Source: Candidatus Dojkabacteria bacterium (GTDB lineage: Bacteria; Patescibacteriota; Dojkabacteria; SC72). From it: a stretch of 64,000 nucleotides of DNA. The notes beneath the pieces are model-generated. The model searched no databases and was not told where the DNA came from. It was given only the letters and a program-made list of their open reading frames with translations. How positions within the stretch are numbered: the first letter of the stretch is position 1; each line of letters starts with the position of its first letter. Shown here one piece after another: positions 1 to 64,000 of this stretch. The translations under genes and the position numbers were made by a program. The stretch covers positions 684,820-748,819 of the forward strand of contig JBMNHB010000001.1 of the NCBI GenBank assembly GCA_050950145.1. The letters are read 5' to 3'.

Positions 1-705
1 CCTCTACCAATACAGTTTTTCCAACACCTGCCTCTCCTACAATCACCGCATTATTTTTCCTTCTTCTACTCAAAATACTCTCTAACTGATCTAGCTCCTT
101 CTCTCTTTCCAAAACAGGATCAAGCCTACCCTCTCTTGCTAATTCAACAAGATCTGTTCCTAGAAAATCTACTAAACCCATATTCTCTTGTTCCATCGCG
201 GGATCCCAAGGTTTACTTAGAACCCCAATCGGATATATTGCAATACGATTTAGTGCGGCCTTAAATATGTCATATGTAAGACCAATATCCTTTAATTTTC
301 TAAATTCTGGAAGATCTGCCTCAAAAAGTGCAAAGACTACATGCTCTGTACCAACATATACATGCCCAGCTTTCCGTGCAATGTAAAATGCCCTATTAAG
401 CACCTCCTTGGTATCATTAGAAAGCTCCATTTCTATTGGTCTACTAGCATTTCCAGTAATCTCTAAACTTTTTTTACCCAATAGCTTTTCAAATATATCA
501 GAGGTATTTACACCTGTTTCACTGATAGCTTTTCTCGCTATACATTCATCATTTAGAACAATACCAGCAAAGAGAGAAACCGGTGAAACTTTCTTCTCCT
601 TCAGAAATTCTGAGACAAAAGATGCAAGCCTCACAGAGGTCACAAGATTTTTACTCAATCTTGAAAGAAATGTATTCTTCTCTTTTTTCCTTTTTGTATC
701 AAGCA
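1..705 (-). CDS. Clp-family AAA+ chaperone ATPase, N-terminal part (ClpC/ClpB-like). The gene is truncated by the window start. Not on the ORF track because it runs off the edge.
   Basis: Manual minus-strand translation from ATG at about 703-705 gives MLDTKRKK...GRLDPVLEREKELDQLESILSRRRKNNAVIVGEAGVGKTVLVE. This shows two Clp_N-like repeats followed by the AAA+ Walker A in the context typical of ClpB/ClpC. Confidence 0.75.
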
Positions 706-734
706 TTTCTAATTATACTACAATGGGGCAGGAA

Positions 735-2018
735 TTATTTTTTCTCTCCAAGTTCCTCCTCTATTGCAGTGTCAACTGCTGATGCTAACTCTTCCTCGGT
801 AATCTCCACCTTTGGTTCTTCTTTCTTTTCCTCTGTAGATTTAGTTACACCAGACTTAGCAGCCTTAAGACTTAAGCCTAAATGTCTCTCTGTTGAAGAG
901 ATTGAAAGAATTTTAACATCTACTTCATCACCAACCTTTACAATATCTGCAGGATCTTTGACTAACTTGTCTGAAAGTTCTGAAATATGGATTAATCCAT
1001 TTAATCCTTCTGCAATTCTTACAAATGCACCATATGGAACAACTTTCTGAACTTTACCTTTAACAATATCACCAATCTTGTATTTAGCAATTGCCTCTGC
1101 CCATGGATCTTTAAGTAATCTCTTAATACTGTAAGCTACTCTCTTACCACCATCTGAAACTCCAATTACCATTACATTAACCTTGCTACCAACACCATAC
1201 AAACTACCAATATCCTCAACCTTGTCCCATGAAAGTTCTGAAAGGTGAACTAATCCCTCAAGACCTTCTGCATTTACAAACACACCAAATGGAGTAATAC
1301 CACTGACTGTACCTTCTAAAACATCTCCTTCCTTTACCTTGTTTAATGTCTTCTCTCTCTGTTCCAAATCTCTTGATTGTGTAACCATCTTCTCAGAGAG
1401 AATAATTCTGTTCTTCTCTCTATCTAACTCAATTATTCTTGTCTGAATCTTGTCTCCTACCAATGAGTTTAATCTCTTCTGTACTTTAGATGAGATATCC
1501 TTTCCTACCTGTCTAATACCATCTAAATATACTCTAGATGCGTCTAACTGTGATGTTGGAATGAAACCTCTAATATCCTTTCCAATCTCAACAATTAATC
1601 CACCGTTATTTGCCTCAACAACAACTGTATCAACTACATCATTATCCTTCTTTGCCTTCTCTAGTGTTAACCATGTACTTGCCTGTTGTGTTCTTCTAAT
1701 GGAAAGAATTAACTGACCTTCATCATCTTCTGGTTTAACAACATATACTAATATCTTGTCGCCAGGTTTTAGGTCTCTCCAATCTAATGTCTCACTCTTT
1801 AACTCTCTTCCTGCAACAATACCTTCTGATTTGTAACCGATATCAACGATTACCATTCCTTCTCTCACATCAACTACATCTCCTTCAACAATATCACCTC
1901 TGTTAAAGGTTTTAACTTGATTATCTTTATCTGAGAGGAAACTATCAATCTGTGAATACAGATCTTTTTTATCTATTTTTTCTGTTGCTTTTTTTGCAAC
2001 TTTTTTTGTATCTGCCAT
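735..2018 (-). CDS. rpsA: 30S ribosomal protein S1
   Basis: 427-aa ORF with four repeated S1 RNA-binding domains (GDIVEGDVVDV..., GDKILVYVV..., GDVLEGTVSGIT..., GDIVKGKVQKVV...) and an acidic C-terminal tail. Confidence 0.9.
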   Translation of the reverse strand: MADTKKVAKKATEKIDKKDLYSQIDSFLSDKDNQVKTFNRGDIVEGDVVDVREGMVIVDIGYKSEGIVAGRELKSETLDWRDLKPGDKILVYVVKPEDDEGQLILSIRRTQQASTWLTLEKAKKDNDVVDTVVVEANNGGLIVEIGKDIRGFIPTSQLDASRVYLDGIRQVGKDISSKVQKRLNSLVGDKIQTRIIELDREKNRIILSEKMVTQSRDLEQREKTLNKVKEGDVLEGTVSGITPFGVFVNAEGLEGLVHLSELSWDKVEDIGSLYGVGSKVNVMVIGVSDGGKRVAYSIKRLLKDPWAEAIAKYKIGDIVKGKVQKVVPYGAFVRIAEGLNGLIHISELSDKLVKDPADIVKVGDEVDVKILSISSTERHLGLSLKAAKSGVTKSTEEKKEEPKVEITEEELASAVDTAIEEELGEKK

Positions 2019-2138
2019 AGGGTTTATCCTTTGGTGATGTCTTCTTGTTAGCTAGATAGACATACAACTAATATTATTTGCTAACAGTGAGGAGTATATC
2101 ACAATATATATATTGAGACAATATATAATGAAAATATT

Positions 2139-3977
2139 TTAAGACCCACCAACAGAGAGGATTTTGATAAAACCATCTAAACCATTATCTATATGCACCC
2201 TAGGAATCATAAACTTGCTAGAAGTAGAAATATCAATACTTCTTCCACAAGAGAAACCTGCTACATACCCACCACCCTGAACAATTGGAAATGCCCTATC
2301 ATCTGCAACACACCCTGGATATGCAATACCTGTAACACTCTTTCCTGTAATTGATTCTAAAACACTTTTACTCCCAACAATCTCTGCACTAAGCTCTTCT
2401 GTAGATACTTTTGTTAAATCTGGATGTGTTTTTGAATGTGATTCTATACCCATACCGTTATTCGCCATCTCTTTTAGTTGTTGATGGGCAATGTAAGACC
2501 TATTTGATATGACAAAAAATACTCCTGTTTGACCGTATTTCTTAAGAATGGGATATGCCTGTGTATAGTGGGATTTTAATCCATCATCAAATGTTATCAT
2601 AACTGTTTTCTGTTCTGGATTTTTACCAGACGAAAGTATGGTATTAAACTCCGGTATATTTACCGTCTTGTAGTTTTTCTTTGTCAGATATGCAACCTGT
2701 TTTTCAAATTCTAATGGACTCACATACAACCCTGCTACAAACTTATTCGTACTACTAGTCGTATCAATATGGTGATACATCAATATTGGTAATCGTATCC
2801 TACCACGAACAAAGGCTGACCTTGGATAATCATATGCTTCATCAAAATTACTATCTAACACTTCAGGAACAAGAGTCTTTTCTTCAATATATGGTGATAC
2901 AGTAAGAATGTTTTGATCTTTTACTTTAATACTTTTTAGCAAAAACTTAGGATTCTCTGGATTATAATCCAATGCCGATAGTATACCCTTTATCTCTAAA
3001 ACATCATTATCCTCACCTGCATTCTGCTTCTCTGTATACTCCTTAATATATGTCAGCTGTTTCCCTAACTCTGTTATATCAGCAATATCAATATTTTGAT
3101 CTGAAAGATTTTTAATTAAATATTCCGTAGAGTTAATTAGTTCTTCCAACAATACTAAATCCACATCAGAGTAAACTTGAGATTCAATACTACTGTTATC
3201 ATCATTCTGAATACTTACATCTGTCTTCCCAACCACTTCTACATCATTCTCACTCAGCAAATTAGAAACTTTATCCAAAACATCCTCTCCTTTACTATCA
3301 GTCAAAAAACTATTGATGCCAATATAACTGTTTAGAGCATCAATTCGTTGTAGATTATTAGATGGTTGTATATCTTTCTGCCTTAGCAAATCTATACACT
3401 CCTCATACTTATCCTCAACTAACAAAGATTTACATTCATTTACAGTATCTGGCATCTCCTTTAATTTCCTATTATTTAATTCCTCTAGCAACTCCTTCTG
3501 TAAATTATTCTCTATCATATTTAACTTAAACCTCTGCATTACACCTTTGTAGTAAAGAGAAACTATTTGATTTGTTAAAAGAATTGGTGTTTTACTAGTA
3601 GATAGTTTTGATATTGCATTCTTAAATGTATCCTCTTCACTTCCATCTTCTACAATAGTTTGTCCATATCTAAGAAGTTGTACCCTATTCTTCTGAGATA
3701 TATTAAACTTGTTGCTCTCTACCACATCCATATAGTTACTTGGAAATATCTCTAATTCTTTTGTGGAATCACTTTCATTTACCTTCTCCTCTATCTGTTT
3801 TGGGATGTAATTTGAATATTCTAACTTAGGTCTGTTACTGCCATATTGTAATTGATTCATATTAGGTATATGGCTTCTAAAAACAAAGAAAGAGATTATT
3901 AGGAGTAAAACAACTATGGGTAAAACGACTATCCCCTTTATATTCAACTTTCTACTACCTACATCTTCCTTTTGCAT
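2139..3977 (-). CDS. Membrane-anchored protein with a C-terminal polysaccharide deacetylase (NodB-like) domain
   Basis: N-terminal transmembrane segment (IVVLPIVVLLLIISFFVF). C-terminal region has MITFDDGLKSHYTQAYPILKKYGQTGVFFV, typical of the NodB/CE4 deacetylase fold. The central roughly 380 aa has no recognisable function. Confidence 0.6.
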   Translation of the reverse strand: MQKEDVGSRKLNIKGIVVLPIVVLLLIISFFVFRSHIPNMNQLQYGSNRPKLEYSNYIPKQIEEKVNESDSTKELEIFPSNYMDVVESNKFNISQKNRVQLLRYGQTIVEDGSEEDTFKNAISKLSTSKTPILLTNQIVSLYYKGVMQRFKLNMIENNLQKELLEELNNRKLKEMPDTVNECKSLLVEDKYEECIDLLRQKDIQPSNNLQRIDALNSYIGINSFLTDSKGEDVLDKVSNLLSENDVEVVGKTDVSIQNDDNSSIESQVYSDVDLVLLEELINSTEYLIKNLSDQNIDIADITELGKQLTYIKEYTEKQNAGEDNDVLEIKGILSALDYNPENPKFLLKSIKVKDQNILTVSPYIEEKTLVPEVLDSNFDEAYDYPRSAFVRGRIRLPILMYHHIDTTSSTNKFVAGLYVSPLEFEKQVAYLTKKNYKTVNIPEFNTILSSGKNPEQKTVMITFDDGLKSHYTQAYPILKKYGQTGVFFVISNRSYIAHQQLKEMANNGMGIESHSKTHPDLTKVSTEELSAEIVGSKSVLESITGKSVTGIAYPGCVADDRAFPIVQGGGYVAGFSCGRSIDISTSSKFMIPRVHIDNGLDGFIKILSVGGS

Positions 3978-4060
3978 ATGATAATTGTATTACGAATTTA
4001 GAAAAAAAAGAAGATGCAAGACCTAGGTCTGCCAAACAGATAGATATTGTAGATTTAAGC

Positions 4061-4089
4061 TTGACTAATCTATCTTTTTCGCTACAATA
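4061..4089 (+). promoter_or_regulatory. Putative sigma70-type promoter for the giant adhesin gene (TTGACT, 17-nt spacer, TACAAT)
   Basis: TTGACT at about 4061-4066 and TACAAT at about 4084-4089, roughly 155 nt upstream of the ATG at 4246. Confidence 0.4.
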
Positions 4090-4245
4090 TAATATATCAT
4101 GAGAATAAATTAAAACTGTCCTGTAAATGTTCAAAAAAATAGCACTTACAATACTCATTACTGTCTTAATTACACTATTCTCCCCTATTCTTAACTCTAA
4201 GATAAATTTCAATACACTTGCATATAATAGTATGGACATATAACT

Positions 4246-7200
4246 ATGATTAAAAAAACTGCTAAAAACTCACATATAAAGAAAATTCTCTTTATCCTAA
4301 CTACCCTTTTATTAGTTATTGGTTTTACAGCCTTTTTGGTTAAGGACAAAGGTTTTAAGACTCTCGCCTACTCTTCTGATCTATTTGTTACAAGATGGCA
4401 AACTAATGTTCCTGGAGCAACTGACCCAACTAAAGTCACTTTAAGATTTTTGAAAGTAGCTACAGATACCTATGAAGTCTCTTGGAATTGTGACGACAAT
4501 TACGAACTGTTTTACACTAGCTTAGCTACACATAATTATCCAACAGCAGGTACATATGATGTTTGTGTTAGATCTACTAGACCACTTCGTTTTTATGCTC
4601 CTGATTTAGCTGATGATGAAAAAGCTAAACTCCTAGAGATTAAACAATGGGGTACTATCCCATGGTCAAGTTTTATGTCTGCTTTCAAGGACATGAAAAA
4701 CATGCAACTAACTGCTACTGATACTCCTGATTTATCAAATGTTACAGATATGTCCTATGCTTTTAATGGCGCTACTGCTTTTACTGGCCATAGTTCAATG
4801 AATAACTGGAACACTAGCAATATTAAGAATATGTCGTACATGTTTTATGGCGCTACTTCATTTAATCAATACATTGGTAACTGGAACACAGGAAATGTCA
4901 CAAGTATGTTATACATGTTTAATGCGGCTACTAATTTCAATAATGGTGAAGCATCTGGTGCAAGTAATAACACCATGAACTGGAACACTCAAAATGTTCT
5001 AAATATGGCATATATGTTTTATGGCGCTAAAGCATTTAACCAAAAAATTGGTTCTTGGGATACTAATAATGTTACCAGTATTATTGGTATGTTCTTTAAT
5101 GCCAGCACATTTAATCAATATATTGGGAATTGGCAAACTGGGAAAGTTACCAGTATGACATACATGTTTAGTGGAGCTGTTGCATTTAATAATGGCGACG
5201 CTCCGGGTGCCAGCAGTAAGCCCTTAAATTGGGACACCTCCAAAGTTACTTTTATGAACAATATGTTTAGTAGTGCCACCTCATTCAATCAATATATTGG
5301 CAATTGGAATACAGGGAATGTTACAAGTATGACATTGATGTTTTACAATGCTAAAACATTTAATCAAGATATTGGCTCCTGGGACACTAGTAAGGTTAAG
5401 AATATGTCCAATGTATTTTATAATGCTACAGCATTTAATCAGTATATTGGTAATTGGCAAACTGGTGAAGTTACTAATATGGCAAGTATGTTTAATGGTG
5501 CAACCAATTTTAACAATGGTGATGTGCCAGGCGGAAGTAGCAAACCTCTAAACTGGAATACAGTCAATGTCACTGATATGTCGTTTATGTTTGTAGCAAA
5601 GAACTTTAATCAGCCAATTGGTCATTGGAATACAAAAAATGTAAATAATATGGCACATATGTTTAGAGGTGCTAGTCAATTCAATCAATATATTGGCAAT
5701 TGGAATACAGGGAATGTTAACAATATGGAAAAAATGTTTGAATCTGCCCCAGCCTTTAATAATGGTGCTCAGCCTGGTGACAGTAGTAAGCTTCTAAATT
5801 GGAACACTGCAAAAGTTACTAATATGTCATCTATGTTCAATGGCGCAACTACCTTTAATCAAAATATTAGCAATTTTAATATTCCTGTCCTCACTCAAGC
5901 AACTAATATGCTAAACAATTCTGGGATGAGTACACCTAAGTATGATGCTCTGTTAAACAGTTGGAGCCAGCAAACCGTTAAACCAAATGTGGCTTTGGGT
6001 GCTGTAGGTATCTACTACTGTACTGCCAAACCAGCTAGAGATATCCTAACAGGTGCCCCCAATAACTGGACTATTACAGATGGAGGACAAAATTGCCCTC
6101 CACAAAACCTCACTCTATCTAACACAGAGGTTAATGAAAATTCAACAGAGGTAGGAACTATTACAGCAACCGATGACAATCTCCCCATTATCTACACCCT
6201 TGTAGTTGGACAAGGCGATGAAGATAATTCAAAATTTGCACTTAATACTACTACTGGATATCTAACTTTCCTAGAAGCTCCAGATTATGAAAACCCTACA
6301 GACTTAGGTGACACACCTAATAACAACACCTACTCTATTAGAGTAAGAGCTACTGATAACACTGCACAATACTCTGAAACTATCTTCATCATCACAGTCA
6401 AAGACATTGATGATGTGCCACCCATCATTACCATTACTGCACCAACTAAGATGGCAAAAGGACCTATCACCGACACCACATTTACTGTAAGTGATCGTTT
6501 CTCAATCGCTTCTGTAGAAGTAGATACATCAAGTGTTGCTTCTGCTGACAGTATTGTGTGTACACCTCCTTTCCCATATGTAAATCCCGCACCTAGTCCA
6601 GAGAATCATATAACGCTAAACTGTACTATTAGGATTTTAAGCTCTGGTAAACTAGTACTGAAAGCTACCGATAACAATGGTAACAGCACTACAGCTACAG
6701 AAGAAGGATATGTCATTGACACACTAGGTCCTACATTTAGTGTAGCTAATGTTGATACAACAATAAATGGTTTACATAACCCAGTTGTCTCATTTGAAGC
6801 TCATGACCCAGTAGGTGTACAGAAATATGAAATCATCTTTATCCAAGACAACAACGGTCCTGGTATTTCTCCTAATCAAACCATAGAAACAGTCCAATAC
6901 ACTGGGGGTGTACAACAATTAACAATTAGCCTAGATCCTCATGAGGCTTCTCATGTAGTTGAAATAAAGGCATACGACAACACTGGTAATACAACATCAA
7001 GAAGAATTACATTTCCACCTGTGGTAACAATCAATGCACCAACCATAATTAGCAATCAACCAATTGACGATACCACAGTAACAATTACTTCACCTGTTAA
7101 TGGCAATCTAATTGACCATATTGTAATCTCTGGTTCTGCTTCTGCTGGGGTAACACTAGGTACATGTACAGATAAAAATAACAATACAACTGCACCATAC

Positions 7201-9396
7201 AACACCACTGTAACCTGTGAGATACATGGCATCCAAGCAACAGGTATGGTTGCCATTCAGGCTCAAGATATAACAAGTGGAGCTATTGGTAGTAACCTAC
7301 AGAAATACTTCTACGACACCTCTGCTCCAAATATCATTATCACTGCACCTACCAAAATTAAAAATGACAATATTACAGATGTCACAATTGCGGTTACTGA
7401 TAATATTGATCTCTTTTCTAATAGTGTAACAATAGACACATCTACAACAGCTGGATACAACAATCTAGTATGCAATACTGATGAAAATGACAAGTCAATA
7501 GTGAACTGTACCTTAACAATCACAAGCTCAGGTAATTTAGTCATTAAAGCTACAGACAAAGCTGGTAACTTTTCTACAGCTATAGAAAGTAATTTCATCA
7601 TTGATAGAACAGCACCAGTAGTAACAATAGATACTCCTGTAGCGGTCAATTACAACAATCAAGTCAACTACACCCTATCAGGAACATGTACAGCTGGTGA
7701 TAATGACTTGATTGTTACCATAGGTATACAACCATATGTTGCAATATGTGGTGTAGATGAAACATGGAGTTTACTCGTAGATCTCTCCTCATATACTGAT
7801 GGAGAGATTGTAGTATCTGTAAAACAAACAGATACCGTAGGAAACCAAACAACTGAAGGGGCAACATTACAAAAAGATACTATTCCTCTTGTAGTTATCA
7901 TTAACCAAACAGCAATACAGCATGACCCTACTAATACCCAACCTATTAGGTTTACTATAATCTTCTCTGAATCAATAAAGGAAGATACATTTACAAAGGA
8001 GGATATCAATGTAACTGGAAGTACTACTTACCAGAAAGGTAATATTACAAAGATAAGTGATATTGAGTATGAGTTTGAAATCACAAATCTAACAGATGGT
8101 GATACTGTAACCGTTGATATACCTGCAGGTGTATGTACAGATCTGGCTGGTAATAATAATCTCGTATCAACTTCTATAGACAACTCAGTTACATATGATG
8201 TCACCTCTCCAACAGTTACAGTAAACCAAGCTATTGATCAAGCAGACCCTACTAATATTAACTCTGCTAAATACACAATCATATTCTCAGAACCAATTAA
8301 GGAAGATACATTTACAAAAGATGATTTAGTAATATCTGGAAGTAATACTGCTACAGTATCACAATTATCAAAAGTAAATGACACAACATATACCGCAACT
8401 GTAGTTAATATGGTATCAGGAGAAACAATATCACTCACCCTACCAGCTGACAAAGTTCAAGACCTTGCTGGAAACAAAAATAGTATATCAACCAGTAATG
8501 ATAACTCTGTAACATATGACAATACTGCACCTACTGTAACTATCAATCAATCTTCAACTCAAGCAGACCCAACAAATATTAACTCTGTTAAATACACAGT
8601 TATCTTCTCAGAACCAATCAAAGAAGATTCATTTACTAATGAAGATATATTAATTTCAGGAAGTAGTACTGCTAAAGTAAAAAGTATTACAAAGATAAAT
8701 GATACAGAGTATGAAGTTGAAATTGAACAATTAACAGATGGTGATACAGTAATAGCAACAATTCCTGCTGATGTATTAACTGATTTAGCTGGAAACAAGA
8801 ATATTGCATCTACCTCTACTGATAGCAGTGTTACATATGCTGTAGAGGGAGAAGAAGAGGAAGATGATGAAACACCTCCTACCCAAGAACCAGAGACACC
8901 AACAACTCCATTAGATTCAAAACCAGCTGTAAAACCAAAGAATCCATTTGATAAATATATTAACCCTGTGATAGAACAAGAAGAGACTACTACTCCAACA
9001 AAAGAAGATTCATCAGATAGAACTAGCAAAACTACTCCACCTACTCAATCTAAGAGTTTAAGAATAAAGGTATATAATGAGTCTAGAGAACCTATCAAAG
9101 GTGTAACTGTTGAAATACATTCTGATGTTAGAACAGGAATTACTGATGAGCATGGAGAAGTATATTTTGAAAATCTAGAAACAGGTTTACATACCATGAT
9201 TATCTCGTATAATGGATATAGAGCGGAGAAAGAGATTAAGCTCATTAATAATGGAGAAGAAGAGATGGAGATCAATATAAAACTTGAAAAAGTAATAATA
9301 CCTAACTATGTTTACTGGTTAATTGCCTTGATTGTTTTGCTAACAATACTCTTGGGATACAATATATACAAAAGGAAACAGGTAGAGAAGAAATAA
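4246..9396 (+). CDS. Giant cell-surface adhesin-like protein (1716 aa). It has an N-terminal transmembrane or signal segment, about 10 DUF285-type repeats (NWNTxNVTxMxxMF / FNQxIGxW), a cadherin-like domain, multiple Ig-like domains with three tandem D-x-AGN repeats, an acidic Pro/Thr-rich linker, a carboxypeptidase-regulatory-like beta-sandwich and a C-terminal transmembrane anchor.
   Basis: Uninterrupted 5.1-kb ORF. The repeated motif FxGAxxFNQYIGNWNTGNVTSMxYMF matches the DUF285 (Mycoplasma/Listeria-type) repeat. PQNLTLSNTEVNENSTEVGTITATDDN...YSIRVRATDN is cadherin-like. TVDIPAGVCTDLAGNNN / LPADKVQDLAGNKN / IPADVLTDLAGNKN is the Big-type Ig motif. KVYNESREPIKGVTVEIHSD...GLHTMIISYNGY resembles CarboxypepD_reg. 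The C-terminus has YWLIALIVLLTILLGYNIYKRK. Confidence 0.85.
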   Translation: MIKKTAKNSHIKKILFILTTLLLVIGFTAFLVKDKGFKTLAYSSDLFVTRWQTNVPGATDPTKVTLRFLKVATDTYEVSWNCDDNYELFYTSLATHNYPTAGTYDVCVRSTRPLRFYAPDLADDEKAKLLEIKQWGTIPWSSFMSAFKDMKNMQLTATDTPDLSNVTDMSYAFNGATAFTGHSSMNNWNTSNIKNMSYMFYGATSFNQYIGNWNTGNVTSMLYMFNAATNFNNGEASGASNNTMNWNTQNVLNMAYMFYGAKAFNQKIGSWDTNNVTSIIGMFFNASTFNQYIGNWQTGKVTSMTYMFSGAVAFNNGDAPGASSKPLNWDTSKVTFMNNMFSSATSFNQYIGNWNTGNVTSMTLMFYNAKTFNQDIGSWDTSKVKNMSNVFYNATAFNQYIGNWQTGEVTNMASMFNGATNFNNGDVPGGSSKPLNWNTVNVTDMSFMFVAKNFNQPIGHWNTKNVNNMAHMFRGASQFNQYIGNWNTGNVNNMEKMFESAPAFNNGAQPGDSSKLLNWNTAKVTNMSSMFNGATTFNQNISNFNIPVLTQATNMLNNSGMSTPKYDALLNSWSQQTVKPNVALGAVGIYYCTAKPARDILTGAPNNWTITDGGQNCPPQNLTLSNTEVNENSTEVGTITATDDNLPIIYTLVVGQGDEDNSKFALNTTTGYLTFLEAPDYENPTDLGDTPNNNTYSIRVRATDNTAQYSETIFIITVKDIDDVPPIITITAPTKMAKGPITDTTFTVSDRFSIASVEVDTSSVASADSIVCTPPFPYVNPAPSPENHITLNCTIRILSSGKLVLKATDNNGNSTTATEEGYVIDTLGPTFSVANVDTTINGLHNPVVSFEAHDPVGVQKYEIIFIQDNNGPGISPNQTIETVQYTGGVQQLTISLDPHEASHVVEIKAYDNTGNTTSRRITFPPVVTINAPTIISNQPIDDTTVTITSPVNGNLIDHIVISGSASAGVTLGTCTDKNNNTTAPYNTTVTCEIHGIQATGMVAIQAQDITSGAIGSNLQKYFYDTSAPNIIITAPTKIKNDNITDVTIAVTDNIDLFSNSVTIDTSTTAGYNNLVCNTDENDKSIVNCTLTITSSGNLVIKATDKAGNFSTAIESNFIIDRTAPVVTIDTPVAVNYNNQVNYTLSGTCTAGDNDLIVTIGIQPYVAICGVDETWSLLVDLSSYTDGEIVVSVKQTDTVGNQTTEGATLQKDTIPLVVIINQTAIQHDPTNTQPIRFTIIFSESIKEDTFTKEDINVTGSTTYQKGNITKISDIEYEFEITNLTDGDTVTVDIPAGVCTDLAGNNNLVSTSIDNSVTYDVTSPTVTVNQAIDQADPTNINSAKYTIIFSEPIKEDTFTKDDLVISGSNTATVSQLSKVNDTTYTATVVNMVSGETISLTLPADKVQDLAGNKNSISTSNDNSVTYDNTAPTVTINQSSTQADPTNINSVKYTVIFSEPIKEDSFTNEDILISGSSTAKVKSITKINDTEYEVEIEQLTDGDTVIATIPADVLTDLAGNKNIASTSTDSSVTYAVEGEEEEDDETPPTQEPETPTTPLDSKPAVKPKNPFDKYINPVIEQEETTTPTKEDSSDRTSKTTPPTQSKSLRIKVYNESREPIKGVTVEIHSDVRTGITDEHGEVYFENLETGLHTMIISYNGYRAEKEIKLINNGEEEMEINIKLEKVIIPNYVYWLIALIVLLTILLGYNIYKRKQVEKK
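4700..5900. repeat. Intragenic array of about 10 degenerate DUF285 repeat units (about 35-45 aa each) within the adhesin gene
   Basis: Recurring nucleotide and peptide motif aat(t/c)ggaa(c/t)ac... / NWNTxNVxxMxxMFxxAxxFNQxIGxW seen directly in the translation. Confidence 0.6.
7890..8850. repeat. Three tandem repeats of about 315 bp (about 105 aa) encoding Ig-like (Big-type) domains inside the adhesin gene
   Basis: The block DPTN(T/I)...IIFSE(S/P)IKED(T/S)FT(K/N)(E/D)D...TDLAGN(N/K)N...SVTYD appears three times consecutively. The unit boundaries are approximate. Confidence 0.7.
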
Positions 9397-9411
9397 TAGT
9401 ATATTCAGTAA

Positions 9412-10203
9412 CTATCTATTAGCTATTAGCCTTCTTCTATTTTCATCTTGTCTTTCTTTTATAGCAGTATTAATCGCCTTCTTACCTCTTTTAGAAATAT
9501 TTTTAAACTCTTCAATTGTCATAACTTCACTAGGAATATTATCAATTATCTTCTTTACTTCATACCTACCACTCCTACCCATCTCACTAACTATTAGTCT
9601 CAAATACTCCTTTAAATCTTTTTCTTTCCATTTAGCTGAATATCCATATTCGAAAGATGCAATTATCGGTCTATCATCAACTTCAGTGATAAAAGATATA
9701 GATCTCAAAGCAAACTTGCACTCCTTTTCCGCATAACTTTGACTGATTCCAATACCATGATTTCTTTCATTCTCTTCTCTAAAAAATTTTCTACCAATAC
9801 TTGCTTTCCACTCTCCATAATGTTTACTAACCAATACCGGATTATTAAAAGACACTTTAAAGTTCTCTCTTTCCGCAACTATATTCGCACTCGTATACCA
9901 TGTATTAAACATTGTGCTACCTCTCTTTATAATTGGGAAAAAAGTTGTAACAGCACCTGTTTCTTCACCTAGAAACTCAGTATCATATATTTTGTTCTCC
10001 TCTCTCCCACGAACAGAGTACTCATTACTATTTAACATACTCTTTACAATCCCAGACTCTCGGATTGCATCAAAGTATTTAAACTCATCACTATCTACAT
10101 CAAGTTGAGAAGTATTTGAACTACCTCCTAAGTTTCCTACTGACTTTAGTTCAGAATCTAGTTTTGTATCAATTGCCTCTTGTGTAGGTATTTCGTCTGT
10201 CAT
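9412..10203 (-). CDS. Hypothetical protein (263 aa)
   Basis: Long ORF with a coding-like composition. No motif recognised. Confidence 0.5.
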   Translation of the reverse strand: MTDEIPTQEAIDTKLDSELKSVGNLGGSSNTSQLDVDSDEFKYFDAIRESGIVKSMLNSNEYSVRGREENKIYDTEFLGEETGAVTTFFPIIKRGSTMFNTWYTSANIVAERENFKVSFNNPVLVSKHYGEWKASIGRKFFREENERNHGIGISQSYAEKECKFALRSISFITEVDDRPIIASFEYGYSAKWKEKDLKEYLRLIVSEMGRSGRYEVKKIIDNIPSEVMTIEEFKNISKRGKKAINTAIKERQDENRRRLIANR

Positions 10204-10235
10204 TCTGTCTTGTACATAATCTTAACTAAAACATA

Positions 10236-10859
10236 TTAAACCAAATATCCCTTTAGTACAACCCTATCCATATCTGGCTTTCTTGCCTTTAAGATATATC
10301 TACCATACAAAACAAATATAGAATTAACCTTGTACCAATCTTTTTTAGGATACAGTTTCTCTAAATCATGAGCTACCTTAGTTGGATCTGTATTCTTAGT
10401 AAGACCATATGCCCTAGCAACCCTTAAAACATGTGTATCTACAGCAATTCCCTCATTAGCCCTATATCTTTCATTTAGAAAAACATTTGCAGTCTTGTAA
10501 CCTACCCCCGGTAGTTCAACAAGCTCATTAAGTGATTTAGGTGGTTGTCCATCATACTGTTTATCTAAAATCTTAGCCGTCTGCTTGATATTCCTAGATT
10601 TAGTTCTAAAATAGTTGATACCCCCCAGGGTATATTCTAAATCTTCTGTTTTTGCATTTGCTAATTCCTTCGCATTCGGATACTTCCTAAAAAGCTCTGG
10701 GGTAACCTTGTTCACCTGAATATCTGTTGTCTGAGCAGAGAGGATAACAGCAACTAAAAATTGAAAATCATTCTTCCAATTTGCAAGCTCTGTAGTGGCC
10801 TCTGGAAAAAGTTTTTCTACTTCTGATAGTAACTTGATTGCTAATTCTTTCTTTTTCAT
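10236..10859 (-). CDS. Endonuclease III-like HhH-GPD DNA glycosylase that lacks the C-terminal 4Fe-4S cysteine cluster
   Basis: LVAVILSAQTTD, LVELPGVGYKTANVFL and VDTHVLRVARAYGL are hallmark Nth/HhH-GPD motifs. The C-terminus (…LKARKPDMDRVVLKGYLV) has no Cys-X6-C-X2-C-X5-C motif. Confidence 0.8.
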   Translation of the reverse strand: MKKKELAIKLLSEVEKLFPEATTELANWKNDFQFLVAVILSAQTTDIQVNKVTPELFRKYPNAKELANAKTEDLEYTLGGINYFRTKSRNIKQTAKILDKQYDGQPPKSLNELVELPGVGYKTANVFLNERYRANEGIAVDTHVLRVARAYGLTKNTDPTKVAHDLEKLYPKKDWYKVNSIFVLYGRYILKARKPDMDRVVLKGYLV

Positions 10860-11869
10860 TAACTCAAGGCTCTTTTTAATTTGTTTACAAACCCTCTTCC
10901 ATAATAATATTCAAATACTTTCATAATATTGGGAACAATAGTTAATATTCTCCCAAACTCCTCTCTTACCTCTTTAGTTGAGAATTTAATATTAACACAA
11001 CTATCTGCTACTTGTTTAGATAATTCCAATCCACTTGAATACATTACATCCTTCACATTCTCTTTAATAGCGCCGTTGTAGACATTATACAATTTTCTAT
11101 CATAACTAGCTTTAGGATACATATTTTCAACAATCTCCTTAAAACCGATATCGTACTTCAGACCTTGCCTGATATCTCCCATATCTCCGTATGTACTCTT
11201 GATGATACTCTCAATATCATTCCAGATATCATCCCTATCTCGCCAACCATCATTTTCTTTAGTAACAACCTGATGCCAACCAGAACCTACAACTTCTGTG
11301 CACATATCGTACACCCTACTACATCTTTCTTGTACATCTCTCTTCTCATACTGATCTACCTCCTTCTCCCTAATATTCTTCCATTCACTCTCTTCAGACT
11401 TCAATTGAATAACACACCTGTCCAATCCCAATGTAGATATCATCAAAGAATCAAAATCCAATGCTCTATTAATATATCCTACCACTTCTTCCTCATCCCA
11501 ATCATCTTGCAAGGAGAGCCAATACCCTATCGTTAAAGAATTACTAAACGGACCTCTATCAAGAACTAACATTGTATCCCTATACTTTCTATCACTCAGA
11601 TACACATCCATAAACTCCAATCTATTCAATGCAAAAAGTGCCATTCTTACATCCAAACTATCTATTCCATCTAATCCTGGATCCGAGAAACCACCTTTCA
11701 AAAAAGAGCGAATAATTGCACCTGTTGGAGTTGCATATATTGGAAAAGAAGAGAATGTAAGATTTACCCCATCTGCTTCAAGCTCTCTAACCACTCTAGA
11801 AGTTGCATCACCCTTTCCAAGTTGATCTCCTCCCTCAATGTATACTGACCCATAGCTTTCAATCTCCAC
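10859..11869 (-). CDS. Hypothetical protein with an N-terminal nucleoside/nucleotide-kinase-like fold carrying a degenerate P-loop. The stop overlaps the start of the downstream glycosylase gene by 1 nt.
   Basis: N-terminus VYIEGGDQLGKGDATSRV resembles a dTMP-kinase/dNK P-loop but has G in place of S/T after the K. A DR motif (VLDRGPFS) follows. The C-terminal 200 aa are unassigned. Confidence 0.45.
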   Translation of the reverse strand: MEIESYGSVYIEGGDQLGKGDATSRVVRELEADGVNLTFSSFPIYATPTGAIIRSFLKGGFSDPGLDGIDSLDVRMALFALNRLEFMDVYLSDRKYRDTMLVLDRGPFSNSLTIGYWLSLQDDWDEEEVVGYINRALDFDSLMISTLGLDRCVIQLKSEESEWKNIREKEVDQYEKRDVQERCSRVYDMCTEVVGSGWHQVVTKENDGWRDRDDIWNDIESIIKSTYGDMGDIRQGLKYDIGFKEIVENMYPKASYDRKLYNVYNGAIKENVKDVMYSSGLELSKQVADSCVNIKFSTKEVREEFGRILTIVPNIMKVFEYYYGRGFVNKLKRALS

Positions 11870-12125
11870 TTTTAAGAAATTTGTATAAATTTATCTATTT
11901 TCATTATATCACAACCAACATTACAAGGCTTCTGAACAAGTTTCTTACACTGCGACTTCCATATTCAGCACATGGGTTTTTAACCTTTTCCTCTCTCGGG
12001 AAGGTACTCTCAAGATAATTCATTTTCCCAAAAAACTATTTTTCTTGATGTGTAAATTATCAATGTTACAATTATTTGCAAATTGAAAGTAAACAAAAGT
12101 AGGACAATGCCGTATATGTAACAGC

Positions 12126-12947
12126 GTGTTTCCCGTTGTTTTAAGATTTAGAAAAGAAAGAAAAAGGATTTTAGGCCTATTGAAAATCTTTATCGGTCTT
12201 CCCTTGGGTCTTTGTTTTATGTATACTTTGCATATGAAGTTAATGATATTTGACTACGACAAAACTCTAGCAAGGCCTGTTCAATCCCCAGGCGAAGATA
12301 TATTAATTGAAATAGCAAGACTTCTTAAAAACAACCATATCGCTGTCGTTAGTGGTGGACGAACACTTACCCAATTAGATGAACTATTTACTAAGAAAAT
12401 TCCAACAGAAGATAAAAATCTTTTAAAGAACATACTACTCTGCCCTTGGTATGGCAATGAAATATATGAATGGGATAATGGATATAAAATCATATTCAAA
12501 GCTCCTATAATGTCAGATAAGGAGAAGAAAAAGATTTTTTCTGTCTTGGATTCTCTTAATTTGGAAAAGTATGAGGATAGAGGGTCGTATATTTCCATAG
12601 ATTGTTTAGGAAAGGATGCAACAGCAGAAGTTAAAGAGAAATGGGATCCTGATAAAACAAAAAGGTTAGTTATAAAGAGAGATTTGGACAGAGTATTTGA
12701 GAACAGGTTTGATGTTTATGCTACAGGAAGAAGTACAATAGATATTGTTTCAAAGGAGAATACAAAGGCGGATAGTACCGTTGTTTTAGCAAAACTATTA
12801 AATATTCCTCTTAGTGATGTTATTTTCACTGGAGATGAATTTGCATCACATGGAAACGACTATCCTCTACTTGAGTTAGATGACATTACTGTTAATATGG
12901 TTAATTCTCCTGAGGAAACATTAGAGTTAGTAAAAAGAATGGAGTAA
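12126..12947 (+). CDS. HAD-superfamily hydrolase (Cof/IIB-like). The real start is probably an internal Met near 12234.
   Basis: HAD motif I IFDYDKTL near the N-terminus. There is a GDEFASHGND-type C-terminal aspartate motif region (FTGDEFASHGNDYPLL). Confidence 0.7.
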   Translation: MFPVVLRFRKERKRILGLLKIFIGLPLGLCFMYTLHMKLMIFDYDKTLARPVQSPGEDILIEIARLLKNNHIAVVSGGRTLTQLDELFTKKIPTEDKNLLKNILLCPWYGNEIYEWDNGYKIIFKAPIMSDKEKKKIFSVLDSLNLEKYEDRGSYISIDCLGKDATAEVKEKWDPDKTKRLVIKRDLDRVFENRFDVYATGRSTIDIVSKENTKADSTVVLAKLLNIPLSDVIFTGDEFASHGNDYPLLELDDITVNMVNSPEETLELVKRME

Positions 12948-12949
12948 CA

Positions 12950-12976
12950 AAAACCCACTATTTCTAGTGGGTTTAC
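12950..12976. terminator. Hairpin (AACCCACTA / TAGTGGGTT) between the convergent HAD gene and the 5S rRNA. This may act as a bidirectional terminator.
   Basis: 9-bp perfect inverted repeat with a 4-nt loop seen at about 12952-12975. The U-tract is weak. Confidence 0.35.
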
Positions 12977-12987
12977 ATATTCAAAAA

Positions 12988-13107
12988 GTCCTGGCAATAA
13001 CCTATCTTCCCAAAACCAAAGGTTTAAGTATTTTCGGCGTTAGAGTGTTTTACTTCTGAGTTCGGGATGGAGTCAGGTAGTTCCACTCTACTACAATCGC
13101 CAGGCAA
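12988..13107 (-). rRNA. rrf: 5S ribosomal RNA
   Basis: The reverse complement reads GCCTGGCGATTGTAGTAGAGTGGAACTACCTGACTCCATCCCGAACTCAGAAGTAAAACACTCTAACGCCGAAAATACTT..., a canonical 5S (compare E. coli TGCCTGGCGGC...CCGAACTCAGAAGTGAAACG). Confidence 0.85.
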
Positions 13108-13542
13108 AAAGGATCTATTGTATAAATTCCTTTTGCCTGACCTCTTCTTACGAAGAGCTCAGGACTTAATTCTAAAGAGCAAGAGTGTACATTGTACACT
13201 CAAAACCGAACAGAAAGTAATAGAAAATCAAAGAAGCTTTTGGTCGATTAGTACTCCTCAGCTAAGTATATCACTATACTCACACTTAGAGCCTATCAAC
13301 GTGGTAGTCTTCCACGAACCTTCCGTGTAGTCAAGCTACACAAGTATATTTAATCTTGGGAGTGGCTTCGCACTTATATGCCTTCAGTGCTTATCCGATA
13401 ATAACTTAGCTACCCAGCTATGCTCTTGGTAGAACAGCTGGTAGACCAGAGGTTACCACACCCCGATCCTTTCGTACTAGGGGTCGAATCCCTCAAATAT
13501 ACAACGCCTATACCGGATAGAGACCGACCTGGCTTACGCCGG

Positions 13543-13573
<31 letters not shown>

Positions 13574-13606
13574 ACGAACAGTCCAACCCTTGGGATCTTA
13601 TCCAAT

Positions 13607-13638
<32 letters not shown>

Positions 13639-14207
13639 GAACCTTGCCGTCAATATGAACTATCGGGCAAGACTAGCCTGTTATCCCCGGGGTAACTTAT
13701 CTTCGTTAAGCAATGGCGCTTCCACGCACAACCAAAGGATCACTTAAACCTACTTTCGTAACTGATCGGGATGTCTCCCTCACAGTAAAGCCTCCTTATG
13801 CTTATGCACTCTTCACCCGATTTCCATCCGGGTTGAGGAGACCTTAGTGCGCTTGCGGTACTCTTTAGCAAGCAACCGCCCCAGTCAAACTTCCCACCAT
13901 GCACTGTCTAGAATCCAGATAATGGATACTGTTAGAAATAAAATACCAAAAGAGTGGTATTACACTGTTGACTCCACAATTCCTGACGAAACTGCTTCAT
14001 AGTCTCCCACATATTCTATACATCCGAGACCTTATCTCAATGCAAAGCTGAAGTAAAGCTCCACGGGGTCTTTTTGTCCTGGTATAGGTAGGCCGCATCT
14101 TCACAGCCATTTCAATTTCACCGAGCACGTTGTCGAGACAGAGGAAAAATCGTTACACCTTTCATGCAAGTCACTAATTAAGTGACAAGGTATTACGCTA
14201 CCTTAGG

Positions 14208-14523
14208 CATTTCTGTTACTTCCATCTAGTGTTCATTAAACTAGAAGACCTATTTTTAGGCGGATACACCTTCGTGTATCTCTCTACATCACTGTAGAGG
14301 TCGGACTATATCTTCACAATATTATATTGTGTCTAGCATGTAGCCTCTGAGGATTTCCAATTTCTTGGATCTTTCCTGCTGATTGTCCATAAATACAAGA
14401 TTGTTACTCTTTGGTACTTGTATCGTTTAGGATGTTCCAGCATATAGCTAGATTTTAAAACGGCCCTATATCTTTAGATAGCAAACCGAGATTAGCAAAT
14501 ATCTCAGTAGATATATATCTACC
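14208..14523 (-). mobile_element. Group I intron 2 (ORF-less, about 316 nt) inserted after U1923 of 23S rRNA. It lies 6 nt downstream of intron 1.
   Basis: It follows the mini-exon AACGGT (plus strand 14524-14529) and ends ...GAAATG immediately before CCTAAGGTAGCG. It has a second set of P (CTAGCTATATGCTGGAAC), Q (AATCAGCAGGAAAG), R (TCAGAGGCTACA) and S (AAGATATAGTCCGACC) elements. A candidate guide sequence GCCGTT pairs with AACGGT. Confidence 0.75.
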
Positions 14524-14529
14524 ACCGTT

Positions 14530-14829
14530 CACTTGTGTTACCCTCTAACAACATTTGTTAGATTCGTGTATATATTTCTACATACATCTGTATGTCGCCA
14601 TACAGGTCGGACTATATCATCTCCTTATCAGGAGTTTGGCGTATAGTCTCTGAGGATTTCCAATTTCTTGGATCTTTCCTGCTGATTATCTGCATTCTTA
14701 CATTTTAACTACTAGAGATTACAAATTTCTTACAATTTGAATATCATCTAATGAGTAGTAAGAAATACTCAGACTTTCCAGCATATAGCCAAATTTTACA
14801 ACTACAATTCCTAGCTTTCACTAGGTCTA
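14530..14829 (-). mobile_element. Group I intron 1 (ORF-less, about 300 nt) inserted after U1917 of 23S rRNA (E. coli numbering, helix 69)
   Basis: The upstream exon ends ...GGCGGCTGTAACTAT and the intron ends in G just before the mini-exon AACGGT. Conserved group I cores are present: a P-like element AATTTGGCTATATGCTGGAAAG, a Q-like element AATCAGCAGG, R (TCAGAGACTATA) and S (GATGATATAGTCCGACC). A candidate internal guide sequence GTAGTT pairs with the exon end AACTAT. Confidence 0.75.
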
Positions 14830-16188
14830 ATAGTTACAGCCGCCATTGACCAGGGCTTCGACTTTTTGCTTCGCAACCACTAGGGCACCGAAGTGCACCC
14901 AGCAGAGAGCTAACAAATCATCTTAACCTTCTGGCATTGGGCAGGTGTCAGCACTTATACATCCTCTTGCGAGTTTGCAAGCGCCTGTAGTTTTGGTAAC
15001 TAGTCGTTCTTCCCTATTCTGTGCCACTTCCATCACCACAAATTAAAAACTTATGATGGGAAGTCCCCCTTCTTGCGAACTTACGGGGTCAATTTGCCGA
15101 ATTCCTTAACAACGCATCACTCGTACGCCTTAGTGCATTTACACTTGTCCACCAGTGTCGGATTGCAGTACGGTTACAAACATTTTTTTCAACTACCGAA
15201 GTAGTTAAAGATAGAAGTTTTTCCTGGAGAATTAAATACAACAGATCGGCTTCCCGAAGGTCACCTTTGTATTACAACTCGCGTCCATCCACCGAAGTGG
15301 AAACACTCTTCCGGATTTTCCTAAAAGAGCTCTCTTGTTGCTTACACCCCAAACCGATAAGGGGCCTGCATCTTCAATCCTCACACTCCATTTCAAATGT
15401 TAGTAGTACAGGAATATTAACCTGTTAGCCATCGCCTACGCTTTTCAGCCTCAACTTAGGACCGACTAACCCATGGTTGACTGACATAGCCATGGAAACC
15501 TTAGACATTCAGCGAGCAGGGTTTTCACCTGCTTTACGTTACTCATCCCAGCATTCTCACTTCTATACGCTCCAGCAGCTCCTTACGGGCCACCTTCACA
15601 GCTAATTACCGACTGCTAAGTCGGTCATGTATAGAACGCTCCCCTACCACCCATACATATCGTAGTATGTATAAATTCGCAGCTTCGGAATTTACCTTCA
15701 GCCCCGTTAACTTTAAGTGCAAAATCTCTTGATTAGTAAGCTTTTACGCATTTTTTAAAGGATGGCTGCCTCTAAGCCAACCTCCTAACTGTCTGAGAAA
15801 TTTCACTTCCTTTCCCACTAAGGTAAAATTTGGGGTCCTTATCTGACGATCTGGGCTGTTTCCCTCTCGAGCACAGGAACTTAGATCCCTGACTCTAACT
15901 GCTGTAATGTACAATACGGTATTCGGAGTTTAACTGGAATGGGTACCCTTTCGGGCCCCAAATCCAATCAGTGCTCTACCCCCATATCTTAAATTACAAC
16001 GCTAGCCCTAAAGCTATTTCGGGGAGAACCAGCTATTACCAGGTTCGTTTGGCATGTTACCGCTAGCCACAAGTCATCTCATAATTTTGTAACATTAAAA
16101 AGTTCGGGCCTCCGTCATGATTTCTCATGATTTCACCCTGCTCATGGCTGGATCACCTGGTTTCGGGTCTCGTGCATGTGACTCAAAT

Positions 16189-16219
<31 letters not shown>

Positions 16220-16337
16220 CCCCAATAAACATGGTTAACCTTGCCACACACAACGAACTCACTGGGTCATTCTTCAATAGGCACGCCGCTACCGGATATA
16301 CCGGCTACGACTGTTTGTAAGCATATGGTTTCAGTTG

Positions 16338-16379
<42 letters not shown>

Positions 16380-17128
16380 TCTATACTAATTCACTATCGG
16401 TCACAAAAGATATTTAGCCTTGCCGAGTGGTATCGGCTGATTCCTACAAGATCTCACGTGTCTCGTAGTACTTAAGAAATTAAAAAGGAGATTCCACATT
16501 TTTATATACGAGGCTGTCACTCTCTATGGCATATCTTTCCAGATATATTCTACTAAAATGGAATTTTGTAACTCCTTGAAGTGCTTGCTACCACTTCTAT
16601 TAACTCTTACAACGCTTACACCGCACGAGTAGCAACCTACGAGTTCAAGTCTTCACGCTCCGCAACGCGGATTGCAATTTCTATCCCTCTTACACGGTAT
16701 AAGTTTAGGCTCTTCCCTTTTCGCTCGCCACTACTAGGGGAATAAACATATGTTCTCTTTTCCTGCAGGTACTGAGAGGTTTCACTTCCCTGCGTTGTCT
16801 CCTATACAGCTATGTATTCACTGCAAGGTAACTAGGCATAACCCCAGTTGGATTACTCCATTCGGAAATCTTCGGATCAAAGCTCGTTTGACAGCTACCC
16901 AAAGCTTATCGCAATCTACTACGTCCTTCATCGATCTTTTGTGCCAAGGCATTCGCCATACGCCCTTAATTTGCTTAATTGAAATTACTTTCTATTCAGT
17001 TTTAAATGTGCAACTACGGATACTGTAATTCTTACTGTAAAACATTACGACCTACCTCAACAGTAAAAATATATACAGATATCCTGATTCAGAAATTAAA
17101 GATTTCTCTTCTTTTTCTGATAACAATA

Positions 17129-17202
17129 TGGACCTGAGGAGAGTCGAACTCCTGACCTCTTCATTGCAAATGAAGCGTTCTAGCCAACTGAACTACAGGC
17201 CC
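17129..17202 (-). tRNA. tRNA-Ala (anticodon TGC) in the 16S-23S spacer
   Basis: Reverse complement GGGCCTGTAGTTCAGTTGGCTAGAACGCTTCATTTGCAATGAAGAGGTCAGGAGTTCGACTCTCCTCAGGTCCA. It forms a cloverleaf with anticodon loop TTTGCAA and a G3-U70 pair. Confidence 0.9.
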
Positions 17203-17213
17203 AGAACATATTC

Positions 17214-17290
17214 TGGTGGGCGCACCAAGAATCGAACTTGGGACCTCAGTCTTATCAGGACTGCGCTCTAGCCAGCTGAGCTATGCGCCC
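17214..17290 (-). tRNA. tRNA-Ile (anticodon GAT) in the 16S-23S spacer, with encoded CCA
   Basis: Reverse complement GGGCGCATAGCTCAGCTGGCTAGAGCGCAGTCCTGATAAGACTGAGGTCCCAAGTTCGATTCTTGGTGCGCCCACCA. Confidence 0.9.
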
Positions 17291-17373
17291 CTCTTCGGTA
17301 CATATATATTTTTTAATTAAAGAACTTAGCCTTAAAAGCTAAAAAGTGACAGGAAGATCTGGTTACTCCTTAG

Positions 17374-18920
<1,547 letters not shown>

Positions 18921-19306
18921 AAAATAGTACTTAACTTCATACTGTAAAACAATATGGCCAACTAGTACAAATGTTGGACTTTTAAACGTATGACTAAATG
19001 AATTGTGTGAACCCAATCACACAGAAAGTCAATATTTTAGACTTCCTGTCACTCTTCAACTTTTAAGGTGCTAACAACACATCATTGTATAACACTAAGT
19101 AATTTCTTCTCAGGGGGTTCGTTAGAGAAGTTCTCTAAGAGGATTCCTGTTTCTCCATACACATTTTTAACACATATCCCAAACTCGTGAGCAGAAGTAT
19201 AGCATATCAATTTTAAATATGCAAGCTTTTTCATATAGACCTGGTCTGCGTACTTTCCCTTATCACTACAACCCAAAGAGATTGTTTTTGAGACTTTTTA
19301 ATCTTA

Positions 19307-20785
19307 CTATGAGGAGATATAAATCTTATTAGAATAAAATACTGGCTGACAAGTAAGATTAATCCTTAATCTCTTTAACATTCTAAGGTCTCCATCACTC
19401 ACCATATATGTAGCATGAGCATCACACCCAGCTAGCTCTTTTATACTGTTCAACCCCTCCTCTACAGATGGATTTGTAACAGAAGAAATACTTAAAGCTA
19501 TCAAAACTTCCTCTAGCCCCAAACAACGATCATGATCCCCCATCCTCGGAACAAGCTCCAACATAGGTTTAAGTACAGTAGGAGACAGAAGATTTATATT
19601 ATCAGGGATATTAGAAAGCTCTTTAATAGCATTCAAAATCAAACTACTAGCAGGACTTAGTAAATCTGTCTCTTTGCCTGTTATAATTTTTCCATTAGGC
19701 AATTTTAGAGAAATGACATGCTTTCTCTCTCTCTTAGACTTATCTAAAGCAGGTTTTACAACATCAAGATAGTATTCATCTATTCCAAGCTCATTCATTA
19801 ACTTCTTTACTCTTTCAGGGACTTCATAATCAGCTATTCCTGACTTGTAATTACACATCTCATTAAAATATCTTCTCACTATCTCTTTTTTAGATGCTTC
19901 CTGTACCACCTTATCATCCGTAATACACTCCCCTATCATATTCACCCCCATATCTGTAGGAGATTTGTATATATCCTTCCCTACTATTCTATGCAAAATT
20001 GTTTTTAGCACAGGAAACACCTCAAGATCCCTATTGTAGCTAACTGCCCCTATTCCATATACTTCTAAATGAAAGTTATCAATCATATTTACATCTCCTA
20101 AATCTGCCGTAGCTGCTTCATATGCCATATTTAAAGGATGTTTTAATGGAAGATCCCATACTGGCATAGTTTCAAACTTTGCATACCCAGCATTTACCTT
20201 CCTCTTATGTTCATGATAAAGCTGGGAGAGACAGGTTGCTAATTTACCTGAAGCAGGACCGGGAGCAGTTACCAATATTATCTTCTTCTTAGTTTTAATA
20301 TATGGATTAGCACCATACCCTTCTTTACTTACAATTGTATCAATATCTGTAGGATATCCTTTTGTATATCTATGAATATATGTCTTAATCTTGTACCTTT
20401 TCAAAGTTGCCATAAACTTATCTACTGTAGGTTGGTTCTTGTACAGAGTTATCACAACAGAGTTGATAGCAAAACCCATCTCCTGAAGACTACCTATTAA
20501 TCTAATTACCTCCATATCATATGTAATCCCATACTCCGCCCTCACCTTATTCCTTTCAATATCATGAGCACTAATACAAAAAACTATTTCAACATCTTTC
20601 TTAAGCTTCTTAAACATCTTTATCTTCACATCTGGTTGAAACCCAGGTATTACCCTAGATGCATGAGTATCATCAAACAACTTTCCCCCTATCTCAATAT
20701 AGAGTTTATCAAAAAGCTTAGTTCTTTTAAGAATATTTTGACTCTGTATCTTTATATATTTTTCATTGTCAAAACCAGGTTTCAT
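19307..20785 (-). CDS. UPF0371 / DUF1846-family protein, function unknown. The likely start is the internal Met MKPGFDNEKYIKIQ, so the ORF-track extension to 20866 is probably spurious.
   Basis: The sequence is collinear with the UPF0371 proteins of Firmicutes as recalled from memory: ...LYIEIGGKLFDDTHASRVIPGFQPDVKIKM..., ...VTAPGPASGKLATCLSQLYHEH..., ...GYAKFETMPVWDLPLKHPLNMAYEAATADLGDVNMID.... The upstream extension overlaps the insertion sequence's inverted repeat. Confidence 0.75.
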   Translation of the reverse strand: MKPGFDNEKYIKIQSQNILKRTKLFDKLYIEIGGKLFDDTHASRVIPGFQPDVKIKMFKKLKKDVEIVFCISAHDIERNKVRAEYGITYDMEVIRLIGSLQEMGFAINSVVITLYKNQPTVDKFMATLKRYKIKTYIHRYTKGYPTDIDTIVSKEGYGANPYIKTKKKIILVTAPGPASGKLATCLSQLYHEHKRKVNAGYAKFETMPVWDLPLKHPLNMAYEAATADLGDVNMIDNFHLEVYGIGAVSYNRDLEVFPVLKTILHRIVGKDIYKSPTDMGVNMIGECITDDKVVQEASKKEIVRRYFNEMCNYKSGIADYEVPERVKKLMNELGIDEYYLDVVKPALDKSKRERKHVISLKLPNGKIITGKETDLLSPASSLILNAIKELSNIPDNINLLSPTVLKPMLELVPRMGDHDRCLGLEEVLIALSISSVTNPSVEEGLNSIKELAGCDAHATYMVSDGDLRMLKRLRINLTCQPVFYSNKIYISS

Positions 20786-20829
20786 CCTGGAATTAATTGT
20801 AGCATAGAATATATAGAAGATGAACAAAG

Positions 20830-22137
20830 GATGCATTAGATAAAAACTAGTGTTACCCAACAACACCCCGTTAGATAAAAATAGTGTTACCCAAATATAC
20901 TCTGTAATTAAACTAAATACATCAGAGTATGCAAGACAATATTTTTACTAAAATGGCGGTAGTCAAAAGAAAAAAAGAATATCTAGAAACTAAAAAACGG
21001 GAAGAGAAAACTGAGATACTAGACTGGCTAGTCAAAGATACAAACAGGTCTAGGAAGTCACTCATTAGATCTCTGAACAATCCAAATATTACAGAGAGAA
21101 ACATATCTGGAAGAGGTGGAAGGAAAAAGAAATATACTCCACAATCTAAAAACATCGTAAAAATGATATGGCAAGCAAATGATTGTATCTGTGCTGAGAG
21201 ATTTCATGGTCAAATTGAAGAAACACTAAAAGATTTAAAACAAGCAAACAAACTAGAAGGATATATAGATAGCGACATTGAGTTGGTGAGGAAAATACCT
21301 CTAGGTACACTTAAACTCTTTGTTGCTAAGTTCCCTAAACCTAAAAGAGGAAGTATTAGTTCTTCGGGAAGTGTGAGAGCATTACAAAAACAAATACCTG
21401 TGAGAACTTACTTCTCTACTAACATTAAATCGGGCTTCTTTGGTGTTGACTTTGTTGATCATAATGGAGGAAATGCTACTGGTAAGTTTGCTAGAACATT
21501 GGTATTTACAGACCCTAAAACCACATGGATTGTGAGAAGTGCTTGTCTGGGAAAAGATAGCTTAGCTGTGGGGAATGCTTTTGAATTGAACAAAAAGAAA
21601 ATACCATACACAATTGAAGGATTACACTCTGACAATGAACCTGCATTACTAACCTCTCTGCTCTCTTCTAAGGCTAAAGAAAACAATATATTCATTACTA
21701 GAAGCAGAAGTTACAAAAAAGAAGATAATGGACATACAGAACAGAAGAATGGAGACAAAGTGAGAGGTTTAGTGGGATACCGAAGATATGATACATTACA
21801 ACATATTGATTTACTTAACAGGATATATGAGATTGATGACCAATTTCAAAATCATTTTGTGCCTTCTGTGAAATTGAAAGAAAAAGAATTTAATGACTTA
21901 GGTAGAGTAATTAAGAAGAAATATGATAGTCCTAAAAGTCCATATCAGAGGGTAATGGAAGAGAAGGATATTGATATACAATTCAAGATGTCACTTGCGA
22001 GTAAACATTCTAAATTAAATAGGTTAGAATTGTTAGAGGAAAGAGATAAATTGTTAAGAAAGTTAACTCGCTTAGGTAACACTATTTTTATCTAACGGGT
22101 TTGCATTCGGTAACATTTAGTTTTTATCTAACGGTAA
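20830..22137 (+). mobile_element. Insertion sequence (about 1.3 kb) with one DDE transposase gene and terminal inverted repeats. Each repeat is made of two tandem copies of a 24-bp motif CCGTTAGATAAAAA(c)TAGTGTTACC.
   Basis: Left end copies are at about 20836-20858 and 20868-20892. Right end copies, as reverse complements, are at about 22077-22101 and 22110-22135. The transposase stop codon lies inside the inner right repeat (GGTAACACTATTTTTATCTAA encodes G N T I F I stop). Confidence 0.7.
20929..22095 (+). CDS. DDE-type (rve/integrase-fold) transposase
   Basis: N-terminal HTH-like region. Catalytic region GVDFVDHNGG ... LVFTDPKTTW ... LHSDNEPALL followed by RSRSYKKEDNGHTEQKNGDKVR, which is the retroviral-integrase-like D..D..E plus the K/R-H-x-x-x-x-N/E segment. 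The insertion-sequence family is not assigned. Confidence 0.75.
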   Translation: MQDNIFTKMAVVKRKKEYLETKKREEKTEILDWLVKDTNRSRKSLIRSLNNPNITERNISGRGGRKKKYTPQSKNIVKMIWQANDCICAERFHGQIEETLKDLKQANKLEGYIDSDIELVRKIPLGTLKLFVAKFPKPKRGSISSSGSVRALQKQIPVRTYFSTNIKSGFFGVDFVDHNGGNATGKFARTLVFTDPKTTWIVRSACLGKDSLAVGNAFELNKKKIPYTIEGLHSDNEPALLTSLLSSKAKENNIFITRSRSYKKEDNGHTEQKNGDKVRGLVGYRRYDTLQHIDLLNRIYEIDDQFQNHFVPSVKLKEKEFNDLGRVIKKKYDSPKSPYQRVMEEKDIDIQFKMSLASKHSKLNRLELLEERDKLLRKLTRLGNTIFI

Positions 22138-22216
22138 GGAGATAAAACCTTTTTTAAAAAAACCTGGTATATGAATATCTGCTAATTAAAATATTTACGA
22201 AGATTTCTTTGCACCA

Positions 22217-22525
22217 TTAATTAATAAAACTTCTTATCTCGTCTATTGAAGATTGACCACTATTAGGAAACTGTAGATTCTCCAAGAAAGAAGAAATCTC
22301 TTCACTACCAAAACCAAAAGAATAAAATGTTTGAGCAATCAGTTCATACAGCTCATCAGGATTAAAACCAAATACAAAATCATTTGACAAATCCCTCATA
22401 AGACACCATTTATCCTCATTTGGAATAGGTAACTCTTCCAGTGCGTAAAAAACATCTTCTGCCTCTAATCCTAACCCTCCAGGTTCTTCTGTTGTAGAAT
22501 ATTCATCCTCACCAAAATCTTCCAT
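22217..22525 (-). CDS. Small acidic hypothetical protein (102 aa)
   Basis: ORF with a high D/E content. No motif recognised. Confidence 0.45.
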   Translation of the reverse strand: MEDFGEDEYSTTEEPGGLGLEAEDVFYALEELPIPNEDKWCLMRDLSNDFVFGFNPDELYELIAQTFYSFGFGSEEISSFLENLQFPNSGQSSIDEIRSFIN

Positions 22526-22542
22526 ACATATTATTACTCAAA

Positions 22543-24366
22543 TTAACTACTTCTCATAGAATACATCTTTTCTAATTCACTTACCCTTGTAGCATCATTA
22601 GCACTCTTATCTCTATCCCACTCTATCAACCTAGGAAACCTAAGTGAAAGACCTCCTCCAATATCCTCTTCTCCTAATCTCCTTGTAATCTCATCGGCTT
22701 CAACAGTAAAAACAACCTCTGGATAGACCCAAACATCAGGTTTCAGATTCTCAGGACAGAGAACATCCTGTGGTTGCTCTTCCTCTATCTTAGACTCAAA
22801 CTGTTCTTTAATACTCTTCAATTGCTCATCACTAAAACCTGTCCCCACCTTACAAATTGCCTCATAACCATCTGTCTTCTCGTTATACAATGCTCCTAAA
22901 ACTGCCCCTACTCCAAAATCAGATCTCCTTCCCGAACCAAAATAGTATCCAACACATACAAGATCAACAGTATCCACAAGTGTATTCATCATACTCTTCT
23001 TTAACTTAATCCAATCATAGTTCCTTACACCTGGTAAATATCCTCCTGTACTCATTTTTACAATAACTCCTTCATATCCTTTCTCTACGTTCTCATTAAA
23101 AGTCTTCATTAGAGTATCTAAATCTTCTACTTTTTTAGTCTTACATCTCTCTAAACTACCACTCATTTCAACCTTCTCAAGAATATCTATCCTCTCTTCG
23201 GTATCACTATCTATTAAATCTTTTCCATTTATATACAAAACATCAAAAACCATTGCTCTAACAGGAATATCTTTAGATCTATCACTAACCCCATACTTCC
23301 TTCTTCTCTGCATAGTTTCTTGAAATGGAAGAAATTTTCCATCTTTGAATCCCAATACCTCAGAATCAAGGATAAAGGAGGTATCTGTAATACTTCTTGC
23401 TGATTCAACAACCTCTGGAAACATCTCTGTTACATCTTCTAAATTCCTAGTAAAAAGCTTAATCTCTGTATCACTACTAGCCATATCAAAGAGGTTAACT
23501 TCTTTCTTTGATATATATTTCTTCCAAATATATTCCCTATGCTCAAAATCTTCTACCTTATATTTATGAATCTGACATCTTAGACCATCAAATTTAGGTT
23601 GCACTAATGCAGGAACACCTGTTCTGTCAAATGTTTCTTCAAATGCACCTACCCTTTCTACTAATCTAGGTAATACTGGTATCCCTGGTTGAATATCTAC
23701 TGCTTTAAGACTATCAACAGCACCAAAACTATCTTTTCCTGCAATCTGAGAGTAAATATATCCAATATCTGCAGATACACCGTATGCTCTATCTAACTCA
23801 TCTCTTACACTTTTATCACCAGCAATTATGAAGGAGAAAACATCTAGTAATGTCTTAAAACTAATACCAAACCTTAACTGTCCACATATTATCCTTACAA
23901 AATATTTAGCTTCCAAAGGAGAAAGCTGTTGTAATGTATCTAAAACAATACTGTTTTTCTTATCCATAGCACCACTTCCCTGTATATTAACTATACCCCA
24001 AAGGGTATCATATATTTCTTCAAGTTCTTTACCAAAAGAGTTAAATTTGGCTTTTTCTGAGAACAGTTTAACCGTATCTCCAATATCTCCCAAACTATCC
24101 CTTTCAGCTTTAATATCAACATCTAAACCTTTCATCTTTGAATAGTTCTCAAGTAGAGAGAGTAAGCTTTTTTCAGAATAGTTAAATTCACTATTTAGAA
24201 AGAATGGTGCAACTCTACCAAGAACCATGTATGAAAGAATCTCTCCTTCTTCCTTAGTAAGTTTTTTGTAAAAATCAGCTAGTATTTGTGTAACTTCATT
24301 CCTAGAGCTTCTTTGCTCTATCTGTTCAAATATGTTTGCTACTTCGTGGAACTTCATACTATCCAA
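22543..24366 (-). CDS. ATP-dependent DNA ligase
   Basis: Motif I KFDGLRCQIHK (KxDG adenylation lysine). The length and downstream OB-fold region fit the archaeal/eukaryotic-type ATP ligase architecture. Confidence 0.85.
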   Translation of the reverse strand: MDSMKFHEVANIFEQIEQRSSRNEVTQILADFYKKLTKEEGEILSYMVLGRVAPFFLNSEFNYSEKSLLSLLENYSKMKGLDVDIKAERDSLGDIGDTVKLFSEKAKFNSFGKELEEIYDTLWGIVNIQGSGAMDKKNSIVLDTLQQLSPLEAKYFVRIICGQLRFGISFKTLLDVFSFIIAGDKSVRDELDRAYGVSADIGYIYSQIAGKDSFGAVDSLKAVDIQPGIPVLPRLVERVGAFEETFDRTGVPALVQPKFDGLRCQIHKYKVEDFEHREYIWKKYISKKEVNLFDMASSDTEIKLFTRNLEDVTEMFPEVVESARSITDTSFILDSEVLGFKDGKFLPFQETMQRRRKYGVSDRSKDIPVRAMVFDVLYINGKDLIDSDTEERIDILEKVEMSGSLERCKTKKVEDLDTLMKTFNENVEKGYEGVIVKMSTGGYLPGVRNYDWIKLKKSMMNTLVDTVDLVCVGYYFGSGRRSDFGVGAVLGALYNEKTDGYEAICKVGTGFSDEQLKSIKEQFESKIEEEQPQDVLCPENLKPDVWVYPEVVFTVEADEITRRLGEEDIGGGLSLRFPRLIEWDRDKSANDATRVSELEKMYSMRSS

Positions 24367-24757
24367 TATATCTGTATTTAGTTGATTTTGTACTACCTTC
24401 TTGTTTAACTACACCTTGTTTTACTAATACATCCATATCTCTTCTTAATGTTCTAGTAGACACATTCGGTTCAAGTGCATAGATCTCAGATGGTTCCATC
24501 CTCCCCTTCTCTTTCATCATTGCTAATATCCTGTACTGTCTTTCATTAATTGGATATACCTTCTTCTCTATCTTTTCAATTTTCTTTACTTCATCACTAA
24601 CTGCTTTGGGTGTAATTTCACCTTTTTCTTCTTTCTTCTTTTCCTTTAATTCCCCTTTTTCATTAATGGCTTTGAATACAAGGAAGGCTCCAAAAAGGAA
24701 ACCTAGAACAGTAAAAAAAACAGACCATACAGATACATCTTTTTCATTTTCTTCCAT
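24359..24757 (-). CDS. Small membrane-anchored protein with a C-terminal winged-HTH-like segment. It overlaps the ligase start by 8 nt.
   Basis: N-terminal transmembrane segment (VWSVFFTVLGFLFGAFLVF). The C-terminus YRILAMMKEKGRMEPSEIYALEPNVSTRTLRRDMDVLVKQGVV resembles a wHTH. Confidence 0.5.
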   Translation of the reverse strand: MEENEKDVSVWSVFFTVLGFLFGAFLVFKAINEKGELKEKKKEEKGEITPKAVSDEVKKIEKIEKKVYPINERQYRILAMMKEKGRMEPSEIYALEPNVSTRTLRRDMDVLVKQGVVKQEGSTKSTKYRYIG

Positions 24758-24781
24758 ATATTAAGTATATCATATGATAGA

Positions 24782-26344
24782 ATGTGGGTAATCAATATGC
24801 TTAGGATAAAGGGGTTAACAATAGAGACGGAGGTAGGTAAGAAGATTGTTGAAAATCTCAACCTTCATCTTAACAATGGTGATAAACTAGCAGTTATAGG
24901 AGAAGAAGGAAACGGTAAAAGTACCCTCTTAAAAACAATATACAACAAAAAAGATGTAGAGGAATATTGTAAGATTTACGGAGAAATACAGAAAAAAGGT
25001 CTAACAATTGGATACTTAGAACAATCATTAGATAGTAGTTGGAATAATCAAAAAGTAGGTGAATACTTCCTAAAAGAACAGGCAGATAGTGATACAGACT
25101 ATACAAAACTTGAAGATATCAACAGAATACTAAAGAAGCTTTCTAAAATAGGGATAAACCCCTCTATACTAGATAGTGAGCAACTAATTAAAAATCTAAG
25201 TGGAGGAGAGAAAGTAAAGATTCAAATTGCTAAAATACTTACCAAAGACCCTGATATTCTTCTACTTGATGAACCAACAAATGATTTAGATATCCCTACT
25301 CTAGAATGGCTTGAAAACTTCATATTAACCCCAAAAACTCCAATTATCTTCGTCTCACACGATGAAACCCTTCTTGAAAAGGCTGCAAACAGAATTTTAC
25401 ATTTAGAACACCTAAAAGGTACTAATACCTCAAGACAAACAATTGCAAATGTTGGGTATGAGGAATATGTAACCAACAGAAGAAAAGCTTTAGAGAAACA
25501 AGAACAGATGTATAGTATGGAAAAACGAGAATATCTTAAAGATAAACAGATTTTAAGTCGTCAGAAAAGTAAAATCAGGACAGGGCAGATAGTTGTAAAG
25601 GATTCTAGTATAAGGAGGATTTTAAATAAGAAGATGAAAAACATCTTAGTACAGGAGAGAAAAACCGAGAAGAAAAGAAAGACGGAAAGAGTTGAGGTAG
25701 AAGATCCAATATATATGGAGTTTGATAAGAGAGCTGTAGTACCAAAAGGAAAAACTGTTTTGAATCTAAATATAAAAGAATTAAAGGTTGGAAATAAAGT
25801 ATTAGCAAAAGATATTAAACTCTTTGTAAAAGGTCCTGAGAAGATTGCCATTATTGGTCAAAATGGTACTGGTAAAACAACTCTTCTTAAAGAAATTCTA
25901 CATGCATTAGATAAGAAAGAAGGGTTAAAAGTTGGATATATGCCACAGAACTACAATGAGGTACTAGATGATGATATGAAGGTTTTTGATTATATAACTA
26001 AAGAATTGGAAGATTTAGATGAGGACTTAATGAGGGCATATATTGGAAGTATTAAGTTAACTTGGAAAGAGATGAGGGGATTTGTTAAAGATTTAAGTCT
26101 AGGACAGAAAGCTAAAGTTATACTTCTTAAGATGATGTTAGAAGGAAATAATGTATTGGTATTGGATGAACCTACAAGAAATATAAGTGCTTTGTCTAAT
26201 CCTGTTATTAGAGAAATGTTCAGAAACTTCAAAGGTTCAATAATATCAGTTTCTCATGATAGAAAGTTTCTAAAAGAGGTTTGTGATAAGGTGTATAGAT
26301 TAAGTAGTATTGGTTTAAGAGAAATTAGAAAATCTGTCTCATAA
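24782..26344 (+). CDS. ABC-F family ATPase with two ABC domains and no transmembrane domain (EttA/Uup-like translation factor)
   Basis: Two Walker A sites (GEEGNGKST and GQNGTGKTT) and two ABC signature motifs (LSGGEKVKIQIAKIL and LSLGQKAKVILLKMM), separated by a charged linker. Confidence 0.85.
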   Translation: MWVINMLRIKGLTIETEVGKKIVENLNLHLNNGDKLAVIGEEGNGKSTLLKTIYNKKDVEEYCKIYGEIQKKGLTIGYLEQSLDSSWNNQKVGEYFLKEQADSDTDYTKLEDINRILKKLSKIGINPSILDSEQLIKNLSGGEKVKIQIAKILTKDPDILLLDEPTNDLDIPTLEWLENFILTPKTPIIFVSHDETLLEKAANRILHLEHLKGTNTSRQTIANVGYEEYVTNRRKALEKQEQMYSMEKREYLKDKQILSRQKSKIRTGQIVVKDSSIRRILNKKMKNILVQERKTEKKRKTERVEVEDPIYMEFDKRAVVPKGKTVLNLNIKELKVGNKVLAKDIKLFVKGPEKIAIIGQNGTGKTTLLKEILHALDKKEGLKVGYMPQNYNEVLDDDMKVFDYITKELEDLDEDLMRAYIGSIKLTWKEMRGFVKDLSLGQKAKVILLKMMLEGNNVLVLDEPTRNISALSNPVIREMFRNFKGSIISVSHDRKFLKEVCDKVYRLSSIGLREIRKSVS

Positions 26345-26447
26345 TATTTTCTATGAAAACATATAAAAAACTTCAAGAAAGTAGTAAAGGGAGATATCTT
26401 ATACAACAACTTTATATTGTAGATATGTAAGGATATCTCCCTTTCAT

Positions 26448-26726
26448 CTAGCAATTTTTCTTTCCTAACCACCACTTACTAAGATATTTCTTTTTTGTTC
26501 TCCCTTGCCTTCCTTTCCTAGACTTAGGTTTATGATAAAATTTCATGTGACATCTCTTACACACAAGTGTAAGATTAGATAAATCATCACTTCCTCCCCT
26601 AGCCACCTTTTTTTTGTGGTGTACATATAATGTCCTCCAGTTGGGATCTTCCTTTCTACCACACCTTTGGCAGGTGAAATTGAAATGTTTATGAATTTCA
26701 TATCTCTCCTTACTGGTAAGAGCCAC
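26448..26726 (-). CDS. Small HNH endonuclease-family protein
   Basis: CQRCG...HH...GG.DDLSNLTLVCKRCH follows the HNH pattern of Cys pairs around His-Asn-His. Confidence 0.7.
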   Translation of the reverse strand: MALTSKERYEIHKHFNFTCQRCGRKEDPNWRTLYVHHKKKVARGGSDDLSNLTLVCKRCHMKFYHKPKSRKGRQGRTKKKYLSKWWLGKKNC

Positions 26727-26805
26727 AACAAACCTCCTTCCTGCTAGATTTTGAATGATCGTAATTCTAAAACACTTCGGATTATACTAAAGATTGCTTG
26801 ATATA

Positions 26806-29493
26806 TCAATCTTTTAACTCTGCCATATTATCTCCACTAGCAGAACTAACATCTAAATGTACTACCAAAGACACTACATCTCCCATAATTTTTTTTGCTT
26901 TCTTCTCAAATTCTTTCAATCTTCCTTCCTTTACTTCAAATATCAATTCATCATGTATCTGAAGAATAATATATACCTCATCCTTAAAGTTCTTCTCTAT
27001 CTCCTCATCCAACTTAATCATCGCTAACTTCATAATATCTGCCTCACCTCCCTGTATTGGCATATTAATAGCCTCTCTCTGTGCTGCCCTTACTAATCTC
27101 ATATTCCTAGACCTAATACCTCTAATCCACCTAGTAGTACCAAACATAGTCTGAACATATCCCCTCTTGTATGCCTCTCTTTCTAAAGACCTCATATACT
27201 CCTCTACCCCAATATAATGTTGGAAATAACTTTGAATATATCCAGTTGCAGTATCATTATCTATCCCCAACATATTTGCCAAACCAAACGGTGTCTGTCC
27301 AAAAAGTATTCCAAAGTTAACAGTTTTACCTAAACTCCTCTCCTCTTTAGTAACTTCCTCTACTTTCTTCTTTAAAATTCTACTAGCCGTTGCTTTATGA
27401 ATATCAATATTGTTCTGAAAGTCCTCTATCAAAAGATTATCTTGAGACATATCCGCCATCACCCTAAGTTCAATCTGAGAATAGTCCATACCGAGTAACT
27501 TAAATCCTTTTCTTGCTACAAAAGACTTCCTTATTTTCTCTGCCCACTCTCCCTGCACTGGTATATTCTGCATATTTGGATTAGCAGAAGAGAGTCTCCC
27601 TGAAGATGTACCCGTCTGTTTAAAATCAGTATGTATAGTATTCTCCGAATTATTCCTCCCCATCTCTAACAAAGGAATTACATATGTAGTATGTATCTTA
27701 CTCAACTCCCTGTATTCTAAAATCTTCTCAATTACTGGATGAACACCTTTCAATTCAAGTAAAACAGACTCCCTAGTAGAACCTTTCTTCCTATCCGGTA
27801 AATCTAGTTCATTAAACAGAAGATCGGATAATTGCTTAGGCGAATTAATATTAAATTCATGACCTACAGAATCATATATCTCTTGTGTAACTTTTAATAT
27901 CTCTTTAGCAAGTTCTCCATCTAACTTTTCTAACCAATTAACATCTACCAATATCCCTCGTTTCTCCATTTTAGAAAGAATCTTACATATCGGTATCTCA
28001 ATTTTCTGATTACTCTGTTCAAAATAATTCTCTCTAATGTCTAAAAAGTCCTCTAAACTTCTCCTGGTATATTCATACAACTCAATACCATTTGCCTTCT
28101 TTATCTCACTCTCCTGAATCTCTTGTATTGCATCTAATACCTTAGTCATATGTGATGGATGAATCTTCTCTTCAAGGACATGTGAGGAGTAATCAAAAGC
28201 TAAATCTTTAAGTAAATAACTTCTTTTCTCTGAGTTAATTAAATGACCAAATATACCAATATCAAAAAGTTTTCCATTTGGAATACCAATATCTTCTGTT
28301 ACTCCCTCTAGATTGTAAAAAACTTTTTCACAATCAGACTTAATCACATCATCAATATTCTCTAAGAGAAAATCCTCATATTTAGACACACTTATCTGTT
28401 TTCTTAACAGAAAGAACTCTTTACCTACAGCAGATTCATTCTCTTTGATATATGCAATTAACAACTTTTCAGCATCTTTGCAGATATCTTTCACATCTTC
28501 TTTCGGAGTCCATTTTACCTCTACAGGACTTGAAGAAAATATATCTAATTGTGTACTTACTGCTGCCCTCTCTTCTTCTTTTAATTTGTCAATCTTCTTT
28601 ATCAATGATCTAAAGGCATATTTATGAAATACCTCTAAAACCTCCGACTTATTAAAATCTCTTAACAAACACCCTTCTAACTTCACATCAATATCTACAT
28701 TTTGCTCAATTGTAGCTAACTTCCTGCTCATTTCTGCCTGCTCTATACCCTCTCTGAGAAGATTAGCATACCTAGGCTTTACCTCTGCTAAATTCTCATA
28801 TATTTTATTTAGACTTCCATACCTATCTAACAACTCTATAGCTGTCTTACTCCCAACCCCTTTTACTCCTGGAATATTATCTGACGCATCACCTGCCATA
28901 CCCTTGTAATCCACTATCTGCTCTGGATACAAACCAAACTTTTTCTTTGTTTCAATCCTGTCATATGCCACAAGATTCTTGAAATTCCCTTGTGGTAAAG
29001 CGACTTTTACATTTTCTGTAATTAATTGGAGTAAGTCCCTATCTCCACTTAGTATGTAAAGTTCAACATTTTCATTACTCCATTTTCCATCTTTTACATA
29101 TTTTGCAATTGTTCCTAATATGTCATCTGCTTCAAATCCATCTTTTTTTACAATTGGGACATTGAAAGCTGAGAGTATCTCTTCTACTATGGGAAATTGA
29201 TCAATTAGAGATTGATCAACAGCTTTTCTAGTTGCTTTGTAATCCTGAAATTCTACATGTCTGAATGTTGGTTTTGCAGTATCAAAAGAACAGAGGACAT
29301 ATTCTGGTTCAAAGAGATCTAAGGCTTCTAAGAACATCACTGTAAAACCGTATGCAGCATTCACCTGTATTCCATCCTCAGTCTGAAGTGCAGAAGGATA
29401 TGCATGAAAAGCTCTGTGTATGATAGCATTCGCATCTATGGCCAAAAACCTATCCCTACCATTTTTTACTAAATTCATACCATATTCTAACAC
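26806..29493 (-). CDS. polA: DNA polymerase I
   Basis: N-terminal 5'-3' exonuclease/FEN domain (LAIDANAIIHRAFHA). Family-A polymerase motifs RRSAKTVNFGILFG (motif B-like: LGKTVNFGILFGQTPFGLA) and QIHDELIFE (motif C). Confidence 0.9.
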   Translation of the reverse strand: MLEYGMNLVKNGRDRFLAIDANAIIHRAFHAYPSALQTEDGIQVNAAYGFTVMFLEALDLFEPEYVLCSFDTAKPTFRHVEFQDYKATRKAVDQSLIDQFPIVEEILSAFNVPIVKKDGFEADDILGTIAKYVKDGKWSNENVELYILSGDRDLLQLITENVKVALPQGNFKNLVAYDRIETKKKFGLYPEQIVDYKGMAGDASDNIPGVKGVGSKTAIELLDRYGSLNKIYENLAEVKPRYANLLREGIEQAEMSRKLATIEQNVDIDVKLEGCLLRDFNKSEVLEVFHKYAFRSLIKKIDKLKEEERAAVSTQLDIFSSSPVEVKWTPKEDVKDICKDAEKLLIAYIKENESAVGKEFFLLRKQISVSKYEDFLLENIDDVIKSDCEKVFYNLEGVTEDIGIPNGKLFDIGIFGHLINSEKRSYLLKDLAFDYSSHVLEEKIHPSHMTKVLDAIQEIQESEIKKANGIELYEYTRRSLEDFLDIRENYFEQSNQKIEIPICKILSKMEKRGILVDVNWLEKLDGELAKEILKVTQEIYDSVGHEFNINSPKQLSDLLFNELDLPDRKKGSTRESVLLELKGVHPVIEKILEYRELSKIHTTYVIPLLEMGRNNSENTIHTDFKQTGTSSGRLSSANPNMQNIPVQGEWAEKIRKSFVARKGFKLLGMDYSQIELRVMADMSQDNLLIEDFQNNIDIHKATASRILKKKVEEVTKEERSLGKTVNFGILFGQTPFGLANMLGIDNDTATGYIQSYFQHYIGVEEYMRSLEREAYKRGYVQTMFGTTRWIRGIRSRNMRLVRAAQREAINMPIQGGEADIMKLAMIKLDEEIEKNFKDEVYIILQIHDELIFEVKEGRLKEFEKKAKKIMGDVVSLVVHLDVSSASGDNMAELKD

Positions 29494-29496
29494 AAA

Positions 29497-29516
29497 AGGT
29501 CTGGCCTAGGTCTGCC
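29497..29516. repeat. GC-rich CCTAGG-core palindromic repeat (AGGTCTGGCC TAGGTCTGCC), 4 nt upstream of the polA start codon
   Basis: Seen directly. It consists of two tandem half-sites AGGTCTGSCC in an AT-rich intergenic context. Confidence 0.5.
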
Positions 29517-29683
29517 CCCAGTTAAGAAAATTTTAATCTCAAGGATTATACTCTCCACAAAAGGCTCCCCGACCCTCGGCATCGGTAGTATGTACGAATT
29601 ACAAGTACAGACACAGGGACGTGCACATCCAAAAAGGCATATCAGAAGTAAAGATTTTGGGCTCTTAAAAAGTTATTAACGAA

Positions 29684-29705
29684 GGCCAGGCCTAGGTCAG
29701 GCCTG
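29684..29705. repeat. GC-rich CCTAGG-core palindromic repeat (GGCCAGGCCTAGGTCAGGCCTG). It can form a 6-bp stem CAGGCC/GGCCTG with a 7-nt loop.
   Basis: Seen directly, about 75 nt upstream of the CDS at 29779. Confidence 0.5.
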
Positions 29706-29778
29706 TTGTACTCCACTTTCAGAATTGGTATATTAGAGAACAAACAGGGTGTGTATATAACTTTTTATATATGTTTAT

Positions 29779-30516
29779 ATGGAAAAAGAAACAACCCCCC
29801 AAGAAGAAGAGAAAACTTCTCTCCCCAAACAAACAGGAAAGACCTGTCCATTCATCCAAAAACCAAAACTTCTGATCGGAATCATTGTTCTACTACTCGT
29901 CATAATCTTACTCCTGCTATTCCTAATACTCAGAGATAAACGAACTACTGCTGATACTAAGGTAGAAGAAACGAAAACCTCTAAGGAGGAGAAAAAGATA
30001 GAACCTACAGTACATTGTCCAGAAGAGTACGAAATTGAAGGAGATGTATGTGAAAGAAAAGCCACAAAACCAGCATCAAGTAGTTTGGTATGTCCAGAAG
30101 GAATGATAGAGGTTGGCCCCGATGGTCCATGCGGTCTATACAAACAGAAAGCAGAACCAACTCAAAGATGCCCAATGGGAACAATCTATCAGGTTGAGAT
30201 AAAGACACTTTACTATTGCTATACACAATCCAGAAAACCAGAGAGTTGTGGGGAGGATCCTGAAAGCTCGTACCTTGCTGATGGTAAATGTTACTACGCA
30301 AGAATTGATTCTGAGACAACATATACCTGTCCTGACAACATGGTCTCCTACAAGGGAGATTGTTATACAAAAGCAGAGAAGATTAAAAAATATTCATGTG
30401 ATAGTGGATATACACTTCAGGGTACTAATTGCGTAAAGACAGAGAGAACGGAACAGATGAAAGAATGCCCTACCGGATACGAATTAGATGGAGAGAAGTG
30501 TGTGGTAGAAGAATAA
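29779..30516 (+). CDS. Single-pass membrane protein with an extracytoplasmic cysteine-rich repeat domain
   Basis: Transmembrane segment LLIGIIVLLLVIILLLLFLIL followed by at least six modules of the form C-P-x-G-(Y/M)-x-(L/I)-x-G-x-x-C, including CPEEYEIEGDVC, CPEGMIEVGPDGPC, CPDNMVSYKGDC, CDSGYTLQGTNC and CPTGYELDGEKC. Confidence 0.6.
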   Translation: MEKETTPQEEEKTSLPKQTGKTCPFIQKPKLLIGIIVLLLVIILLLLFLILRDKRTTADTKVEETKTSKEEKKIEPTVHCPEEYEIEGDVCERKATKPASSSLVCPEGMIEVGPDGPCGLYKQKAEPTQRCPMGTIYQVEIKTLYYCYTQSRKPESCGEDPESSYLADGKCYYARIDSETTYTCPDNMVSYKGDCYTKAEKIKKYSCDSGYTLQGTNCVKTERTEQMKECPTGYELDGEKCVVEE

Positions 30517-30546
30517 TTATTTAATTTTAATTAATAAATATAATAT

Positions 30547-31200
30547 ATGGACGAACAAAACAACACTGGAAAATCTTCAGTGGTTCTAAAAGCCGTAATT
30601 GCCGTTTTGGTAATAGGTGTTTGTGTTCTCGGATATTTTGTATATCGGGAATTAAAGACTGAAGACAAATCTTTGAAAGATATGATTCTTGATATAACAA
30701 AAGGTGAGAAGGAAGAGAAGATTGTAGAAGAAGACGAAGATGTTGAGGTTGTAACTGATGATACAGAGGAGGAAGAAACTAAAGTACCAGAAGTTAAAGC
30801 ACCTAGTATTTCATTTACAGAAGGTGAGATTGAGAACATTAAAGCAATATTAGATACGTTAAATACACAACCACTTCTTGGATATATGGATGGTGATGTT
30901 ATGATGTATTATAACTCTTCAAAATTGAGTGAAACACTTGATAGTGTAAAAGCAACTCTGAAGTTAGCTGATTACTTTGCTAAAGCAAAGACACCATGGA
31001 CATTCCCTTTAACAGAGAAACAGAAAGCTGAATTAATAGAAAAACAGAAAGCCGAAGAGACTTCAAAGGCTGAGTTTAAGAAATTCTTTGGTGGAGATTG
31101 TTTAACAGGTACAACTTCAAACTATTTAGTATCTCTTTGCTTTAATCAAGAGAAGAAGATAACAAAGATGCTATTCTCTAATGATATGAGTATATTTTAG
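30547..31200 (+). CDS. Hypothetical single-pass membrane protein (217 aa)
   Basis: N-terminal transmembrane segment (VVLKAVIAVLVIGVCVLGYFVY), then an acidic linker and a globular C-terminal region. No motif recognised. Confidence 0.5.
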   Translation: MDEQNNTGKSSVVLKAVIAVLVIGVCVLGYFVYRELKTEDKSLKDMILDITKGEKEEKIVEEDEDVEVVTDDTEEEETKVPEVKAPSISFTEGEIENIKAILDTLNTQPLLGYMDGDVMMYYNSSKLSETLDSVKATLKLADYFAKAKTPWTFPLTEKQKAELIEKQKAEETSKAEFKKFFGGDCLTGTTSNYLVSLCFNQEKKITKMLFSNDMSIF

Positions 31201-31226
31201 GTTAGCTAGAATAATTTTTTAACAAA

Positions 31227-31248
31227 GACCAGACCTAGGCCTGACCTG
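31227..31248. repeat. GC-rich CCTAGG-core palindromic repeat (GACCAGACCTAGGCCTGACCTG) between the convergent genes 30547..31200 and ftsH
   Basis: Seen directly. The reverse complement matches the AGGTCWGSCC-TAGGTCWG pattern of the copies at 29497 and 29684. Confidence 0.5.
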
Positions 31249-33130
31249 TAAATAGTTCTTCAAATTCCTCTCTTGTAACAACCTCTCTTTCTAAAAGAAG
31301 ATCTACCAATTTTTCAACATATTTTCTCTGCTCTGTAAGAACTTTCTTAGCGTCCACATATGCCTCATCAATCAACCTTTTTACTTCTTCATCTATCGTC
31401 TTTGCTGTCTCCTCACTAAAGTCCCTACCACCACCATATTTGTATCCCAAATGAGAAGTCTCATCCATATCACCATACTTAACCATGCCTAATTTCTCAC
31501 TCATACCGTATTTCATAACCATCTCCTTTGCTACCTCTGTAGCCTGTTCAATATCTGCAGATGCACCTGAAGAAATATCATCCAAAAACAACTCCTCAGC
31601 TGCCCTACCACCAACTCCACTTCTTAGCCAAGCTAACATCTGATTCCTGTAAAGAGTCTTCCTCTCTTTTTCTGGAAGATACACAGTAACACCACCTGTC
31701 ATACCTCTTGGGATAATGGAAACCTGCTCTACTGGATCAGAATCTGGTGTAAATTTTGCAACAATCGCATGACCAGCCTCATGGTATGCTGTCTTCTTCA
31801 AATCCTCCTCTTCTGTTTCCAGACTCTTCTTCCTACCAAGTTTAACCTTCAAATATGCTTCAGCTAAATCATCCTGCCCTATCTCCTTATCCCCATCCTG
31901 TGCTGCCATAATGGCAGCTTCATTAAGAATATTCTCCAAATCTGCACCGGAATATCCGATTGTCTTCTTAGCTAAAGTATCTAAATCAACATCCTTTGCA
32001 AATTTTTTGTTCTTAGCATGAACCTCAAGTATTTCTCTTCTACCTTTTGCATCAGGCATATGAACTACAACAGTCCTATCAAACCTACCAGGTCTTAAGA
32101 TTGCTGGATCAAGGACATCCGGTCTATTTGTAGCTGCAAGAACAATCACATTCTCCCTATCCTCCAAACCATCCATCTCAACAAGAATTTGGTTTAAAGT
32201 CTGCTCTCCAGCACCAGAGTGAAGCACAGTACCTCTTTTCTTAGCAACTGCATCAATCTCATCAATAAAAACAATACATGGAGCTGCCTTTCTTGCCTTC
32301 TTAAACAAATCTCTAACCCTTGATGCACCAGCACCTACCAACATCTCTTCAAACTCAGAACCCGAAGTATGGAAGAATGGTACACCTGCCTCTCCTGCAA
32401 TAGCTTTGGCCAAAAGAGTTTTACCCGTACCTGGCGCTCCTGCCAAAAGTACACCTTTAGGAATTCTTGCACCTAAATCTCTATACTTCTTAGGATTTTT
32501 AAGAAAATCTACTATCTCTGTTAATTCCTCTTTTGAATCATCAACTCCTGCAACATCATCAAAAGAAGTTCCTGTCTTCTTACCAAACAACATCCTAGCT
32601 TTACTTTCTCCAAAATCCATAATCTTACCACCAGATGCTTGCATATTCTTAATCATCACATATGCAAATACTACAGCAGCACCTAAAAAAAGAAGTGTAA
32701 TTATATCCCCAAAAGTAACTCCTAAAGCAGGTTCATAGAAGTCATCACCTAATTCTTTAATATCAATCTCTGCATCTGAAAGTACCTGATAAAAATCCAT
32801 TTTAGAAGGAAGCATTGCAAACTTCTTTTTTACTACTGGTTTACCTGAAACCTCACCTTTCATTTCTAAAATAACCATATCATCTTTAAGAATTATCTTG
32901 TCATACTTCTTCTCTGAAATATCCGCAACTACACTACTTACAGATACCTCTTCTCCCTTGTAAGAAAAAACCTTGTACATAAAAACAACAGTAGAAAGTA
33001 GTAAAGTAATTACAAGTATAGTCCCAATAGTAGGTACTTTCATCCTTTTACCTGTAGGCATCTTCCTAATATCCACTACATATACATTATCTTTCTTCTT
33101 ATTTGTTTCTTTTTTCCTTTTATCTTCCAT
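31235..33130 (-). CDS. ftsH: ATP-dependent zinc metalloprotease FtsH
   Basis: N-terminal transmembrane segments. AAA+ Walker A GVLLAGAPGTGKTLLAKAIAGEAGVPFF, a second region of homology and zinc-binding HEAGHAIV. Confidence 0.9.
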   Translation of the reverse strand: MEDKRKKETNKKKDNVYVVDIRKMPTGKRMKVPTIGTILVITLLLSTVVFMYKVFSYKGEEVSVSSVVADISEKKYDKIILKDDMVILEMKGEVSGKPVVKKKFAMLPSKMDFYQVLSDAEIDIKELGDDFYEPALGVTFGDIITLLFLGAAVVFAYVMIKNMQASGGKIMDFGESKARMLFGKKTGTSFDDVAGVDDSKEELTEIVDFLKNPKKYRDLGARIPKGVLLAGAPGTGKTLLAKAIAGEAGVPFFHTSGSEFEEMLVGAGASRVRDLFKKARKAAPCIVFIDEIDAVAKKRGTVLHSGAGEQTLNQILVEMDGLEDRENVIVLAATNRPDVLDPAILRPGRFDRTVVVHMPDAKGRREILEVHAKNKKFAKDVDLDTLAKKTIGYSGADLENILNEAAIMAAQDGDKEIGQDDLAEAYLKVKLGRKKSLETEEEDLKKTAYHEAGHAIVAKFTPDSDPVEQVSIIPRGMTGGVTVYLPEKERKTLYRNQMLAWLRSGVGGRAAEELFLDDISSGASADIEQATEVAKEMVMKYGMSEKLGMVKYGDMDETSHLGYKYGGGRDFSEETAKTIDEEVKRLIDEAYVDAKKVLTEQRKYVEKLVDLLLEREVVTREEFEELFTGQA

Positions 33131-33178
33131 GAAATATTTGAGTAAAATCTAAACTAAAGTCTTTTATGCAAAAACTAC

Positions 33179-33255
33179 TGGTGGTGGGAAGTGGAATCGA
33201 ACCACCGACCTTGGGTTTATGAATCCCATGCTCTAACCTACTGAGCTATCCCACC
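33179..33255 (-). tRNA. tRNA with anticodon CAT and a G1-C72 pair (elongator tRNA-Met, or tRNA-Ile2 if modified by lysidine)
   Basis: Reverse complement GGTGGGATAGCTCAGTAGGTTAGAGCATGGGATTCATAAACCCAAGGTCGGTGGTTCGATTCCACTTCCCACCACCA. Confidence 0.8.
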
Positions 33256-33292
33256 AAGCAGGAATAATTATATCAAAGACCATTTCTAAAGT

Positions 33293-34027
33293 CTAAAGGA
33301 GAGAACCAAATATGTTCTCAATATATGCCCTTCTCTCTTGAGTTGAAAGGGTTAACAATGATTCATATTGATTAAAAATCATATCTTTCACTACTTCATC
33401 AATCACAATAGCACTATCTTCTATATTCCTCACTAGCTCATCCATTTTTTCTTGCATCTTAGAAATATTCAAAGTAGATATTGGTACACAAGAGTTCATA
33501 CTCATATCTCTCTTTACTCCATTCTTTTTGAACTCCTTTGCACTATCATGAGCTTGAAAAAGAGGTGTACTTAACCAACCACACCCTTCTGAAGGGGTAA
33601 CAATACGTATGTTTTTATTTATCTTTTCTATCGAGGTAGTGCATTTAGTACAACTGAATGGCTGTTTTGGATGATGAAGGAAAAGAAGATTTGATTTAAT
33701 TAATCTACCTGCAGAATATATTTCTATTGGAATGTCTGAATTTGACACATCGTACCCTAAGACTTGTGCAAGTATCAATGATTGATATTCTGAGTGATTG
33801 CAGTAGCCTTGCCTTGGCATATTTGTTATTCCACCAAGATACATATTCCACCCCACACCAATTATTCTTTCACTATCACCTATCTTTTGAACTGCTATAG
33901 AACCAAAAGACTCATTCTTTGAAGAGCTCAAACATGAAAGATGGATACAGAGATTATATTTTAAATCATCTAAAAACCAAAGCTCGTTAATACTATCTTG
34001 TTCTAGTTTCTCAATTGTTTTCAACAT
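33293..34027 (-). CDS. Hypothetical protein. It carries a weak zinc-deaminase-like signature (HSE ... SCTKC).
   Basis: CNHSEYQSL and PFSCTKCTTSI resemble the H-x-E / P-C-x-x-C of the cytidine/dCMP deaminase fold, but the spacing is atypical. Confidence 0.4.
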   Translation of the reverse strand: MLKTIEKLEQDSINELWFLDDLKYNLCIHLSCLSSSKNESFGSIAVQKIGDSERIIGVGWNMYLGGITNMPRQGYCNHSEYQSLILAQVLGYDVSNSDIPIEIYSAGRLIKSNLLFLHHPKQPFSCTKCTTSIEKINKNIRIVTPSEGCGWLSTPLFQAHDSAKEFKKNGVKRDMSMNSCVPISTLNISKMQEKMDELVRNIEDSAIVIDEVVKDMIFNQYESLLTLSTQERRAYIENIFGSLL

Positions 34028-34075
34028 GGTGGATTATACAAACAAAAACACGAGCACACAAGCTCATAGTGTTTA

Positions 34076-34633
34076 CTATGCCTTACCTGAATATTCTCCC
34101 GTTTCTGTATTAATTCTTACAATATCCCCTACTTTAATGAAAAGAGGTACACGAACCTTGTATCCTGTTTCTAATGTTACTTCCTTTGTTGCAGAGCTAG
34201 ATGTATTTCCTCTTACAGCATCACTTGCTTCTGTCACTGTTAGGTTTACAGATGGATGTTCTTTTACTGTAAGGATCTTTCCTTCATGAACCATAACTAA
34301 TACCGATTCTCCCTCTTTAAGAAATTTAACATACTCGCCAATTACCCCAGAGGGTATCATAACTGTCTCATATGTTTCAGATTCCATAAAGTAAGAACCT
34401 TCATCATCAGAGTACAAGAACTGTACTTCTTTTGTTTCTGGTTCAACATATTCAACCTTAGCTCCAGCTTTGATTGTTTTGTTTACAATCTGTCCATTAT
34501 CTAAAGCTTTCATCTTAAGAATGATTAGACCACCTTGTCTACCTTGAGTCTTTAGTTGTCTATCTTGAACTATGAAAACTCTACCTTCTTCAAGTAAGTA
34601 CATACCTTTTACAGGTTGTGTTGTTATTGGCAT
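34076..34633 (-). CDS. efp: Elongation factor P
   Basis: 185 aa. KAGAKVEYVEPETKEVQFLYSDDEG...VPLFIKVGDIVRINTETGEYSGKA are conserved EF-P blocks. Confidence 0.9.
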   Translation of the reverse strand: MPITTQPVKGMYLLEEGRVFIVQDRQLKTQGRQGGLIILKMKALDNGQIVNKTIKAGAKVEYVEPETKEVQFLYSDDEGSYFMESETYETVMIPSGVIGEYVKFLKEGESVLVMVHEGKILTVKEHPSVNLTVTEASDAVRGNTSSSATKEVTLETGYKVRVPLFIKVGDIVRINTETGEYSGKA

Positions 34634-34667
34634 ATGAATATTTACTTAACTAAACAGTGAAATTCTA

Positions 34668-35588
34668 TCACCTCTCTAAAAACTCTACAACCTTAGGAAA
34701 TATCTCCTTCCTCATTAAAATACCATTATACCTAACCCCTTTATCCATATCAGAAAGATTAAAAATATTAGAAAATAATTCTGTAGAATCAGAATCTATT
34801 GTTAAAAAGTAATTAAAACTATCAATTACATCTACTACAGAGAGAAGAAGATAGTCCAAACTATTCTCATCCTTTATCTCACCCAAAATCCTTCTAATTT
34901 CATTATCCAACTCTTTTACTCTTCTAATAGCATCTGATAACTCAAGCTGAACAACACCTACTCTATCCCCCTTAACCTCATAAAACTTAAACTCCTCTCT
35001 CATTATCTCTTCTAGATTATCCTTACTAATATTTGATTTGTACTCAAACATTCTATCCACATATCCACTCTCAATGCTCCCTATTTCCTTTAACCAATCA
35101 CCCATATCTCTATCCCTCTGAGTAGTCACATTGTTTGTGAAATTAACAGTATTAGAAACAATTGCTGAGTAAAGAAGAACAGCAGTATTTCTAGATGGAA
35201 GAACACCTGCTTCTTGAAACTTCTCAGCTATTAGCGTAGCACAAGACCCTACTAGATCAATATGAAGTTCAGCATTAGGAAAACTTTGGATATATGATAA
35301 CTTTCTATGATCAATCACCTCAATCACTTTATCAATATCTATTAACTCATCTATCCCTTTAGGATCAGAAACATCTACTAAAACAATATCTCCATCACCA
35401 TATCCATCTTGTACTAAATCAATATTCAAACCTCCTAAATATCTCTTAACAAACTCCGTTTCCTCACCGATATCTCCAGCATAAACAGCTCTCGCTTCTT
35501 TACCTTGCATATTAAGTAACTCTGCATATCCAATAGCACATGCTACACAATCAATATCCGGATTTACATACCCTGTTACAGTTATCAT
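34668..35588 (-). CDS. DHH-family phosphoesterase (NrnA-like oligoribonuclease / pAp phosphatase)
   Basis: N-terminal DHH motifs (YVNPDIDCVACAIG and IDHRKL) and a DHHA1-like C-terminal region. The length is about 306 aa. Confidence 0.7.
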   Translation of the reverse strand: MITVTGYVNPDIDCVACAIGYAELLNMQGKEARAVYAGDIGEETEFVKRYLGGLNIDLVQDGYGDGDIVLVDVSDPKGIDELIDIDKVIEVIDHRKLSYIQSFPNAELHIDLVGSCATLIAEKFQEAGVLPSRNTAVLLYSAIVSNTVNFTNNVTTQRDRDMGDWLKEIGSIESGYVDRMFEYKSNISKDNLEEIMREEFKFYEVKGDRVGVVQLELSDAIRRVKELDNEIRRILGEIKDENSLDYLLLSVVDVIDSFNYFLTIDSDSTELFSNIFNLSDMDKGVRYNGILMRKEIFPKVVEFLER

Positions 35589-35595
35589 AAAAACA

Positions 35596-36063
35596 TTACT
35601 TAATTAAACTCTTACTCCAATTCTTAACTCTTTCCAACTCATCATCCTTTATAGGACCTTTCACCCCCATTACAAAGAATGTCTGTACAGAAACAATCTC
35701 CGCTCCTTTTTTCTTCAAAATATCGGCTGTTCTAGGTGCAGAATATCCAAAAAACTTAATAATTCCTTTCATAAAGATATTCTGTTTGTATGTAGTCACA
35801 CTAGTGTCAAAAACTGCAACCTTTGTATTCTTCAATGATTCTTTAGGTAACATATTTAACAATACTTGCACTGCTTTTGATGATCTTCCTCCATGTGTAG
35901 GACAACCAATAATTACAAGATTACTTTTTTGGAAATCTTTCAATTTTGCATCTGTAACTCTCTTCATCACTACCTCATTCTTTTTTCCCAACACCTCCTC
36001 AATCATCTGAGCTATTTTCTCTGTATTACCATAAACCGAATCATAAATTATCAATATTTTCAT
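35596..36063 (-). CDS. Flavodoxin
   Basis: MKILIIYDSVYGNTEKIA matches the FMN-binding loop T/S-x-T-G-x-T. Confidence 0.75.
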   Translation of the reverse strand: MKILIIYDSVYGNTEKIAQMIEEVLGKKNEVVMKRVTDAKLKDFQKSNLVIIGCPTHGGRSSKAVQVLLNMLPKESLKNTKVAVFDTSVTTYKQNIFMKGIIKFFGYSAPRTADILKKKGAEIVSVQTFFVMGVKGPIKDDELERVKNWSKSLIK

Positions 36064-36247
36064 TAAAAATTATGAAAATTAAGTTAACTATGAACCATAT
36101 ATATATGCTAACAGGATGAAAAATTTTTACAACCATTCTAGTAACTAAAGCAAAAACAAGAGTCTAATATTTTTCGACAAAAGATATACAATCCTTTTCC
36201 TTGACATATCTATGTATTTGAGTGATAAATAGGAAGAGATAATTTAA

Positions 36248-37483
36248 TTGAATAGATATATGGAAAACAAACCAATTAAATATTTTTTCCTAGTTCTAGG
36301 TTCATTAGTTCTTCTAGCTATTGGAATATTCTTTGGATCTAGATATATGTGTGAAAATAAAGGTTCTGAAAAAGTCAAACCAAAAGGAATGATGTTGTTA
36401 ATTGAATTTAACAACACAGATGGATTAGCAAATATGGTAAATGATATGAGGGAGAGGGATATTAAAGGATTGTTAATGGTAAATGCTGATTTCATAAAGA
36501 AAAATGCAGAAGAATTGAAAGAAATTCTTAAAACAGGAGTAGTAGAACTCTGTCCTTCATACGACCCAGAACCATTCTGGGGTATGCCTTACGAAAAACA
36601 ATACACTATTATTAAAGAAATGTTAGAGAATTCTAAAGAATACTTAGGTGTTACTCCAAGAGCTATTAGTTCAAGATATATGGCATCTGATGAAACAACA
36701 CTCAAGGTGGCTGATGAGTTAGGCATTGAATATATTACAGCAAGAGGTACTACAGAGTTGGCAACCACTATCTACAAACCAGAAGAGTACAATGTAAAGA
36801 TTATCTCTGTTTCAAATATTGATGTTCCAGAATTTAAATATGGTAGTTTCTGTGATTACAGTTTCTATGAAAGAGCTGGAGAACCAGAGGATATGGAAGA
36901 ACAATTTAAGAGAGCAATTCAGAATGAGAAGATTATGGCAACATCACATACATATATTGGTGGATTTAAGGAGAGATGGAACGATATGTGGCATAGATTG
37001 TGGGATAACTACGGTGTTGAATGGGTAGATTTAGATACTTTAGGAACCGTAGACAAAACAATGCCTACATGGCAGATTCCAGTAAACAAGAATGCTCCAT
37101 ACACTCCAGAGAAAATTAGACCTAAACTTGAATTTCAAGATGAAGCGAATGTAATGAATCCATGCAAGGTAGAAGATTTAAATGAAGATAGTACATATGT
37201 GCCCAAGGAGAAAAGTAACAGAGTTGTAGTATTTCACAACGGAAGTGGAAATATGTGCTTAGACTTACTAGCATTTTTCAAAGAATATGATATTGAATAC
37301 GAAGAGCATAAAACAACAGATACTGATTTCATCTCACAACTCAATTCCTACAAAAAAGGAAAGAGTGAAGGTCTTTCCGACTCATACGGATACTATCCTA
37401 TTATCTTCATTGGAGACAGAGCATTCTCTGGGTTTAACAAAGAGATAGAGGGAGAAATAAAAGAAATACTGGAGATTAAGTAG
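36248..37483 (+). CDS. Hypothetical membrane-anchored protein with a C-terminal glutaredoxin-like (monothiol) domain
   Basis: N-terminal transmembrane segment. The C-terminus VVVFHNGSGNMCLDLLAFFKEYDIEYEEH...YYPIIFIGDRAFSGF resembles a Grx/NrdH fold with a single cysteine. Confidence 0.45.
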   Translation: MNRYMENKPIKYFFLVLGSLVLLAIGIFFGSRYMCENKGSEKVKPKGMMLLIEFNNTDGLANMVNDMRERDIKGLLMVNADFIKKNAEELKEILKTGVVELCPSYDPEPFWGMPYEKQYTIIKEMLENSKEYLGVTPRAISSRYMASDETTLKVADELGIEYITARGTTELATTIYKPEEYNVKIISVSNIDVPEFKYGSFCDYSFYERAGEPEDMEEQFKRAIQNEKIMATSHTYIGGFKERWNDMWHRLWDNYGVEWVDLDTLGTVDKTMPTWQIPVNKNAPYTPEKIRPKLEFQDEANVMNPCKVEDLNEDSTYVPKEKSNRVVVFHNGSGNMCLDLLAFFKEYDIEYEEHKTTDTDFISQLNSYKKGKSEGLSDSYGYYPIIFIGDRAFSGFNKEIEGEIKEILEIK

Positions 37484-37488
37484 AAATA

Positions 37489-37563
37489 TGGTTGCGGGGG
37501 CTGGATTCGAACCAGCGACCTTTAGGTTATGAGCCTAACGAGCTTCCACTGCTCTACCCCGCG
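37489..37563 (-). tRNA. Initiator tRNA-fMet (anticodon CAT) with a C1xA72 mismatch and A73
   Basis: Reverse complement CGCGGGGTAGAGCAGTGGAAGCTCGTTAGGCTCATAACCTAAAGGTCGCTGGTTCGAATCCAGCCCCCGCAACCA. The unpaired 1:72 position is the bacterial initiator hallmark. Confidence 0.8.
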
Positions 37564-37601
37564 TTAGCTATGAAGCATTATATCCCTATTTATCAATATT
37601 T

Positions 37602-38057
37602 TCAAATACCACTCTTTACAAACTCAAACCACTGTATATATGTAGGAGCAGATTCCACCTCTTCTGAACCATAAAGATATGTATCTACCCTTTCTTTTGC
37701 TGATTCTAAGACAGGTTCTGGTATAACAAAAAGAAACTCACTACTACCCGTAAAATTCAACCTATCTCTAGCCTGTATCTCTAAATATTCATCTGTCTGC
37801 ATAGACTCCAATGCCAAAGCAAGTTTAAGATTTTCTAATCTAAGATTATCAACCTCCTCTCTTGCCCTTTTAGATATTTCAATTTTCTGTCCTGTAATTA
37901 CAATAGAATTATACACACTGTAAAGAAGAAAAATTGATATTCCTATCAACCCTACTTTAACAAAAGTATTTCCTAAAAAGGTATTAAGAGTTCCTTGCTT
38001 TGGTTTCTCTCTATCTGAGATAAATTCTTTTTTACTGTTGTATATAACTCTGTCCAT
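37602..38057 (-). CDS. FtsB/DivIC-like septum-formation protein (bitopic, coiled coil)
   Basis: Single transmembrane segment (VKVGLIGISIFLLYSVYNSIVI) followed by a coiled-coil segment (EVDNLRLENLKLALALESMQ). Confidence 0.4.
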   Translation of the reverse strand: MDRVIYNSKKEFISDREKPKQGTLNTFLGNTFVKVGLIGISIFLLYSVYNSIVITGQKIEISKRAREEVDNLRLENLKLALALESMQTDEYLEIQARDRLNFTGSSEFLFVIPEPVLESAKERVDTYLYGSEEVESAPTYIQWFEFVKSGI

Positions 38058-38204
38058 TGTAATAGAATATACAACAAAGAGGAGTAAGAGACCAGTTTCC
38101 TACAAAACACAACCTATATACAATTACTATTGCCCTCTCTTAGTAAGGATGATATAATTACCCTATATCAAACAAATGCCTCTTAAATTGAGTAAATTGT
38201 AGTA

Positions 38205-39092
38205 GTGAGTGGAATAAACAATGTTAATTTTAAAGAAAAAGCAGAGCTATTCACACAAGACCTCACAGCGAAAAACCGTTCTGAGTCTACAGTTATAGCA
38301 TATGCCAAAGATATTGAGCAACTTCTAAATTACTTTTCTAAGATGGGTATCAACTCTTTAGACAAAGTTACAATTGAAGATTTAGAAGGATATAGGCAAA
38401 ACCTACAGGACAACAACTACACTCCAAAAAGTGTCTCTAGAAAAATTAACAGTACAAGAACATTCTTTAGATATCTTTTAGATAATAACTACATTTCAGA
38501 TAATGTTTCTGAGAAATTAGCACATCCTAGATTTGAATTAAAACCTCCTAGAGTACTCTCAGAGATGGAATACAGAGCATTAAGAGATGTTAGTAGAGTT
38601 GATATTCGTCTCTACTCTATCGTTGAACTCCTACTCCAAACAGGTATTAGAATTGGTGAATTAGCAGGACTTTCACTTGAGGATATCAGAAAATCCAAGG
38701 ACGGAAAGATTGATTTTCTTTACATTAAAGCAGCTGGTAGTCATCCATCAAGAAAAGTTCCTTTAAATAAATCAGCGAAGAAGGCTCTTGATGATTATTT
38801 AGCAGTTAGACCAGAAACAGAGGATGATACAGTATTTGTAACAAAGAATGGGAGACCATTACTTGTTAGAAATATTAGAACAGCAATAGATAAATCATTT
38901 GAAAAAGCTGGTATTAAGAATGCAAAAGTAAATGATCTTAGAAATACATTCATTGCACACCACTTAGCAAATGGTGTTGGATTACCTACTGTCTCTAAAC
39001 TTGTTGGACACAAGAGACTATCTACTACAGAGAAGTATTTAAATATACTTAAACCAGTAGGTAAAGAAGAGAGAACCCTAAAAGAGCTTTAA
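38205..39092 (+). CDS. Tyrosine site-specific recombinase (XerC/XerD-like integrase)
   Basis: 295 aa. N-terminal SAM-like core-binding domain. The catalytic region has LLLQTGIRIGELAGLSLEDI, H-x-x-R (HHLANG) and the C-terminus LVGHKRLSTTEKYLN with the nucleophilic Tyr. Confidence 0.8.
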   Translation: MSGINNVNFKEKAELFTQDLTAKNRSESTVIAYAKDIEQLLNYFSKMGINSLDKVTIEDLEGYRQNLQDNNYTPKSVSRKINSTRTFFRYLLDNNYISDNVSEKLAHPRFELKPPRVLSEMEYRALRDVSRVDIRLYSIVELLLQTGIRIGELAGLSLEDIRKSKDGKIDFLYIKAAGSHPSRKVPLNKSAKKALDDYLAVRPETEDDTVFVTKNGRPLLVRNIRTAIDKSFEKAGIKNAKVNDLRNTFIAHHLANGVGLPTVSKLVGHKRLSTTEKYLNILKPVGKEERTLKEL

Positions 39093-39141
39093 TTACTCAC
39101 AAACATTATAGAATTAGTAATATATCAATAATATTTGAGAA

Positions 39142-39218
39142 TGGTGGGAATAGGTGGACTCGAACCACCGACTTCGGCTTTATAAGAACCGTGCTCTGAC
39201 CTCCTGAGCTATATTCCC
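39142..39218 (-). tRNA. tRNA-Ile with anticodon TAT (UAU)
   Basis: Reverse complement GGGAATATAGCTCAGGAGGTCAGAGCACGGTTCTTATAAAGCCGAAGTCGGTGGTTCGAGTCCACCTATTCCCACCA. All four stems are perfect (one G-U pair) and the anticodon loop is CTTATAA. Confidence 0.75.
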
Positions 39219-39262
39219 ATTAATGAAGACATTCTACCAAAACTTAAAGAATTTTAGAAGAC

Positions 39263-41758
39263 CTAAAACATTGGAGGAAAACCTGGCATAGGTTGTTGTG
39301 GAGGTTCCTCTTCCTTTTCCAACTGTGCTCTAGTCCTAATATCATCAGCTACAACATTAACATCTCTACCATATTTCCTTCTAGACATCTCTTTAATAAT
39401 ACCGGAAACTTCCTTGTTAATCGGAATATCAAAACCTGAATCTGGATAATTTGGTCCATATGCACTATCTAATGAGAATGGTGCTGGATACGATCCATTA
39501 TTTAGTAACTTCGTATACCAATGTCCCATTGACTGATTAACAATATCTCCTGCAGAAACATACCCCTCAAAAGGTGTTTCCAAAAACTGAGCATCCTCGG
39601 GACTACATCTTGTGATAAAGAGTGAACCAACATTACCAAATACAGCATTCTTAATATCCTCTGGTAACTGTCCAATATATTGATGTGCAAGAGTTAAGTT
39701 TAATCTGTACTTCCTAGCCTCAGAGAGAATTGAATTAAACTCCTCCGTTGCAAAATTCTGAAACTCATCAGCATAAAAGAAGAAGTCCTTCCTCTGCTCT
39801 TCCGGAATATTTTCCCTACTTAAAGCTGCAGCAAGTAACTTCTGTACTACCAAAAGACCTAAGAAAGACATATTCTCATCCCCTATCAATCCCTTAGAAA
39901 GATTCACAATTAATATTTTCCCTTCATCCATAATCTGTCTAAAATCAAAAGATGATTGAGATTGACCAATAATATTTCTAATTGCTAAGTTTGTTGTAAA
40001 CTTATCAAACTTAGAGATGAAATATGTAAGTGACTCCGCCTTTGTCTTTTTATCTGTCTTAGCAACCTGATCTGTCCAATATCTTAAAACTAATTCATCT
40101 TTAACTAATGGTAACCAGTAGTCCATTACCCACTCCTCATCTTGTAGGATTCTAACAACCTCTATCAATGTAGAATCTGGCTTAGACATAGCTGTTAACA
40201 TAGAGTTTCTTACTGCCTGTTGGAAAGCTGGACCAGCATAACCTTGATTGTTTGGGTCAAACAATCTTATGAGTAGTGCTATAAAGCTATTAACAATTTG
40301 GTGCTTATGCTGTTCATTGTAATATTCCATGATATTTAAACCAAACGGCCTGTCAAAATCACCAGCATTAAAGTAGATAACATCTTCTGCTCTCTCGGGT
40401 GGAATTCTCTCCAAAAGCATCTCTGCAGCAGAACCATGAGGGTCTATAAAGCAACAACCATCACCATTATATATATCCTGAATCATCATCCTTACCATCA
40501 ACCAAGATTTACCAGTACCTGTTTGTCCGAGTATATATGAGTGCCTTCTCCTATCATCCCTCTGAAAACATATCATCTTCCTTTTACCTCTGAAATAGTT
40601 ATTACCCACCCAAATAGTATCTCTAGAGTTAATATCCGAACTAATCTCGTTACCTGCAGGTAATTCCTTAGATAGAAGCCATACAATATTAGGTGTCGTT
40701 ATCTCCTTATTTGGGAAATGATACAACCCTGCTAACTCTTCAATATTTAAAATACTCTTCTCATTCTCTGGAGTTCTTCTATAGATGACATCATAAAGGA
40801 AACTCTTCTGCTCTCTATCCTTCATCTTTTTCTTTTTCAACTTGTTTATTCCAGGATTGTTATACTGATCAAAAGCAGCAAGAATATTTTCTAAATGCAT
40901 CTTCGCTATCTCCTTACTAGGAGCACTAGTAATAATTCTAATCTCAGCCATTAACCCAGGTTTAGAAATCTTTTTGGTTATTGCCTGAAGTTTCTCTTGA
41001 GGTACATTTATCTTTTTCTTTTCTGGATCTGAATTATTCTTTTCAACATTCTGAACAAAACTACTCCCACCCTTCTGCCAGGTATTATCTGTAGGTGCAA
41101 CAGCTAACTGAACAATTGCACCCTCATTCTCAGACATCTTACTCAATGTACTAAGGACATTTGCTAAAGGATCTCCAGTAAAACCTTCTGCTGTCCTGAT
41201 TGGAAGATAGGGATCTTCATCAAGGATAAGTCTTGCATATGCAATCTCTGTATTTGGTGCAAAGATATTGTATTCATCAACAACTGCAACATCTGCATCT
41301 TGGTATGAACCAAGTATTTGTTTTTCTACTAAGTCTGCAAACTTTCTTGGACAGTGTACAAAGAATCTAATCTCACCAGGTAGCCCTACCATTTCAAAAC
41401 TTACACTATTACTAACACTAAACTTCTCCCCTATCCCATCTGCCTTACCACCAATACCGTACAAGTTAGCAAACATCTGTTCTGCTGCCCCTATTTCAAC
41501 TTCATTCTCTCTAGGTACTCTTACCTCCATTAATATTCCATCTCCTGCTTTCTCATTCCTATCTTTCTTTTTAAGCCTCTTCTTTATGTAAAAGAAACCT
41601 AATACAGCAAGAGCTATTATTACAACAAAGAAAGATACCCAACCCCAAGGTACTTTAAAACTATCATACGAATTATCTGGATATCGCACAGTAGATTCCT
41701 TTTTAGGTTGTTCTATTGTTGGACCAAAAACTTGTGCATAAATATCTTTAGAATACAT
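39263..41758 (-). CDS. VirD4/TraG/TraD-family type IV coupling-protein-like ATPase
   Basis: N-terminal transmembrane segment (WVSFFVVIIALAVLGFFYI). Walker A YILGQTGTGKSWLM is followed by CCFIDPHGSAAE (compare DPKGE of the TraG/VirD4 family). Walker B FFFYADEFQNF. The length is 831 aa. Confidence 0.55.
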   Translation of the reverse strand: MYSKDIYAQVFGPTIEQPKKESTVRYPDNSYDSFKVPWGWVSFFVVIIALAVLGFFYIKKRLKKKDRNEKAGDGILMEVRVPRENEVEIGAAEQMFANLYGIGGKADGIGEKFSVSNSVSFEMVGLPGEIRFFVHCPRKFADLVEKQILGSYQDADVAVVDEYNIFAPNTEIAYARLILDEDPYLPIRTAEGFTGDPLANVLSTLSKMSENEGAIVQLAVAPTDNTWQKGGSSFVQNVEKNNSDPEKKKINVPQEKLQAITKKISKPGLMAEIRIITSAPSKEIAKMHLENILAAFDQYNNPGINKLKKKKMKDREQKSFLYDVIYRRTPENEKSILNIEELAGLYHFPNKEITTPNIVWLLSKELPAGNEISSDINSRDTIWVGNNYFRGKRKMICFQRDDRRRHSYILGQTGTGKSWLMVRMMIQDIYNGDGCCFIDPHGSAAEMLLERIPPERAEDVIYFNAGDFDRPFGLNIMEYYNEQHKHQIVNSFIALLIRLFDPNNQGYAGPAFQQAVRNSMLTAMSKPDSTLIEVVRILQDEEWVMDYWLPLVKDELVLRYWTDQVAKTDKKTKAESLTYFISKFDKFTTNLAIRNIIGQSQSSFDFRQIMDEGKILIVNLSKGLIGDENMSFLGLLVVQKLLAAALSRENIPEEQRKDFFFYADEFQNFATEEFNSILSEARKYRLNLTLAHQYIGQLPEDIKNAVFGNVGSLFITRCSPEDAQFLETPFEGYVSAGDIVNQSMGHWYTKLLNNGSYPAPFSLDSAYGPNYPDSGFDIPINKEVSGIIKEMSRRKYGRDVNVVADDIRTRAQLEKEEEPPQQPMPGFPPMF

Positions 41759-41817
41759 TGTAAGGACAGTATATATTATACCTAAAGAATATCACAGAGA
41801 GAGGGATATATCAAAAA

Positions 41818-42153
41818 CTAGTCAACAGTTACACCTACACCATTTCTCTTATCTACAACTATCTTTGAAGCAGTATCACCTGAAGTAGTATCACCTGAAG
41901 TAGTATTACCATCTGTATCTACAGCTTGTGGTTCATATCCATATCCTGTCCACTCTGTTTCATTATCAACAACAGAAGGATTGGGATCTTTAACTGGAGT
42001 TGATACTGGCAAATCAGTATTTTCAGTAACAGGAGCTGATATGGGCTTTTGTACTTCAGGTCTCTCAACACCAAAAGTCTCCTGCTTTGGAGTTTCTGTA
42101 GTTTTTAATGCATCTTCTAATGTCGGTGTTATTAATTTCTCTATTGTACTCAT
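41818..42153 (-). CDS. Small secreted or surface hypothetical protein rich in Thr/Pro/Asp with TSGDT repeats
   Basis: ORF with tandem 15-nt repeats (GTATCACCTGAAGTA twice) encoding TSGDTTSGDT. Confidence 0.4.
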   Translation of the reverse strand: MSTIEKLITPTLEDALKTTETPKQETFGVERPEVQKPISAPVTENTDLPVSTPVKDPNPSVVDNETEWTGYGYEPQAVDTDGNTTSGDTTSGDTASKIVVDKRNGVGVTVD

Positions 42154-42161
42154 AGTATTAA

Positions 42162-42605
42162 TTATATCACATATTTCCTGTTCTCGTAAAGCAACTCCCT
42201 ATCTAGCTCCCTCTCCTTCTCTCTCTGTTTTTTCTCATGTCTCTTCCTACCTCTAGCATATGCCACCTCCACTTTTACTAATTTACCTTTCGTGTATATT
42301 GAAAGAGGTATCAAAACCAGTTTCTTTGCTTTTAACTTACTATCTATCTGTACTAATTCTTTCTTTTTTACTAATAGCTTCCTAGATCTCCTAGCATCAT
42401 AGAACTCATCAGAATTATACTTGTATTGGGGTATCTCTGCATTAACTAAATATAAATCTCCACTTATTATCTTTACAAAAGAATCCGTTAGATTAACCCT
42501 ACCATCTTTAACACTTTTTACTTCTGCACCAGTTAAAACAATACCAGCCTCAAAAGACTCTATAATCTCATAATTAAATGTAGCTTTCTTGTTTGAAATT
42601 TTCAT
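42162..42605 (-). CDS. smpB: SsrA-binding protein
   Basis: NKKATFNYEIIESFEAGIVLTGAEVKS...LVNAEIPQY are conserved SmpB blocks, followed by a basic C-terminal tail. Confidence 0.85.
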   Translation of the reverse strand: MKISNKKATFNYEIIESFEAGIVLTGAEVKSVKDGRVNLTDSFVKIISGDLYLVNAEIPQYKYNSDEFYDARRSRKLLVKKKELVQIDSKLKAKKLVLIPLSIYTKGKLVKVEVAYARGRKRHEKKQREKERELDRELLYENRKYVI

Positions 42606-42616
42606 GCTGTATTATA

Positions 42617-44953
42617 CTACAAAGCAATCTTCCATACCGTATTACCATCAAGTACATACATATTCTCTTCCTTATGATCTACAACAAAATCTTTTACATT
42701 CTTAAATTCATTCTCATCTCCTCCTCTGTATTCATACTGTTTTAATAATAACAATTGATTTGGATGCCTAATATCTGCACCACCCTCTTGTGGTTTTTCA
42801 AATCTGAGAAACCTTTTCCCTTCAGAATCAAACATATACAGACCACTATCCATACTATCAGCATATGTATATCCTTTTGTAATCTTACCAACCCCTCCTG
42901 AGAGACCAATTATTCCAAATTCAGAAAGAACCTGTTTCTGTTCAACTGAGCTCCATATATATCTAAGAATTCCTTCTTCTCCTTTAGTAAATACATACAC
43001 ACTAAAATCTCCATGTATATCCGTAGCATTCTCAAATGCTGGATTTTCAACATATTTATTCAACATGGAATACCTATCACCATACACAGCTGTAGATCTT
43101 AATATAGCTTTTTGGTCAGGAGAAAGAAGATATACATTATCATTCGCTGTTAGGACAATCATATCTACAACATCTATACCTGTAATATCTCTAGCTAAAA
43201 GTCCTGGAAGTGTAATGAAACTTCCTAAAGAATCATCTTCATTCCTCTGTGCTTTTACAACTCCCGTGTCTTTGTCATATACAAAAACTCCTCTTTCTCC
43301 AACAGCAACATACATGGGAGCTTTTAGTATTTTCTGTTCATCTTTAATAACTTCTACCGCAGGTGTTTCAGCTAAAGGTATTCTATAAACAGCTTTTTTA
43401 CCTTTATCTGTAATCAGAAGATACTCTACATTATTCTTATCTATATACTTATCTATATCTACAAGCTCTGCACCCTCTCCAATTGCAGAAAGAGATGGAC
43501 TTAAATAGCTAGAAAGATTTCCTAGTTCAGAAGAAAATCCTACCTTTTTAAAGAGCTGATCTCCAAGTTTGTTATACCTATCTTTCAACTCCTTTGCTTT
43601 AGTTGTATCTTTCTCCTTAAGACCTTCGGGAATCTCCTTTAGTAAATTCCCAACATCAAAATATGCTGTCTCAGCACCACTCTTGTCTCCATCAATATTT
43701 TGTTCTATCTTATCCAATAACTGCTGAATCTGTGTAAATTTCTGATTGACTTCCTTACTAAGTTCATTTGCTTTCTTTGTTTTTATAGAGAAGTTAACAC
43801 CAAGAATTATTAAAACAACTATTGTAACAATCCCCAAAACTATCTTGAATCTCCTTCCCCTTAGATCTCTAACCTTGTAATCATCTACTCTCATACCAAC
43901 CGTTTGTACTGCTTGTCTTGGTTTCCTAAGACTAATTTCTGAATATTTAGACATGATTTTCTTAAACCATCTCTTCCTAGATAGAAGTGAAGAAATCTTG
44001 TTCCATATTGCAACAAACACTGATTTGATATATTCCCATATCTTCTGAAACACACCTTTTATTTTGCTCCATACAATCTTAATTTTCTCTCTTGTTCCCT
44101 CTGATGGTTTTATCTTCTCCAAAAACCCTTCAATTCTACTTTTTGCTCCCTTAAATGTACCTCCAATCTTCTCAGTTGTATCTTTCACATTTATCTTCCC
44201 TATACTAATCTTCTTAAGATCCAACACTAACTTCTTCTTGTCTTCTGGGGGCACAAATGTAGGAGCAATTGTTGGAGTACTTTCAGTTATTTCTTCTGTA
44301 TGTTCTTTTACTAGCGGTTTCTTTGCGTTGATAAAAGACATTACAGCATTATTCCCAGTCATATTCACCCCTATTCTTGTAACTTCTCTTTCTAATTTTT
44401 CCTCCTCAGATGCAACTGTGATATCTGCTAAATTCTCTGAGAAAATTCCCTCTGTTGAGAGAAGTAATGCCTCATTCTTCTCTAATACAACACCTGCCGT
44501 ATTTGCTTCCTTCTTTTTCATGATATCAGCAATGTCTACTACTTTTTCTCCCTTTACAACATATATTTCTCCATTACCTATTGAACCAATATACAAACCT
44601 TCTTTTTTGACCAAACATACCAACATCGTAAGATCTATCTTATTCCCAGCTACATCCTTATCACTCTGAATTAAACTTCTTAACTTGTTAAAGCCATCTG
44701 CTAAGGCAGACTTCATTGAGTCATTTGTCGTTTTCTCATGAGAATACAGATATCCATCGGTAATGCTATCTAAAACAAATTTAGAAAGCCTATTTAATGG
44801 AAGTTCTTTTTCTGAAGACATTTTCAGAATTATATAGATATCTCCTTCTTTACTAGATTTTTGGTCTCTTGTAGAGAAAAGATTTACATGAGAGACTACA
44901 AAAGATTTTGGGTCTTTTTCATTTGATATATATTGTTGGGCAGATATCTCCAT
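42617..44953 (-). CDS. Large hypothetical membrane protein (778 aa). Its N-terminal domain resembles a PP2C/SpoIIE fold.
   Basis: DLTMLVCLVKKEGLYIGSIGNGEIYVVKGEKVVDI resembles the PP2C core strand pattern. A central transmembrane segment (IVLGIVTIVVLIILGVNF) is present and the C-terminal half is large. Confidence 0.45.
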   Translation of the reverse strand: MEISAQQYISNEKDPKSFVVSHVNLFSTRDQKSSKEGDIYIILKMSSEKELPLNRLSKFVLDSITDGYLYSHEKTTNDSMKSALADGFNKLRSLIQSDKDVAGNKIDLTMLVCLVKKEGLYIGSIGNGEIYVVKGEKVVDIADIMKKKEANTAGVVLEKNEALLLSTEGIFSENLADITVASEEEKLEREVTRIGVNMTGNNAVMSFINAKKPLVKEHTEEITESTPTIAPTFVPPEDKKKLVLDLKKISIGKINVKDTTEKIGGTFKGAKSRIEGFLEKIKPSEGTREKIKIVWSKIKGVFQKIWEYIKSVFVAIWNKISSLLSRKRWFKKIMSKYSEISLRKPRQAVQTVGMRVDDYKVRDLRGRRFKIVLGIVTIVVLIILGVNFSIKTKKANELSKEVNQKFTQIQQLLDKIEQNIDGDKSGAETAYFDVGNLLKEIPEGLKEKDTTKAKELKDRYNKLGDQLFKKVGFSSELGNLSSYLSPSLSAIGEGAELVDIDKYIDKNNVEYLLITDKGKKAVYRIPLAETPAVEVIKDEQKILKAPMYVAVGERGVFVYDKDTGVVKAQRNEDDSLGSFITLPGLLARDITGIDVVDMIVLTANDNVYLLSPDQKAILRSTAVYGDRYSMLNKYVENPAFENATDIHGDFSVYVFTKGEEGILRYIWSSVEQKQVLSEFGIIGLSGGVGKITKGYTYADSMDSGLYMFDSEGKRFLRFEKPQEGGADIRHPNQLLLLKQYEYRGGDENEFKNVKDFVVDHKEENMYVLDGNTVWKIAL

Positions 44954-44957
44954 ACAT

Positions 44958-45227
44958 TTAAGAAAGAATTAAAAACAACATTGCTAACAAGGTAAGTAAG
45001 AATGTTGCTATTAAATACAATACAACAATACTTTTTATTGTCTTGTTCCCCTCCATTATAAAAGTATCTGTTAATATTCTAACTCTAAGGTAGAGAATGA
45101 GAGCTGAGAAAAGATTTCCTATCAGAAGCAAAATTACAGGAATCTTAAGAAGAGGAATTAAGTTAAATTCAATAGTTCCTATTTGTATAGTGTATAGATT
45201 GTTTAATATTTCATTAATCTCTTCCAT
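44958..45227 (-). CDS. Small two-transmembrane membrane protein (89 aa)
   Basis: Hydrophobic ORF in operon position between neighbouring genes. Confidence 0.35.
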   Translation of the reverse strand: MEEINEILNNLYTIQIGTIEFNLIPLLKIPVILLLIGNLFSALILYLRVRILTDTFIMEGNKTIKSIVVLYLIATFLLTLLAMLFLILS

Positions 45228-45862
45228 TAAATTGCTCCTTCCTTTTTGGACTGAAGTAAATCTGAAAGAATATCTTGAACTTCTTTTGGCTTGTGTATTC
45301 CATCAAACTCTATTTCAGATTTAGTCCCTGCTGTTTGTATATATATTGTTCCTACATCAAGCATATTTGCAAAAACCCCTACTTGTTTGAATGTAATATC
45401 CTCTATCTTATCCAACCTTGCCTCTGTCATTTTATGAAAGAAAAGTGAGTAGAAATCAATATCAACTACCCTTTTATCCGTAATTATATTTACATTGTAA
45501 AACCATTTAACATATGCAAAAAGAGATAATGAAATAGAAAGAAGAATACTAATTAAGAAAACAGAGAAGAGGAATGCATAGTTTCTAGATTCTGAAGGAG
45601 TTAAAGAGGTTACAATAAATGGAAGAAGTAGGAGCACGAACACACTAACTATCGTTGGTATCAGAGATAGCCAATGTCTTCTAAGTACTAAAACAATATT
45701 CTCACTATCCTCTTTACCTAGAAAAGAGGTATTTTTTGGAAAAGGCTCAAAAAAACCACCTCTTCTATACTTTAGATGGTTAATAAATGTCTTATCTAAT
45801 TTACGAAATTTACGAGGAATACATTTACTATCAATAGTTCTTTCCATGCTTAAGAATAGCAT
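45227..45862 (-). CDS. Membrane protein with a bacterial PH-like (YdbS/YdbT-type) domain
   Basis: Two transmembrane segments followed by ...IITDKRVVDIDFYSLFFHKMTEARLDKIEDITFKQVGVFANMLDVGTIYIQTAG, the bPH_2 pattern. Confidence 0.55.
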   Translation of the reverse strand: MLFLSMERTIDSKCIPRKFRKLDKTFINHLKYRRGGFFEPFPKNTSFLGKEDSENIVLVLRRHWLSLIPTIVSVFVLLLLPFIVTSLTPSESRNYAFLFSVFLISILLSISLSLFAYVKWFYNVNIITDKRVVDIDFYSLFFHKMTEARLDKIEDITFKQVGVFANMLDVGTIYIQTAGTKSEIEFDGIHKPKEVQDILSDLLQSKKEGAI

Positions 45863-45883
45863 ATTGTTGTTAAGGGGACAAGG

Positions 45884-47740
45884 TTACTTCTTTTCTATGT
45901 TAATGTGAATAAATCCATTCTGAGGAATACGGAAATATCCAGGAGCTCGCAGACCAAAAGCTGTTTTAAAATCACTTCCTATCATTTCTACAACACCTCT
46001 ATTAGTGTTAAATGATACCTTGTCAGTAAAGCCACTATTGTATGTAATTACACTATAAATCTGAGTGACTGGATTGGGGACGATATTTCTTAGCTCCTGA
46101 TGAGAATATGGGTTTGCATATTTATATCTTTCATCACCAGAATAACACTCCTTTATATCTATCGCGATAACCCTAGGATCAGAATCTACTTCTTTCAGAC
46201 GAAGATAACCATTTAATATATCTGACATTTCTTCATTATTAAGCCATGGGGTTGTATGCCCACAATCATTGCCAGATATTGTGTATCCATATCTAAACCA
46301 CTGTCTGTAAAACCAGTAAGATCCCACCCTTGTACTCTTAGCTTCATACATCTGTGCAATTGATGAAGAACCATCTATAGTATCCCATCCTATATCATAC
46401 GAATATCCACCATGAACAGCAGCATATGAAGTCTCAAAGACAGTCCCTCTCCTAGTTAATACTTGGTCTTTAGTTGCAGCCATTGCAGCTTGCCAATTAG
46501 GTTTGATGACAATATTAGGATTAAAAGCTTGATCACATTCATCACTGTTTATATATGTAGTTCCATAGTTCGTTCTCCATATCGCATATGTTCTAGCAGA
46601 TACTGCTTGTGCTTTTAATGCTTCCATTGCAAAATTATCTGGCATTTCTGCTATCCTAGGCATGTATTCAGTTTCAAAGTCATAAGTTTGGAAACTCGGA
46701 TTACAACAAACACTACACGGTTTACATGCTTGACTACTTCTATCACAGAAACGAACAGTAATTTGCCCCATTGTTGCGTTACCTATAGCACTTCCAGAAT
46801 AATATGCAGATAAAATTTGTTGATAATTTTGACCAAGCAAAGCCCTTACATCTGCACCGTACTGACTTAAACCTCTTCTCCATGTATATGCACCAAAAGA
46901 AAAAACTGCAAATGAACCTGGAGGAGCATTCTGTCGGAAATAATCAGGAGTAGAAGCAACATCCTTTCCATTTGTAGGTATCATGGAAGTATCTACAACT
47001 GTCCCACCAGATCTTGCATAGAGTAGAAATTGCTGTAATTGAGAAATCTCCTTTGTTAATCCTCCTATCTGCACTGTAAGATTTTTCTTTTGAGCATTTT
47101 GCTTGTTCAACTCCGCCTGTAACTTAGCTTTCTCATCTGCTAATAATGCATACGATTTATCCAAATCCTCCTTCTGTTTATCTAAATCTTCCCTCTCTTT
47201 ATCTAATGCTGCTTTGGCTTCAGCTAAACTACTAAATTCTCCATTTATCTTTTCTACCTCTCCCCTAAGTACAGATACCGTATTCCTCTTAACATAAAAT
47301 CCTTTAATCAGACCATCCCAATCTGAAAGGAAAAAATTAATAACACTACTCCTACTCTCTATATACAATTTACCTGATACAACATCTAAAATCTCTTTTG
47401 TTTTTTCTAACTGTTCCTGCTTATCTTTAATCCCCTTAACCTTCTCATCCATCTTCTCTTGGTTCTCATCTATACTTGCCTGCAACTTATTAACCTCTGC
47501 TGTCATCAATGCTATCTTTTCACTCAATGACTTACTACTACCTTTTATCTCTGCAATTTTCTTCTCAATTGTTCCTAAAATCCCTTGTTTCTCTGCTATC
47601 TGTTCTGTTTTCTCATTAATCTGTTTCTCTAAATCAGATATAGATTGGGAATATACTGGAAGTTTTACTAAAAAGAGAAGGATTAGGAATGTAATCAAAA
47701 AAGAAATTAAACCTACTTTGATTCGGGGCACTTTCATCAT
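45884..47740 (-). CDS. Secreted coiled-coil protein with a C-terminal SpoIID/LytB-like domain
   Basis: Signal or transmembrane segment. There are about 200 aa of coiled coil (EKQINEKTEQIAEKQ...). The C-terminus has TWRRGLSQYGADVRAL (compare the G-x-G-M-SQ-x-GA motif of SpoIID/LytB). Confidence 0.55.
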   Translation of the reverse strand: MMKVPRIKVGLISFLITFLILLFLVKLPVYSQSISDLEKQINEKTEQIAEKQGILGTIEKKIAEIKGSSKSLSEKIALMTAEVNKLQASIDENQEKMDEKVKGIKDKQEQLEKTKEILDVVSGKLYIESRSSVINFFLSDWDGLIKGFYVKRNTVSVLRGEVEKINGEFSSLAEAKAALDKEREDLDKQKEDLDKSYALLADEKAKLQAELNKQNAQKKNLTVQIGGLTKEISQLQQFLLYARSGGTVVDTSMIPTNGKDVASTPDYFRQNAPPGSFAVFSFGAYTWRRGLSQYGADVRALLGQNYQQILSAYYSGSAIGNATMGQITVRFCDRSSQACKPCSVCCNPSFQTYDFETEYMPRIAEMPDNFAMEALKAQAVSARTYAIWRTNYGTTYINSDECDQAFNPNIVIKPNWQAAMAATKDQVLTRRGTVFETSYAAVHGGYSYDIGWDTIDGSSSIAQMYEAKSTRVGSYWFYRQWFRYGYTISGNDCGHTTPWLNNEEMSDILNGYLRLKEVDSDPRVIAIDIKECYSGDERYKYANPYSHQELRNIVPNPVTQIYSVITYNSGFTDKVSFNTNRGVVEMIGSDFKTAFGLRAPGYFRIPQNGFIHINIEKK

Positions 47741-47757
47741 TGTCCTGTATTATACCA

Positions 47758-48153
47758 TTAACCAGTAATGATTTTTTGTAAGAAGAGAATAATGTATGGA
47801 AGGAAGATGATAAGGCCAGTTATGACTGATACTAAAGCACTTACAAGTACTGCTCCAGCACTTACATCTTTTGCATATTTCACATTTATTTTAAAATCTT
47901 GTGAGACAGTATCACAGAGAGCCTCGATTGCGCTATTGATTGTCTCAGATATTAAGACCATTGAAATAACCAAACTTATCGCTATCCATTCGAAATGACT
48001 AATCTTAAAGAATACCCCAGCTAGTATAACTAAAGCTGTAATTACAAGCTCTATCCTAAAATTTCTTTCATTTTTAAAAATCAATTTTATGCCATTCCTA
48101 GCATATCCCTGACTCTTAAAAAAATCTTCAGTTTTAAAAGATTCGTTCTTCAT
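47758..48153 (-). CDS. dgkA: Diacylglycerol / undecaprenol kinase (DgkA family)
   Basis: Three transmembrane helices and the signature ETINSAIEALCD. Confidence 0.8.
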   Translation of the reverse strand: MKNESFKTEDFFKSQGYARNGIKLIFKNERNFRIELVITALVILAGVFFKISHFEWIAISLVISMVLISETINSAIEALCDTVSQDFKINVKYAKDVSAGAVLVSALVSVITGLIIFLPYIILFLQKIITG

Positions 48154-48155
48154 AT

Positions 48156-48482
48156 TTAAGCAACAGCATCAAGAATAGCTTTTAGTATAAGGCCAACAAG
48201 GATAGTAAAAATCAAACCTATGATAGCCCATGTTAATGTCCCTTGAGCTCTTTTAATCTTATCTGGATCTCCTGCAGATATCATCCACATATATCCACCA
48301 TATACAACAAAAATAAATGCTAGTAAACCAGCAATGGGAAGAAGTTTACTAGTTACTGTATCTACAAGTCTTTGAATCGTCGCCCCATCTAATCTAGGAG
48401 GAGAAGATTGAGCATATATATAGGAACCTGAAAGGAATGAAGCTATGACTAAAGGAATAGATTTGTATAAATCTTTTATCAT
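48156..48482 (-). CDS. VirB2/TrbC-like type IV secretion pilin paralogue 1
   Basis: Signal peptide (...SYIYA|QSS), then two hydrophobic helices flanking the conserved block GGYMWMISAGDPDKIKRAQGTLTWAIIGL. Confidence 0.55.
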   Translation of the reverse strand: MIKDLYKSIPLVIASFLSGSYIYAQSSPPRLDGATIQRLVDTVTSKLLPIAGLLAFIFVVYGGYMWMISAGDPDKIKRAQGTLTWAIIGLIFTILVGLILKAILDAVA

Positions 48483-48489
48483 TAATCGA

Positions 48490-48762
48490 TTAAAGAAACT
48501 TATCTAATACAAATTTTACAATAGTTGGAGATAAAAAGACAATAATTAATCCAATGAACGCAAATATTAAGCCTCTTGTAGCTTCTTTAACCTTTTCATC
48601 ATCTCCTTTTGAAAACATATACTTGAAGCCTGAAATAACAACAGATATCACAACCAGCAGAACAGAAAAAGAGATAGCCAAATCTAACAGATTCCTAACA
48701 AAATCAGTTAAATCAGTATAAGCAGTTAAGTTTAAACTATTTACAAAAGGTTTTTCAAACAT
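48490..48762 (-). CDS. VirB2/TrbC-like pilin paralogue 2
   Basis: Conserved block SGFKYMFSKGDDEKVKEATRGLIFAFIGL between two hydrophobic segments. Confidence 0.5.
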   Translation of the reverse strand: MFEKPFVNSLNLTAYTDLTDFVRNLLDLAISFSVLLVVISVVISGFKYMFSKGDDEKVKEATRGLIFAFIGLIIVFLSPTIVKFVLDKFL

Positions 48763-48792
48763 ACTAAGAATCTTTTACTCCTACTTATCTAG

Positions 48793-49155
48793 TTAGACCT
48801 TAGGAACTACAGTTGTTGGATCAGTTCCTAATATCTTATTCCCTACAAATCTGACAAGTATCACAGCTACAAAACAAACAACAAGACCAATAATCGCCCA
48901 TGTTAAAGATTTAGTTGCTGTTTGAATTTTGTTCTCATCTCCATTAGCTGTCATATATGAATAGCCTGCAAAAATCAAAATACCAACACAAACAATCACA
49001 GCAAACCCAATTGCAAAATTTAACACTGTTTGTACTATACCTGGAATTGTTTTACCCCCAGTTGGATCATCAGGAAGCCAACCTGAAGCTTCTTGTGCAT
49101 AAACAGAGGAAGCTGCTAGATACACAGATATTGGAAACAACTTAGAAATTTTCAT
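48793..49155 (-). CDS. VirB2/TrbC-like pilin paralogue 3
   Basis: Signal peptide (...SVYA|QEA). Conserved block AGYSYMTANGDENKIQTATKSLTWAIIGL. Confidence 0.55.
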   Translation of the reverse strand: MKISKLFPISVYLAASSVYAQEASGWLPDDPTGGKTIPGIVQTVLNFAIGFAVIVCVGILIFAGYSYMTANGDENKIQTATKSLTWAIIGLVVCFVAVILVRFVGNKILGTDPTTVVPKV

Positions 49156-49229
49156 ATATAAATAAATATTTAAATAAAATATATATTAAGTATGTTAATT
49201 ATATATTAACCATATATAAAAAACAATAG

Positions 49230-49556
49230 TTAATCAAGCCCTAAAACCTCCAAAACAAATATTATTAGTATTCTAGCAATAAAAACTATTACCATCCCCA
49301 TAATTGCAGCTACTATACCTTTTTGACCTTTCTGAATTTTATCGGGTTCTCCCACAGAGGTTATCAAAGTATATCCAGAATAAATTATTATAGCCACAGC
49401 CACAACAACAGAAAAGATTACTATTCCATCTAAAATGGGTTTAACTGTCTTCTCCATCACACTATCCATGTTATAGTCACCACCTCCAAGTTTTCCTATC
49501 CCAAATTGAAAATACTTTGACAAGTCCCTGTATCTTTCAGTATCAACTCCTTCCAT
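49230..49556 (-). CDS. VirB2/TrbC-like pilin paralogue 4
   Basis: Conserved block SGYTLITSVGEPDKIQKGQKGIVAAIMGM between two hydrophobic segments. Confidence 0.5.
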   Translation of the reverse strand: MEGVDTERYRDLSKYFQFGIGKLGGGDYNMDSVMEKTVKPILDGIVIFSVVVAVAIIIYSGYTLITSVGEPDKIQKGQKGIVAAIMGMVIVFIARILIIFVLEVLGLD

Positions 49557-49578
49557 ATTTTTATATTATTAAATAATA

Positions 49579-49938
49579 TTACCTTTTAAAAATCTCACCA
49601 TCTCCAACATCACCTATTGTCCCACTTATTATGAGGAGAATAACAATAGACAAAACTACAACTAAAAGGCCAATAATTGCATTTGTAATTAAGGATCTTG
49701 CCTCTTGTAATTTCTCCGGATTTCCTTGACTCGAAATTAGTAAATAACCACCGTAGGACAATAAAATAAATGCCGCTATTACAGCAACTGGTATAGAGAT
49801 TTTTACTATCTTACCAACTAAAACATCAATATCCGTATCAGGCTGAACCTCTAGCTCACTATCTAAGGTGTCACCTAAACTACTAGCATACACTTTTTGC
49901 ACCAAAAAGTTATTTATTCTTAAAAAAATATCCATCAT
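49579..49938 (-). CDS. VirB2/TrbC-like pilin paralogue 5
   Basis: Signal-like N-terminus (...KVYA|SSL). Conserved block GGYLLISSQGNPEKLQEARSLITNAIIGL. Confidence 0.55.
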   Translation of the reverse strand: MMDIFLRINNFLVQKVYASSLGDTLDSELEVQPDTDIDVLVGKIVKISIPVAVIAAFILLSYGGYLLISSQGNPEKLQEARSLITNAIIGLLVVVLSIVILLIISGTIGDVGDGEIFKR

Positions 49939-49950
49939 CTAGCCATTATA

Positions 49951-52900
49951 CTATAAATCAGCATACTCACAAATAGAGTTAAAATCACAGAAACGACAAC
50001 TAAACCCTGGAGCTGCTCTAAAATCAGCTTTTTTAATACTTTCCAAGGATGAAAGAAGCTTTTCTTTAGCCTCTTCTCTTCTCTCTTGAGAGACATTCAC
50101 ATCAACAACGCTACCTGTTTCAACAAATACATACTTAGCTCCAACAACCTTTAAACCAAATTTTTCTTCAGTAACAAGAGCATACAGTGGTAATTGCAAA
50201 TCCTTCTTTATCTCACTAGCATCTTTCTCTGATCCTGTTTTGTAATCAACAATACAGACTTCCTTTACACCATCTTTCTCTCCTACCAAATCTATCCTAT
50301 CTATCTTCCCACTAAACACAACATCACCAAGATGCACACCGAAAGACTCCTCTAATCTAAGAGGATTTTCATCTGAAGAGTAAATCTTTTCAAAATATGT
50401 TTCCATTATTCCTTCCCCTTCTTTCTTTCTAATCTCCTCCTGTTTCTTACTCTCATATCCACTCTTTATCCAATTTTTCTCGTACAAATCTAAAAGATCT
50501 TTCTTGTCAGGAGCATCTATCATCCCACCAAGACCCTCTTTTGACCTCTGAAGTAAAGTGTAGAAATCCTTAAGCGTATTATGTACTGTAGTACCAAAAG
50601 CAGTTGCAGCATTACCTTTCGTAGGAATCCTTAGTACATATGCATACTCATACTTTCTAGGACAGCTCTCATATACATTAAGTTGTGAATAACTAAATCT
50701 TTTTACAATATTCATAATTTCTGTTTGGGGAATAATTGACTCACCTACCCCCTGTGCTAAAGTTAAATGAATACCATCATCAGTAAAATCATCAACCTCT
50801 GCTCTTTGCTTAAAATCGTCATCAACATCCCGATCAAGAACTTCATAAAGGAAAATACTCGGTTTCTTCTTTCTTTTAGCATCTCCATAGAAATTAGATG
50901 CTGTAAGATAAAGTTTCTCTTTTGCACGAGTTGCACCAACATAGAAAAGCCTCCTCTCCTCTTGAAGATTTGCCTCTTTCTCTGTTAATTCTTCTGCTAC
51001 TATCTCTTTTACCAACTCTTCCGGTATTGGAATAGCATCTCTCCTTGACCTAGTTGGGAATCTATCTGCAACAAGATTAACTAAGAATACAACAGGAAAT
51101 TCTAATCCTTTTGCAGAGTGTACTGTCATAATATTCACAGCATTCAACTCATCCATATCTGTCAGATCCACTAAAGGAGAATCTCCAATCTGAATACTAT
51201 AGTTAAGATAATCCACATACTCATATATATTAGAATCTGGATTCTCTTTCTCGTAACTTTTTACTAAATCAAAGAATTTATTAATATTCGCAACAGCAAA
51301 AAGACTCTCTGCACTATCCTCTTCCAAAAAAGTATTAATATATCCACTATTCATCACAAAGTCATACAGTATCTCAACTAAACTTCTACTATCTTTTATC
51401 TTTTTCATACTAGCATCTAAAAGCATCAGAAGTGTACTAATACCCGCTATTGCTTGAGGTGAAAGTATCTTATCCATAATCTCACTATCTACATGCTTAA
51501 AGTCTTCCTCTTTGTAATCCTCCCCTCCTACCTTTATATTCCACTCACCTTCTAAAATCTCCAAAACTGTTACTTTCTCCTCTCTTGCTAACTGTACTAA
51601 GTCCATATATTCCCTAGGTGAAAAATTCCATACAGGCATGGTTAGAAGTTTGTACATTGAAACTTCATCTGTGTAGTCTACTAAAACCCTAAGAAATGCA
51701 ATAATATCCTTAATTTCATCTCTAAAATACAGCCCCCTTGCACCACCAAGTTTGTATCTAATACCCTTGTTTCTTAATTCTTGAACAAAAATATCTGCAT
51801 TTGCATTAGCTCTTACCAAGATTGCAATATCAGAAAACTTGTACTTAGCTTCCTTACCTGGATCCTGACTATCAAGAAATGTTGACTGCCCCTTCTCATC
51901 ATATGTCTGACTATCCTTATCCTCACTCTGTTTTACTAACTCCCCATACCCTGTTAGTTTCATAATCTCCTCAGCAACTCTTTCAGCCTCACCGGTTTCC
52001 CTTTGAGAAACCATAAGGTTAAGAGCATCCTCATCTTCATCAAAAATCCCTCTTGCAATCAACCTTTTATCTATCTTCTCTGTCACCTCTAACCTATACG
52101 GATCATTATGCCTAATTAGTGTATGTGCAGCATCTAAAATCTCCTGTTTTGAACGATAGTTTTCAGTAAGAACAACCTCATGTGCTTTTGGATATTTCTC
52201 CTTAAATTGAAGAATATTTGAGATTGCTGCTCCCCTAAATTTGTAAATTGCCTGATCATCATCACCAACTACTGTTAAAAGTGGTCCATCTTTCTCACCT
52301 TTTAATATATTAACCAATACATTCTGTGTATAGTTAGTATCCTGAAATTCATCTACAAGAATATATTTAAACTTCTTTCTGTATTTTTCTAAAACATTTT
52401 TCTTCTCTCTAAAAAGTTTAATTGAAAGAAGTATTAAATCTCCAAAGTCCACTCTAGATTTCTCAATCTTAAGTTCTGAATACTTTTTGTATGCTTGAGC
52501 TAATTCATTTGTTTTTACATATTCCTCTTTCTCTGCTGAAGTACCCTTAGGTAAAGACTCTGCATATTTAATATATTCCTCAGGAGAGACATCTTCGTCC
52601 TGTAATCTTCCTACATGTTTAAGGAAATCATTAAGGAATTTTGTAGGATTTCCTCTTGGTAGAAGAGTCTTAAATGACATATCATACAGGTATCTTCTTA
52701 GAAAAATGTATGCCTGTGCAGTGCTAAGTAGTGAATAGTTACCATCTAAACCAATATTGTAACCATCTTCTCGTAATATATGATCACAAAAAGAATGAAA
52801 TGTAGAGATATATGGTTCATCATATCCATACTCCATTCTTTCATCTATTCTTGTTTGCATCTCTTGAGCAGCTTTTTCTGTAAATGTTAAAGCCAATATC

Positions 52901-53070
52901 TCAGATGGTTTAGCCCAACCACTATTGATAATATGTATGATTCTCTCTGTGATAACTGAGGTTTTACCTGTACCTGCACCAGCAATAATGAGTAGATCCC
53001 CTTTGTTAAACTCTACAGCTTCTTTCTGTTTTTCATTTAGATTAATCTGCCCCATTATTTTGCAGAACAA
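49951..53070 (-). CDS. UvrD/PcrA-like superfamily-1 helicase fused to a C-terminal PD-(D/E)xK (RecB/Cas4-like) nuclease domain (AddA-like)
   Basis: Walker A IIAGAGTGKTSV and UvrD-type motifs (VDEFQDTN, VGDDDQAIY). The C-terminus has IDRIDLVGEKDGVKEVCIVDYKTG and a terminal cysteine cluster CRFCDFNSIC. Confidence 0.85.
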   Translation of the reverse strand: MFCKIMGQINLNEKQKEAVEFNKGDLLIIAGAGTGKTSVITERIIHIINSGWAKPSEILALTFTEKAAQEMQTRIDERMEYGYDEPYISTFHSFCDHILREDGYNIGLDGNYSLLSTAQAYIFLRRYLYDMSFKTLLPRGNPTKFLNDFLKHVGRLQDEDVSPEEYIKYAESLPKGTSAEKEEYVKTNELAQAYKKYSELKIEKSRVDFGDLILLSIKLFREKKNVLEKYRKKFKYILVDEFQDTNYTQNVLVNILKGEKDGPLLTVVGDDDQAIYKFRGAAISNILQFKEKYPKAHEVVLTENYRSKQEILDAAHTLIRHNDPYRLEVTEKIDKRLIARGIFDEDEDALNLMVSQRETGEAERVAEEIMKLTGYGELVKQSEDKDSQTYDEKGQSTFLDSQDPGKEAKYKFSDIAILVRANANADIFVQELRNKGIRYKLGGARGLYFRDEIKDIIAFLRVLVDYTDEVSMYKLLTMPVWNFSPREYMDLVQLAREEKVTVLEILEGEWNIKVGGEDYKEEDFKHVDSEIMDKILSPQAIAGISTLLMLLDASMKKIKDSRSLVEILYDFVMNSGYINTFLEEDSAESLFAVANINKFFDLVKSYEKENPDSNIYEYVDYLNYSIQIGDSPLVDLTDMDELNAVNIMTVHSAKGLEFPVVFLVNLVADRFPTRSRRDAIPIPEELVKEIVAEELTEKEANLQEERRLFYVGATRAKEKLYLTASNFYGDAKRKKKPSIFLYEVLDRDVDDDFKQRAEVDDFTDDGIHLTLAQGVGESIIPQTEIMNIVKRFSYSQLNVYESCPRKYEYAYVLRIPTKGNAATAFGTTVHNTLKDFYTLLQRSKEGLGGMIDAPDKKDLLDLYEKNWIKSGYESKKQEEIRKKEGEGIMETYFEKIYSSDENPLRLEESFGVHLGDVVFSGKIDRIDLVGEKDGVKEVCIVDYKTGSEKDASEIKKDLQLPLYALVTEEKFGLKVVGAKYVFVETGSVVDVNVSQERREEAKEKLLSSLESIKKADFRAAPGFSCRFCDFNSICEYADL

Positions 53071-53215
53071 AGTAAGATAACAACATATATGATAACTCCA
53101 AGAACTATTGCAATACCTAGAAGTGCAAATATTTTTGGATTAGGTAATTTATCTACAAATCTTTGTATCTTTTTGTTTTTTAGAATACTCATATATATGT
53201 ATATATTAGATTAAA

Positions 53216-54085
53216 TTAAGATGCTAACTTCTTTAATATCTCTACCTCTGCAGGAATTGTTGCATCACTCTTTAATGCAGGTGTTTCTAAAATGAAAGGA
53301 ATATTTTTAAATTTAGGTTCATGAAGAATATTTGAAATTGTTTTTTCTCCTAACTTACCTTTACCTAAATTAGCATGTCTATCCTTATTACTACCACACT
53401 CCACCATTGAGTCATTAAGGTGTATTGATTTGACATTTTCTATACCCACCACCCTATCCATTTCCTCCACAACACCAGCCTTATCATTCACCCAATCATA
53501 CCCACTAGCAAATGTGTGTTGGGTATCAACTACAAAGCCAACTCTCTTACTATCCTTTACTCCCTCTCTTATTAATTTTAACTCAGTAAAGTTTCTTCCA
53601 AGATTACCTCCAGTACCAGCTGTTGTTTCTATCAGTAATTTCTGAGTACCTTTTACCTCGTCCAGAACCCACTGTATTCCGTATGATATTCTTTCCAAAC
53701 TATCTTCGTATGATAATTCTTTCTGAGATCCAGGATGAAAACATACTCCTAATACTTCACTATCTATCTTCCTCTCTTTAATACCTTTTGCTACCTTCTC
53801 TGCAAAATCTAAATATACTACTAAACCCATTTTACCCAAATGAAACAATTTTTTGTCTTCCCTTGCTAGATTAGTTAGATATATTCCATGTATTAATATC
53901 TTCTTTATACTAGATTTCTCTAATTCATCTAAAAATGCATTAATATCTTCATCAGGAATTAACTTAGTAGCCCACCTCATCGGTGTTGTAGGCATCATCT
54001 GAATACTATTTACCCCATACTTTTCACCATTCTTTATTGAATTTTCTATCCCACCAGAGGAGGATACATGAATACCTAGATACAT
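53216..54085 (-). CDS. nfo: Endonuclease IV (apurinic/apyrimidinic endonuclease, TIM-barrel)
   Basis: MYLGIHVSSSGG ... HLNDSMVECGSNKDRHANLGKGKLG are conserved Nfo metal-binding blocks. Confidence 0.85.
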   Translation of the reverse strand: MYLGIHVSSSGGIENSIKNGEKYGVNSIQMMPTTPMRWATKLIPDEDINAFLDELEKSSIKKILIHGIYLTNLAREDKKLFHLGKMGLVVYLDFAEKVAKGIKERKIDSEVLGVCFHPGSQKELSYEDSLERISYGIQWVLDEVKGTQKLLIETTAGTGGNLGRNFTELKLIREGVKDSKRVGFVVDTQHTFASGYDWVNDKAGVVEEMDRVVGIENVKSIHLNDSMVECGSNKDRHANLGKGKLGEKTISNILHEPKFKNIPFILETPALKSDATIPAEVEILKKLAS

Positions 54086-54194
54086 GTGTATATTTTAACA
54101 TATATCACCTATACAAACCTGGTCTGTACATTTATCCTTACCACCAGAGAACAAACCAATCGTTTTTAAGGTTTTTTAATCTTGCTATGGGTAC

Positions 54195-54215
54195 TTGACA
54201 CGAATGTGATATAAT
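54195..54215 (+). promoter_or_regulatory. Putative promoter with an extended -10 element (TGATATAAT) driving the downstream structured RNA
   Basis: TTGACA at 54195-54200 and TGaTATAAT at 54207-54215. The -35 spacing of 9 nt is non-canonical, so the extended -10 is the main evidence. Confidence 0.35.
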
Positions 54216-54221
54216 CGAATG

Positions 54222-54338
54222 TAGGCTGGTTGAGAGATGGGGAAGCTCTCCTGGTTATCTTGTATAACCTGCGATGTTGATTCATCTTAGGGATATAATC
54301 CTGATTACGGTTCAAGTCCGACAGCCTACACAACGAAA
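54222..54338 (+). ncRNA. Unassigned structured small RNA of about 115-125 nt. It has an 8-bp stem between its 5' and 3' ends and a tRNA-like T-arm.
   Basis: 5' GTAGGCTG pairs with 3' CAGCCTAC. The T-arm-like element is CGG-TTCAAGT-CCG. Internal hairpins are GAGAG..CTCTC, GGTTAT..ATAACC and GATG..CATC. It does not fold into a canonical cloverleaf. Confidence 0.3.
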
Positions 54339-54364
54339 CACAATAGAGACAACCCTATAGCGTG

Positions 54365-54394
54365 TTGACTTTTCCGAGCAAACAAAGGTATAAT
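54365..54394 (+). promoter_or_regulatory. Sigma70-type promoter (TTGACT, 18-nt spacer, TATAAT) for the small ORF at 54453
   Basis: TTGACT at 54365-54370 and TATAAT at 54389-54394. A strong Shine-Dalgarno AAGGAG lies 8 nt before the ATG. Confidence 0.5.
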
Positions 54395-54452
54395 GCATTG
54401 TTCTTGAACAGATTAGAAAAATCCTAGTGCATATAAAAAAGGAGAATGTAAT

Positions 54453-54668
54453 ATGGCAGGTCCAAAGGATAAATACTCACGAAAAGACTCAAAAGGCAGT
54501 GAAGTTTCTGGTGGTCCAGTACGCAGACATATTCACGAAAGAACATACGACGACGGTTCAAAGCACACCACCGAATCTGTAACTCGAGAATCCAGCAGTT
54601 GGAGAATGTCTTGGGATACAGACAAAGATGGTAAAGATTCCAATTTTCACGCGAACAAGAACAAGTAA
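54453..54668 (+). CDS. Small, highly hydrophilic (probably disordered) protein of 71 aa. It may be stress-associated.
   Basis: It has its own promoter and a strong ribosome-binding site. The composition is rich in K/D/S/G/T/E/R. Confidence 0.5.
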   Translation: MAGPKDKYSRKDSKGSEVSGGPVRRHIHERTYDDGSKHTTESVTRESSSWRMSWDTDKDGKDSNFHANKNK

Positions 54669-54696
54669 AACAAAACTAGGATTTTCTAATCACTCA

Positions 54697-54752
54697 AAGA
54701 TGCGAAGGAGATTACCCTCTTTCTGAGAAAAGTAACCTCCTTCGCTATCATC
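54697..54752 (+). terminator. Long imperfect hairpin (GCGAAGGAGATTAC ... GTAACCTCCTTCGC) downstream of the small ORF. It may act as a terminator.
   Basis: About 14-bp stem with one mismatch. There is no clear U-tract. Confidence 0.3.
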
Positions 54753-54861
54753 CCTTGGTATCGTTAGATTATTGTTATCGAAGACTTTTACAATTTGCTG
54801 TATTATCAAGTTTTCTGCAAACATTTGGATAACATTGTTTTTATATAATGGGATGTTAGTA

Positions 54862-54898
54862 TTGACACTTCGTCATAATTATGTCACAATTATGACAT
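54862..54898 (+). promoter_or_regulatory. Toxin-antitoxin promoter and operator. A -35 TTGACA overlaps a near-palindrome GTCATAATTATGTCACAATTATGAC.
   Basis: The 25-bp sequence is its own reverse complement except at 3 positions. It lies immediately upstream of the Phd/YefM gene. Confidence 0.5.
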
Positions 54899-54920
54899 AC
54901 CTAACTTAAGTAAAAAACAT

Positions 54921-55175
54921 ATGGAAATTAAACCAATATCATATCTAAGAAATACACAAGAATTAACAAAGCTATGTGATAAAGGTGAAGCAGTATACCT
55001 AACTAAGAATGGACATAAAGCCTTAACTATTCTTAGTTCTGAGAAATATGACAAGATATTAGCAGAGTTAGATTTTCATAAAAAGATGATGGAAGCTAGT
55101 GAAGATGTAATAGCAGGACGAGTCTATAACCTTGAAGATGTAATTTCTGAACTTAATAAAAAATATGGCTTCTAA
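54921..55175 (+). CDS. Type II antitoxin of the Phd/YefM family
   Basis: 84 aa. N-terminal ISYLRNTQELTKLCDKGEAVYLTKNGHKALTILS fits the Phd/YefM fold. It overlaps the downstream toxin gene by 11 nt. Confidence 0.7.
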   Translation: MEIKPISYLRNTQELTKLCDKGEAVYLTKNGHKALTILSSEKYDKILAELDFHKKMMEASEDVIAGRVYNLEDVISELNKKYGF

Positions 55176-55473
55176 ATATTTAGTCACACTAACAGAAAAA
55201 GCATTTATTGATCTAGACAGTATTTATTCATACATACTAGAAACCTCTCAATCCAAAAGAACTAGAGATATGGTAAAAATGGAAATAGAGAAGACATTAA
55301 GATCTTTAACTATATTTCCTAAACGAAACCCACTATTATTAAAAAATCCTCACTTTAGAAAAGCAAAAGTATATTCATACTCAATTGTATATAAGGTAAT
55401 CAAGAAAGAAAAAACTGTCATAGTCTGGAGAATCCTTTCTGATTATACAGATTGGGATAATAGCATAGCATAA
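55165..55473 (+). CDS. Type II toxin of the RelE/ParE superfamily
   Basis: 102 aa. ...YSYSIVYKVIKKEKTVIVWRILS fits the RelE/ParE beta-sheet core. It is the second gene of a two-gene toxin-antitoxin operon. Confidence 0.65.
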   Translation: MASKYLVTLTEKAFIDLDSIYSYILETSQSKRTRDMVKMEIEKTLRSLTIFPKRNPLLLKNPHFRKAKVYSYSIVYKVIKKEKTVIVWRILSDYTDWDNSIA

Positions 55474-55507
55474 AAACCTAATATAAAGTATAATTACCAA
55501 GTATTAT

Positions 55508-55599
<92 letters not shown>

Positions 55600-55613
55600 G
55601 TTAGAGACTTTCG

Positions 55614-55895
55614 TTACTCTTTCTCCTCTATCTCAATAGCACAACCATCTACCAATGATTTACTAATTTTTTGATAAGCACTGTTTAAGATCCGACTAAA
55701 AGTCGGTTGTGATACACCCAATTGTTGAGCAGCAGAAATCTGATCAAGTCCATCAATATGATAAAGCTTTAATACTTCTATCTCCTCTGCTAACAATTCA
55801 ACTGTCTCCAATTCTCGTAGTGGTACCCCTTGAGGTTTGAAATAGTAGGTTCTTAGACGAGAACGTAAATTGCGACGATGTCTAGGTCTAGCCAT
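55614..55895 (-). CDS. DUF134-family predicted DNA-binding protein (sigma-70 region-4-like HTH)
   Basis: MARPRHRRNLRSRLRTYYFKPQG... and the HTH LDQISAAQQLGVSQPTFSRIL. Confidence 0.7.
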   Translation of the reverse strand: MARPRHRRNLRSRLRTYYFKPQGVPLRELETVELLAEEIEVLKLYHIDGLDQISAAQQLGVSQPTFSRILNSAYQKISKSLVDGCAIEIEEKE

Positions 55896-55900
55896 AACGA

Positions 55901-56128
55901 TTAAGAGTTATTATCTATTTGACGATTATTAAATCTTCTTCCACCACCTCTTCTTCTACCAATACGTAACCTTAAACAATTTAGACGATTCCGTAAACCA
56001 GTACCAAGATTTCCTCGAACTGATAAAGAATCTTTACTACCATTATCTGATGATTTCTGACAATCTCCTCGTCCTAAACCTGTTTTTGGACCCTCACCTC
56101 GTGGTCCAGTTTTATCAAAATTAGGCAT
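55901..56128 (-). CDS. Small Gly/Arg-rich protein, DUF5320-like, the usual partner of DUF134
   Basis: MPNFDKTGPRGEGPKTGLGRGDC follows the MP-x-F/GDGTGP-x-G-x-GP-x-TGRG-x-G-x-C pattern. Confidence 0.5.
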   Translation of the reverse strand: MPNFDKTGPRGEGPKTGLGRGDCQKSSDNGSKDSLSVRGNLGTGLRNRLNCLRLRIGRRRGGGRRFNNRQIDNNS

Positions 56129-56339
56129 ATTAACCTCCTTTCTTATTTAATTATGAATATGTATTCATATTAACACAGGTAAAAGGCACTGTCAAGAACT
56201 AGAGAATAAACAAAAATTGAAAAATAACTACTCCAAACAACAATCTACAGCATTTTTAACTACATCCCCTATCTTACTCCAAAAGTCACTCTTCTTTTCT
56301 TTCTTTATCTCTTTTTTCTTTTTTACGACCTTATTCATA

Positions 56340-56798
56340 TTAAGCCCCCTTTGTTTCTAGGTTAATAACACCCATATTCAATGCCCAGAATAACGAGTAA
56401 AGATTGTAAGCCTTCTCAAAAACTTCTTCAGCCTCTTTCTTCTTACCCCTACCCAAACACTTTGTACCATATTCCATTAATCTATAACTTGCCGCTAACA
56501 AATGTTTAGAAATACACCATACCTCACCATCGTATTCTTTGATTATTTTCTTTAACAAGCCTTTTCTCATCTCTCTTACCTCATCTAATAATTCATAATA
56601 CTTACTATTCCCTGTCTTACCACCACTAAAGAACAGATGCTCTTCAATAGAAATTAAATTCATAATTGCAATAGACAAATCTTGATCAGCAGAGAGGTCT
56701 AATTTCTCATCTTTCTTAAGAGCATCATACTTCTGCACCAATTTATTAATATCCTCTTCTGTTACTTTTTTACCTTTTGACATACATACAAAAATCAA
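56340..56798 (-). CDS. Hypothetical protein (152 aa)
   Basis: ORF in operon context. No motif recognised. Confidence 0.4.
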   Translation of the reverse strand: MIFVCMSKGKKVTEEDINKLVQKYDALKKDEKLDLSADQDLSIAIMNLISIEEHLFFSGGKTGNSKYYELLDEVREMRKGLLKKIIKEYDGEVWCISKHLLAASYRLMEYGTKCLGRGKKKEAEEVFEKAYNLYSLFWALNMGVINLETKGA

Positions 56799-56805
56799 AT
56801 TAAGT

Positions 56806-57825
56806 TCAATAGTATACTATTAAATACAATATTATTGTAGTTAACCACAAAGCTCCCACAGGAAGTATTACTTTTTGATAAGGAATATATCCTTTCTCCC
56901 TGTTCAGTCTCTTAAGAAAAAAATGTAACCTCCCTGCAGTAAAAAACACAATACTACCAAGTATAATCCCAAATACCACCTTATCTATCCCCATCATTGT
57001 ATTAAATGGATGACCAATGATACCTGTAAATTTTAATGGAACTAATACTAAGGCATACATTAAAATAGCAACACCTAAAGCTAACCACTTTTTACTCTCC
57101 TTTTTTACTACCTTTTTCCCTTTCAACCATTCAAATAACCACATACTACTTGAAACTAATAAACCTCCAATCCAAAGACCAACAATTACATCATCAATTC
57201 CTAAAGATCTAGACACACCTACCCCCGCACCAACAGCAACTGTACAAAGAGGACATATAGCATATGCCTTTGATGTAAAAATTAAAGGAGAAAGTAAGAA
57301 AAATACTGTTGCAATCTTTTTTCCTCCTCTTCTTTTCTTTTCTCCTTTTTTTGAATCTCGTCTATAATACCCAAAAAGAAGAGTTGTAACTAAGAAGATA
57401 AAAATAATTACAATCATTTTCTCTGTATTAGCCTTCCCCTTTGAAAAATCAATTTCCTCAATAGCCTCTACCTCCCCCTCACTCTCTTCAATTATTCCCC
57501 TTAACTTTTCCATTATTGAATTAACACCTTTGTAACACTTCTTATCTACAAAGAGTAATGGAATACCTGCTCTCTCAGGATTAATATTACACTGAGTTAT
57601 CTTTTCTTTAAACAAGGATATGTTCTCTTGCTCCTTTTGAATCTCTATTTCAACAATATTAATCTTCTCACTTAATTTCTCAGCAGAAATTTTATCTCTT
57701 ACCGTGTGACAATATGGACAATTTTCTCCCCAAAAAAGTATTATCTCTTCCTGAGCAAAAGACAACCTAGGAAAAAGAAGTAAGAAAAAAAACAAGAAAA
57801 ATGTGTAAGAAAGTAATTTTTTCAA
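56806..57825 (-). CDS. Membrane protein with an N-terminal thioredoxin/glutaredoxin-like CxxC domain and a polytopic C-terminal domain that also carries a CxxC motif. It is a putative thiol-disulfide oxidoreductase.
   Basis: Signal peptide, then FWGENCPYCHTV (thioredoxin-fold CxxC). Transmembrane region with AYAICPLCTVAVGAG. Confidence 0.5.
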   Translation of the reverse strand: MKKLLSYTFFLFFFLLLFPRLSFAQEEIILFWGENCPYCHTVRDKISAEKLSEKINIVEIEIQKEQENISLFKEKITQCNINPERAGIPLLFVDKKCYKGVNSIMEKLRGIIEESEGEVEAIEEIDFSKGKANTEKMIVIIFIFLVTTLLFGYYRRDSKKGEKKRRGGKKIATVFFLLSPLIFTSKAYAICPLCTVAVGAGVGVSRSLGIDDVIVGLWIGGLLVSSSMWLFEWLKGKKVVKKESKKWLALGVAILMYALVLVPLKFTGIIGHPFNTMMGIDKVVFGIILGSIVFFTAGRLHFFLKRLNREKGYIPYQKVILPVGALWLTTIILYLIVYY

Positions 57826-57894
57826 AATATTGCTTAAGTAAAATGTAAAATGCAGTGTAATTCTACACCATTTTATTGAATATTTCTTCTATGT

Positions 57895-58830
57895 ATGTAT
57901 ACTAGAATAGATAATATCAATTTAGTAATACTAAATATGGAAGAATTTCAGAACCCTTCTACGCCATTAGAAGATAATAGTATGGCACAAACACCTACAC
58001 AACAAATAAGTGTAACTCCACAACCAATAACAGAAGAAAATATAAAAACTACACAGAGAAAGAAAGATAACAAAACCTTAATTTGGATAATTGTACTATT
58101 AGTATTCATCATAATTGGTACGGGTGTATATATATTGTATAAAGATGGTGCTTTTACCAAAGAAAACACAAATCAAGAGGATAGTGGTATAACAGTTGTA
58201 GAAGAAAAGAAAGGGGATGAAAAGATAGAAGACACAGTACCAAAAGTAGAAACAAAACCACAGTTACAGAAATTTATAGGAAAGTTTGTAACAGCAGAAC
58301 TACCAGAAGGATGGAGTATTAAAGAGTTCACAGAATTTTATGATGATGAAGGAAACCAAGAAGAACCACCAGATAAAAACTATAAAGGTCTAGCTTCACT
58401 AAGGATATATAAAGGTGACAAAAAAGTTCTACAATTTAATCCATTTTTTGGAGGAATAGGAACAAGAGATTTTAGTGGAACAATTTATAGATTTAAAGAC
58501 TATTCACCAGAATGGGAACAAGAAGAAAAGGACGAATTAGAAAAAGCAGGAGCAACAATAAACATTATAGACTATACCCAAACATCATACTCTGAGTATA
58601 AAATTTTAGGTTTAACAGTCAGAAGAATAGGTAAATGGTTCTTTTATGATCACATACCTACAACAACAACTTTTGAATATCCATCCACGGGAGCAATCCT
58701 TTCCACTTTCCTGCCATGTTCAACACAATCGGAACGTGTCTCGTTTAGTTTTGCTGACGATATTACAGAACCAGATCTACTAATAATTGATAAAATATTA
58801 GAAAGTTTAAAACCTAATTGTATTGAATAG
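57895..58830 (+). CDS. Bitopic membrane protein, paralogue A of a tandem pair upstream of the type IV pilus genes
   Basis: Cytoplasmic N-terminus, transmembrane segment (LIWIIVLLVFIIIGTGVYILY), then KFIGKFVTAELPEGWSIKEF...YKGLASLRIYKGDKKVLQFNPFFGG, which matches paralogue B. Confidence 0.5.
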   Translation: MYTRIDNINLVILNMEEFQNPSTPLEDNSMAQTPTQQISVTPQPITEENIKTTQRKKDNKTLIWIIVLLVFIIIGTGVYILYKDGAFTKENTNQEDSGITVVEEKKGDEKIEDTVPKVETKPQLQKFIGKFVTAELPEGWSIKEFTEFYDDEGNQEEPPDKNYKGLASLRIYKGDKKVLQFNPFFGGIGTRDFSGTIYRFKDYSPEWEQEEKDELEKAGATINIIDYTQTSYSEYKILGLTVRRIGKWFFYDHIPTTTTFEYPSTGAILSTFLPCSTQSERVSFSFADDITEPDLLIIDKILESLKPNCIE

Positions 58831-58869
58831 GTCTTAATACATATTTAAATTAAAATAACATTAATCAAT

Positions 58870-59697
58870 ATGGAAGAAAATCAAGAGAATAATTTAAATC
58901 TACAACCAACACCTCCAATAGAGAATGTTGCAGAAACTACACCTAAAAAAGGTAAAATACTAGTCTTTACCAATGTTTTACTTACCCTCCTTGTTATCGG
59001 TTTAGGTATATATATCTTTATAACAAATAAAAAAATTAAGGAGTTAGAGAAAGAAGATCAAGAGAAAATTACTCAAAAAGGTGGGCTAGTTGTTGTTGAA
59101 GCAGAAGTAGAAGAAGAGACTGTTGAGAAACCACAGACAAAGAATTTTGTAGGTAAGTATATTAAAGCAGAACTCCCTACTGGATGGGAGATTGTAGAAT
59201 ATGGAAATGGTGAAGGAACAAAATATCTAATGGAGGGAACTAACTACAAAGGTCTAACAGGTCTAAAGATTTATTACAATCAAAAAAACATCTTAACTAT
59301 GTCTGCAGTAGATGGTATAGGATCTAATGAATGTTCCAAACTACCTCATTTTAAAGACTCCTCTGAGAAGTATGAAAATGATATGAAAGAAATGGTTAAA
59401 GGAACAGGAAACACCTTTGAACTGCTAGACTATACTAATGGAGGATATGAGGAGTATAAATGGTTTGATAGAAATATTAGAAGAGTAGGAAGCACTTTCC
59501 ACTATGATACTCAAAACGACAATGCATACTTTGAACCACAGTGTATGTTCCCTGTTGTAGCTTTTGAGACATCTCTATTTAGTAGCGATAGTGGTAGTCC
59601 AACAATGAATAGTTATCAGTACGAGCTAGAGAAAACCACAACCAAAGTTGTTTTAGAACAGTTAGATACAATCCTAAAGAGTATGAAAACTATCTAA
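58870..59697 (+). CDS. Bitopic membrane protein, paralogue B
   Basis: Transmembrane segment (ILVFTNVLLTLLVIGLGIYIFI), then NFVGKYIKAELPTGWEIVEY...YKGLTGLKIYYNQKNILTMSAVDG. Confidence 0.5.
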   Translation: MEENQENNLNLQPTPPIENVAETTPKKGKILVFTNVLLTLLVIGLGIYIFITNKKIKELEKEDQEKITQKGGLVVVEAEVEEETVEKPQTKNFVGKYIKAELPTGWEIVEYGNGEGTKYLMEGTNYKGLTGLKIYYNQKNILTMSAVDGIGSNECSKLPHFKDSSEKYENDMKEMVKGTGNTFELLDYTNGGYEEYKWFDRNIRRVGSTFHYDTQNDNAYFEPQCMFPVVAFETSLFSSDSGSPTMNSYQYELEKTTTKVVLEQLDTILKSMKTI

Positions 59698-59794
59698 AAA
59701 GTTTCTTCACTATAGAAGTTACTGTCCCTAATTGACACCATTACAATTACCTCGTATATTAAATATGTACTTAATTTAATTAAATTATTTTTCT

Positions 59795-60235
59795 ATGGAG
59801 AAAAAAAGATACGAAGGTTTCTCACTCATTGAGATCCTTGTAGTCGTAGCATTGATCATTATCCTTGCTACAATTACAATTGTTGCTATCAACCCTGGAA
59901 AGAATTTTAGGGATACAAGAAATGCACAGAGGAGCTCAGATGTGAACTCTATCCTTAATGCAGTTACCCAGTACACAACTGATGGTAATACATTAGCCAC
60001 TTTTGGTACCATTTCTGAATGTACAGATGGTGCAACAGCAATTGGTACAGGAGATACTAATGCAGACCTTACACCCTTAACAGAGGGAGATGCAAACTAC
60101 ATTGTATCTATCCCAATGGATCCTAGTGGTGGAACTGCAGAAAATACTGGCTATACAATCTGTACAATTGGAACAAGAGTACAGATTGCTGCACCAAATG
60201 CAGAAGCTGGAAAAGTCATTGAAGTAAAGAGATAG
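59795..60235 (+). CDS. Type IV pilin (prepilin with N-terminal cleavage/methylation motif)
   Basis: RYEG|FSLIEILVVVALIIILATITIVAI is the class III signal peptide. The C-terminal region is globular. Confidence 0.8.
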   Translation: MEKKRYEGFSLIEILVVVALIIILATITIVAINPGKNFRDTRNAQRSSDVNSILNAVTQYTTDGNTLATFGTISECTDGATAIGTGDTNADLTPLTEGDANYIVSIPMDPSGGTAENTGYTICTIGTRVQIAAPNAEAGKVIEVKR

Positions 60236-60298
60236 TTACTTCAATACTGTTTGAATATATAAAGTGAGTATCAGATAGCTCTTAGCTGTCCAAGGGTT

Positions 60299-61720
60299 AT
60301 GATCGAATTACTAGAATTATTAGATGATGTTCTCAAGAAGAAGATCAATATATCTGACTTCCTTGATGCTTTAATTCTAGATGCCCTTAAGAGCAGAGCA
60401 TCTGATATTCACATAGAGTCTAAAGATGACGATATTCTCCTAGTTAGATACAGAGTAGATGGCGTCTTAAGAGATATCATTTCCATTGGTCCAGAACTAA
60501 AAGAAAGTCTTCTCTTTATTGTCAAAGTAAGAGCAAAACTTAGAACTGATGTACACTTAGCTCCTCAAGATGGAAAGATTCTTTTTGTAATTAAAAAATC
60601 TGATATAGAAGGAGAAGAGTCAAAAGAGGAAGAGAAGGAAGGTAAAGAAGAGAACCAACCTGAAGTAGTAGAAGAGAAAGTAGAGAAGGAAGAAGAGAAA
60701 AAAGAAGAAAAGAAGAAAAAGAAAGATGACAAAGAGGAAGAAGAACCTCTAAACAGGTTAGAGGTGTATAAATCTCAAGAAAAAGATACATATAATGTAG
60801 ATGCAAGAGTATCAATATTACCTGTATCCTTTGGTGAAAAAGTTGTAATTAGGTTACTCACTCAAGCAAATAAATCATACTCTATGGCAGACCTAGGATT
60901 TGGAGAACATGATTTAGAAATGCTCGAGAAATCATATAGACAACCATACGGATTAATATTGATTACAGGACCAACAGGTAGTGGTAAAACCACAACACTC
61001 TACTCTATTCTTAAGATTCTAAATACTAGGGAGGTAAACATAACTACAATTGAAGATCCCGTTGAGTACAGTATTGAGGGAGTTAATCACATACAGATCA
61101 ATGTTAAAAGTGATTTAACCTTTGCTACTGGACTTAGATCTATCCTAAGACAAGACCCTAATGTCATCATGGTGGGAGAGATTAGAGATACTGAAACAGC
61201 AAGAATTACTGTTAACTCTGCTCTTACTGGACACCTAGTACTCTCTACTCTACATGCAAATGACTCTGTAAGTGCAATACCAAGACTGGTAGATATGGGT
61301 ATAGAACCCTTCTTAATCGCGTCAACACTTAACATTGTTGTAGCGCAAAGACTCGGTAGAAGACTATGTAAGGAATGTAAGAAAGAATATATATTACAAA
61401 GTGATCAAGAGAACAGTGAATTATTAAAAATGAGGCCTGATTTGCAAAAATTTGTAAAGCCAACACAAAAACTGTACAAAGCTGTAGGTTGTGACCTATG
61501 TAACAACACAGGATACTCAGGAAGAGTTGGAATCTATGAATTACTTTACATAGACAAACCTCTCAGAGACACGATAATAACAAACCCATCTATGGATGCA
61601 ATCCTTGCGGAAGCAAAAAAAGGAGATTTTAAACTTATGGTTGAAGATGCTGTCACTAAACTAACCGACGGAATAATTGATATTAAAGAATTAATTAAAG
61701 TAATTGCGATTAAAGACTAA
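60299..61720 (+). CDS. pilB: Type IV pilus assembly ATPase PilB/GspE family. It has a K/E-rich low-complexity insertion in the N-terminal domain.
   Basis: Walker A GPTGSGKTTTLYSIL. The Asp box, His box and tetracysteine C-K-E-C ... C-D-L-C are present. The insertion is EEKEGKEENQPEVVEEKVEKEEEKKEEKKKKKDDKEEEE. Confidence 0.85.
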   Translation: MIELLELLDDVLKKKINISDFLDALILDALKSRASDIHIESKDDDILLVRYRVDGVLRDIISIGPELKESLLFIVKVRAKLRTDVHLAPQDGKILFVIKKSDIEGEESKEEEKEGKEENQPEVVEEKVEKEEEKKEEKKKKKDDKEEEEPLNRLEVYKSQEKDTYNVDARVSILPVSFGEKVVIRLLTQANKSYSMADLGFGEHDLEMLEKSYRQPYGLILITGPTGSGKTTTLYSILKILNTREVNITTIEDPVEYSIEGVNHIQINVKSDLTFATGLRSILRQDPNVIMVGEIRDTETARITVNSALTGHLVLSTLHANDSVSAIPRLVDMGIEPFLIASTLNIVVAQRLGRRLCKECKKEYILQSDQENSELLKMRPDLQKFVKPTQKLYKAVGCDLCNNTGYSGRVGIYELLYIDKPLRDTIITNPSMDAILAEAKKGDFKLMVEDAVTKLTDGIIDIKELIKVIAIKD

Positions 61721-62991
61721 TGACAGACGAAGAGAAAAAACAATTAGAAGAGTTTGAAAAAGAACAAGAAGAGAAAAAGAATGGCAAAGAGAAAGAGGAA
61801 GTAAAAGTCATTGAGGTTCCTAAAAAGGAAGAAGTAAAAGAACAAGTAAAAGAGGAAGTAAAGGAAGAACCTAAACAGAAAGAAGAGAAAAAAGAAAATG
61901 TTGTTGTAGAAGACAAACAGAAAGAAAAAAGCTTAAAGAAATTACAAAGAATTAAAGTAAAAATCCCTACCCTACTTATCTCAATTAAGTCTCTGGCAGC
62001 ACTACTAAAAGCTGGTATCCCTCTCTCTGAAACAATTGAAACTATATCTGGACAATCTAGTGATGAGAATCTAAATAGTATCTATTCGTATATATCACAA
62101 GAAGTTAAAAAAGGAACTCGTTTGGCAACAGCAATGAGATTATTTCCAAAAGTATTCCCTGAAACAATAGCATCTGTTGTAGAAGCTGGAGAAAAAGGAG
62201 GATCTTTAGAAAAAAACCTTATCTTCGTAGCAGATACAATACAGAAAGAGTGGGAGATAAATAAGAAGTTAAGAGGAGCGATAATATATCCTGTCATCAT
62301 TATGGGAATGACTATGGTTGAGTTCTTAGGAATGATCTTTATCGTACTTCCTAAACTGGAGACTATGTTTGAAGCTTTTGAAAATATTCCTGCATTCACC
62401 CAATTCATCATGAACGCATCAAAATTCATCAGAACAAACTGGATGATAATATTTGGAATAATCTTTGTTCTAGTAATACTGTTTGTCATATTCTTAAGAA
62501 CCAAAGCAGGAAAAAAATTCACAGGGTGGCTGGCTATCAATTTCCCAATTCTTAAGAAACTCTTTACTGCAAATATTCTCTCTTCCTTCTCTAGAACACT
62601 TAGTATCCTGTTAGCTAGTGGTATCCCTTTAGAAAAATCTATGGAGATAGCATCTAATACAACAAGCAACTATATTTATGCTGAAATATTAAAGAAGGTA
62701 CACGATGGTATCCAGCACGGGAAAGACCTTTCAATATCCCTATCTGAATATCCAAAATACTTCAACCCATCTTTTGTAAAAATGGTAGATATTGGAGAAA
62801 TCAGTGGATCACTAGAAGACAACCTCATGTATCTTCATGAATTCTATGCTGAGGAAGTAGGAGAGATGAGTAATAATATAGTTACCTTCATAGAACCGCT
62901 CTTACTAATCATTGTTGGAGTAATAATTGGAGGTTTAGGAATTACTGTTTTAATGCCTATCTATCAACTAATGGGTACAATCAATGGATAA
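61720..62991 (+). CDS. pilC: Type IV pilus platform protein PilC/GspF family with a K/E-rich N-terminal extension of about 75 aa
   Basis: Two T2SSF-type domains (…LLKAGIPLSETIETI… and …LLASGIPLEKSMEIA…) and three transmembrane segments. Confidence 0.85.
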   Translation: MTDEEKKQLEEFEKEQEEKKNGKEKEEVKVIEVPKKEEVKEQVKEEVKEEPKQKEEKKENVVVEDKQKEKSLKKLQRIKVKIPTLLISIKSLAALLKAGIPLSETIETISGQSSDENLNSIYSYISQEVKKGTRLATAMRLFPKVFPETIASVVEAGEKGGSLEKNLIFVADTIQKEWEINKKLRGAIIYPVIIMGMTMVEFLGMIFIVLPKLETMFEAFENIPAFTQFIMNASKFIRTNWMIIFGIIFVLVILFVIFLRTKAGKKFTGWLAINFPILKKLFTANILSSFSRTLSILLASGIPLEKSMEIASNTTSNYIYAEILKKVHDGIQHGKDLSISLSEYPKYFNPSFVKMVDIGEISGSLEDNLMYLHEFYAEEVGEMSNNIVTFIEPLLLIIVGVIIGGLGITVLMPIYQLMGTING

Positions 62992-63451
62992 AGGAAATAT
63001 GCAAATACAAAAAATGAAAGGATTCTCCCTGCTTGAGATTATCCTAACAGTCGCAATACTTCTAATTCTCTCTGTTTTTCTTTTTCCTTTTACACTTGGT
63101 AAACTCCAAGAAGCTCAGTTGAGAAGTTATTCAACAAAATTAACTGAAGATATATATTTTCAACAACAACAAGCTAGAAACCAAAATATACATACAGGAA
63201 TAAAGATAGAATCTGGGAAATACACCCTCTTTACAGGAGAAACTCTCGGATCTTCTACAGAGAAAGATGTAAAGGAATTAGATAGAGGATATACAATATC
63301 AAACATCTCGTTAAGTGAAGGAGCAACTATTCTTTTTTCTCCTAGTAGTGTTAAACCTACATCATTTGGAACATTTATTTTAAATAGAGGACAGAGTAGT
63401 ATCCGTATATATATTAACAAGGAAGGTTTAATTGGAAATGAGAAAATGTAA
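62984..63451 (+). CDS. Minor pilin / pseudopilin (prepilin-type N-terminal cleavage/methylation domain)
   Basis: MKG|FSLLEIILTVAILLILSVFLF. Confidence 0.75.
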   Translation: MDKGNMQIQKMKGFSLLEIILTVAILLILSVFLFPFTLGKLQEAQLRSYSTKLTEDIYFQQQQARNQNIHTGIKIESGKYTLFTGETLGSSTEKDVKELDRGYTISNISLSEGATILFSPSSVKPTSFGTFILNRGQSSIRIYINKEGLIGNEKM

Positions 63452-64000
63452 AAAGACTTACAAAGCACTTAGTTTAGCAGAATTGGTTCTAGCCATTGCT
63501 CTGTTTGGCCTCATGTCATCCTTTTTAGTTTTTCTAGTCGTAGATGCTACAAGAGCTTTTACTAATACACAGAGAAGATCTGAGGCAACCAATCTTACAA
63601 ATGAGATATACTCTGCCCTAAAACTACTAAAAACCGATGAATGGTTTGTAGTAACACAACACACTGGATTAGGACCAAAACACCTTGTATTTTCCGATGG
63701 TAAGTACTCCATTCTTGATGGGGAAGGAGAACGAAACGGTTTGAAATATAGTTTCACTGTTAATTTCGCAAAAAGAGATAGTTTTGGTAATCTAAATGAT
63801 GAAGGAGAGATAACAGACCCACATACTAGAGTAATAGCATTGGCAATAGAGTGGACTGATAGTATAGGGAAGAAACACATACTTTCACCCAAACTATATA
63901 TGAACGACTGGCATGTTAATACATTTACATTTACAGACGAGACTGATTTCAAGAAAGGAACTCACGTAGAAACTGCAGCAGCAAATATTATGGGAGGAGA
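63438..64000 (+). CDS. Minor pilin / pseudopilin, truncated by the window end and not on the ORF track
   Basis: Manual translation from ATG 63438 gives MRKCKKTYKA|LSLAELVLAIALFGLMSSFLVFLV... It has a class III signal peptide and no stop before the window end. Confidence 0.6.
   Translation, partial: MRKCKKTYKALSLAELVLAIALFGLMSSFLVFLVVDATRAFTNTQRRSEATNLTNEIYSALKLLKTDEWFVVTQHTGLGPKHLVFSDGKYSILDGEGERNGLKYSFTVNFAKRDSFGNLNDEGEITDPHTRVIALAIEWTDSIGKKHILSPKLYMNDWHVNTFTFTDETDFKKGTHVETAAANIMGG

Follow-up and report, generated by a model that had tools for sequence, protein, structure and literature searches.

The locus and its gene

The window examined here is a 64-kb stretch of DNA that carries, at positions 4246-9396 of its forward (+) strand, one uninterrupted open reading frame (ORF) of 1716 codons plus a stop, beginning with ATG; all features given below with window coordinates lie on the same strand. 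As originally predicted, this 5.1-kb gene is the largest in the window, the runner-up ORF encoding 1039 aa. The gene is complete, and the exact protein is already present in NCBI as MGI6484665.1, a “BspA family leucine-rich repeat surface protein” of Candidatus Dojkabacteria. It belongs to an ordinary adhesin type and was publicly annotated before this analysis. A gene for a membrane-anchored polysaccharide deacetylase flanks it and is divergently paired with it in all syntenic contigs. The closest proteins to the 1716-aa product, and the deacetylase, find their nearest matches in Dojkabacteria/WS6 records, which bears out the predicted origin in a CPR bacterium, and scanning GTDB genomes with the deacetylase as anchor led to the same assignment. 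That scan gave no further view of the surface-protein locus, because locus L007 stops at a contig edge and L008 is non-syntenic. The introns carried by the 23S rRNA likewise fit a CPR bacterium.

The G+C content of the gene (0.33-0.38) is the same as that of the window, so recent horizontal acquisition is unsupported. No paralogues were found elsewhere in the 64-kb window. Upstream of both the main gene and a short relic ORF lies a weak candidate for a sigma-70-like promoter (TTGACT-16-TACAAT; 4061..4088). It has 10/12 matches to the consensus, at a level where such sites are no commoner than in shuffled sequence, and it falls within a stretch conserved with the region 5' of the first gene in a three-gene cluster at a syntenic site (locus L003). 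A terminator scan returned nothing informative.

An N-terminal sandwich precedes a PARCEL solenoid

Hydropathy and the family consensus mark residues 1-41 (4246..4368) as a signal peptide or N-terminal anchor, with a K-rich n-region, a 19-residue hydrophobic core (about residues 13-32) and a conserved F-x-T-L-A-Y motif. We infer that a signal peptide is cleaved here. No lipobox follows the hydrophobic segment, and the first cysteine is residue 82. Residues 47-135 (4384..4650) are modelled by AlphaFold as a beta-sandwich of at least six strands (block pLDDT 86-97) with a Cys82/Cys107 pair. This domain has no Pfam family, PKD_4 matching only at E = 0.095, and homologous N-terminal domains are found in 99 of 120 homologues, as well as ahead of PARCEL arrays in Bacteroidota homologues.

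The head proper is a PARCEL/DUF285 solenoid array spanning residues 136-562 (4651..5931). Matches to Pfam DUF285 (PF03382; 384 bits, cut-off 25) and to the NCBIfam PARCEL repeat TIGR02167 (101 bits, cut-off 30, in nine stretches) agree with the DUF285-type repeats proposed originally. The proposed number of about ten repeats was too low: the array consists of 14 regular units of 25 or 33 residues with a degenerate unit at each end, and thus of about 14-16. The unit consensus is NWxTxNVTxMxxMFxxAxxFNQxIG, and the 33-residue units, 4 of the 14, contain an NNG-x-PG-xSSKPL insert. Column entropy is about 0-0.4 bits at the W, T, V, M, F, A, F and N positions and 2.2-2.7 bits at positions 5, 11, 12, 15, 19 and 23, an amphipathic pattern in which a conserved hydrophobic core alternates with variable positions. 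The head model (pLDDT 90, pTM 0.81) has one short strand per repeat and caps at both ends. The C-terminal cap, defined by the model and the family alignment (residues 563-618; 5932..6099), comprises two helices (model residues 528-539 and 560-567) and a Cys592/Cys617 pair, and its Y, C, W, C and P columns are invariant across the family.

A stalk of nine beta-sandwiches

The stalk model (pLDDT 81) places nine beta-sandwiches between the head and a disordered linker, after which come the CarboxypepD_reg domain and a final helix. The predicted minimum of six Ig-like domains is therefore correct and conservative, with the CarboxypepD_reg sandwich coming in addition to the nine. Fold searches match the stalk to multi-Ig, cadherin and macroglobulin strings. 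Six within-domain cysteine pairs occur in the whole protein, and these fit an extracytoplasmic location.

The first of the nine is a cadherin-like domain (residues 619-722; 6100..6411), modelled as a beta-sandwich with conserved acidic motifs. The proposal of such a domain holds in part: Pfam Cadherin (PF00028) scores 24.7 bits at residues 627-718, under the 28.8-bit cut-off, but residues 672-756 of the protein P0135 share 47% identity with the segment (E = 7e-18), and residues 680-773 of P0135 pass the same model at 43.3 bits. In a 27-sequence family alignment of the domain, E17, D66, E68, D90, D106 and D108 (alignment numbering) are invariant. We read these acidic residues (the E of VNEN, D-Y-E, A-T-D and D-I-D-D) as probable counterparts of the cadherin Ca2+-site motifs. 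Five Ig-like beta-sandwiches follow (residues 723-1213; 6412..7884; block pLDDT about 76-94); the first and fourth are 41% identical, and most of the five have a cysteine pair. A word-indexed search with this Ig1-Ig5 stretch returned nine matches, mostly fragments.

The stalk is completed by three tandem Big_12 domains of 107 aa each (7885-8205, 8206-8526 and 8527-8847), supported by Pfam Big_12 (PF19078; 35.7 bits against a cut-off of 27, three stretches), by their 321-nt spacing and by the model. Three tandem Ig copies had been foreseen, and three are present; however, they measure 107 aa and 321 nt rather than 105 aa and 315 bp, and they are not near-identical, sharing 48-59% of amino acids and 61-68% of nucleotides (70-74% over ungapped stretches). 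The longest exact string common to the copies is 20 nt, and they go unreported by Tandem Repeats Finder. Because the copies are only ~65% identical in DNA, the suggestion that near-identical internal repeats would be hotspots of recombination or assembly collapse is wrong. Eleven sequence variants from the 90% cluster of the protein align here without gaps and keep all three copies, and repeat collapse or a copy-number error is therefore no concern. Across the wider family, the Big_12 copy number ranges from 0 to 5.

Linker and membrane anchor

Residues 1535-1601 (8848..9048) form a linker rich in Thr, Pro and Glu (13, 12 and 11, respectively, of the 69 residues at 1535-1603) that is modelled as disordered (pLDDT < 50) and presumed to span the wall; this is the acidic Pro/Thr-rich stalk of the original prediction. 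Adjoining the membrane is a CarboxypepD_reg beta-sandwich (residues 1602-1684; 9049..9297), equally in line with that prediction, which scores 38.4 bits against a Pfam cut-off of 32.3 (PF13620) and is modelled with seven strands (block pLDDT 58-74). Hydropathy and a model helix place the anticipated C-terminal transmembrane (TM) anchor at about residues 1688-1712, with a K/R-rich basic tail after it (PNYVYW-LIALIVLLTILLGYNIY-KRKQVEKK; 9298..9393). A regular-expression search found no LPXTG-type motif near the C-terminus (...KVIIPNYVYW-TM-KRKQVEKK), its sole match being IPWSS at residue 138. Since LPXTG and lipobox are both absent, a sortase or lipoprotein anchor was rejected.

An exhaustive search of cluster representatives recovers the CarboxypepD_reg+TM cassette in 1023 of them at E <= 1e-3; word-indexed searching with the 117 C-terminal residues had found four small fragments. 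Of 39 proteins sampled, 36 end in the cassette and otherwise consist of domains of extracellular types (fn3, beta-helix, LysM, GH5, GH16, SASA esterase and deacetylase), and many of these proteins are unrelated to one another. This distribution shows that the tail is a widely reused surface-anchoring cassette. Taken from end to end, domain searches and two confident structure models agree on the giant mosaic surface-protein architecture proposed for this gene.

The gene is a mosaic of paralogous segments

At the syntenic L003 site of a related strain stand three tandem genes, including a 1034-aa gene and the P0005 gene. The gene described here is a mosaic whose parts correspond to two tandem paralogues of that strain, P0005 and P0002, as resolved by per-domain identity tables and 150-nt chunk comparisons in which the identity switches are sharp. 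A 5' junction zone lies at the end of the PARCEL array (5833..6046): the array on its 5' side has no match to L001 or L003 at the nucleotide level, and the gene on its 3' side is 92-98% identical to P0005. Inside the Big_12 array is a 3' junction zone (8146..8446), where the best match changes from P0005 (95-99%) to P0002 (89-97%) with a one-unit register shift. In another strain, a 100%-identical stalk carries a different head. These patterns indicate that the gene is shaped by recombination between alleles and between tandem paralogues, with its breakpoints in the two junction zones. Variation at the gene takes the form of segment exchange, not the point hypermutation of diversity-generating retroelement targets, and a Pfam scan of 24 larger ORFs (five immediate neighbours of 87-273 aa and, of the 20 other ORFs in the window with at least 300 aa, 19) turned up no reverse transcriptase.

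A 38-aa relic ORF (MFKKIALTILITVLITLFSPILNSKINFNTLAYNSMDI*; 4127..4243) stops 2 nt before the main ATG and is called by the ENA gene callers in four sister contigs. Window positions 4104-4146 match the start of the 1034-aa gene (L003 6840-6882; 93%), and positions 4132-4231 match the start of the P0005 gene (L003 10024-10123; 99%), with the junction resolved to a common 15-nt string, CAAAAAAATAGCACT. Judging by these matches, the relic records the fused 5' ends of two deleted upstream paralogues.

A 5-nt deletion splits the gene in a common haplotype

The window itself is intact, and a common sister haplotype has a 5-nt deletion at 5262..5266 (TATGT, or equally ATGTT given the ambiguous alignment). 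The deletion creates the sequence AAT-TAG and splits the gene into ORFs of 339 and 1355 aa. The split allele is found in at least 21 contigs, eight of which were retrieved, from eight sample accessions; with L002 as the ninth, the same deletion is present in 9 of 9 loci examined from nine sample accessions, a count in which L002 and L016, both 11,640-nt contigs with identical gene coordinates, are possibly one assembly under two accessions. This is the most often assembled sister haplotype, and the intact allele is represented by only two records. The frameshift should abolish the anchored full-length protein in the commonest sister haplotype, and the protein would therefore be dispensable, at least in those settings. 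Programmed +1 frameshifting was considered as a rescue of the split allele and rejected on reading the site, since AAT-TAG offers no slippery codon.

Both halves of the split gene are otherwise undamaged, and the nine loci are near-identical (0-4 differences in 5.4 kb), which points to one recent clonal event and not to long decay. The dN/dS of 0.17 between the two haplotypes likewise indicates a gene under purifying selection, constrained and not decaying.

Comparison with known systems

The head shares the defining protein-level features of PARCEL/DUF285 proteins (PF03382, TIGR02167; Roske et al. 2010, PMC2996958): tandem 25-residue amphipathic repeats with both profile models far above threshold, a variable repeat number (5-21 units across the family here) with evidence of intragenomic shuffling, and membrane-targeting sequences, in this case the N-terminal hydrophobic segment and the C-terminal TM helix. 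In Mollicutes, PARCEL proteins are lipoproteins of the cell surface (PMC2996958), and those of Listeria are lipoproteins as well, whereas the 1716-aa protein has no lipobox and is not one; NF045896, which describes Mbov_0838-type and Listeria-type PARCEL lipoproteins, scores 258 bits, below its 500-bit cut-off. The dyad symmetry of coding DNA that gave PARCEL its name was undetected here, with 15 pairs of reverse-complementary 7-mers no more than 90 nt apart where codon shuffles gave 19.9 +/- 5.8, by a crude test that differs from the MEME procedure of the original PARCEL paper; only four weak inverted repeats are present in the repeat-coding DNA. A further difference is that the array sits between a dedicated N-terminal sandwich and a C-terminal cap, on a nine-domain stalk.

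The NCBI name links the protein to Tannerella forsythia BspA and the LRR_5 family (PF13306), surface proteins with which it would share a head built as an LRR-like solenoid. Fold searches match the head model to viral PARCEL proteins (E down to 5e-26) and, moderately, to predicted phage or viral proteins annotated as LRR_5 (E = 6e-12, TM 0.33). However, Pfam LRR_5 does not match the protein even at E <= 1, no PDB chain matches the full protein sequence at E <= 0.01, and the full-length matches among the top fold hits in the PDB, LRR ectodomains, are non-significant (best E = 0.011, TM 0.17).

Gram-positive MSCRAMM-type adhesins consist of a signal peptide, a ligand-binding head, a B-repeat stalk, a Pro/Thr-rich wall-spanning segment, and an LPXTG motif with a TM helix and basic tail. 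The order of parts is the same here, from the head through the Ig-like stalk and Pro/Thr-rich linker to the hydrophobic helix and basic tail. Unlike these adhesins, the 1716-aa protein has no LPXTG/sortase motif, interposes a CarboxypepD_reg domain between linker and TM helix, and has a PARCEL solenoid in place of heads with the DEv-IgG fold. [quoted passage not shown] It resembles the present protein in having a DUF285 head, successive bacterial Ig-like domains and an anchoring region at the C-terminus, a likeness that beyond DUF285 is one of architecture. It differs in having Big_3 domains where the present protein has Big_12 and unclassified Ig-like domains, in its anchor type and in its MucBP domain, which the 1716-aa protein lacks.

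Proposed function and alternatives

We propose, with a probability of roughly 0.6, that the gene encodes a Sec-exported, tail-anchored fibrillar surface adhesin with an LRR-like PARCEL head, at a locus evolving by recombination. The adhesin part of this proposal is inferred from the architecture and from the one L. lactis DUF285 precedent. Attachment of an episymbiont to a host or partner cell, as originally suggested, may be one form of such a role. After export by Sec, the signal peptide would be cut near TLA|Y, and the C-terminal helix would seat the protein in the cytoplasmic membrane with its basic tail inside. The acidic Pro/Thr linker would cross the wall, and the Ig rod, possibly stiffened by Ca2+ at the cadherin-like junction, would keep the PARCEL head tens of nanometres off the cell, where the variable solvent-exposed positions of the solenoid could engage a ligand presented by another cell or by a surface, be it a host cell, another bacterium, a polymer or something abiotic. 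Modules such as heads, parts of the stalk and anchors would be traded by recombination among alleles and tandem paralogues; whole paralogue copies may be deleted, leaving the 38-aa relic behind, and one widespread haplotype appears to have inactivated the gene by the 5-nt deletion.

A different function, which we consider unlikely but serious, is that of a substrate- or matrix-binding protein that is not a cell-cell adhesin and instead attaches the cell to particles of polysaccharide, to biofilm matrix or to abiotic surfaces. [quoted passage not shown] Those matches are non-significant, all having E > 1, and neither Pfam nor NCBIfam recognises a carbohydrate-binding or catalytic domain in the protein. 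LRR-like solenoids, moreover, more often have proteins as ligands. The long Ig-domain rod, wall-spanning linker and conserved anchor might instead belong to a structural envelope component without a specific ligand, for example a coat, a spacer or an S-layer-like fibril, and among close strains the stalk is indeed far more conserved than the head. We regard this as improbable: a frameshift in the dominant haplotype is not what one would expect of a structural coat, and neither are wholesale head replacement and head-length variation of 5-21 units.

The excess of split over intact records, together with the neighbouring paralogues already deleted to a relic, could also mean that this is a dispensable accessory gene heading for loss, with the intact copy a minority survivor without a current role. 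Such a fate is similarly improbable, as the differences between haplotypes bear the mark of purifying selection, the undamaged halves and near-identical loci speak for a recent clonal event, and the homologue family is large and maintained across Dojkabacteria. Least credible is that the mosaic arose during metagenome assembly, through chimeric joins at shared repeats. The comparison loci do all come from short-read metagenome assemblies, and the head-swapped haplotype, L001, is a single 5.4-kb Logan contig beginning inside the PARCEL array, but the three-gene layout of L003 recurs in the separately deposited L004 and partly in L006, the middle part of L001 is 86-98% identical to each putative parent and identical to neither, unlike a two-parent chimera, and the window and all sister contigs have the same junction in the relic ORF.

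The reading as a recombining surface adhesin can be extended, tentatively and with more doubt than conviction, to a cassette-exchange system for partner specificity. A conserved stalk-anchor chassis would be held at a fixed site, between the deacetylase gene and a 263-aa gene, and heads would be swapped in from tandem or incoming paralogues, the alternatives being PARCEL arrays of 5-21 units or non-PARCEL heads such as that of the 1034-aa neighbour. The 5-nt frameshift allele might then be an ‘off’ state under frequency-dependent selection, for instance an escape from phage or from a host defence recognising the fibril. If this were true, the strain-level head type would predict the host or surface to which a Dojkabacteria population attaches.

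Implications

We know of no cultured Dojkabacteria, and our literature searches for a Dojkabacteria host or episymbiotic lifestyle found nothing specific. How CPR/Patescibacteria recognise and hold partner cells is largely unclear beyond the type IV pili of Saccharibacteria (PMC9894109, PMC12206443). The present analysis does not overturn current understanding, in that the architecture is as expected of a bacterial adhesin and the protein was already annotated. What is new is the paralogue mosaic, the head swap on a 100%-identical stalk, the 38-aa relic and the widespread 5-nt deletion allele. The PARCEL head now has a high-confidence model where neither sequence nor fold searches find a related solved structure. 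The gene is a testable candidate for a surface attachment fibril in Dojkabacteria, and its natural set of alleles (intact, head-swapped, frameshifted and expanded to three genes) can be correlated with co-occurring organisms across metagenomes.

Domain organization of the surface-protein gene

The largest open reading frame (ORF) of the window runs on the plus strand from an ATG at 4246 to a stop at 9394-9396 and encodes 1716 residues; the runner-up encodes 1039. A frame that stays open for 5.1 kb in DNA of 33-38% G+C excludes a chance origin. The product strongly matches curated profiles for DUF285 (384 bits, cut-off 25 bits), the NCBIfam PARCEL repeat TIGR02167 (101 bits, cut-off 30 bits), Big_12 in three stretches (35.7 bits, cut-off 27 bits) and CarboxypepD_reg (38.4 bits, cut-off 32.3 bits). 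The gene is real, and the original prediction of a mosaic adhesin gave the order and kinds of its parts correctly; that domain description holds in large part, with the repeat claims overstated. An identical protein has been deposited at NCBI under accession MGI6484665.1 with the name [quoted passage not shown], from a 748,838-nt contig, so the gene as such was already annotated. Its nearest relatives are named Candidatus Dojkabacteria proteins, and a GTDB search with the flanking deacetylase leads to Dojkabacteria/WS6 genomes. A 1714-nt contig binned as "uncultured Candidatus Saccharibacteria" (CAYPAR010000088.1) matches the C-terminal part of this Dojkabacteria deacetylase at 100% identity and is probably mis-binned.

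The PARCEL array, made of DUF285-type repeats, contains 14 regular units with the consensus NWxTxNVTxMxxMFxxAxxFNQxIG, four of them extended to 33 residues by an NNG-x-PG-xSSKPL insert. Together with a degenerate first and last unit this gives ~16 repeats rather than about ten. The three tandem Big_12 copies (7885-8205, 8206-8526 and 8527-8847, plus strand) measure 107 aa each with a period of 321 nt, not 105 aa and 315 bp. Far from being near-identical, they share 48-59% protein and 61-68% DNA identity (70-74% over ungapped stretches); their longest common exact string is 20 nt, and Tandem Repeats Finder did not report the three 321-nt copies. Eleven variant sequences from the protein's 90% cluster align across this region without gaps. 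Copies this diverged are unfit for assembly collapse or efficient homologous recombination in cis, so the suggestion that they are hotspots for either does not stand.

Structural models of the head and stalk

An AlphaFold model of the head (residues 36-625; family alignment of 29 sequences) is confident, with a mean pLDDT of 90 and a pTM of 0.81. It begins with a beta-sandwich (residues about 47-135, with Cys82/Cys107), continues as a long solenoid with a single short strand per 25-residue unit, and ends in a two-helix cap bearing Cys592/Cys617. A sequence search for solved structures resembling the head found no match, and a fold search against solved structures returned none of significance: the best was the Toll5A LRR ectodomain (E = 0.011, TM 0.17), and the remaining full-length matches among the top ones, likewise not significant, were also LRR proteins (BRL3, Roco, RPP1 and SspH1). 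Among predicted viral structures, phage and giant-virus PARCEL proteins are strong matches to the head, including those of Aeromonas phage D3 (E = 5e-26) and an Aureococcus virus (TM 0.61-0.68), and LRR_5 phage proteins match more weakly. The head is best described as an LRR-like solenoid of PARCEL type, a predicted fold that is modeled with confidence and for which our searches found no solved relative.

A second model covers residues 614-1715 (mean pLDDT 81), its numbering set from invariant alignment columns so that protein positions are approximate. It comprises nine beta-sandwich domains ending about residue 1530, a disordered T/P/E-rich stretch (about 1533 to 1598), the CarboxypepD_reg domain as a seven-strand sandwich (about 1601-1679) and a terminal helix (about 1687-1714). 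Its PDB fold matches are strings of Ig, cadherin and macroglobulin domains. The first stalk domain, cadherin-like in the original prediction, scores 24.7 bits against Pfam Cadherin over residues 627-718, below the cut-off of 28.8 bits, but shares 47% identity (E = 7e-18) with a P0135 domain that passes at 43.3 bits. Putative acidic motif residues, whose assignment is our own reading, are invariant across the family in this first stalk domain. With the caveat of its sub-threshold score, we accept the domain as "cadherin-like".

Export signal and anchor cassette

The N-terminus starts K-rich, has a hydrophobic core of 19 residues and carries a conserved F-x-T-L-A-Y motif, but no lipobox; signal-peptide cleavage is inferred. 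The C-terminus reads PNYVYW, a hydrophobic helix and KRKQVEKK, and lacks an LPXTG motif. Exhaustive searching with the C-terminal 117 residues retrieved 1023 cluster representatives at E <= 1e-3. Many matches are single, lie at the very C-terminal end of proteins that differ widely in length, and end in a hydrophobic helix and basic tail. CarboxypepD_reg is present in 36 of 39 sampled proteins ending in the cassette, whose other domains are of extracellular types (fn3, beta-helix, LysM, GH5, GH16, SASA esterase and polysaccharide deacetylase). The recurrence of one tail behind such varied domains shows that the CarboxypepD_reg and transmembrane segment form a reusable surface-anchoring cassette, and this use in turn supports a head-out, tail-in topology.

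Mosaic origin of the locus

At the equivalent site of a related contig, L003 (JGI 3300028568), three tandem surface-protein genes follow the S1 and deacetylase genes: a 1034-aa cadherin/Ig protein without PARCEL repeats, P0005 (1585 aa) and P0002 (2324 aa). All three share the terminal anchor cassette. Compared in 150-nt chunks, the 5' end of the window gene (4246-4845) best matches P0002 (73-87%), its PARCEL array has no nucleotide-level match in L003, 6046-8145 best matches P0005 (mostly 92-99%, with two chunks at 85-86%), and 8446-9396 again best matches P0002 (89-97%). The switch from P0005 to P0002 lies inside the Big_12 array, with the register shifted by one unit. By these comparisons, the gene is a patchwork of segments matching the L003 paralogues. 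A third haplotype is represented by the 5.4-kb contig L001: its head is of P0005 type (98-100% to L003), its middle part is not identical to either the window or L003, and from window position about 7644 onward it matches the window at 100% as far as the contig end. Identities compared domain by domain reveal the same mosaicism across the family: the homologs P0004, P0006 and P0008, for instance, are 88-90% identical to the window protein in the N-domain and only 36-38% in Ig2. The number of PARCEL units in family members varies between about 5 and 21, and that of Big_12 copies between 0 and 5.

Directly upstream of the gene, a 38-aa ORF (4127-4243) fuses the first codons of the 1034-aa gene to codons 8-41 of the P0005 gene; a 15-nt string common to both genes marks the junction. 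This ORF is the scar of a deletion that removed these two genes. A 94-aa ORF (3955-4239, minus strand) overlaps the promoter region and, on the opposite strand, this relic; it has no Pfam match, is uncalled by most gene callers on sister contigs (the only call at the equivalent site is an 80-aa minus-strand ORF in L017) and is probably not a gene. In L003, extra accessory genes absent from the window flank the surface cluster on both sides (2234-4912 and 21736-22369): S1 and the deacetylase are separated by an AbiEii toxin-like gene and one for an AAA_14/DUF4143 ATPase, and an HTH and Gp49 (HigB-like) pair lies downstream. The neighborhood as a whole is a variable region. The 263-aa protein at 9412-10203 (minus strand), convergent with the surface gene across a 15-nt gap, has no Pfam family or transmembrane segment and is kept in all sister contigs and L001.

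A common split allele

An identical 5-nt deletion at window 5262-5266 is carried by all nine near-identical sister loci examined (nine sample accessions), among which L002 and L016, both 11,640-nt contigs with the same gene coordinates, may be one assembly under two accessions. The resulting stop divides the gene into ORFs of 339 aa and 1355 aa, and the 1355-aa product is encoded in at least 21 contigs. Sister contigs differ mutually at 0-4 positions in 5.4 kb and so belong to a single clonal haplotype; the intact allele was found in the window's own record and one ENA assembly. Because the 1355-aa product begins within a PARCEL unit and lacks a signal peptide, the split allele should give no anchored fibril. 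Between intact and split haplotypes, dN/dS is 0.17 and dS per segment varies from 0 to 0.20. The window and L002 show zero nucleotide differences over ~7500-11500, a stretch that takes in the 3' half of the gene plus three genes downstream, with flanks differing by 2-5%. These values indicate purifying selection on the coding differences and recent recombination tracts; the difference-free stretch indicates a recent tract of recombination or a sweep.

Other features of the window

23S group I introns are common in CPR bacteria. The complete rRNA operon (12989-18921, minus strand) comprises 5S (12989-13104), 23S (13228-16980, 3753 nt) with two group I introns (14282-14510 and 14588-14833), spacer tRNA-Ala and tRNA-Ile (17128-17290) and 16S (17374-18921). 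The second intron (window 14530-14833), without an ORF here, is polymorphic between near-identical strains: two contigs, L012 (15365-15835) and L018 (10558-11028), have an insert of ~470 nt that encodes a 165-aa LAGLIDADG homing endonuclease, and L011 lacks the intron wholly (site 15231/15232). Besides the spacer tRNA-Ile(GAT), a tRNA-Ile with a TAT anticodon lies at 39142-39218 (minus strand). The gene at 22543-24366 (minus strand) encodes an ATP-dependent (archaeal/eukaryotic-type) DNA ligase in which all three domains are present. An 831-aa HerA/DUF87 and T4SS coupling-protein-like ATPase (39263-41758, minus strand) lies about 860 nt from a 778-aa ORF without a Pfam match (42617-44953, minus strand); both may be part of a Patescibacteria type IV secretion system. 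Adjacent type IV pilus-type genes at 60299-62991 (plus strand) encode a PilB-like T2SSE ATPase and a PilC-like T2SSF platform protein. Type IV pili are the only attachment machinery known to be experimentally linked to episymbiosis in other CPR bacteria (PMC9894109, PMC12206443).

Functional implications

The best-supported reading of the protein is a Sec-exported, tail-anchored fibrillar adhesin, in which the PARCEL head would do the binding, with the Ig rod and the linker acting as its spacer. It is a PARCEL-headed bacterial surface protein with an MSCRAMM-like layout. In L. lactis, one deletion study supports adhesion by a protein with DUF285, Ig-like domains and an anchor (PMC5071367), and PARCEL lipoproteins of Mollicutes are surface-located (PMC2996958). 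Experimental support for adhesion by such proteins is limited, and host-cell attachment by this CPR protein is plausible. That the split allele is prevalent speaks against an indispensable role for the gene. The points of note at this locus are its module exchange, the deletion scar and a common knockout allele, together with the reusable CarboxypepD_reg and transmembrane anchor.

Follow-up and report, generated by a model that had tools for sequence, protein, structure and literature searches.

[quoted passage not shown] 2024, PMC11270868). In that survey 82% of 23S genes had insertions, 45% of those being group I introns, and 222 ORF-less introns were counted; introns at 1917 usually carried a single-domain LAGLIDADG_1 gene, and genes often held multiple introns, with up to 16 insertions per gene. 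We describe a tandem from the same host group and gene region, and of the same intron family at 1917, in a 64,000-nucleotide stretch of DNA from Dojkabacteria (candidate division WS6, CPR), hereafter the window. Unlike the recurrent CPR loci, it uses site 1923, which is not among the 14 recurrent sites of the survey, and neither a 1917+1923 tandem with a 6-nt exon nor exchange of P6a or endonuclease sequence between neighbouring introns is described there.

Closely spaced rRNA introns are known from other hosts. In archaeal KP308720.1, intron IB4.7 (21440-21763) is followed by IB4.15 (21772-22514), at LSU 1923 and 1931, with an 8-nt exon between them (Nawrocki, Jones & Eddy 2018, PMC6125680). 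The family, the use of site 1923 and the close spacing are shared with the window, but the host is archaeal and the pair is 1923+1931 rather than 1917+1923 with a 6-nt exon. Synechococcus sp. C9 carries L1917 and L1931 (and L2593) introns in its 23S gene (Haugen et al. 2007, PMC1995217). As in the window, these are P2-less introns with a complex P5, neighbouring in the helix 69-71 region of a bacterial 23S gene, and the L1917 LAGLIDADG ORF starts in P6 and runs through P7, P3 and P8, as in Dojkabacteria relatives of the window; unlike the window, the exon is 14 nt, every intron keeps its endonuclease gene and 1923 is unused. Self-splicing pairs also flank a short exon in Coxiella burnetii (Cbu.L1917/Cbu.L1951, 34 nt) and in phage Twort orf142 (23 nt), and Coxiella shares site L1917 (both summarised in PMC10136302). 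Those exons are 4-6 times longer than the one described here, the two Coxiella introns fall into separate subgroups (IB2 and IA3), and skipping was demonstrated experimentally, whereas the window is known from sequence alone.

LSU 1923 is also the I-CeuI site, that enzyme being encoded by a Chlamydomonas eugametos chloroplast LSU intron (PMC3315327). This is a group I intron at the same site as the downstream intron of the window and encodes a LAGLIDADG endonuclease; its host is an organelle, however, the endonuclease of Dojkabacteria relatives is distant from I-CeuI, and the window copy is gene-free. The notation 'L1923' with a group I intron was not found in the literature, where site 1923 is recorded under other notations. 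In mitochondrial genes, exons of fewer than about four codons 'occur regularly' with a group I or II intron on either side (MFannot, PMC10352661). Those exons lie in organellar protein-coding genes rather than a bacterial rRNA helix and, unlike them, the whole mini-exon of the window is the P1 substrate of the downstream intron.

Two group I introns in helix 69

The Dojkabacteria 23S gene is part of a 16S-tRNAIle-tRNAAla-23S-5S operon (Rfam). All features described here lie on the minus strand, and the gene divides as follows.

13228..16980, minus strand: 23S rRNA gene of 3753 nt, host of both introns; full-length match to Rfam RF02541, 2303.6 bits
14830..16980, minus strand: 23S 5' exon, ending ...GUAACUAU, the U being E. 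coli 1917 (MAFFT to E. coli rrlH and sequence reading)
14530..14829, minus strand: intron A, ORF-less group I intron of 300 nt at site L1917; RF00028, 72.2 bits
14524..14529, minus strand: mini-exon AACGGU, 6 nt, E. coli 1918-1923, 3' strand of helix 69
14208..14523, minus strand: intron B, ORF-less group I intron of 316 nt at site L1923; RF00028, 78.8 bits
13228..14207, minus strand: 23S 3' exon, beginning CCUAAGGUAGCG, the C being E. coli 1924 (MAFFT and sequence reading)

Against a curated RF00028 gathering threshold of 50 bits, intron A matched at 14588-14833 (E 2.3e-16) and intron B at 14282-14510 (E 2.4e-18), both over the full model, positions 1-253 (Rfam). The 23S covariance model opened an insertion of approximately 619 nt directly after GUAACUAU, and alignment to E. 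coli rrlH placed 300 nt after 1917 (14829-14530) and 316 nt after 1923 (14523-14208). With splice sites marked by slashes, the minus strand reads GGCGGCTGTAACTAT/TAGACC...CACAAGTG/AACGGT/GGTAGAT...CAGAAATG/CCTAAGGTAGCG, both introns ending in G (14530 in A, 14208 in B). Removing both leaves …GGCUGUAACUAU-AACGGU-CCUAAGGUAGCGUAAUACC… and restores the conserved 23S sequence.

A sequence-only reading of this region had proposed two group I cores inserted at exactly L1917 and L1923, a mini-exon AACGGT between restored conserved flanks, 5' splice sites ending in U and introns ending in G, guides GTAGTT and GCCGTT complementary to the upstream exons, R and S elements in each core, no intron ORF, and two cores as the source of a 300-nt repeat pattern. 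These points were borne out by the analyses given here and below. It had also assigned all of the extra 23S length to the 622-nt insertion; the insertion stands, but further small expansions outside the introns total approximately 235 nt (MAFFT against rrlH), among them 81 nt after Ec272, 48 nt after Ec303, 30 nt after Ec1854 and 25 nt after Ec1207.

It is practically certain that both elements are true group I introns and that they occupy L1917 and L1923. Misassembly is frequent in metagenome rRNA regions, and a collapsed or duplicated repeat might in principle mimic a tandem, yet the probability of such an artefact is negligible: seven or more assemblies, produced independently by different projects, share this arrangement with identical junctions, and the two introns are not a duplicated read pile-up, because they are only 65% identical overall. 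A twintron was also rejected. The mini-exon is exactly Ec1918-1923, each intron is complete alone, B is found without A (L138 and others), and 1917 alone is occupied by other family members. Nor does the insertion belong to the class of RNase III-processed intervening sequences, which are simple extended hairpins in helix 9, 25 or 45 that are excised without ligation; its place is helix 69, and the model that it matches is that of group I introns.

Intron cores and guide sequences

The helices of each core, in intron numbering, and the R and S elements, in window coordinates, are as follows.

Intron A: P1 loop hairpin 5-20, IGS 25-30, P3 37-42/190-195, P4 47-52/145-150, P5 56-60/138-142, P6 151-153/174-176, P6a 158-171, P7 182-186/216-220, P8 197-208, P9 225-242, P9.1 245-262, P9.2 269-287, terminal G at nt 300; R 14642-14653, S 14605-14618
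Intron B: structured 59-nt P1 loop, IGS 60-65, P3 72-77/187-192, P4 82-87/142-147, P6a 155-168, P7 179-183/216-220, P8 193-209, P9 225-242, terminal G at nt 316; R 14339-14350, S 14299-14312

The direct repeats of the region, spaced 303, 306 and 341 nt apart, correspond to these two cores. P7 is GAGACUA/UAGUCC in A and GAGGCUA/UAGUCC in B, with the guanosine-binding G-C pair and the bulged A both kept, and P3, P8 and P9 show compensatory differences between the two introns. RNAalifold on 20 family members recovered P1, P3, P4, P5, P6, P6a, P8 and P9, with compensatory changes in 33 of 46 pairs, and P7 of L090, an L1923 intron from an Actinomycetes MAG, has compensatory ACUG/CAGU.

Approximately 120 related introns, including A and B, share an architecture in which P2 is missing, the IGS is followed by (G/A)UAAAA and P3, P5 is extended, and any ORF lies in P6. 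By this architecture and by homology to published IB4 introns, A and B appear to be members of an IB4-type LSU 1917/1923/1931 family, a label that is unsettled because the introns called IB4 by Nawrocki et al. (PMC6125680) are IC1-like but P2-less for Haugen et al. (PMC1995217). One of our related loci, the 725-nt L1931 intron of L079, is published IB4.12 (AQRL01000028.1, 30565-31289), with agreement in position, length and core motif.

Each intron carries its own internal guide sequence.

14800..14805, minus strand: IGS of intron A, GUAGUU (intron nt 25-30); pairs with exon AACUAU, with a U·G wobble at the splice site
14459..14464, minus strand: IGS of intron B, GCCGUU (intron nt 60-65); pairs with the entire mini-exon AACGGU

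At both 5' splice sites the pairing puts a G opposite the terminal U of the exon. The P1 duplex of intron A was predicted at -2.8 kcal/mol with its cognate exon and -0.3 at the other site; for intron B the values were -6.2 and +0.1 kcal/mol. Across the approximately 120 related introns the guide co-varies with the insertion site (GTAGTT at L1917, GCCGTT at L1923, GCCTTAG at L1931), and this P1 co-variation is seen in the family alignment at columns 14-22/75-83. Nearly every one of the 45 L1917 family introns has GUAGUU, and GCCGUU recurs in the L090 intron. We considered whether the guide of B is specially adapted to the presence of A, with P1 stopping at the mini-exon. This is weakened by L131, which has both introns and retains a longer GCCGUUGUA that could extend P1 across 1917 after removal of A. 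The 6-bp P1 of intron B appears sufficient and independent of A.

Splicing of the tandem

Taken as a whole, we think it quite likely that the window holds two independent self-splicing group I introns of one family, which splice sequentially, move as a pair and have lost their endonuclease by conversion. That both introns splice and restore helix 69 is very likely in its own right. Each ribozyme would find its own 5' splice site, A through GUAGUU·AACUAU and B through GCCGUU·AACGGU. As the P1 of B consists of exactly the six mini-exon bases, it could form before or after A is removed, and since those six bases cannot dock in both active sites together, the two splicing reactions would be sequential. 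Intron A, transcribed first, would probably be spliced first, and the product would be an intact helix 69. We infer that splicing takes place because both cores are intact and because helix 69 is essential in what is probably the sole 23S gene, one rRNA operon being usual in CPR genomes (PMC11270868).

The P10 of intron A with its cognate 3' exon was predicted to be negligible (+0.8 kcal/mol). A chimeric P3, from the 5' strand of A and the 3' strand of B, came to -3.8 kcal/mol against -6.1 for the cognate helix. Such a chimera is feasible, so exon skipping may compete, as in the Twort and Coxiella tandems, where it is documented across exons of 23 and 34 nt (PMC10136302). The introns might then not splice independently at all: a chimeric ribozyme could form or one intron could be inactive, and the main product would skip the mini-exon or need a protein or trans helper. 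P4, P6, P6a and P7 are identical in A and B, and L133 has a complete A beside a 161-nt remnant of B without a core. We regard this outcome as improbable, however, given that skipping would remove E. coli 1918-1923 from helix 69 of the probably sole 23S gene, that both introns have complete cores with compensatory changes and their own guides, that cognate P3 is more stable than the chimera and the reverse chimera is unviable (-0.3 kcal/mol), and that B stands alone in other lineages, where it must splice self-sufficiently.

Helix 69 (bridge B2a) would hardly tolerate a 622-nt insert in its loop-proximal strand, or a break there. This speaks against a dead relic that stays unspliced, whether retained as an expansion segment or cut out in RNase III fashion to leave a fragmented 23S rRNA. 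CPR 23S genes do also contain non-intron insertions that are probably RNase III-processed intervening sequences (PMC11270868). Against this, both introns of the window score as complete group I introns with guides, G-binding pair and terminal G intact, their helices are maintained by compensatory changes among relatives, and the two substitutions in the window's intron A preserve structure (U·G to U-A in P8, and a return to the family consensus in J8/7). A relic is accordingly very improbable in our judgement, and sequential splicing of two active introns remains the preferred reading. With a middle exon that does not exceed one P1 in length, the tandem is a compact natural test case for how exon skipping is avoided, and bears on engineered tandem-intron systems (PMC10136302).

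Occurrence among relatives

Related loci were compared by spliced dynamic-programming alignment, which replaced an exon-anchor regular expression (11 loci); alignment calls at E. coli 1970-1981 and loci scoring below approximately 60 were disregarded as noise. The metagenome scan was anchored on the 5' end of intron B, the Dojkabacteria sampled being those that have B, with or without A; the distribution of intron states is therefore biased, and the genome counts are lower bounds. The 1917+1923 tandem with the same mini-exon was present in at least three Dojkabacteria MAGs and, in the B-anchored scan, in metagenome contigs L126, L127, L130, L131, L133, L136 and L137. These Dojkabacteria tandems often carry a LAGLIDADG endonuclease gene. 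A 1917+1931 pair with a 14-nt exon occurred in at least 17 other genomes or loci, and intron B without A in several lineages, there with its own endonuclease gene.

The sequence-only reading had called so close a tandem unusual, as it had the lack of a homing endonuclease ORF. Rarity was overstated, given the frequency of group I introns in CPR 23S genes (PMC11270868), the 1917+1931 tandems at 17 or more loci and the archaeal 8-nt exon (PMC6125680). The ORF is indeed absent, although this is not unusual, with 222 ORF-less introns counted in CPR (PMC11270868) and the gene apparently lost in this lineage. The general picture of abundant CPR rRNA group I introns is unchanged by the tandem, which extends the recorded bacterial use of site L1923; its 6-nt exon is the shortest inter-intron rRNA exon that we could find, compared with 8 nt in the archaeon and 14 nt in many CPR genomes and Synechococcus. 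A practical consequence is that tandem introns break rRNA gene callers and 23S-based CPR phylogenies.

Intron B was identical at 316/316 positions in three Dojkabacteria MAGs and two metagenome contigs. Between hosts, B was 316/316 identical and A 97-98%, yet 16S was only 95.4-95.7% and the 23S 5' exon 93.5-95.1% identical; among MAGs the exon was 96.5-96.7% identical compared with 99.6-99.8% for a 1093-nt insert, a contrast that may be inflated by chimeric metagenome rRNA assemblies, which weakens the case of L130. The A+B pair thus appears, from these identities, to behave as one mobile unit. The asymmetry between the 5' exon (approximately 94%) and the 3' exon (99-100%) was not taken as the sign of a co-conversion tract, since conservation in 23S is highest on the 3' side in any case.

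Endonuclease genes and the P6a hairpin

In the ORF list, no ORF longer than 38 aa overlapped 14208-14829, and an intact intron-encoded LAGLIDADG endonuclease ORF was absent from both introns of the window. Four features bear on how this state may have arisen.

14648..14687, minus strand: P4'-P6-P6a-P6'-J6/7 of intron A, a 40-nt block shared with intron B at 100% identity; proposed conversion tract that took the place of the endonuclease gene
14659-14674, minus strand: variable 16-nt P6a hairpin GAUCCAAGAAAUUGGA of intron A, identical to the short hairpin of B
14345..14384, minus strand: counterpart in intron B of the 40-nt block (direct repeat D1 at 303-nt spacing); proposed donor
14333..14443, minus strand: 36-aa ORF remnant in intron B, MLEHPKRYKYQ... 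(ORF list)

The AUG of the remnant lies within P4, and its start and frame match the 186-187-aa LAGLIDADG ORF in the long B introns of relatives, whose proteins begin MLEHPKQHKY... or MQEHPKRHKYQ.... Intron A of relatives can instead encode a 165-aa endonuclease (PF00961, E 1.9e-19), and in L010, L056, L111 and L126 a 475-nt ORF cassette occupies precisely the position of the window's P6a in A. Close relatives still carry the gene, so its absence would be a derived state of the window's lineage.

The A-encoded enzyme (L010, L126) was 75-77% identical to the B-encoded enzymes of the more distant relatives L131, L138 and L140 and only 27-35% identical to other L1917 enzymes, while intron A of L131 has a decayed gene of genuine L1917 type (40%). 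Nucleotide identity between the A and B cassettes was 0.8-0.95, compared with 0.4-0.7 in the flanks. Among 49 ORF-less family introns, identical P6a was otherwise found only between orthologues. The identity of the P6a of A with B's short hairpin, together with these endonuclease relationships, suggests that the P6a module has moved between the introns.

On this reading, relatives have a single LAGLIDADG gene, lodged in P6a of either A or B, and B would be the source of the gene that close relatives carry in A. In the window's lineage, gene conversion through the conserved core flanks of A and B would then have put a copy of the short P6a hairpin of B in the place of that gene. The outcome would be two endonuclease-free introns, retained because the rRNA depends on their splicing. 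Transfer of the gene from B to A, followed by its erasure in the window through conversion from B, is probable; we infer the mechanism and direction of conversion from the mosaic P6a and the endonuclease comparisons. The short form of A would be the derived one, since the gene is present in both allele groups of A. A point against this account is that the short hairpin of B does not correspond to the stem that closes the long form.

In the opposite order of events, an ORF-less A with a B-like hairpin would be ancestral, and a B-type donor would have supplied the cassette of A at a later stage. That introns can be invaded by endonuclease genes alone is established (discussed in PMC1995217), and ORF-less and ORF-bearing A introns are interleaved on the host tree (L126 with L127/L136; L010 with L130), such that host parsimony alone is indecisive. 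We nevertheless find this order unlikely. Conversion between A and B would still be needed to explain identical P6a in introns that are 65% identical. The cassette sits at the same position in both A allele groups, and its divergence between L126 and L010 (16/475 nt) is about that of the ribozyme (6/155 nt), which points to one old acquisition; the ORF-less A copies all share an identical 5' part, which points to one recent loss.

Under the favoured order, from B to A followed by erasure, the alleles make up a natural series of unusual completeness through the life cycle of a homing endonuclease: intron B by itself, with its gene; both introns long, with the gene of A decayed; the gene of B transferred to A; and neither intron with a gene. 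The series points to gene conversion between adjacent paralogous introns as a process that both moves and deletes the gene. We lean slightly towards a composite mobile element, in which two ribozymes six bases apart share one endonuclease gene and a P6a stem that hop between them by conversion, the same process erasing the gene as in the window. If this is true, neighbouring introns would have a concrete way to gain an endonuclease, pass it between them and lose it, and a 6-nt exon, exactly the length of one P1 helix, would suffice for both introns to be spliced accurately from an essential rRNA helix.

The shared 40-nt block and common family could also suggest that B arose on the spot as a copy of A, reverse-spliced six bases further downstream into the similar sequence AAC[GG]U, the two target hexamers agreeing at 4/6 bases. 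This origin was rejected as extremely improbable. Outside the block A and B are only 65% identical, which does not exceed the identity of either to unrelated family members, B ranks approximately 30th among the relatives of A, and B exists without A in several lineages, where it has an endonuclease gene of its own. An L1923 intron with the same guide is present in L090, and L1923 family introns also occur in archaea (PMC6125680).

We also considered whether the relatives' endonuclease is I-CeuI-like, with a 26-bp target spanning both sites. This found no support, the match to I-CeuI being weak (E 2.9e-13) compared with that to I-OnuI-family proteins (1e-37).

Two group I introns in helix 69 of the 23S rRNA gene

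The rRNA operon runs on the minus strand, which corrects the sequence-only reading; the observation itself otherwise stands.

17374-18921, minus strand: 16S rRNA gene, in the same operon as the intron-bearing 23S gene
17214-17290, minus strand: tRNA-Ile(GAU)
17128-17203, minus strand: tRNA-Ala(UGC)
13228-16980, minus strand: 23S rRNA gene, 3753 nt
12989-13104, minus strand: 5S rRNA gene

The Rfam group I intron model RF00028 (gathering score, 50 bits) gave two matches above that score, each covering the full model, at 14588-14833 (72.2 bits, E = 2.3 × 10−16) and 14282-14510 (78.8 bits, E = 2.4 × 10−18), in agreement with the two introns that had been claimed. The 23S covariance model opened an insertion of ~619 nt directly 3' of GUAACUAU, and global alignment to rrlH placed 300 nt after E. 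coli position 1917 (intron A, 14829-14530) and 316 nt after 1923 (intron B, 14523-14208), bearing out the sites L1917 and L1923. The minus-strand order is GGCGGCTGTAACTAT, TAGACC...CACAAGTG (A), the mini-exon AACGGT, GGTAGAT...CAGAAATG (B) and CCTAAGGTAGCG. Read in this way, U precedes both 5' splice sites, G is the last nucleotide of each intron, and deleting both in silico regains the universal helix-69 sequence; all of this, including the 6-nt mini-exon, had been described correctly. The introns are also ORF-less as claimed, the ORF list holding no ORF >38 aa that overlaps the region on either strand, and the ~300-nt direct-repeat pattern (spacings of 303, 306 and 341 nt) corresponds to the two intron cores. 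The extra length of the 23S gene had been attributed to this insertion, which does contribute but is not the sole cause, as ~235 nt of small expansions elsewhere add to it. The finding is thus real and its interpretation correct.

Expansions of 81 nt after Ec272 (E. coli numbering; window 16623-16703), 48 nt after Ec303 (16544-16591), 25 nt after Ec1207 (15602-15626) and 30 nt after Ec1854 (14893-14922), all on the minus strand, matched no Rfam intron model. Some lie near reported CPR intervening-sequence sites.

Architecture and guide sequences

In intron A, P1 forms between exon AACUAU and GUAGUU (intron nt 25-30), and its loop contains a small hairpin (CCUAG-UGAAAG-CUAGG). P2 is absent and P5 extended. 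The core comprises P3 (UUUGGC/GCCAAA), P4 (UGCUGG/UCAGCA), P6 (GGA/UCC), P6a (UCCAA-GAAA-UUGGA), P7 (G(A)GACUA/UAGUCC, keeping the G-C guanosine-binding pair and bulged A) and P8 (UCCU-GAUA-AGGA). P9 has a GCGA loop and P9.1 a GAAA loop; P9.2 follows, then the conserved GUAACA motif and the terminal G at nt 300. Intron B has the same plan, differing in P1, P3 (UCUAGC/GCUAGA), P8 (CACAAUAU/AUAUUGUG) and P9 (CUCUACA/UGUAGAG). Its P1 pairs the entire mini-exon AACGGU with GCCGUU (nt 60-65) and closes a structured 59-nt loop. RNAalifold on A, B and 18 ORF-less relatives recovered P1, P3, P4, P5, P6, P6a, P8 and P9, with compensatory changes in 33 of 46 pairs.

Across the family of A and B the guide sequence varies with insertion site (GTAGTT at L1917, GCCGTT at L1923, GCCTTAG at L1931); the guides originally proposed for A and B pair with their own upstream exons and track the site. 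Cognate P1 duplexes were calculated at −2.8 (A) and −6.2 (B) kcal/mol, against ~0 for non-cognate combinations. P10 is negligible in A and −2.9 kcal/mol in B (CCUA/UAGG).

Window positions 14625 (A nt 205) and 14616 (A nt 214) are the only substitutions relative to the copies in three metagenome loci (L127, L136, L130). The P8 substitution turns U·G into U-A, preserving structure, and that in J8/7 turns GAGAUAGUCC into the family consensus GAUAUAGUCC, as also in locus L126. Two structure-preserving substitutions suggest that the ribozyme is still under selection.

Intron states in relatives

Dojkabacteria are candidate division WS6, a CPR lineage. In three Dojkabacteria MAGs (L010, L056, L111) the insertion is 1093 nt, with the same mini-exon and a B identical at 316 of 316 positions. 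Their intron A measures 771 nt because P6a carries a 165-aa LAGLIDADG_1 ORF (PF00961, E = 1.9 × 10−19), which continues through P7, P3 and P8. A metagenome scan anchored on the mini-exon/B junction yielded 16 further loci, with the caveat that metagenome rRNA contigs can be chimeric.

Intron states at metagenome loci. The counts cover metagenome loci that contain the mini-exon/B junction, as opposed to A-only or intron-free Dojkabacteria, and only the listed matches among genomes, and should not be read as frequencies.
A 300 nt and B 316 nt, as in the window: L127, L136, L130
Window-type A still with its ORF, 759 nt: L126
No A; B of 717-786 nt encoding a 186-187-aa LAGLIDADG protein from an AUG in P4: L128, L129, L132, L134, L135, L138, L139, L140
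A and B both long: L131, L137
Complete 314-nt A and a 161-nt B remnant: L133 (LDZU01003249.1)

In the long B forms (L128-L140) the conserved P4 strand UAUAUGCUGGAA supplies the start AUG of the endonuclease ORF, whose frame crosses P4, P5, P4' and P6 before the LAGLIDADG domain, so ~28 codons double as the ribozyme core of B. A 36-aa remnant of B's endonuclease frame is found in the window at 14333-14443 (minus strand).

L138 differs from L131/L137 at 7 positions over 600 nt of 5' exon and at 2 in the 783-nt intron B, and it lacks the 754-nt L1917 intron altogether. Near-identical hosts differing in this way imply that A was gained or lost precisely beside a resident B. The order in L133 is an ORF-less L1917 intron, AACGGT, the B remnant and CCTAAGG; the remnant keeps the 5' end, the P8-P7'-P9 tail and the terminal G, and has neither guide sequence nor P3-P7 5' core. 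Possible readings of this locus are a dead allele, an assembly error, and maturation by trans- or chimeric splicing.

Probable mobility of the intron pair and exchange of the endonuclease cassette

The window and the MAGs share 95.4-95.7% identity in 16S (L010, L111) and 93.5-95.1% in the 23S 5' exon, against 97-98% in A and 100% in B. Between L010 and L056/L111 the exon is 96.5-96.7% identical and the 1093-nt insert 99.6-99.8%. The host exon of L130 is ~91% identical to that of the window; the A copies of the two agree throughout their 5' part and differ at only two positions in the 3' part. On these comparisons the intron pair is younger than its hosts.

The A-encoded protein (L010, L126) shares 75-77% identity with the B-encoded proteins of L131, L138 and L140, but just 27-35% with the enzymes of other L1917 introns. 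Intron A of L131 holds a decayed gene 40% identical to genuine L1917 enzymes. Nucleotide identity between A- and B-borne cassettes (the endonuclease module in P6a) is 0.8-0.95 inside and 0.4-0.7 in the ribozyme flanks, and the stems that close the cassettes resemble each other (A, UUGUAAU...AUUACAA; B, CUUGUAA...UUACAAG). There is clear evidence in these sequences that the endonuclease gene has moved between A and B with its P6a module.

Window A and B share only 65% identity across 223 aligned columns of the core, no more than each shares with unrelated family members. A 40-nt block is nevertheless identical between A (14648-14687) and B (14345-14384), spanning a 16-nt P6a hairpin that differs in all other family members; among 49 ORF-less introns compared, identical P6a elsewhere occurred only in orthologues of sister taxa. 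The cassette of window A appears to have been replaced by the short P6a hairpin of B. The ORF of A occurs in both A allele groups (short and long P1 hairpin), cassette divergence (16/475 nt) is about equal to ribozyme divergence, and the 5' part is identical in all ORF-less A copies; the short A is thus the derived form, probably from a single event. The conserved flanks AAUCAGCAGGAAAGAU and AAAUCCUCAGAG, one on each side, are likely to have been the recombination substrates.

Distribution of comparable arrangements

We scanned one genome per species with the core motif TCAGAGRCTAYR-N(12-40)-GATATAGTCCGACC, obtaining at least 120 loci, and called arrangements by spliced alignment of E. coli 1890-1985 to each listed locus. 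Most listed matches belong to CPR bacteria or to archaea (DPANN among them), with some in Gammaproteobacteria MAGs.

Arrangements among the genome-scan matches listed.
L1917 + L1923, mini-exon 6 nt: only the Dojkabacteria MAGs L010, L056, L111
L1917 + L1931, mini-exon 14 nt: at least 17 loci
L1917 + L1931 + L1951, exons 14 and 20 nt: L018 (JBAYJO010000005.1, Patescibacteria MAG)
L1917 + L1951, mini-exon 34 nt: L038, L106, L118
L1923 + L1951, mini-exon 28 nt: L090 (Actinomycetes)
L1923 alone: L069 (Ignavibacteria), L100 (Zixibacteria), L024 and L107 (Micrarchaeota)

The L1917 + L1931 loci include several MAGs labelled Gammaproteobacteria or Pseudomonadales.

Insertions have been reported in 82% of CPR 23S genes, group I introns making up 45% of those, with 222 ORF-less introns counted, LAGLIDADG_1 genes clustered at 1917, 1931 and 1952, and recurrent sites that do not include 1923 (PMC11270868). 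In archaea, IB4 introns are recorded at LSU 1923 and 1931, in one case with only 8 nt between them (PMC6125680), and Synechococcus sp. C9 carries L1917 and L1931 introns (PMC1995217). Exons between tandem group I introns measure 34 nt in Coxiella and 23 nt in Twort, with exon skipping in both (PMC10136302); mitochondrial genes regularly contain mini-exons below ~4 codons (PMC10352661). The arrangement had been called unusual. From the listed loci and this literature, group I introns in CPR 23S rRNA, to which A and B belong, are a well-known kind, and the 1917 + 1923 pairing with a 6-nt exon is a modest extension of it. Its added interest, itself modest, lies in that middle exon and in the exchange of P6a/endonuclease modules between neighbouring introns.

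The I-CeuI intron of Chlamydomonas chloroplasts sits at 1923, the site of B (PMC3315327); the relatives' endonuclease is not close kin of I-CeuI.

Predicted splicing and mobility

A and B would each fold locally with their own guide sequence. Because B's P1 is exactly the mini-exon, it could form before or after removal of A. The second step of A and the first step of B would each need the same six bases in an active site, so the reactions should be sequential; A, transcribed first, is probably spliced first. Mis-splicing may be limited by the distinct guide sequences and divergent P3, P5, P8 and P9, a chimeric P3 (A 5' strand with B 3' strand) being calculated at −3.8 kcal/mol versus −6.1 for the cognate. 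P4, P6, P6a and P7 are identical in A and B, a likeness that the conversion event would have increased, and some mis-splicing between the introns is conceivable.

With the introns only 6 bp apart, double-strand-break repair that copies one would copy both, so one endonuclease gene, in A or in B, could serve the pair. Such sharing would explain why the gene is found in either intron and why the insert acts as a unit. Once the pair was fixed in a population the gene may have become dispensable, and it would then have been lost in the window lineage.

Neighbouring genes

Genes around the operon are bacterial, encoding ribosomal protein S1, endonuclease III, an ATP-dependent DNA ligase (22543-24366, minus strand; 607 aa), an ABC-F protein and a giant DUF285/Big-domain protein. 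The last (4246-9396, plus strand; DUF285, Big and CarboxypepD_reg domains) varies in length among relatives, with 1716 aa in the window and 2031 aa in L001 and L002. ARAGORN predicted a tRNA-Ile with anticodon UAU at 39142-39218 (minus strand), near two CAU-anticodon tRNAs (33179-33255 and 37489-37563); in most bacteria AUA is decoded by a lysidine-modified CAU tRNA.

Follow-up and report, generated by a model that had tools for sequence, protein, structure and literature searches.

The segment at 37.5-41.8 kb of the analysed window, a 64,000-nucleotide stretch of DNA from a tiny bacterium of the Candidatus Dojkabacteria (WS6; CPR/Patescibacteria), is very probably (about 85%) vertically inherited core chromosome with two functionally separate parts, a housekeeping Xer recombinase and a chromosomal relative of the coupling proteins (T4CPs). 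The region is anciently conserved and contains no mobile element. The genes around and within it are an rRNA operon, PolA, FtsH, EF-P, SmpB, DAGK and ligase, and GC content is flat across the window (0.32-0.36). The content of the locus is ordinary, and chromosomal relatives of the coupling ATPase have previously been published across the Patescibacteria phylum. The features are as follows.

37489..37563, minus strand: initiator tRNA-fMet (CAU), found by ARAGORN and Rfam as tRNA-Met(CAT)
37602..38057, minus strand: DivIC/FtsB-like septum-formation protein, 151 aa (Pfam DivIC 1.2e-7, above the gathering cutoff)
38130..38158, plus strand: promoter-like site for xer, TTGCCC-17-TGnTATAAT (consensus scan 10/12, extended -10)
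38205..39092, plus strand: Xer-type tyrosine recombinase, 295 aa, GTG start (Phage_integrase 3.4e-27, Phage_int_SAM_1 7.2e-15)
39142..39218, minus strand: tRNA-Ile(UAU), anticodon TAT (ARAGORN and Rfam)
39263..41758, minus strand: membrane-anchored ATPase, 831 aa, DUF8128 N-domain fused to a T4CP (VirD4/TraG/TrwB)-like P-loop domain
39479..40621, minus strand: P-loop ATPase domain (aa 380-760) with Walker A, DPHG, helical insertion and Walker B
40643..41563, minus strand: DUF8128 domain (aa 66-372; PF26449, precomputed on homologs), predicted fold like the VirB4 N-domain
41579..41647, minus strand: single predicted N-terminal TM helix (~aa 38-60 from sequence; AF2 helix 38-71)
41818..42153, minus strand: small acidic ORF of low complexity, 111 aa, immediately upstream of the ATPase
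42162..42605, minus strand: SmpB, housekeeping, trans-translation (Pfam SmpB 4e-45), same position in relatives
48156..49938, minus strand: array of five VirB2-like T4SS_pilin (PF18895) paralogs

Gene order and the Xer recombinase

The order pilins…SmpB–ATPase–tRNA-Ile–Xer–DivIC–tRNA-fMet…FtsH–PolA was kept gene by gene in every Dojkabacteria relative examined, with the same arrangement in L001 (a 696-kb contig), L003, L005 and L006. A large part of this order is also found in Microgenomatia, with the ATPase at only ~45% identity there. The neighbour counts were restricted to loci whose downstream flank extended for 6 kb or more: tRNA-Ile(UAU), Xer and tRNA-Met were each present in 4/4 close relatives, in 16, 11 and 12 of 24 intermediate relatives, and in 0, 2 and 0 of 25 distant relatives, respectively; in those 4 close and 16 intermediate loci, tRNA-Ile(UAU) lies directly downstream of the ATPase. 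The tRNA-fMet gene, with the acceptor CGCGGGG...CCCCGCAACCA and a C1xA72 mismatch, is of the bacterial initiator type; it can be aligned with its orthologs in L001, L003 and L005 and occupies the same position in relatives.

The preliminary description placed a 295-aa tyrosine recombinase between two minus-strand tRNA genes, which ARAGORN, Rfam, the ORF and the domain matches confirmed. Its account of the interval was incomplete, as the DivIC/FtsB-like gene, unmentioned there, also lies between the tRNAs and adjoins Xer in all close relatives. The tRNA bracket around Xer is older than the Dojkabacteria/Microgenomatia split and not a coincidence of one genome, which is a modest new point, and the placement of Xer beside divIC between tRNA-fMet and tRNA-Ile(UAU) predates the same split. 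Of the alternative offered earlier, a chromosomal XerD with coincidental tRNA bracketing, the chromosomal Xer stands, given the conserved synteny and the closest matches to XerD and XerA, whereas the coincidence does not, the bracket being kept into Microgenomatia.

The XerC, XerD and XerA models match the recombinase at ~1e-42 to 1e-46, and its nearest solved structures, also its best structural-sequence relatives, are XerD (1a0p, 2e-21) and XerA (5hxy, 1e-19). It shares the two-domain layout, the size and the housekeeping-like conservation of bacterial XerD/XerC and archaeal XerA, but is equidistant from all three and scores far below the equivalog cutoffs (158 bits vs the NCBIfam cutoff of 335 bits). 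The best 120 homologs show 77-99% identity throughout the class, and almost all have a length of exactly 295 aa. VNDLR, Arg-I, Arg-II, His-III and Tyr are conserved in 20/20 orthologs; His-II, which forms part of the HxxR box in XerC, XerD and XerA, is replaced by Asn in all 20, and this invariant substitution is a modest new point. A housekeeping Xer-type enzyme is a better reading than an element integrase, although the low scores and the replacement of His-II count against it. The TGATATAATT core of the putative promoter is conserved in five aligned intergenic regions, suggesting that xer has its own promoter. Because no dif site was found in the window or adjoining xer, the function is judged from family and conservation: Xer would most likely resolve chromosome dimers by acting on a dif-like site in another part of the genome.

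The membrane-anchored ATPase

The 831-aa membrane-anchored ATPase with Walker A, DPHG(S) and Walker B was correctly recognized in the preliminary description. Walker A (GQTGTGKS, 411-418), DPHGS (439-443) and Walker B (...YADEFQ; D664, E665) are invariant across the family. The hydrophobic N-terminal helix is followed by basic KKRLKKKDRNEK, and by the positive-inside rule the bulk of the protein would be cytoplasmic. Over 4,000 close homologs share 69-96% identity with the ATPase, whose family comprises 4,598 representative clusters at E<1e-30, distributed over many Patescibacteria lineages.

Sequence comparisons place the ATPase among the relatives of VirD4/TraG-type coupling proteins; it is not FtsK, and its likeness to HerA is only generic. 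A profile search against the PDB revealed similarity with TrwB (1.9e-7) and DotL (7e-7), with neither VirB4 nor FtsK among the matches. Pfam analysis of 40 family members found TrwB_AAD_bind in 35, TraG-D_C in 33 and T4SS-DNA_transf in 17. NCBI names the homologs T4SS DNA-transfer or DNA-binding proteins, and those on plasmids are annotated as T4SS DNA-binding, TraM-recognition or TraG/TraD proteins. The ATPase scores far below the curated T4CP cutoffs. In Foldseek, the full-length model ranked VirB4 and HerA above any T4CP; the ATPase domain is modelled with low confidence (pLDDT 50-70).

Homologs were examined in two plasmid contexts. On the Shouchella clausii plasmid NZ_CP012476, an 883-aa homolog (3e-38 over aa 119-769) adjoins a replication-relaxation (relaxase-family) gene and lies ahead of the TcpF/VirB4 gene (813 bits). 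On Haloterrigena pHTS138 the order is PF18895 pilin, VirB6-like, VirB4-like (CD1110 8e-52), DUF8128 (2e-21) and T4CP-like (1e-36). These monoderm and archaeal coupling proteins of the MPF_FATA type are homologous to the ATPase over both domains and occupy the T4CP slot, and the co-resident VirB4 is distinct. The coupling-protein assignment holds because on both plasmids the homologs stand in the coupling-protein position, separate from the true VirB4. pHTS138 also shares its pilin type with the window. The plasmid proteins lie beside relaxase-family or full T4SS genes, whereas the ATPase is chromosomal, among housekeeping genes, with no relaxase seen; in haloarchaea, DUF8128 and motor are two genes instead of one fused protein. 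The resemblance of the DPHG(S) ATPase to TraG/VirD4, suggested previously, was thus upheld by the TrwB/DotL profile matches, the T4CP Pfam signatures and the plasmid position of the homologs, and in the proposed HMM comparison (TraG-D_C, T4SS-DNA_transf, FtsK/SpoIIIE, HerA) the T4CP type was dominant and HerA generic.

T4CPs are members of the FtsK-HerA superfamily. Like TrwB (R388), VirD4 and DotL, the ATPase is a membrane-anchored P-loop ATPase of this superfamily with a DPxG box after Walker A. However, one TM helix is predicted instead of two, an extra ~300-aa VirB4-N-like domain separates anchor and motor, and identity is only ~20-30%, below the curated family cutoffs. The single TM helix would anchor a cytoplasmic DUF8128 module and a VirD4/TrwB-like P-loop motor. 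The protein presumably assembles as a membrane-bound hexamer and spends ATP on recruiting or translocating a substrate for the relaxase-less Patescibacteria T4SS.

The AF2 model of DUF8128 is of moderate confidence (pTM 0.71, pLDDT 67). A Foldseek search with it against the PDB gave TrwK/VirB4 as all of the best 14 matches (E 8.5e-6 to 6.9e-4, TMq <=0.52), and the TrwK/VirB4 N-terminal domain is the only PDB fold matched, although sequence similarity between the two is undetectable. This predicted likeness is a modest new point. DUF8128 is a standalone 399-aa gene on pHTS138, likewise a separate gene in a T4SS cluster, and may be likened, by description, to TrsD, a standalone VirB4-N homolog in T4SS clusters (PMC12102498).

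It is improbable that the ATPase was exapted to chromosome biology as a membrane DNA translocase acting with Xer and DivIC at division, functionally analogous to FtsK, instead of working for a secretion system. The adjacency of the ATPase to Xer and DivIC is shared by Dojkabacteria and Microgenomatia, DnaX recurs beside the ATPase in distant classes (17 loci), the superfamily is common to both, and possible exaptation has been noted (PMC12102498). However, the ATPase and xer are convergently transcribed and so not co-transcribed, and their adjacency, which belongs to a wider syntenic block (SmpB, FtsH, PolA), is lost in distant classes (2/25). FtsK_SpoIIIE was found in 1/40 family members, weakly, and no gamma domain was detected; moreover, an ftsK is annotated in at least one CPR organism (TM7x).

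Somewhat less probable still is that the protein is no coupling protein but the VirB4-type assembly and energising ATPase of the T4SS. In size and two-domain layout it resembles VirB4, the best PDB matches of the full-length model are TrwK/VirB4 (6e-11, at a low TM-score of 0.2), and the isolated N-domain has the VirB4 N-domain as its only match. Against this, VirB4 sequence families are unmatched, the ATPase and the true pHTS138 VirB4 are not similar, and a separate VirB4 accompanies the homolog in both plasmid contexts. Dojkabacteria genomes were scored positive by a VirB4 HMM, and the worked example in Table S3 (one Paceibacteria genome) is a PF19044-type VirB4, whereas PF19044 occurs in 1/40 members of the present family.

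Pilins, mobile elements and defence

The pilin array lies 6.4 kb from the ATPase with housekeeping genes in between, and arrays of 5-7 pilins are conserved in relatives. VirB2-like pilin arrays are a known Patescibacteria feature, and in S. epibionticum the pilin arrays and T4SS are essential (PMC12857230). Among 3,035 Patescibacteria genomes, 2,918 carry VirD4-type T4CP homologues, 5,713 in total, most of which are distant from virB4 and have no relaxase, and the S. epibionticum t4cp homologue is non-essential and possibly exapted (PMC12102498). The ATPase resembles these homologues (Quinonero-Coronel et al. 2025, PMC12102498) in being chromosomal, relaxase-less, usually far from virB4 and near-ubiquitous; with T4SS-DNA_transf, TrwB_AAD_bind and TraG-D_C as the common Pfam and NCBI signature, its family may be among them. 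The DUF8128/VirB4-N-like domain and the Xer/DivIC/tRNA linkage are absent from that description. ATPase and pilins are consistent with a chromosomal 'domesticated' T4SS, in which the two may cooperate; the intervening housekeeping genes, the lack of VirB4, VirB6 and relaxase in the window and the non-essential t4cp of S. epibionticum speak against it. Of the earlier proposal of an integrative conjugative element (remnant or core) or a domesticated T4SS, the latter fits the T4CP relative and pilins; the former does not.

We consider it very unlikely that an integrative (conjugative) element, or its remnant, is inserted here at a tRNA gene, with Xer as integrase, the ATPase as coupling protein and the pilins as mating apparatus. 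Within 12 kb, a tyrosine recombinase by tRNA genes, a T4CP-like ATPase and VirB2-like pilins do occur together, and homologs of the ATPase are present in conjugation-type plasmid clusters. However, gene order is unchanged across the Dojkabacteria relatives examined and partly retained in Microgenomatia, SmpB, DAGK and SpoIID lie inside the supposed island, and the recombinase shows the conservation of a housekeeping gene. No second copy of either tRNA 3' end exists in the window, where flanking direct repeats and a compositional shift were likewise not found, and no VirB4 or relaxase was seen among the window ORFs scanned. The integrative-element reading therefore fails on fully conserved synteny and absent att repeats; the 38.2-50 kb segment, for which a check of variable presence had been proposed, shares this synteny in the relatives examined.

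A HerA-type or MADS-type anti-phage defence ATPase is scarcely credible: the Pfam DUF87/HerA central domain (5.7e-7, above the gathering cutoff), PADLOC mad8 (6.8e-13) and HerA (4.6e-11), and the second place of HerA structures in Foldseek are superfamily-level matches much weaker than those to the T4CP-slot proteins (1e-36, 3e-38), no Sir2, DUF4297, NurA or other defence partners are adjacent, and the gene is near-universal, vertically inherited and highly conserved, in contrast to the patchy distribution of defence systems.

A family search with the 111-aa acidic ORF gave zero matches; positional analogues of it occur at -1 in ~29 loci of other classes.

Gene content and host context

The two tRNA genes, the 295-aa recombinase, the 831-aa ATPase and the pilins named in the preliminary description were all recovered by ARAGORN, Rfam, ORF and family matches:

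37489-37563, minus strand: tRNA-Met(CAT), initiator type (ARAGORN and Rfam)
37602-38057, minus strand: DivIC/FtsB-like gene, between both tRNAs
38205-39092, plus strand: Xer-type recombinase, 295 aa, GTG start, with SAM-like and tyrosine-recombinase catalytic domains
39142-39218, minus strand: tRNA-Ile(TAT) (ARAGORN and Rfam)
39263-41758, minus strand: ATPase, 831 aa, with an N-terminal hydrophobic helix and P-loop motifs
48156-49938: five paralogs of the PF18895 (T4SS_pilin) family, by family match

The recombinase does lie inside the tRNA bracket, but so does the DivIC/FtsB-like gene, which had been missed. The tRNA-Met(CAT) has a C1xA72 mismatch, and its acceptor and anticodon arm are typical of a bacterial initiator tRNA. 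Core genes in the window include those for PolA, an ATP-dependent ligase, FtsH, EF-P, SmpB and DAGK, together with a UvrD/PD-(D/E)XK helicase and type IV pilus genes. The rRNA operon is bacterial, GC outside it is 32-37%, and the nearest homologs of both Xer and the ATPase carry the label Candidatus Dojkabacteria or candidate division WS6. The gene content and these homologs therefore identify the window as core chromosome of a CPR/Patescibacteria bacterium.

Several other features of the window were recorded. The 23S gene (13228-16980) contains two mutually related group I introns (14282-14510 and 14588-14833), scored by Rfam at 78.8 and 72.2 bits; the corresponding repeat families are D8 and D13. 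The gene at 4246-9396, which has internal DNA repeats of 75-321 bp, encodes a candidate adhesin of 1,716 aa, a surface protein in which DUF285 is repeated five times and Ig-like and cadherin-like domains also occur. The type IV pilus cluster (59795-63451) encodes prepilin-like proteins with an N-methylation motif, a PilB/T2SSE ATPase (60299-61720) and PilC/T2SSF (61720-62991). The DNA ligase, of the ATP-dependent (archaeal/eukaryotic) type, is encoded at 22543-24366 in a conserved block by PolA.

Synteny and the mobile-element question

Relatives whose ATPase is 70-81% identical (on contigs including those of 696 kb and 425 kb) have the gene order of the window: UvrD–pilin array–(DAGK)–SpoIID-like–bPH_2–DUF5657–~770-aa protein–SmpB–small ORF–ATPase–tRNA-Ile(UAU)–Xer (opposite strand)–DivIC–tRNA-fMet–…–EF-P–tRNA-Met–FtsH–PolA–ligase. 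A scan of species-representative genomes added 80 further loci from many Patescibacteria lineages. Only loci whose downstream flank was 6 kb or longer were used to count tRNA-Ile(UAU) (up to 1.5 kb from the ATPase), Xer (up to 6 kb) and tRNA-Met (up to 10 kb). Each was present in 4/4 close relatives (Dojkabacteria). Among intermediate relatives (Woese-, Levy-, Daviesbacteria and others, with an ATPase ~43-48% identical) the counts were 16/24, 11/24 and 12/24, respectively, and in distant classes 0/25, 2/25 and 0/25. These counts show that the tRNA bracket is an ancient syntenic block and not an insertion scar. They also speak against the suggestion that the bracketing would be coincidental if the recombinase were a chromosomal XerD, because the bracket is kept in all close and part of the intermediate relatives. 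The ATPase–tRNA-Ile(UAU)–Xer–DivIC–tRNA-fMet block can serve as a deep synteny marker linking Dojkabacteria and Microgenomatia.

The region had been read as an integrative (conjugative) element (ICE), or a remnant of one, at a tRNA gene. For each tRNA, the 3'-terminal 25 nt and 17 nt, searched as att repeats with mismatches allowed, occur only once in the 64 kb, and a direct-repeat scan across the whole window found no flanking repeat families. Among the window ORFs scanned there was no family match to VirB4, VirB6 or a relaxase. The supposed island is broken up by the SmpB, DAGK and SpoIID genes, and its GC (0.32-0.36 over 33-53 kb) is the same as in the remainder of the window. Neither empty sites nor variable presence of the segment was found; the gene order is common to all close relatives and partly to Microgenomatia. 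With synteny fully kept in relatives and no att repeats in the window, the ICE interpretation is refuted. A recombinase, tRNAs, a coupling ATPase and pilins mimic a textbook ICE, and in Patescibacteria they are ancient core chromosome. The main value of this result is a corrected annotation, since automated mobile-element callers could err likewise.

Two observations concern the tRNAs themselves. A tRNA-Ile with a UAU anticodon lies directly 3' of the ATPase in four Dojkabacteria loci (L001, L003, L005 and L006) and in 16 of the 24 intermediate loci. Its conservation suggests that AUA may be read without lysidine/TilS in Dojkabacteria and Microgenomatia; searching the literature on tRNA-Ile(UAU)/TilS in CPR brought up nothing relevant. 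At the tRNA-fMet 3' end, three genes at 34668-37483 (DHH/DHHA2 phosphoesterase-like, flavodoxin-like and polysaccharide-deacetylase-like) form a small variable spot without an integrase or a tRNA-end repeat. They are missing from that spot in loci L001, L002 and L005, and a phosphoribosyltransferase gene takes their place in L003. A search for repeats flanking the three genes and for identical copies elsewhere gave no decisive match. A 15-nt exact repeat, TTATCAATATTTTCA, occurs by this spot at 36048 and 37590.

The Xer recombinase

The recombinase contains Phage_int_SAM_1 (7.2e-15) and Phage_integrase (3.4e-27) domains, aligns with XerD and XerA from end to end, and matches the XerC, XerD and XerA models at 1e-42 to 1e-46. 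Compared with curated equivalog models of the XerC, XerD, XerA, XerS or XerH type, it stays far below the cutoffs (158, 152 and 146 bits vs 335, 330 and 220). Among solved structures, E. coli XerD (2e-21) is nearest, followed by archaeal XerA (1e-19). Its best 120 database homologs are 77-99% identical and nearly all exactly 295 aa long, which fits a housekeeping gene and not the integrase of an element, and the neighbours of xer are conserved in relatives. This XerD/XerA kinship, housekeeping-like conservation and stable context favour the alternative raised in the preliminary description, a chromosomal Xer. From its family, conservation and division-gene neighbour, we infer that the protein is a chromosome-dimer resolvase, which would act at a dif site elsewhere. 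No E. coli-type dif core was found in the window with up to 3 mismatches. Inverted-repeat searches around xer and alignments of both flanking spacers revealed no conserved palindrome or dif; the only conserved element is promoter-like, an extended -10 site 5' of xer with a conserved core. The replication terminus probably lies outside the window.

None of 20 orthologs from the loci varies at Arg-I, Arg-II, His-III (GHK) or the nucleophile Tyr; the alignment places the catalytic Lys ambiguously. The HxxR box reads VNDLR in 20/20 orthologs, with Asn in place of His-II; in the window this position is within VNDLRNTF (38925-38948, aa 241-248). The Asn variant in this lineage is a modest new observation.

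The coupling-protein-like ATPase

Near its N-terminus the ATPase has a single hydrophobic helix (aa 38-60), and a basic cluster comes next, whereas canonical type IV coupling proteins (T4CPs) usually have two transmembrane helices. Its Walker A (GQTGTGKS), DPHGS and Walker B (YADEFQ) motifs are invariant across a large family, which has more than 4,000 close homologs and 20,075 representative clusters at E<1e-3 (4,598 at E<1e-30). T4SS-DNA_transf matches the window protein at 26.1 bits (gathering cutoff 20.1), and T4CP-type Pfams recur among 40 diverse members: TrwB_AAD_bind in 35/40, TraG-D_C in 33/40 and T4SS-DNA_transf in 17/40. A profile of these 40 members searched against all PDB sequences matched TrwB (1.9e-7) and DotL (7e-7) best and HerA at 4.5e-3; VirB4 and FtsK were absent from the matches. 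The best NCBIfam model is the VirD4-like CD1115 family, and the score falls short of the curated NCBIfam T4CP cutoffs. Homologs are named T4SS DNA-transfer or DNA-binding proteins at NCBI, and the ATPase domain alone matches plasmid genes whose annotation is T4SS DNA-binding, TraM-recognition, TraG/TraD or DUF87 protein, in no case VirB4. Judged by sequence, the family is a relative of coupling proteins, as the preliminary description had proposed from the motifs.

The adjacency to Xer and DivIC prompted the idea that the ATPase was exapted as an FtsK analogue working with them. We regard this as a minor possibility, because FtsK_SpoIIIE matches 1/40 members (7.8e-4), the PDB profile matches include no FtsK chain, the protein ends in a short tail, acidic and rich in proline, rather than in a gamma (KOPS/XerD-interacting) domain, and an annotated ftsK exists in TM7x. 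Moreover, the ATPase and xer genes are convergent and lie inside a larger syntenic block; therefore, functional coupling is not read from their adjacency.

Homologs on plasmids agree with the coupling-protein relationship. On pHTS138 of Haloterrigena, a PF18895 pilin is followed by a VirB6-like protein (TrbL_3) and a 1,099-aa true VirB4 (CD1110, 8e-52). Next come two proteins with homology to parts of the window ATPase: one of 399 aa, to aa 74-371 (2e-21), and then a VirD4-like ATPase of 1,034 aa, to aa 405-799 (1e-36). BLASTP found no similarity between the window ATPase and the pHTS138 VirB4. On a Shouchella clausii plasmid, an 883-aa homolog, aligned over aa 119-769 (3e-38), adjoins a replication-relaxation gene and precedes a conjugation operon that includes a separate VirB4 of TcpF type (813 bits). 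These contexts would settle a coupling-protein role for the family, the coupling-protein position apart from VirB4 being that of these two plasmid homologs and not of the window gene.

The predicted structure raised the question of whether the ATPase is itself a VirB4. The best PDB matches of the full-length AF2 model (Foldseek) were full-length TrwK/VirB4 and then HerA, with no T4CP structure among the top matches. This model is confident in the N-domain only; because the ATPase domain has low confidence, the order of VirB4 and HerA over T4CP was not treated as decisive. The N-domain (DUF8128, PF26449), modelled alone as aa 66-372 with moderate confidence (pTM 0.71), gave TrwK/VirB4 as all of its top 14 matches (E 8.5e-6 to 6.9e-4, TMq up to 0.52), followed by unrelated folds. 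However, the ATPase does not match VirB4_CagE, CagE_TrbE_VirB, CD1110 or TcpF, on which true VirB4s score strongly. As modelled, the protein would comprise one transmembrane helix, a VirB4-N-domain-like DUF8128 and a T4CP-like motor with a predicted all-helical insertion (aa 482-597, pLDDT 50-70) between Walker A and Walker B, and this combination explains the apparent conflict between sequence and fold searches. A HerA/MADS defence ATPase is unlikely, since the DUF87 match (30.3 bits, cutoff 23.2) and the weak PADLOC HerA match are generic at the superfamily level and no NurA, Sir2 or DUF4297-type partner gene was found adjacent.

The apparent VirB4-N likeness of DUF8128, joined here to coupling-protein-type motors, bears on the evolution of T4SS ATPases and on the role of the T4CP-like genes, of which a Patescibacteria genome has roughly two. 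The DUF8128 fold and the deep tRNA–Xer–ATPase synteny are modest new observations; chromosomal T4CP homologues and pilin arrays of Patescibacteria were already known, and the window ATPase adds a member. A survey reported 5,713 VirD4-type T4CP homologues, which are likened to the window ATPase by kind and not by accession, in 2,918 of 3,035 Patescibacteria genomes; just 148 of the homologues lie close to virB4 (PMC12102498). According to the same survey, most Patescibacteria T4SS clusters are without a relaxase, and the t4cp homologue of S. epibionticum is non-essential and thus possibly exapted (PMC12102498). The survey's dataset includes two Dojkabacteria genomes, both scored VirB4-positive (PMC12102498). 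VirB2-like pilin arrays and an essential T4SS of Patescibacteria are described in a review (PMC12857230).

In agreement with the survey, clustering of the six genes on each side of the ATPase at 83 loci revealed no T4SS component among the recurrent neighbour families. The recurrent neighbours were Xer (19 loci, always on the opposite strand), DnaX (17), a 213-aa family without a Pfam match (16), DivIC (13), ribonucleotide reductase (10), PduO-type adenosyltransferase (10) and SmpB (8), and small acidic ORFs lie directly upstream at ~29 loci. Within these loci, only Dojkabacteria-type ones have pilins. No T4SS signature was found in the 778-aa, DUF5657, bPH_2 and SpoIID-like proteins encoded between the ATPase and the pilins.

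Taken together with the refuted ICE, the evidence favours the other part of the original reading, a domesticated T4SS. The ATPase would form a membrane-anchored hexamer and feed substrate to a chromosomal, relaxase-less T4SS with the pilins 6.4 kb away. The DUF8128-T4CP family is near-universal and vertically inherited in Patescibacteria, and conjugation clusters of archaea and Firmicutes have it too. A broader reading would make it a VirB4-N/VirD4-motor hybrid and an ancestral or intermediate link between VirB4 and T4CP, repurposed in Patescibacteria for a task that is non-conjugative and depends on a host. We consider it improbable that all of this holds jointly. If it did, the repurposed task would possibly be the movement of nucleic acid or protein through a pilin-bearing T4SS in episymbiosis, or alternatively a chromosome-linked role, as suggested by the Xer, DivIC and DnaX neighbours.

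Several neighbours and family members are of further interest. The ORF directly upstream of the ATPase (41818-42153) is small, acidic and of low complexity, with TSGDT repeats and no family match. Its position is conserved across classes but its sequence is not (for example loci L061:782-1285, L080:9408-9815 and L027:9365-9922), and it may encode a partner or substrate. The ~213-aa family (L082:13305-13937 and 15 other loci) is found just downstream of the ATPase in distant Patescibacteria classes, often with DnaX, at positions +1 to +5 and for the most part +1 to +3. In every Dojkabacteria relative, SmpB and DUF5657 flank a conserved ~770-aa membrane protein (42617-44953 in the window); it has no family assignment and an N-terminal PP2C-like match below threshold. 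Many members of the ATPase family are 1,400-2,000 aa long, with the ATPase at the C-terminal end and a long unrelated region in the N-terminal part, and one member carries a fused T4SS_pilin domain.
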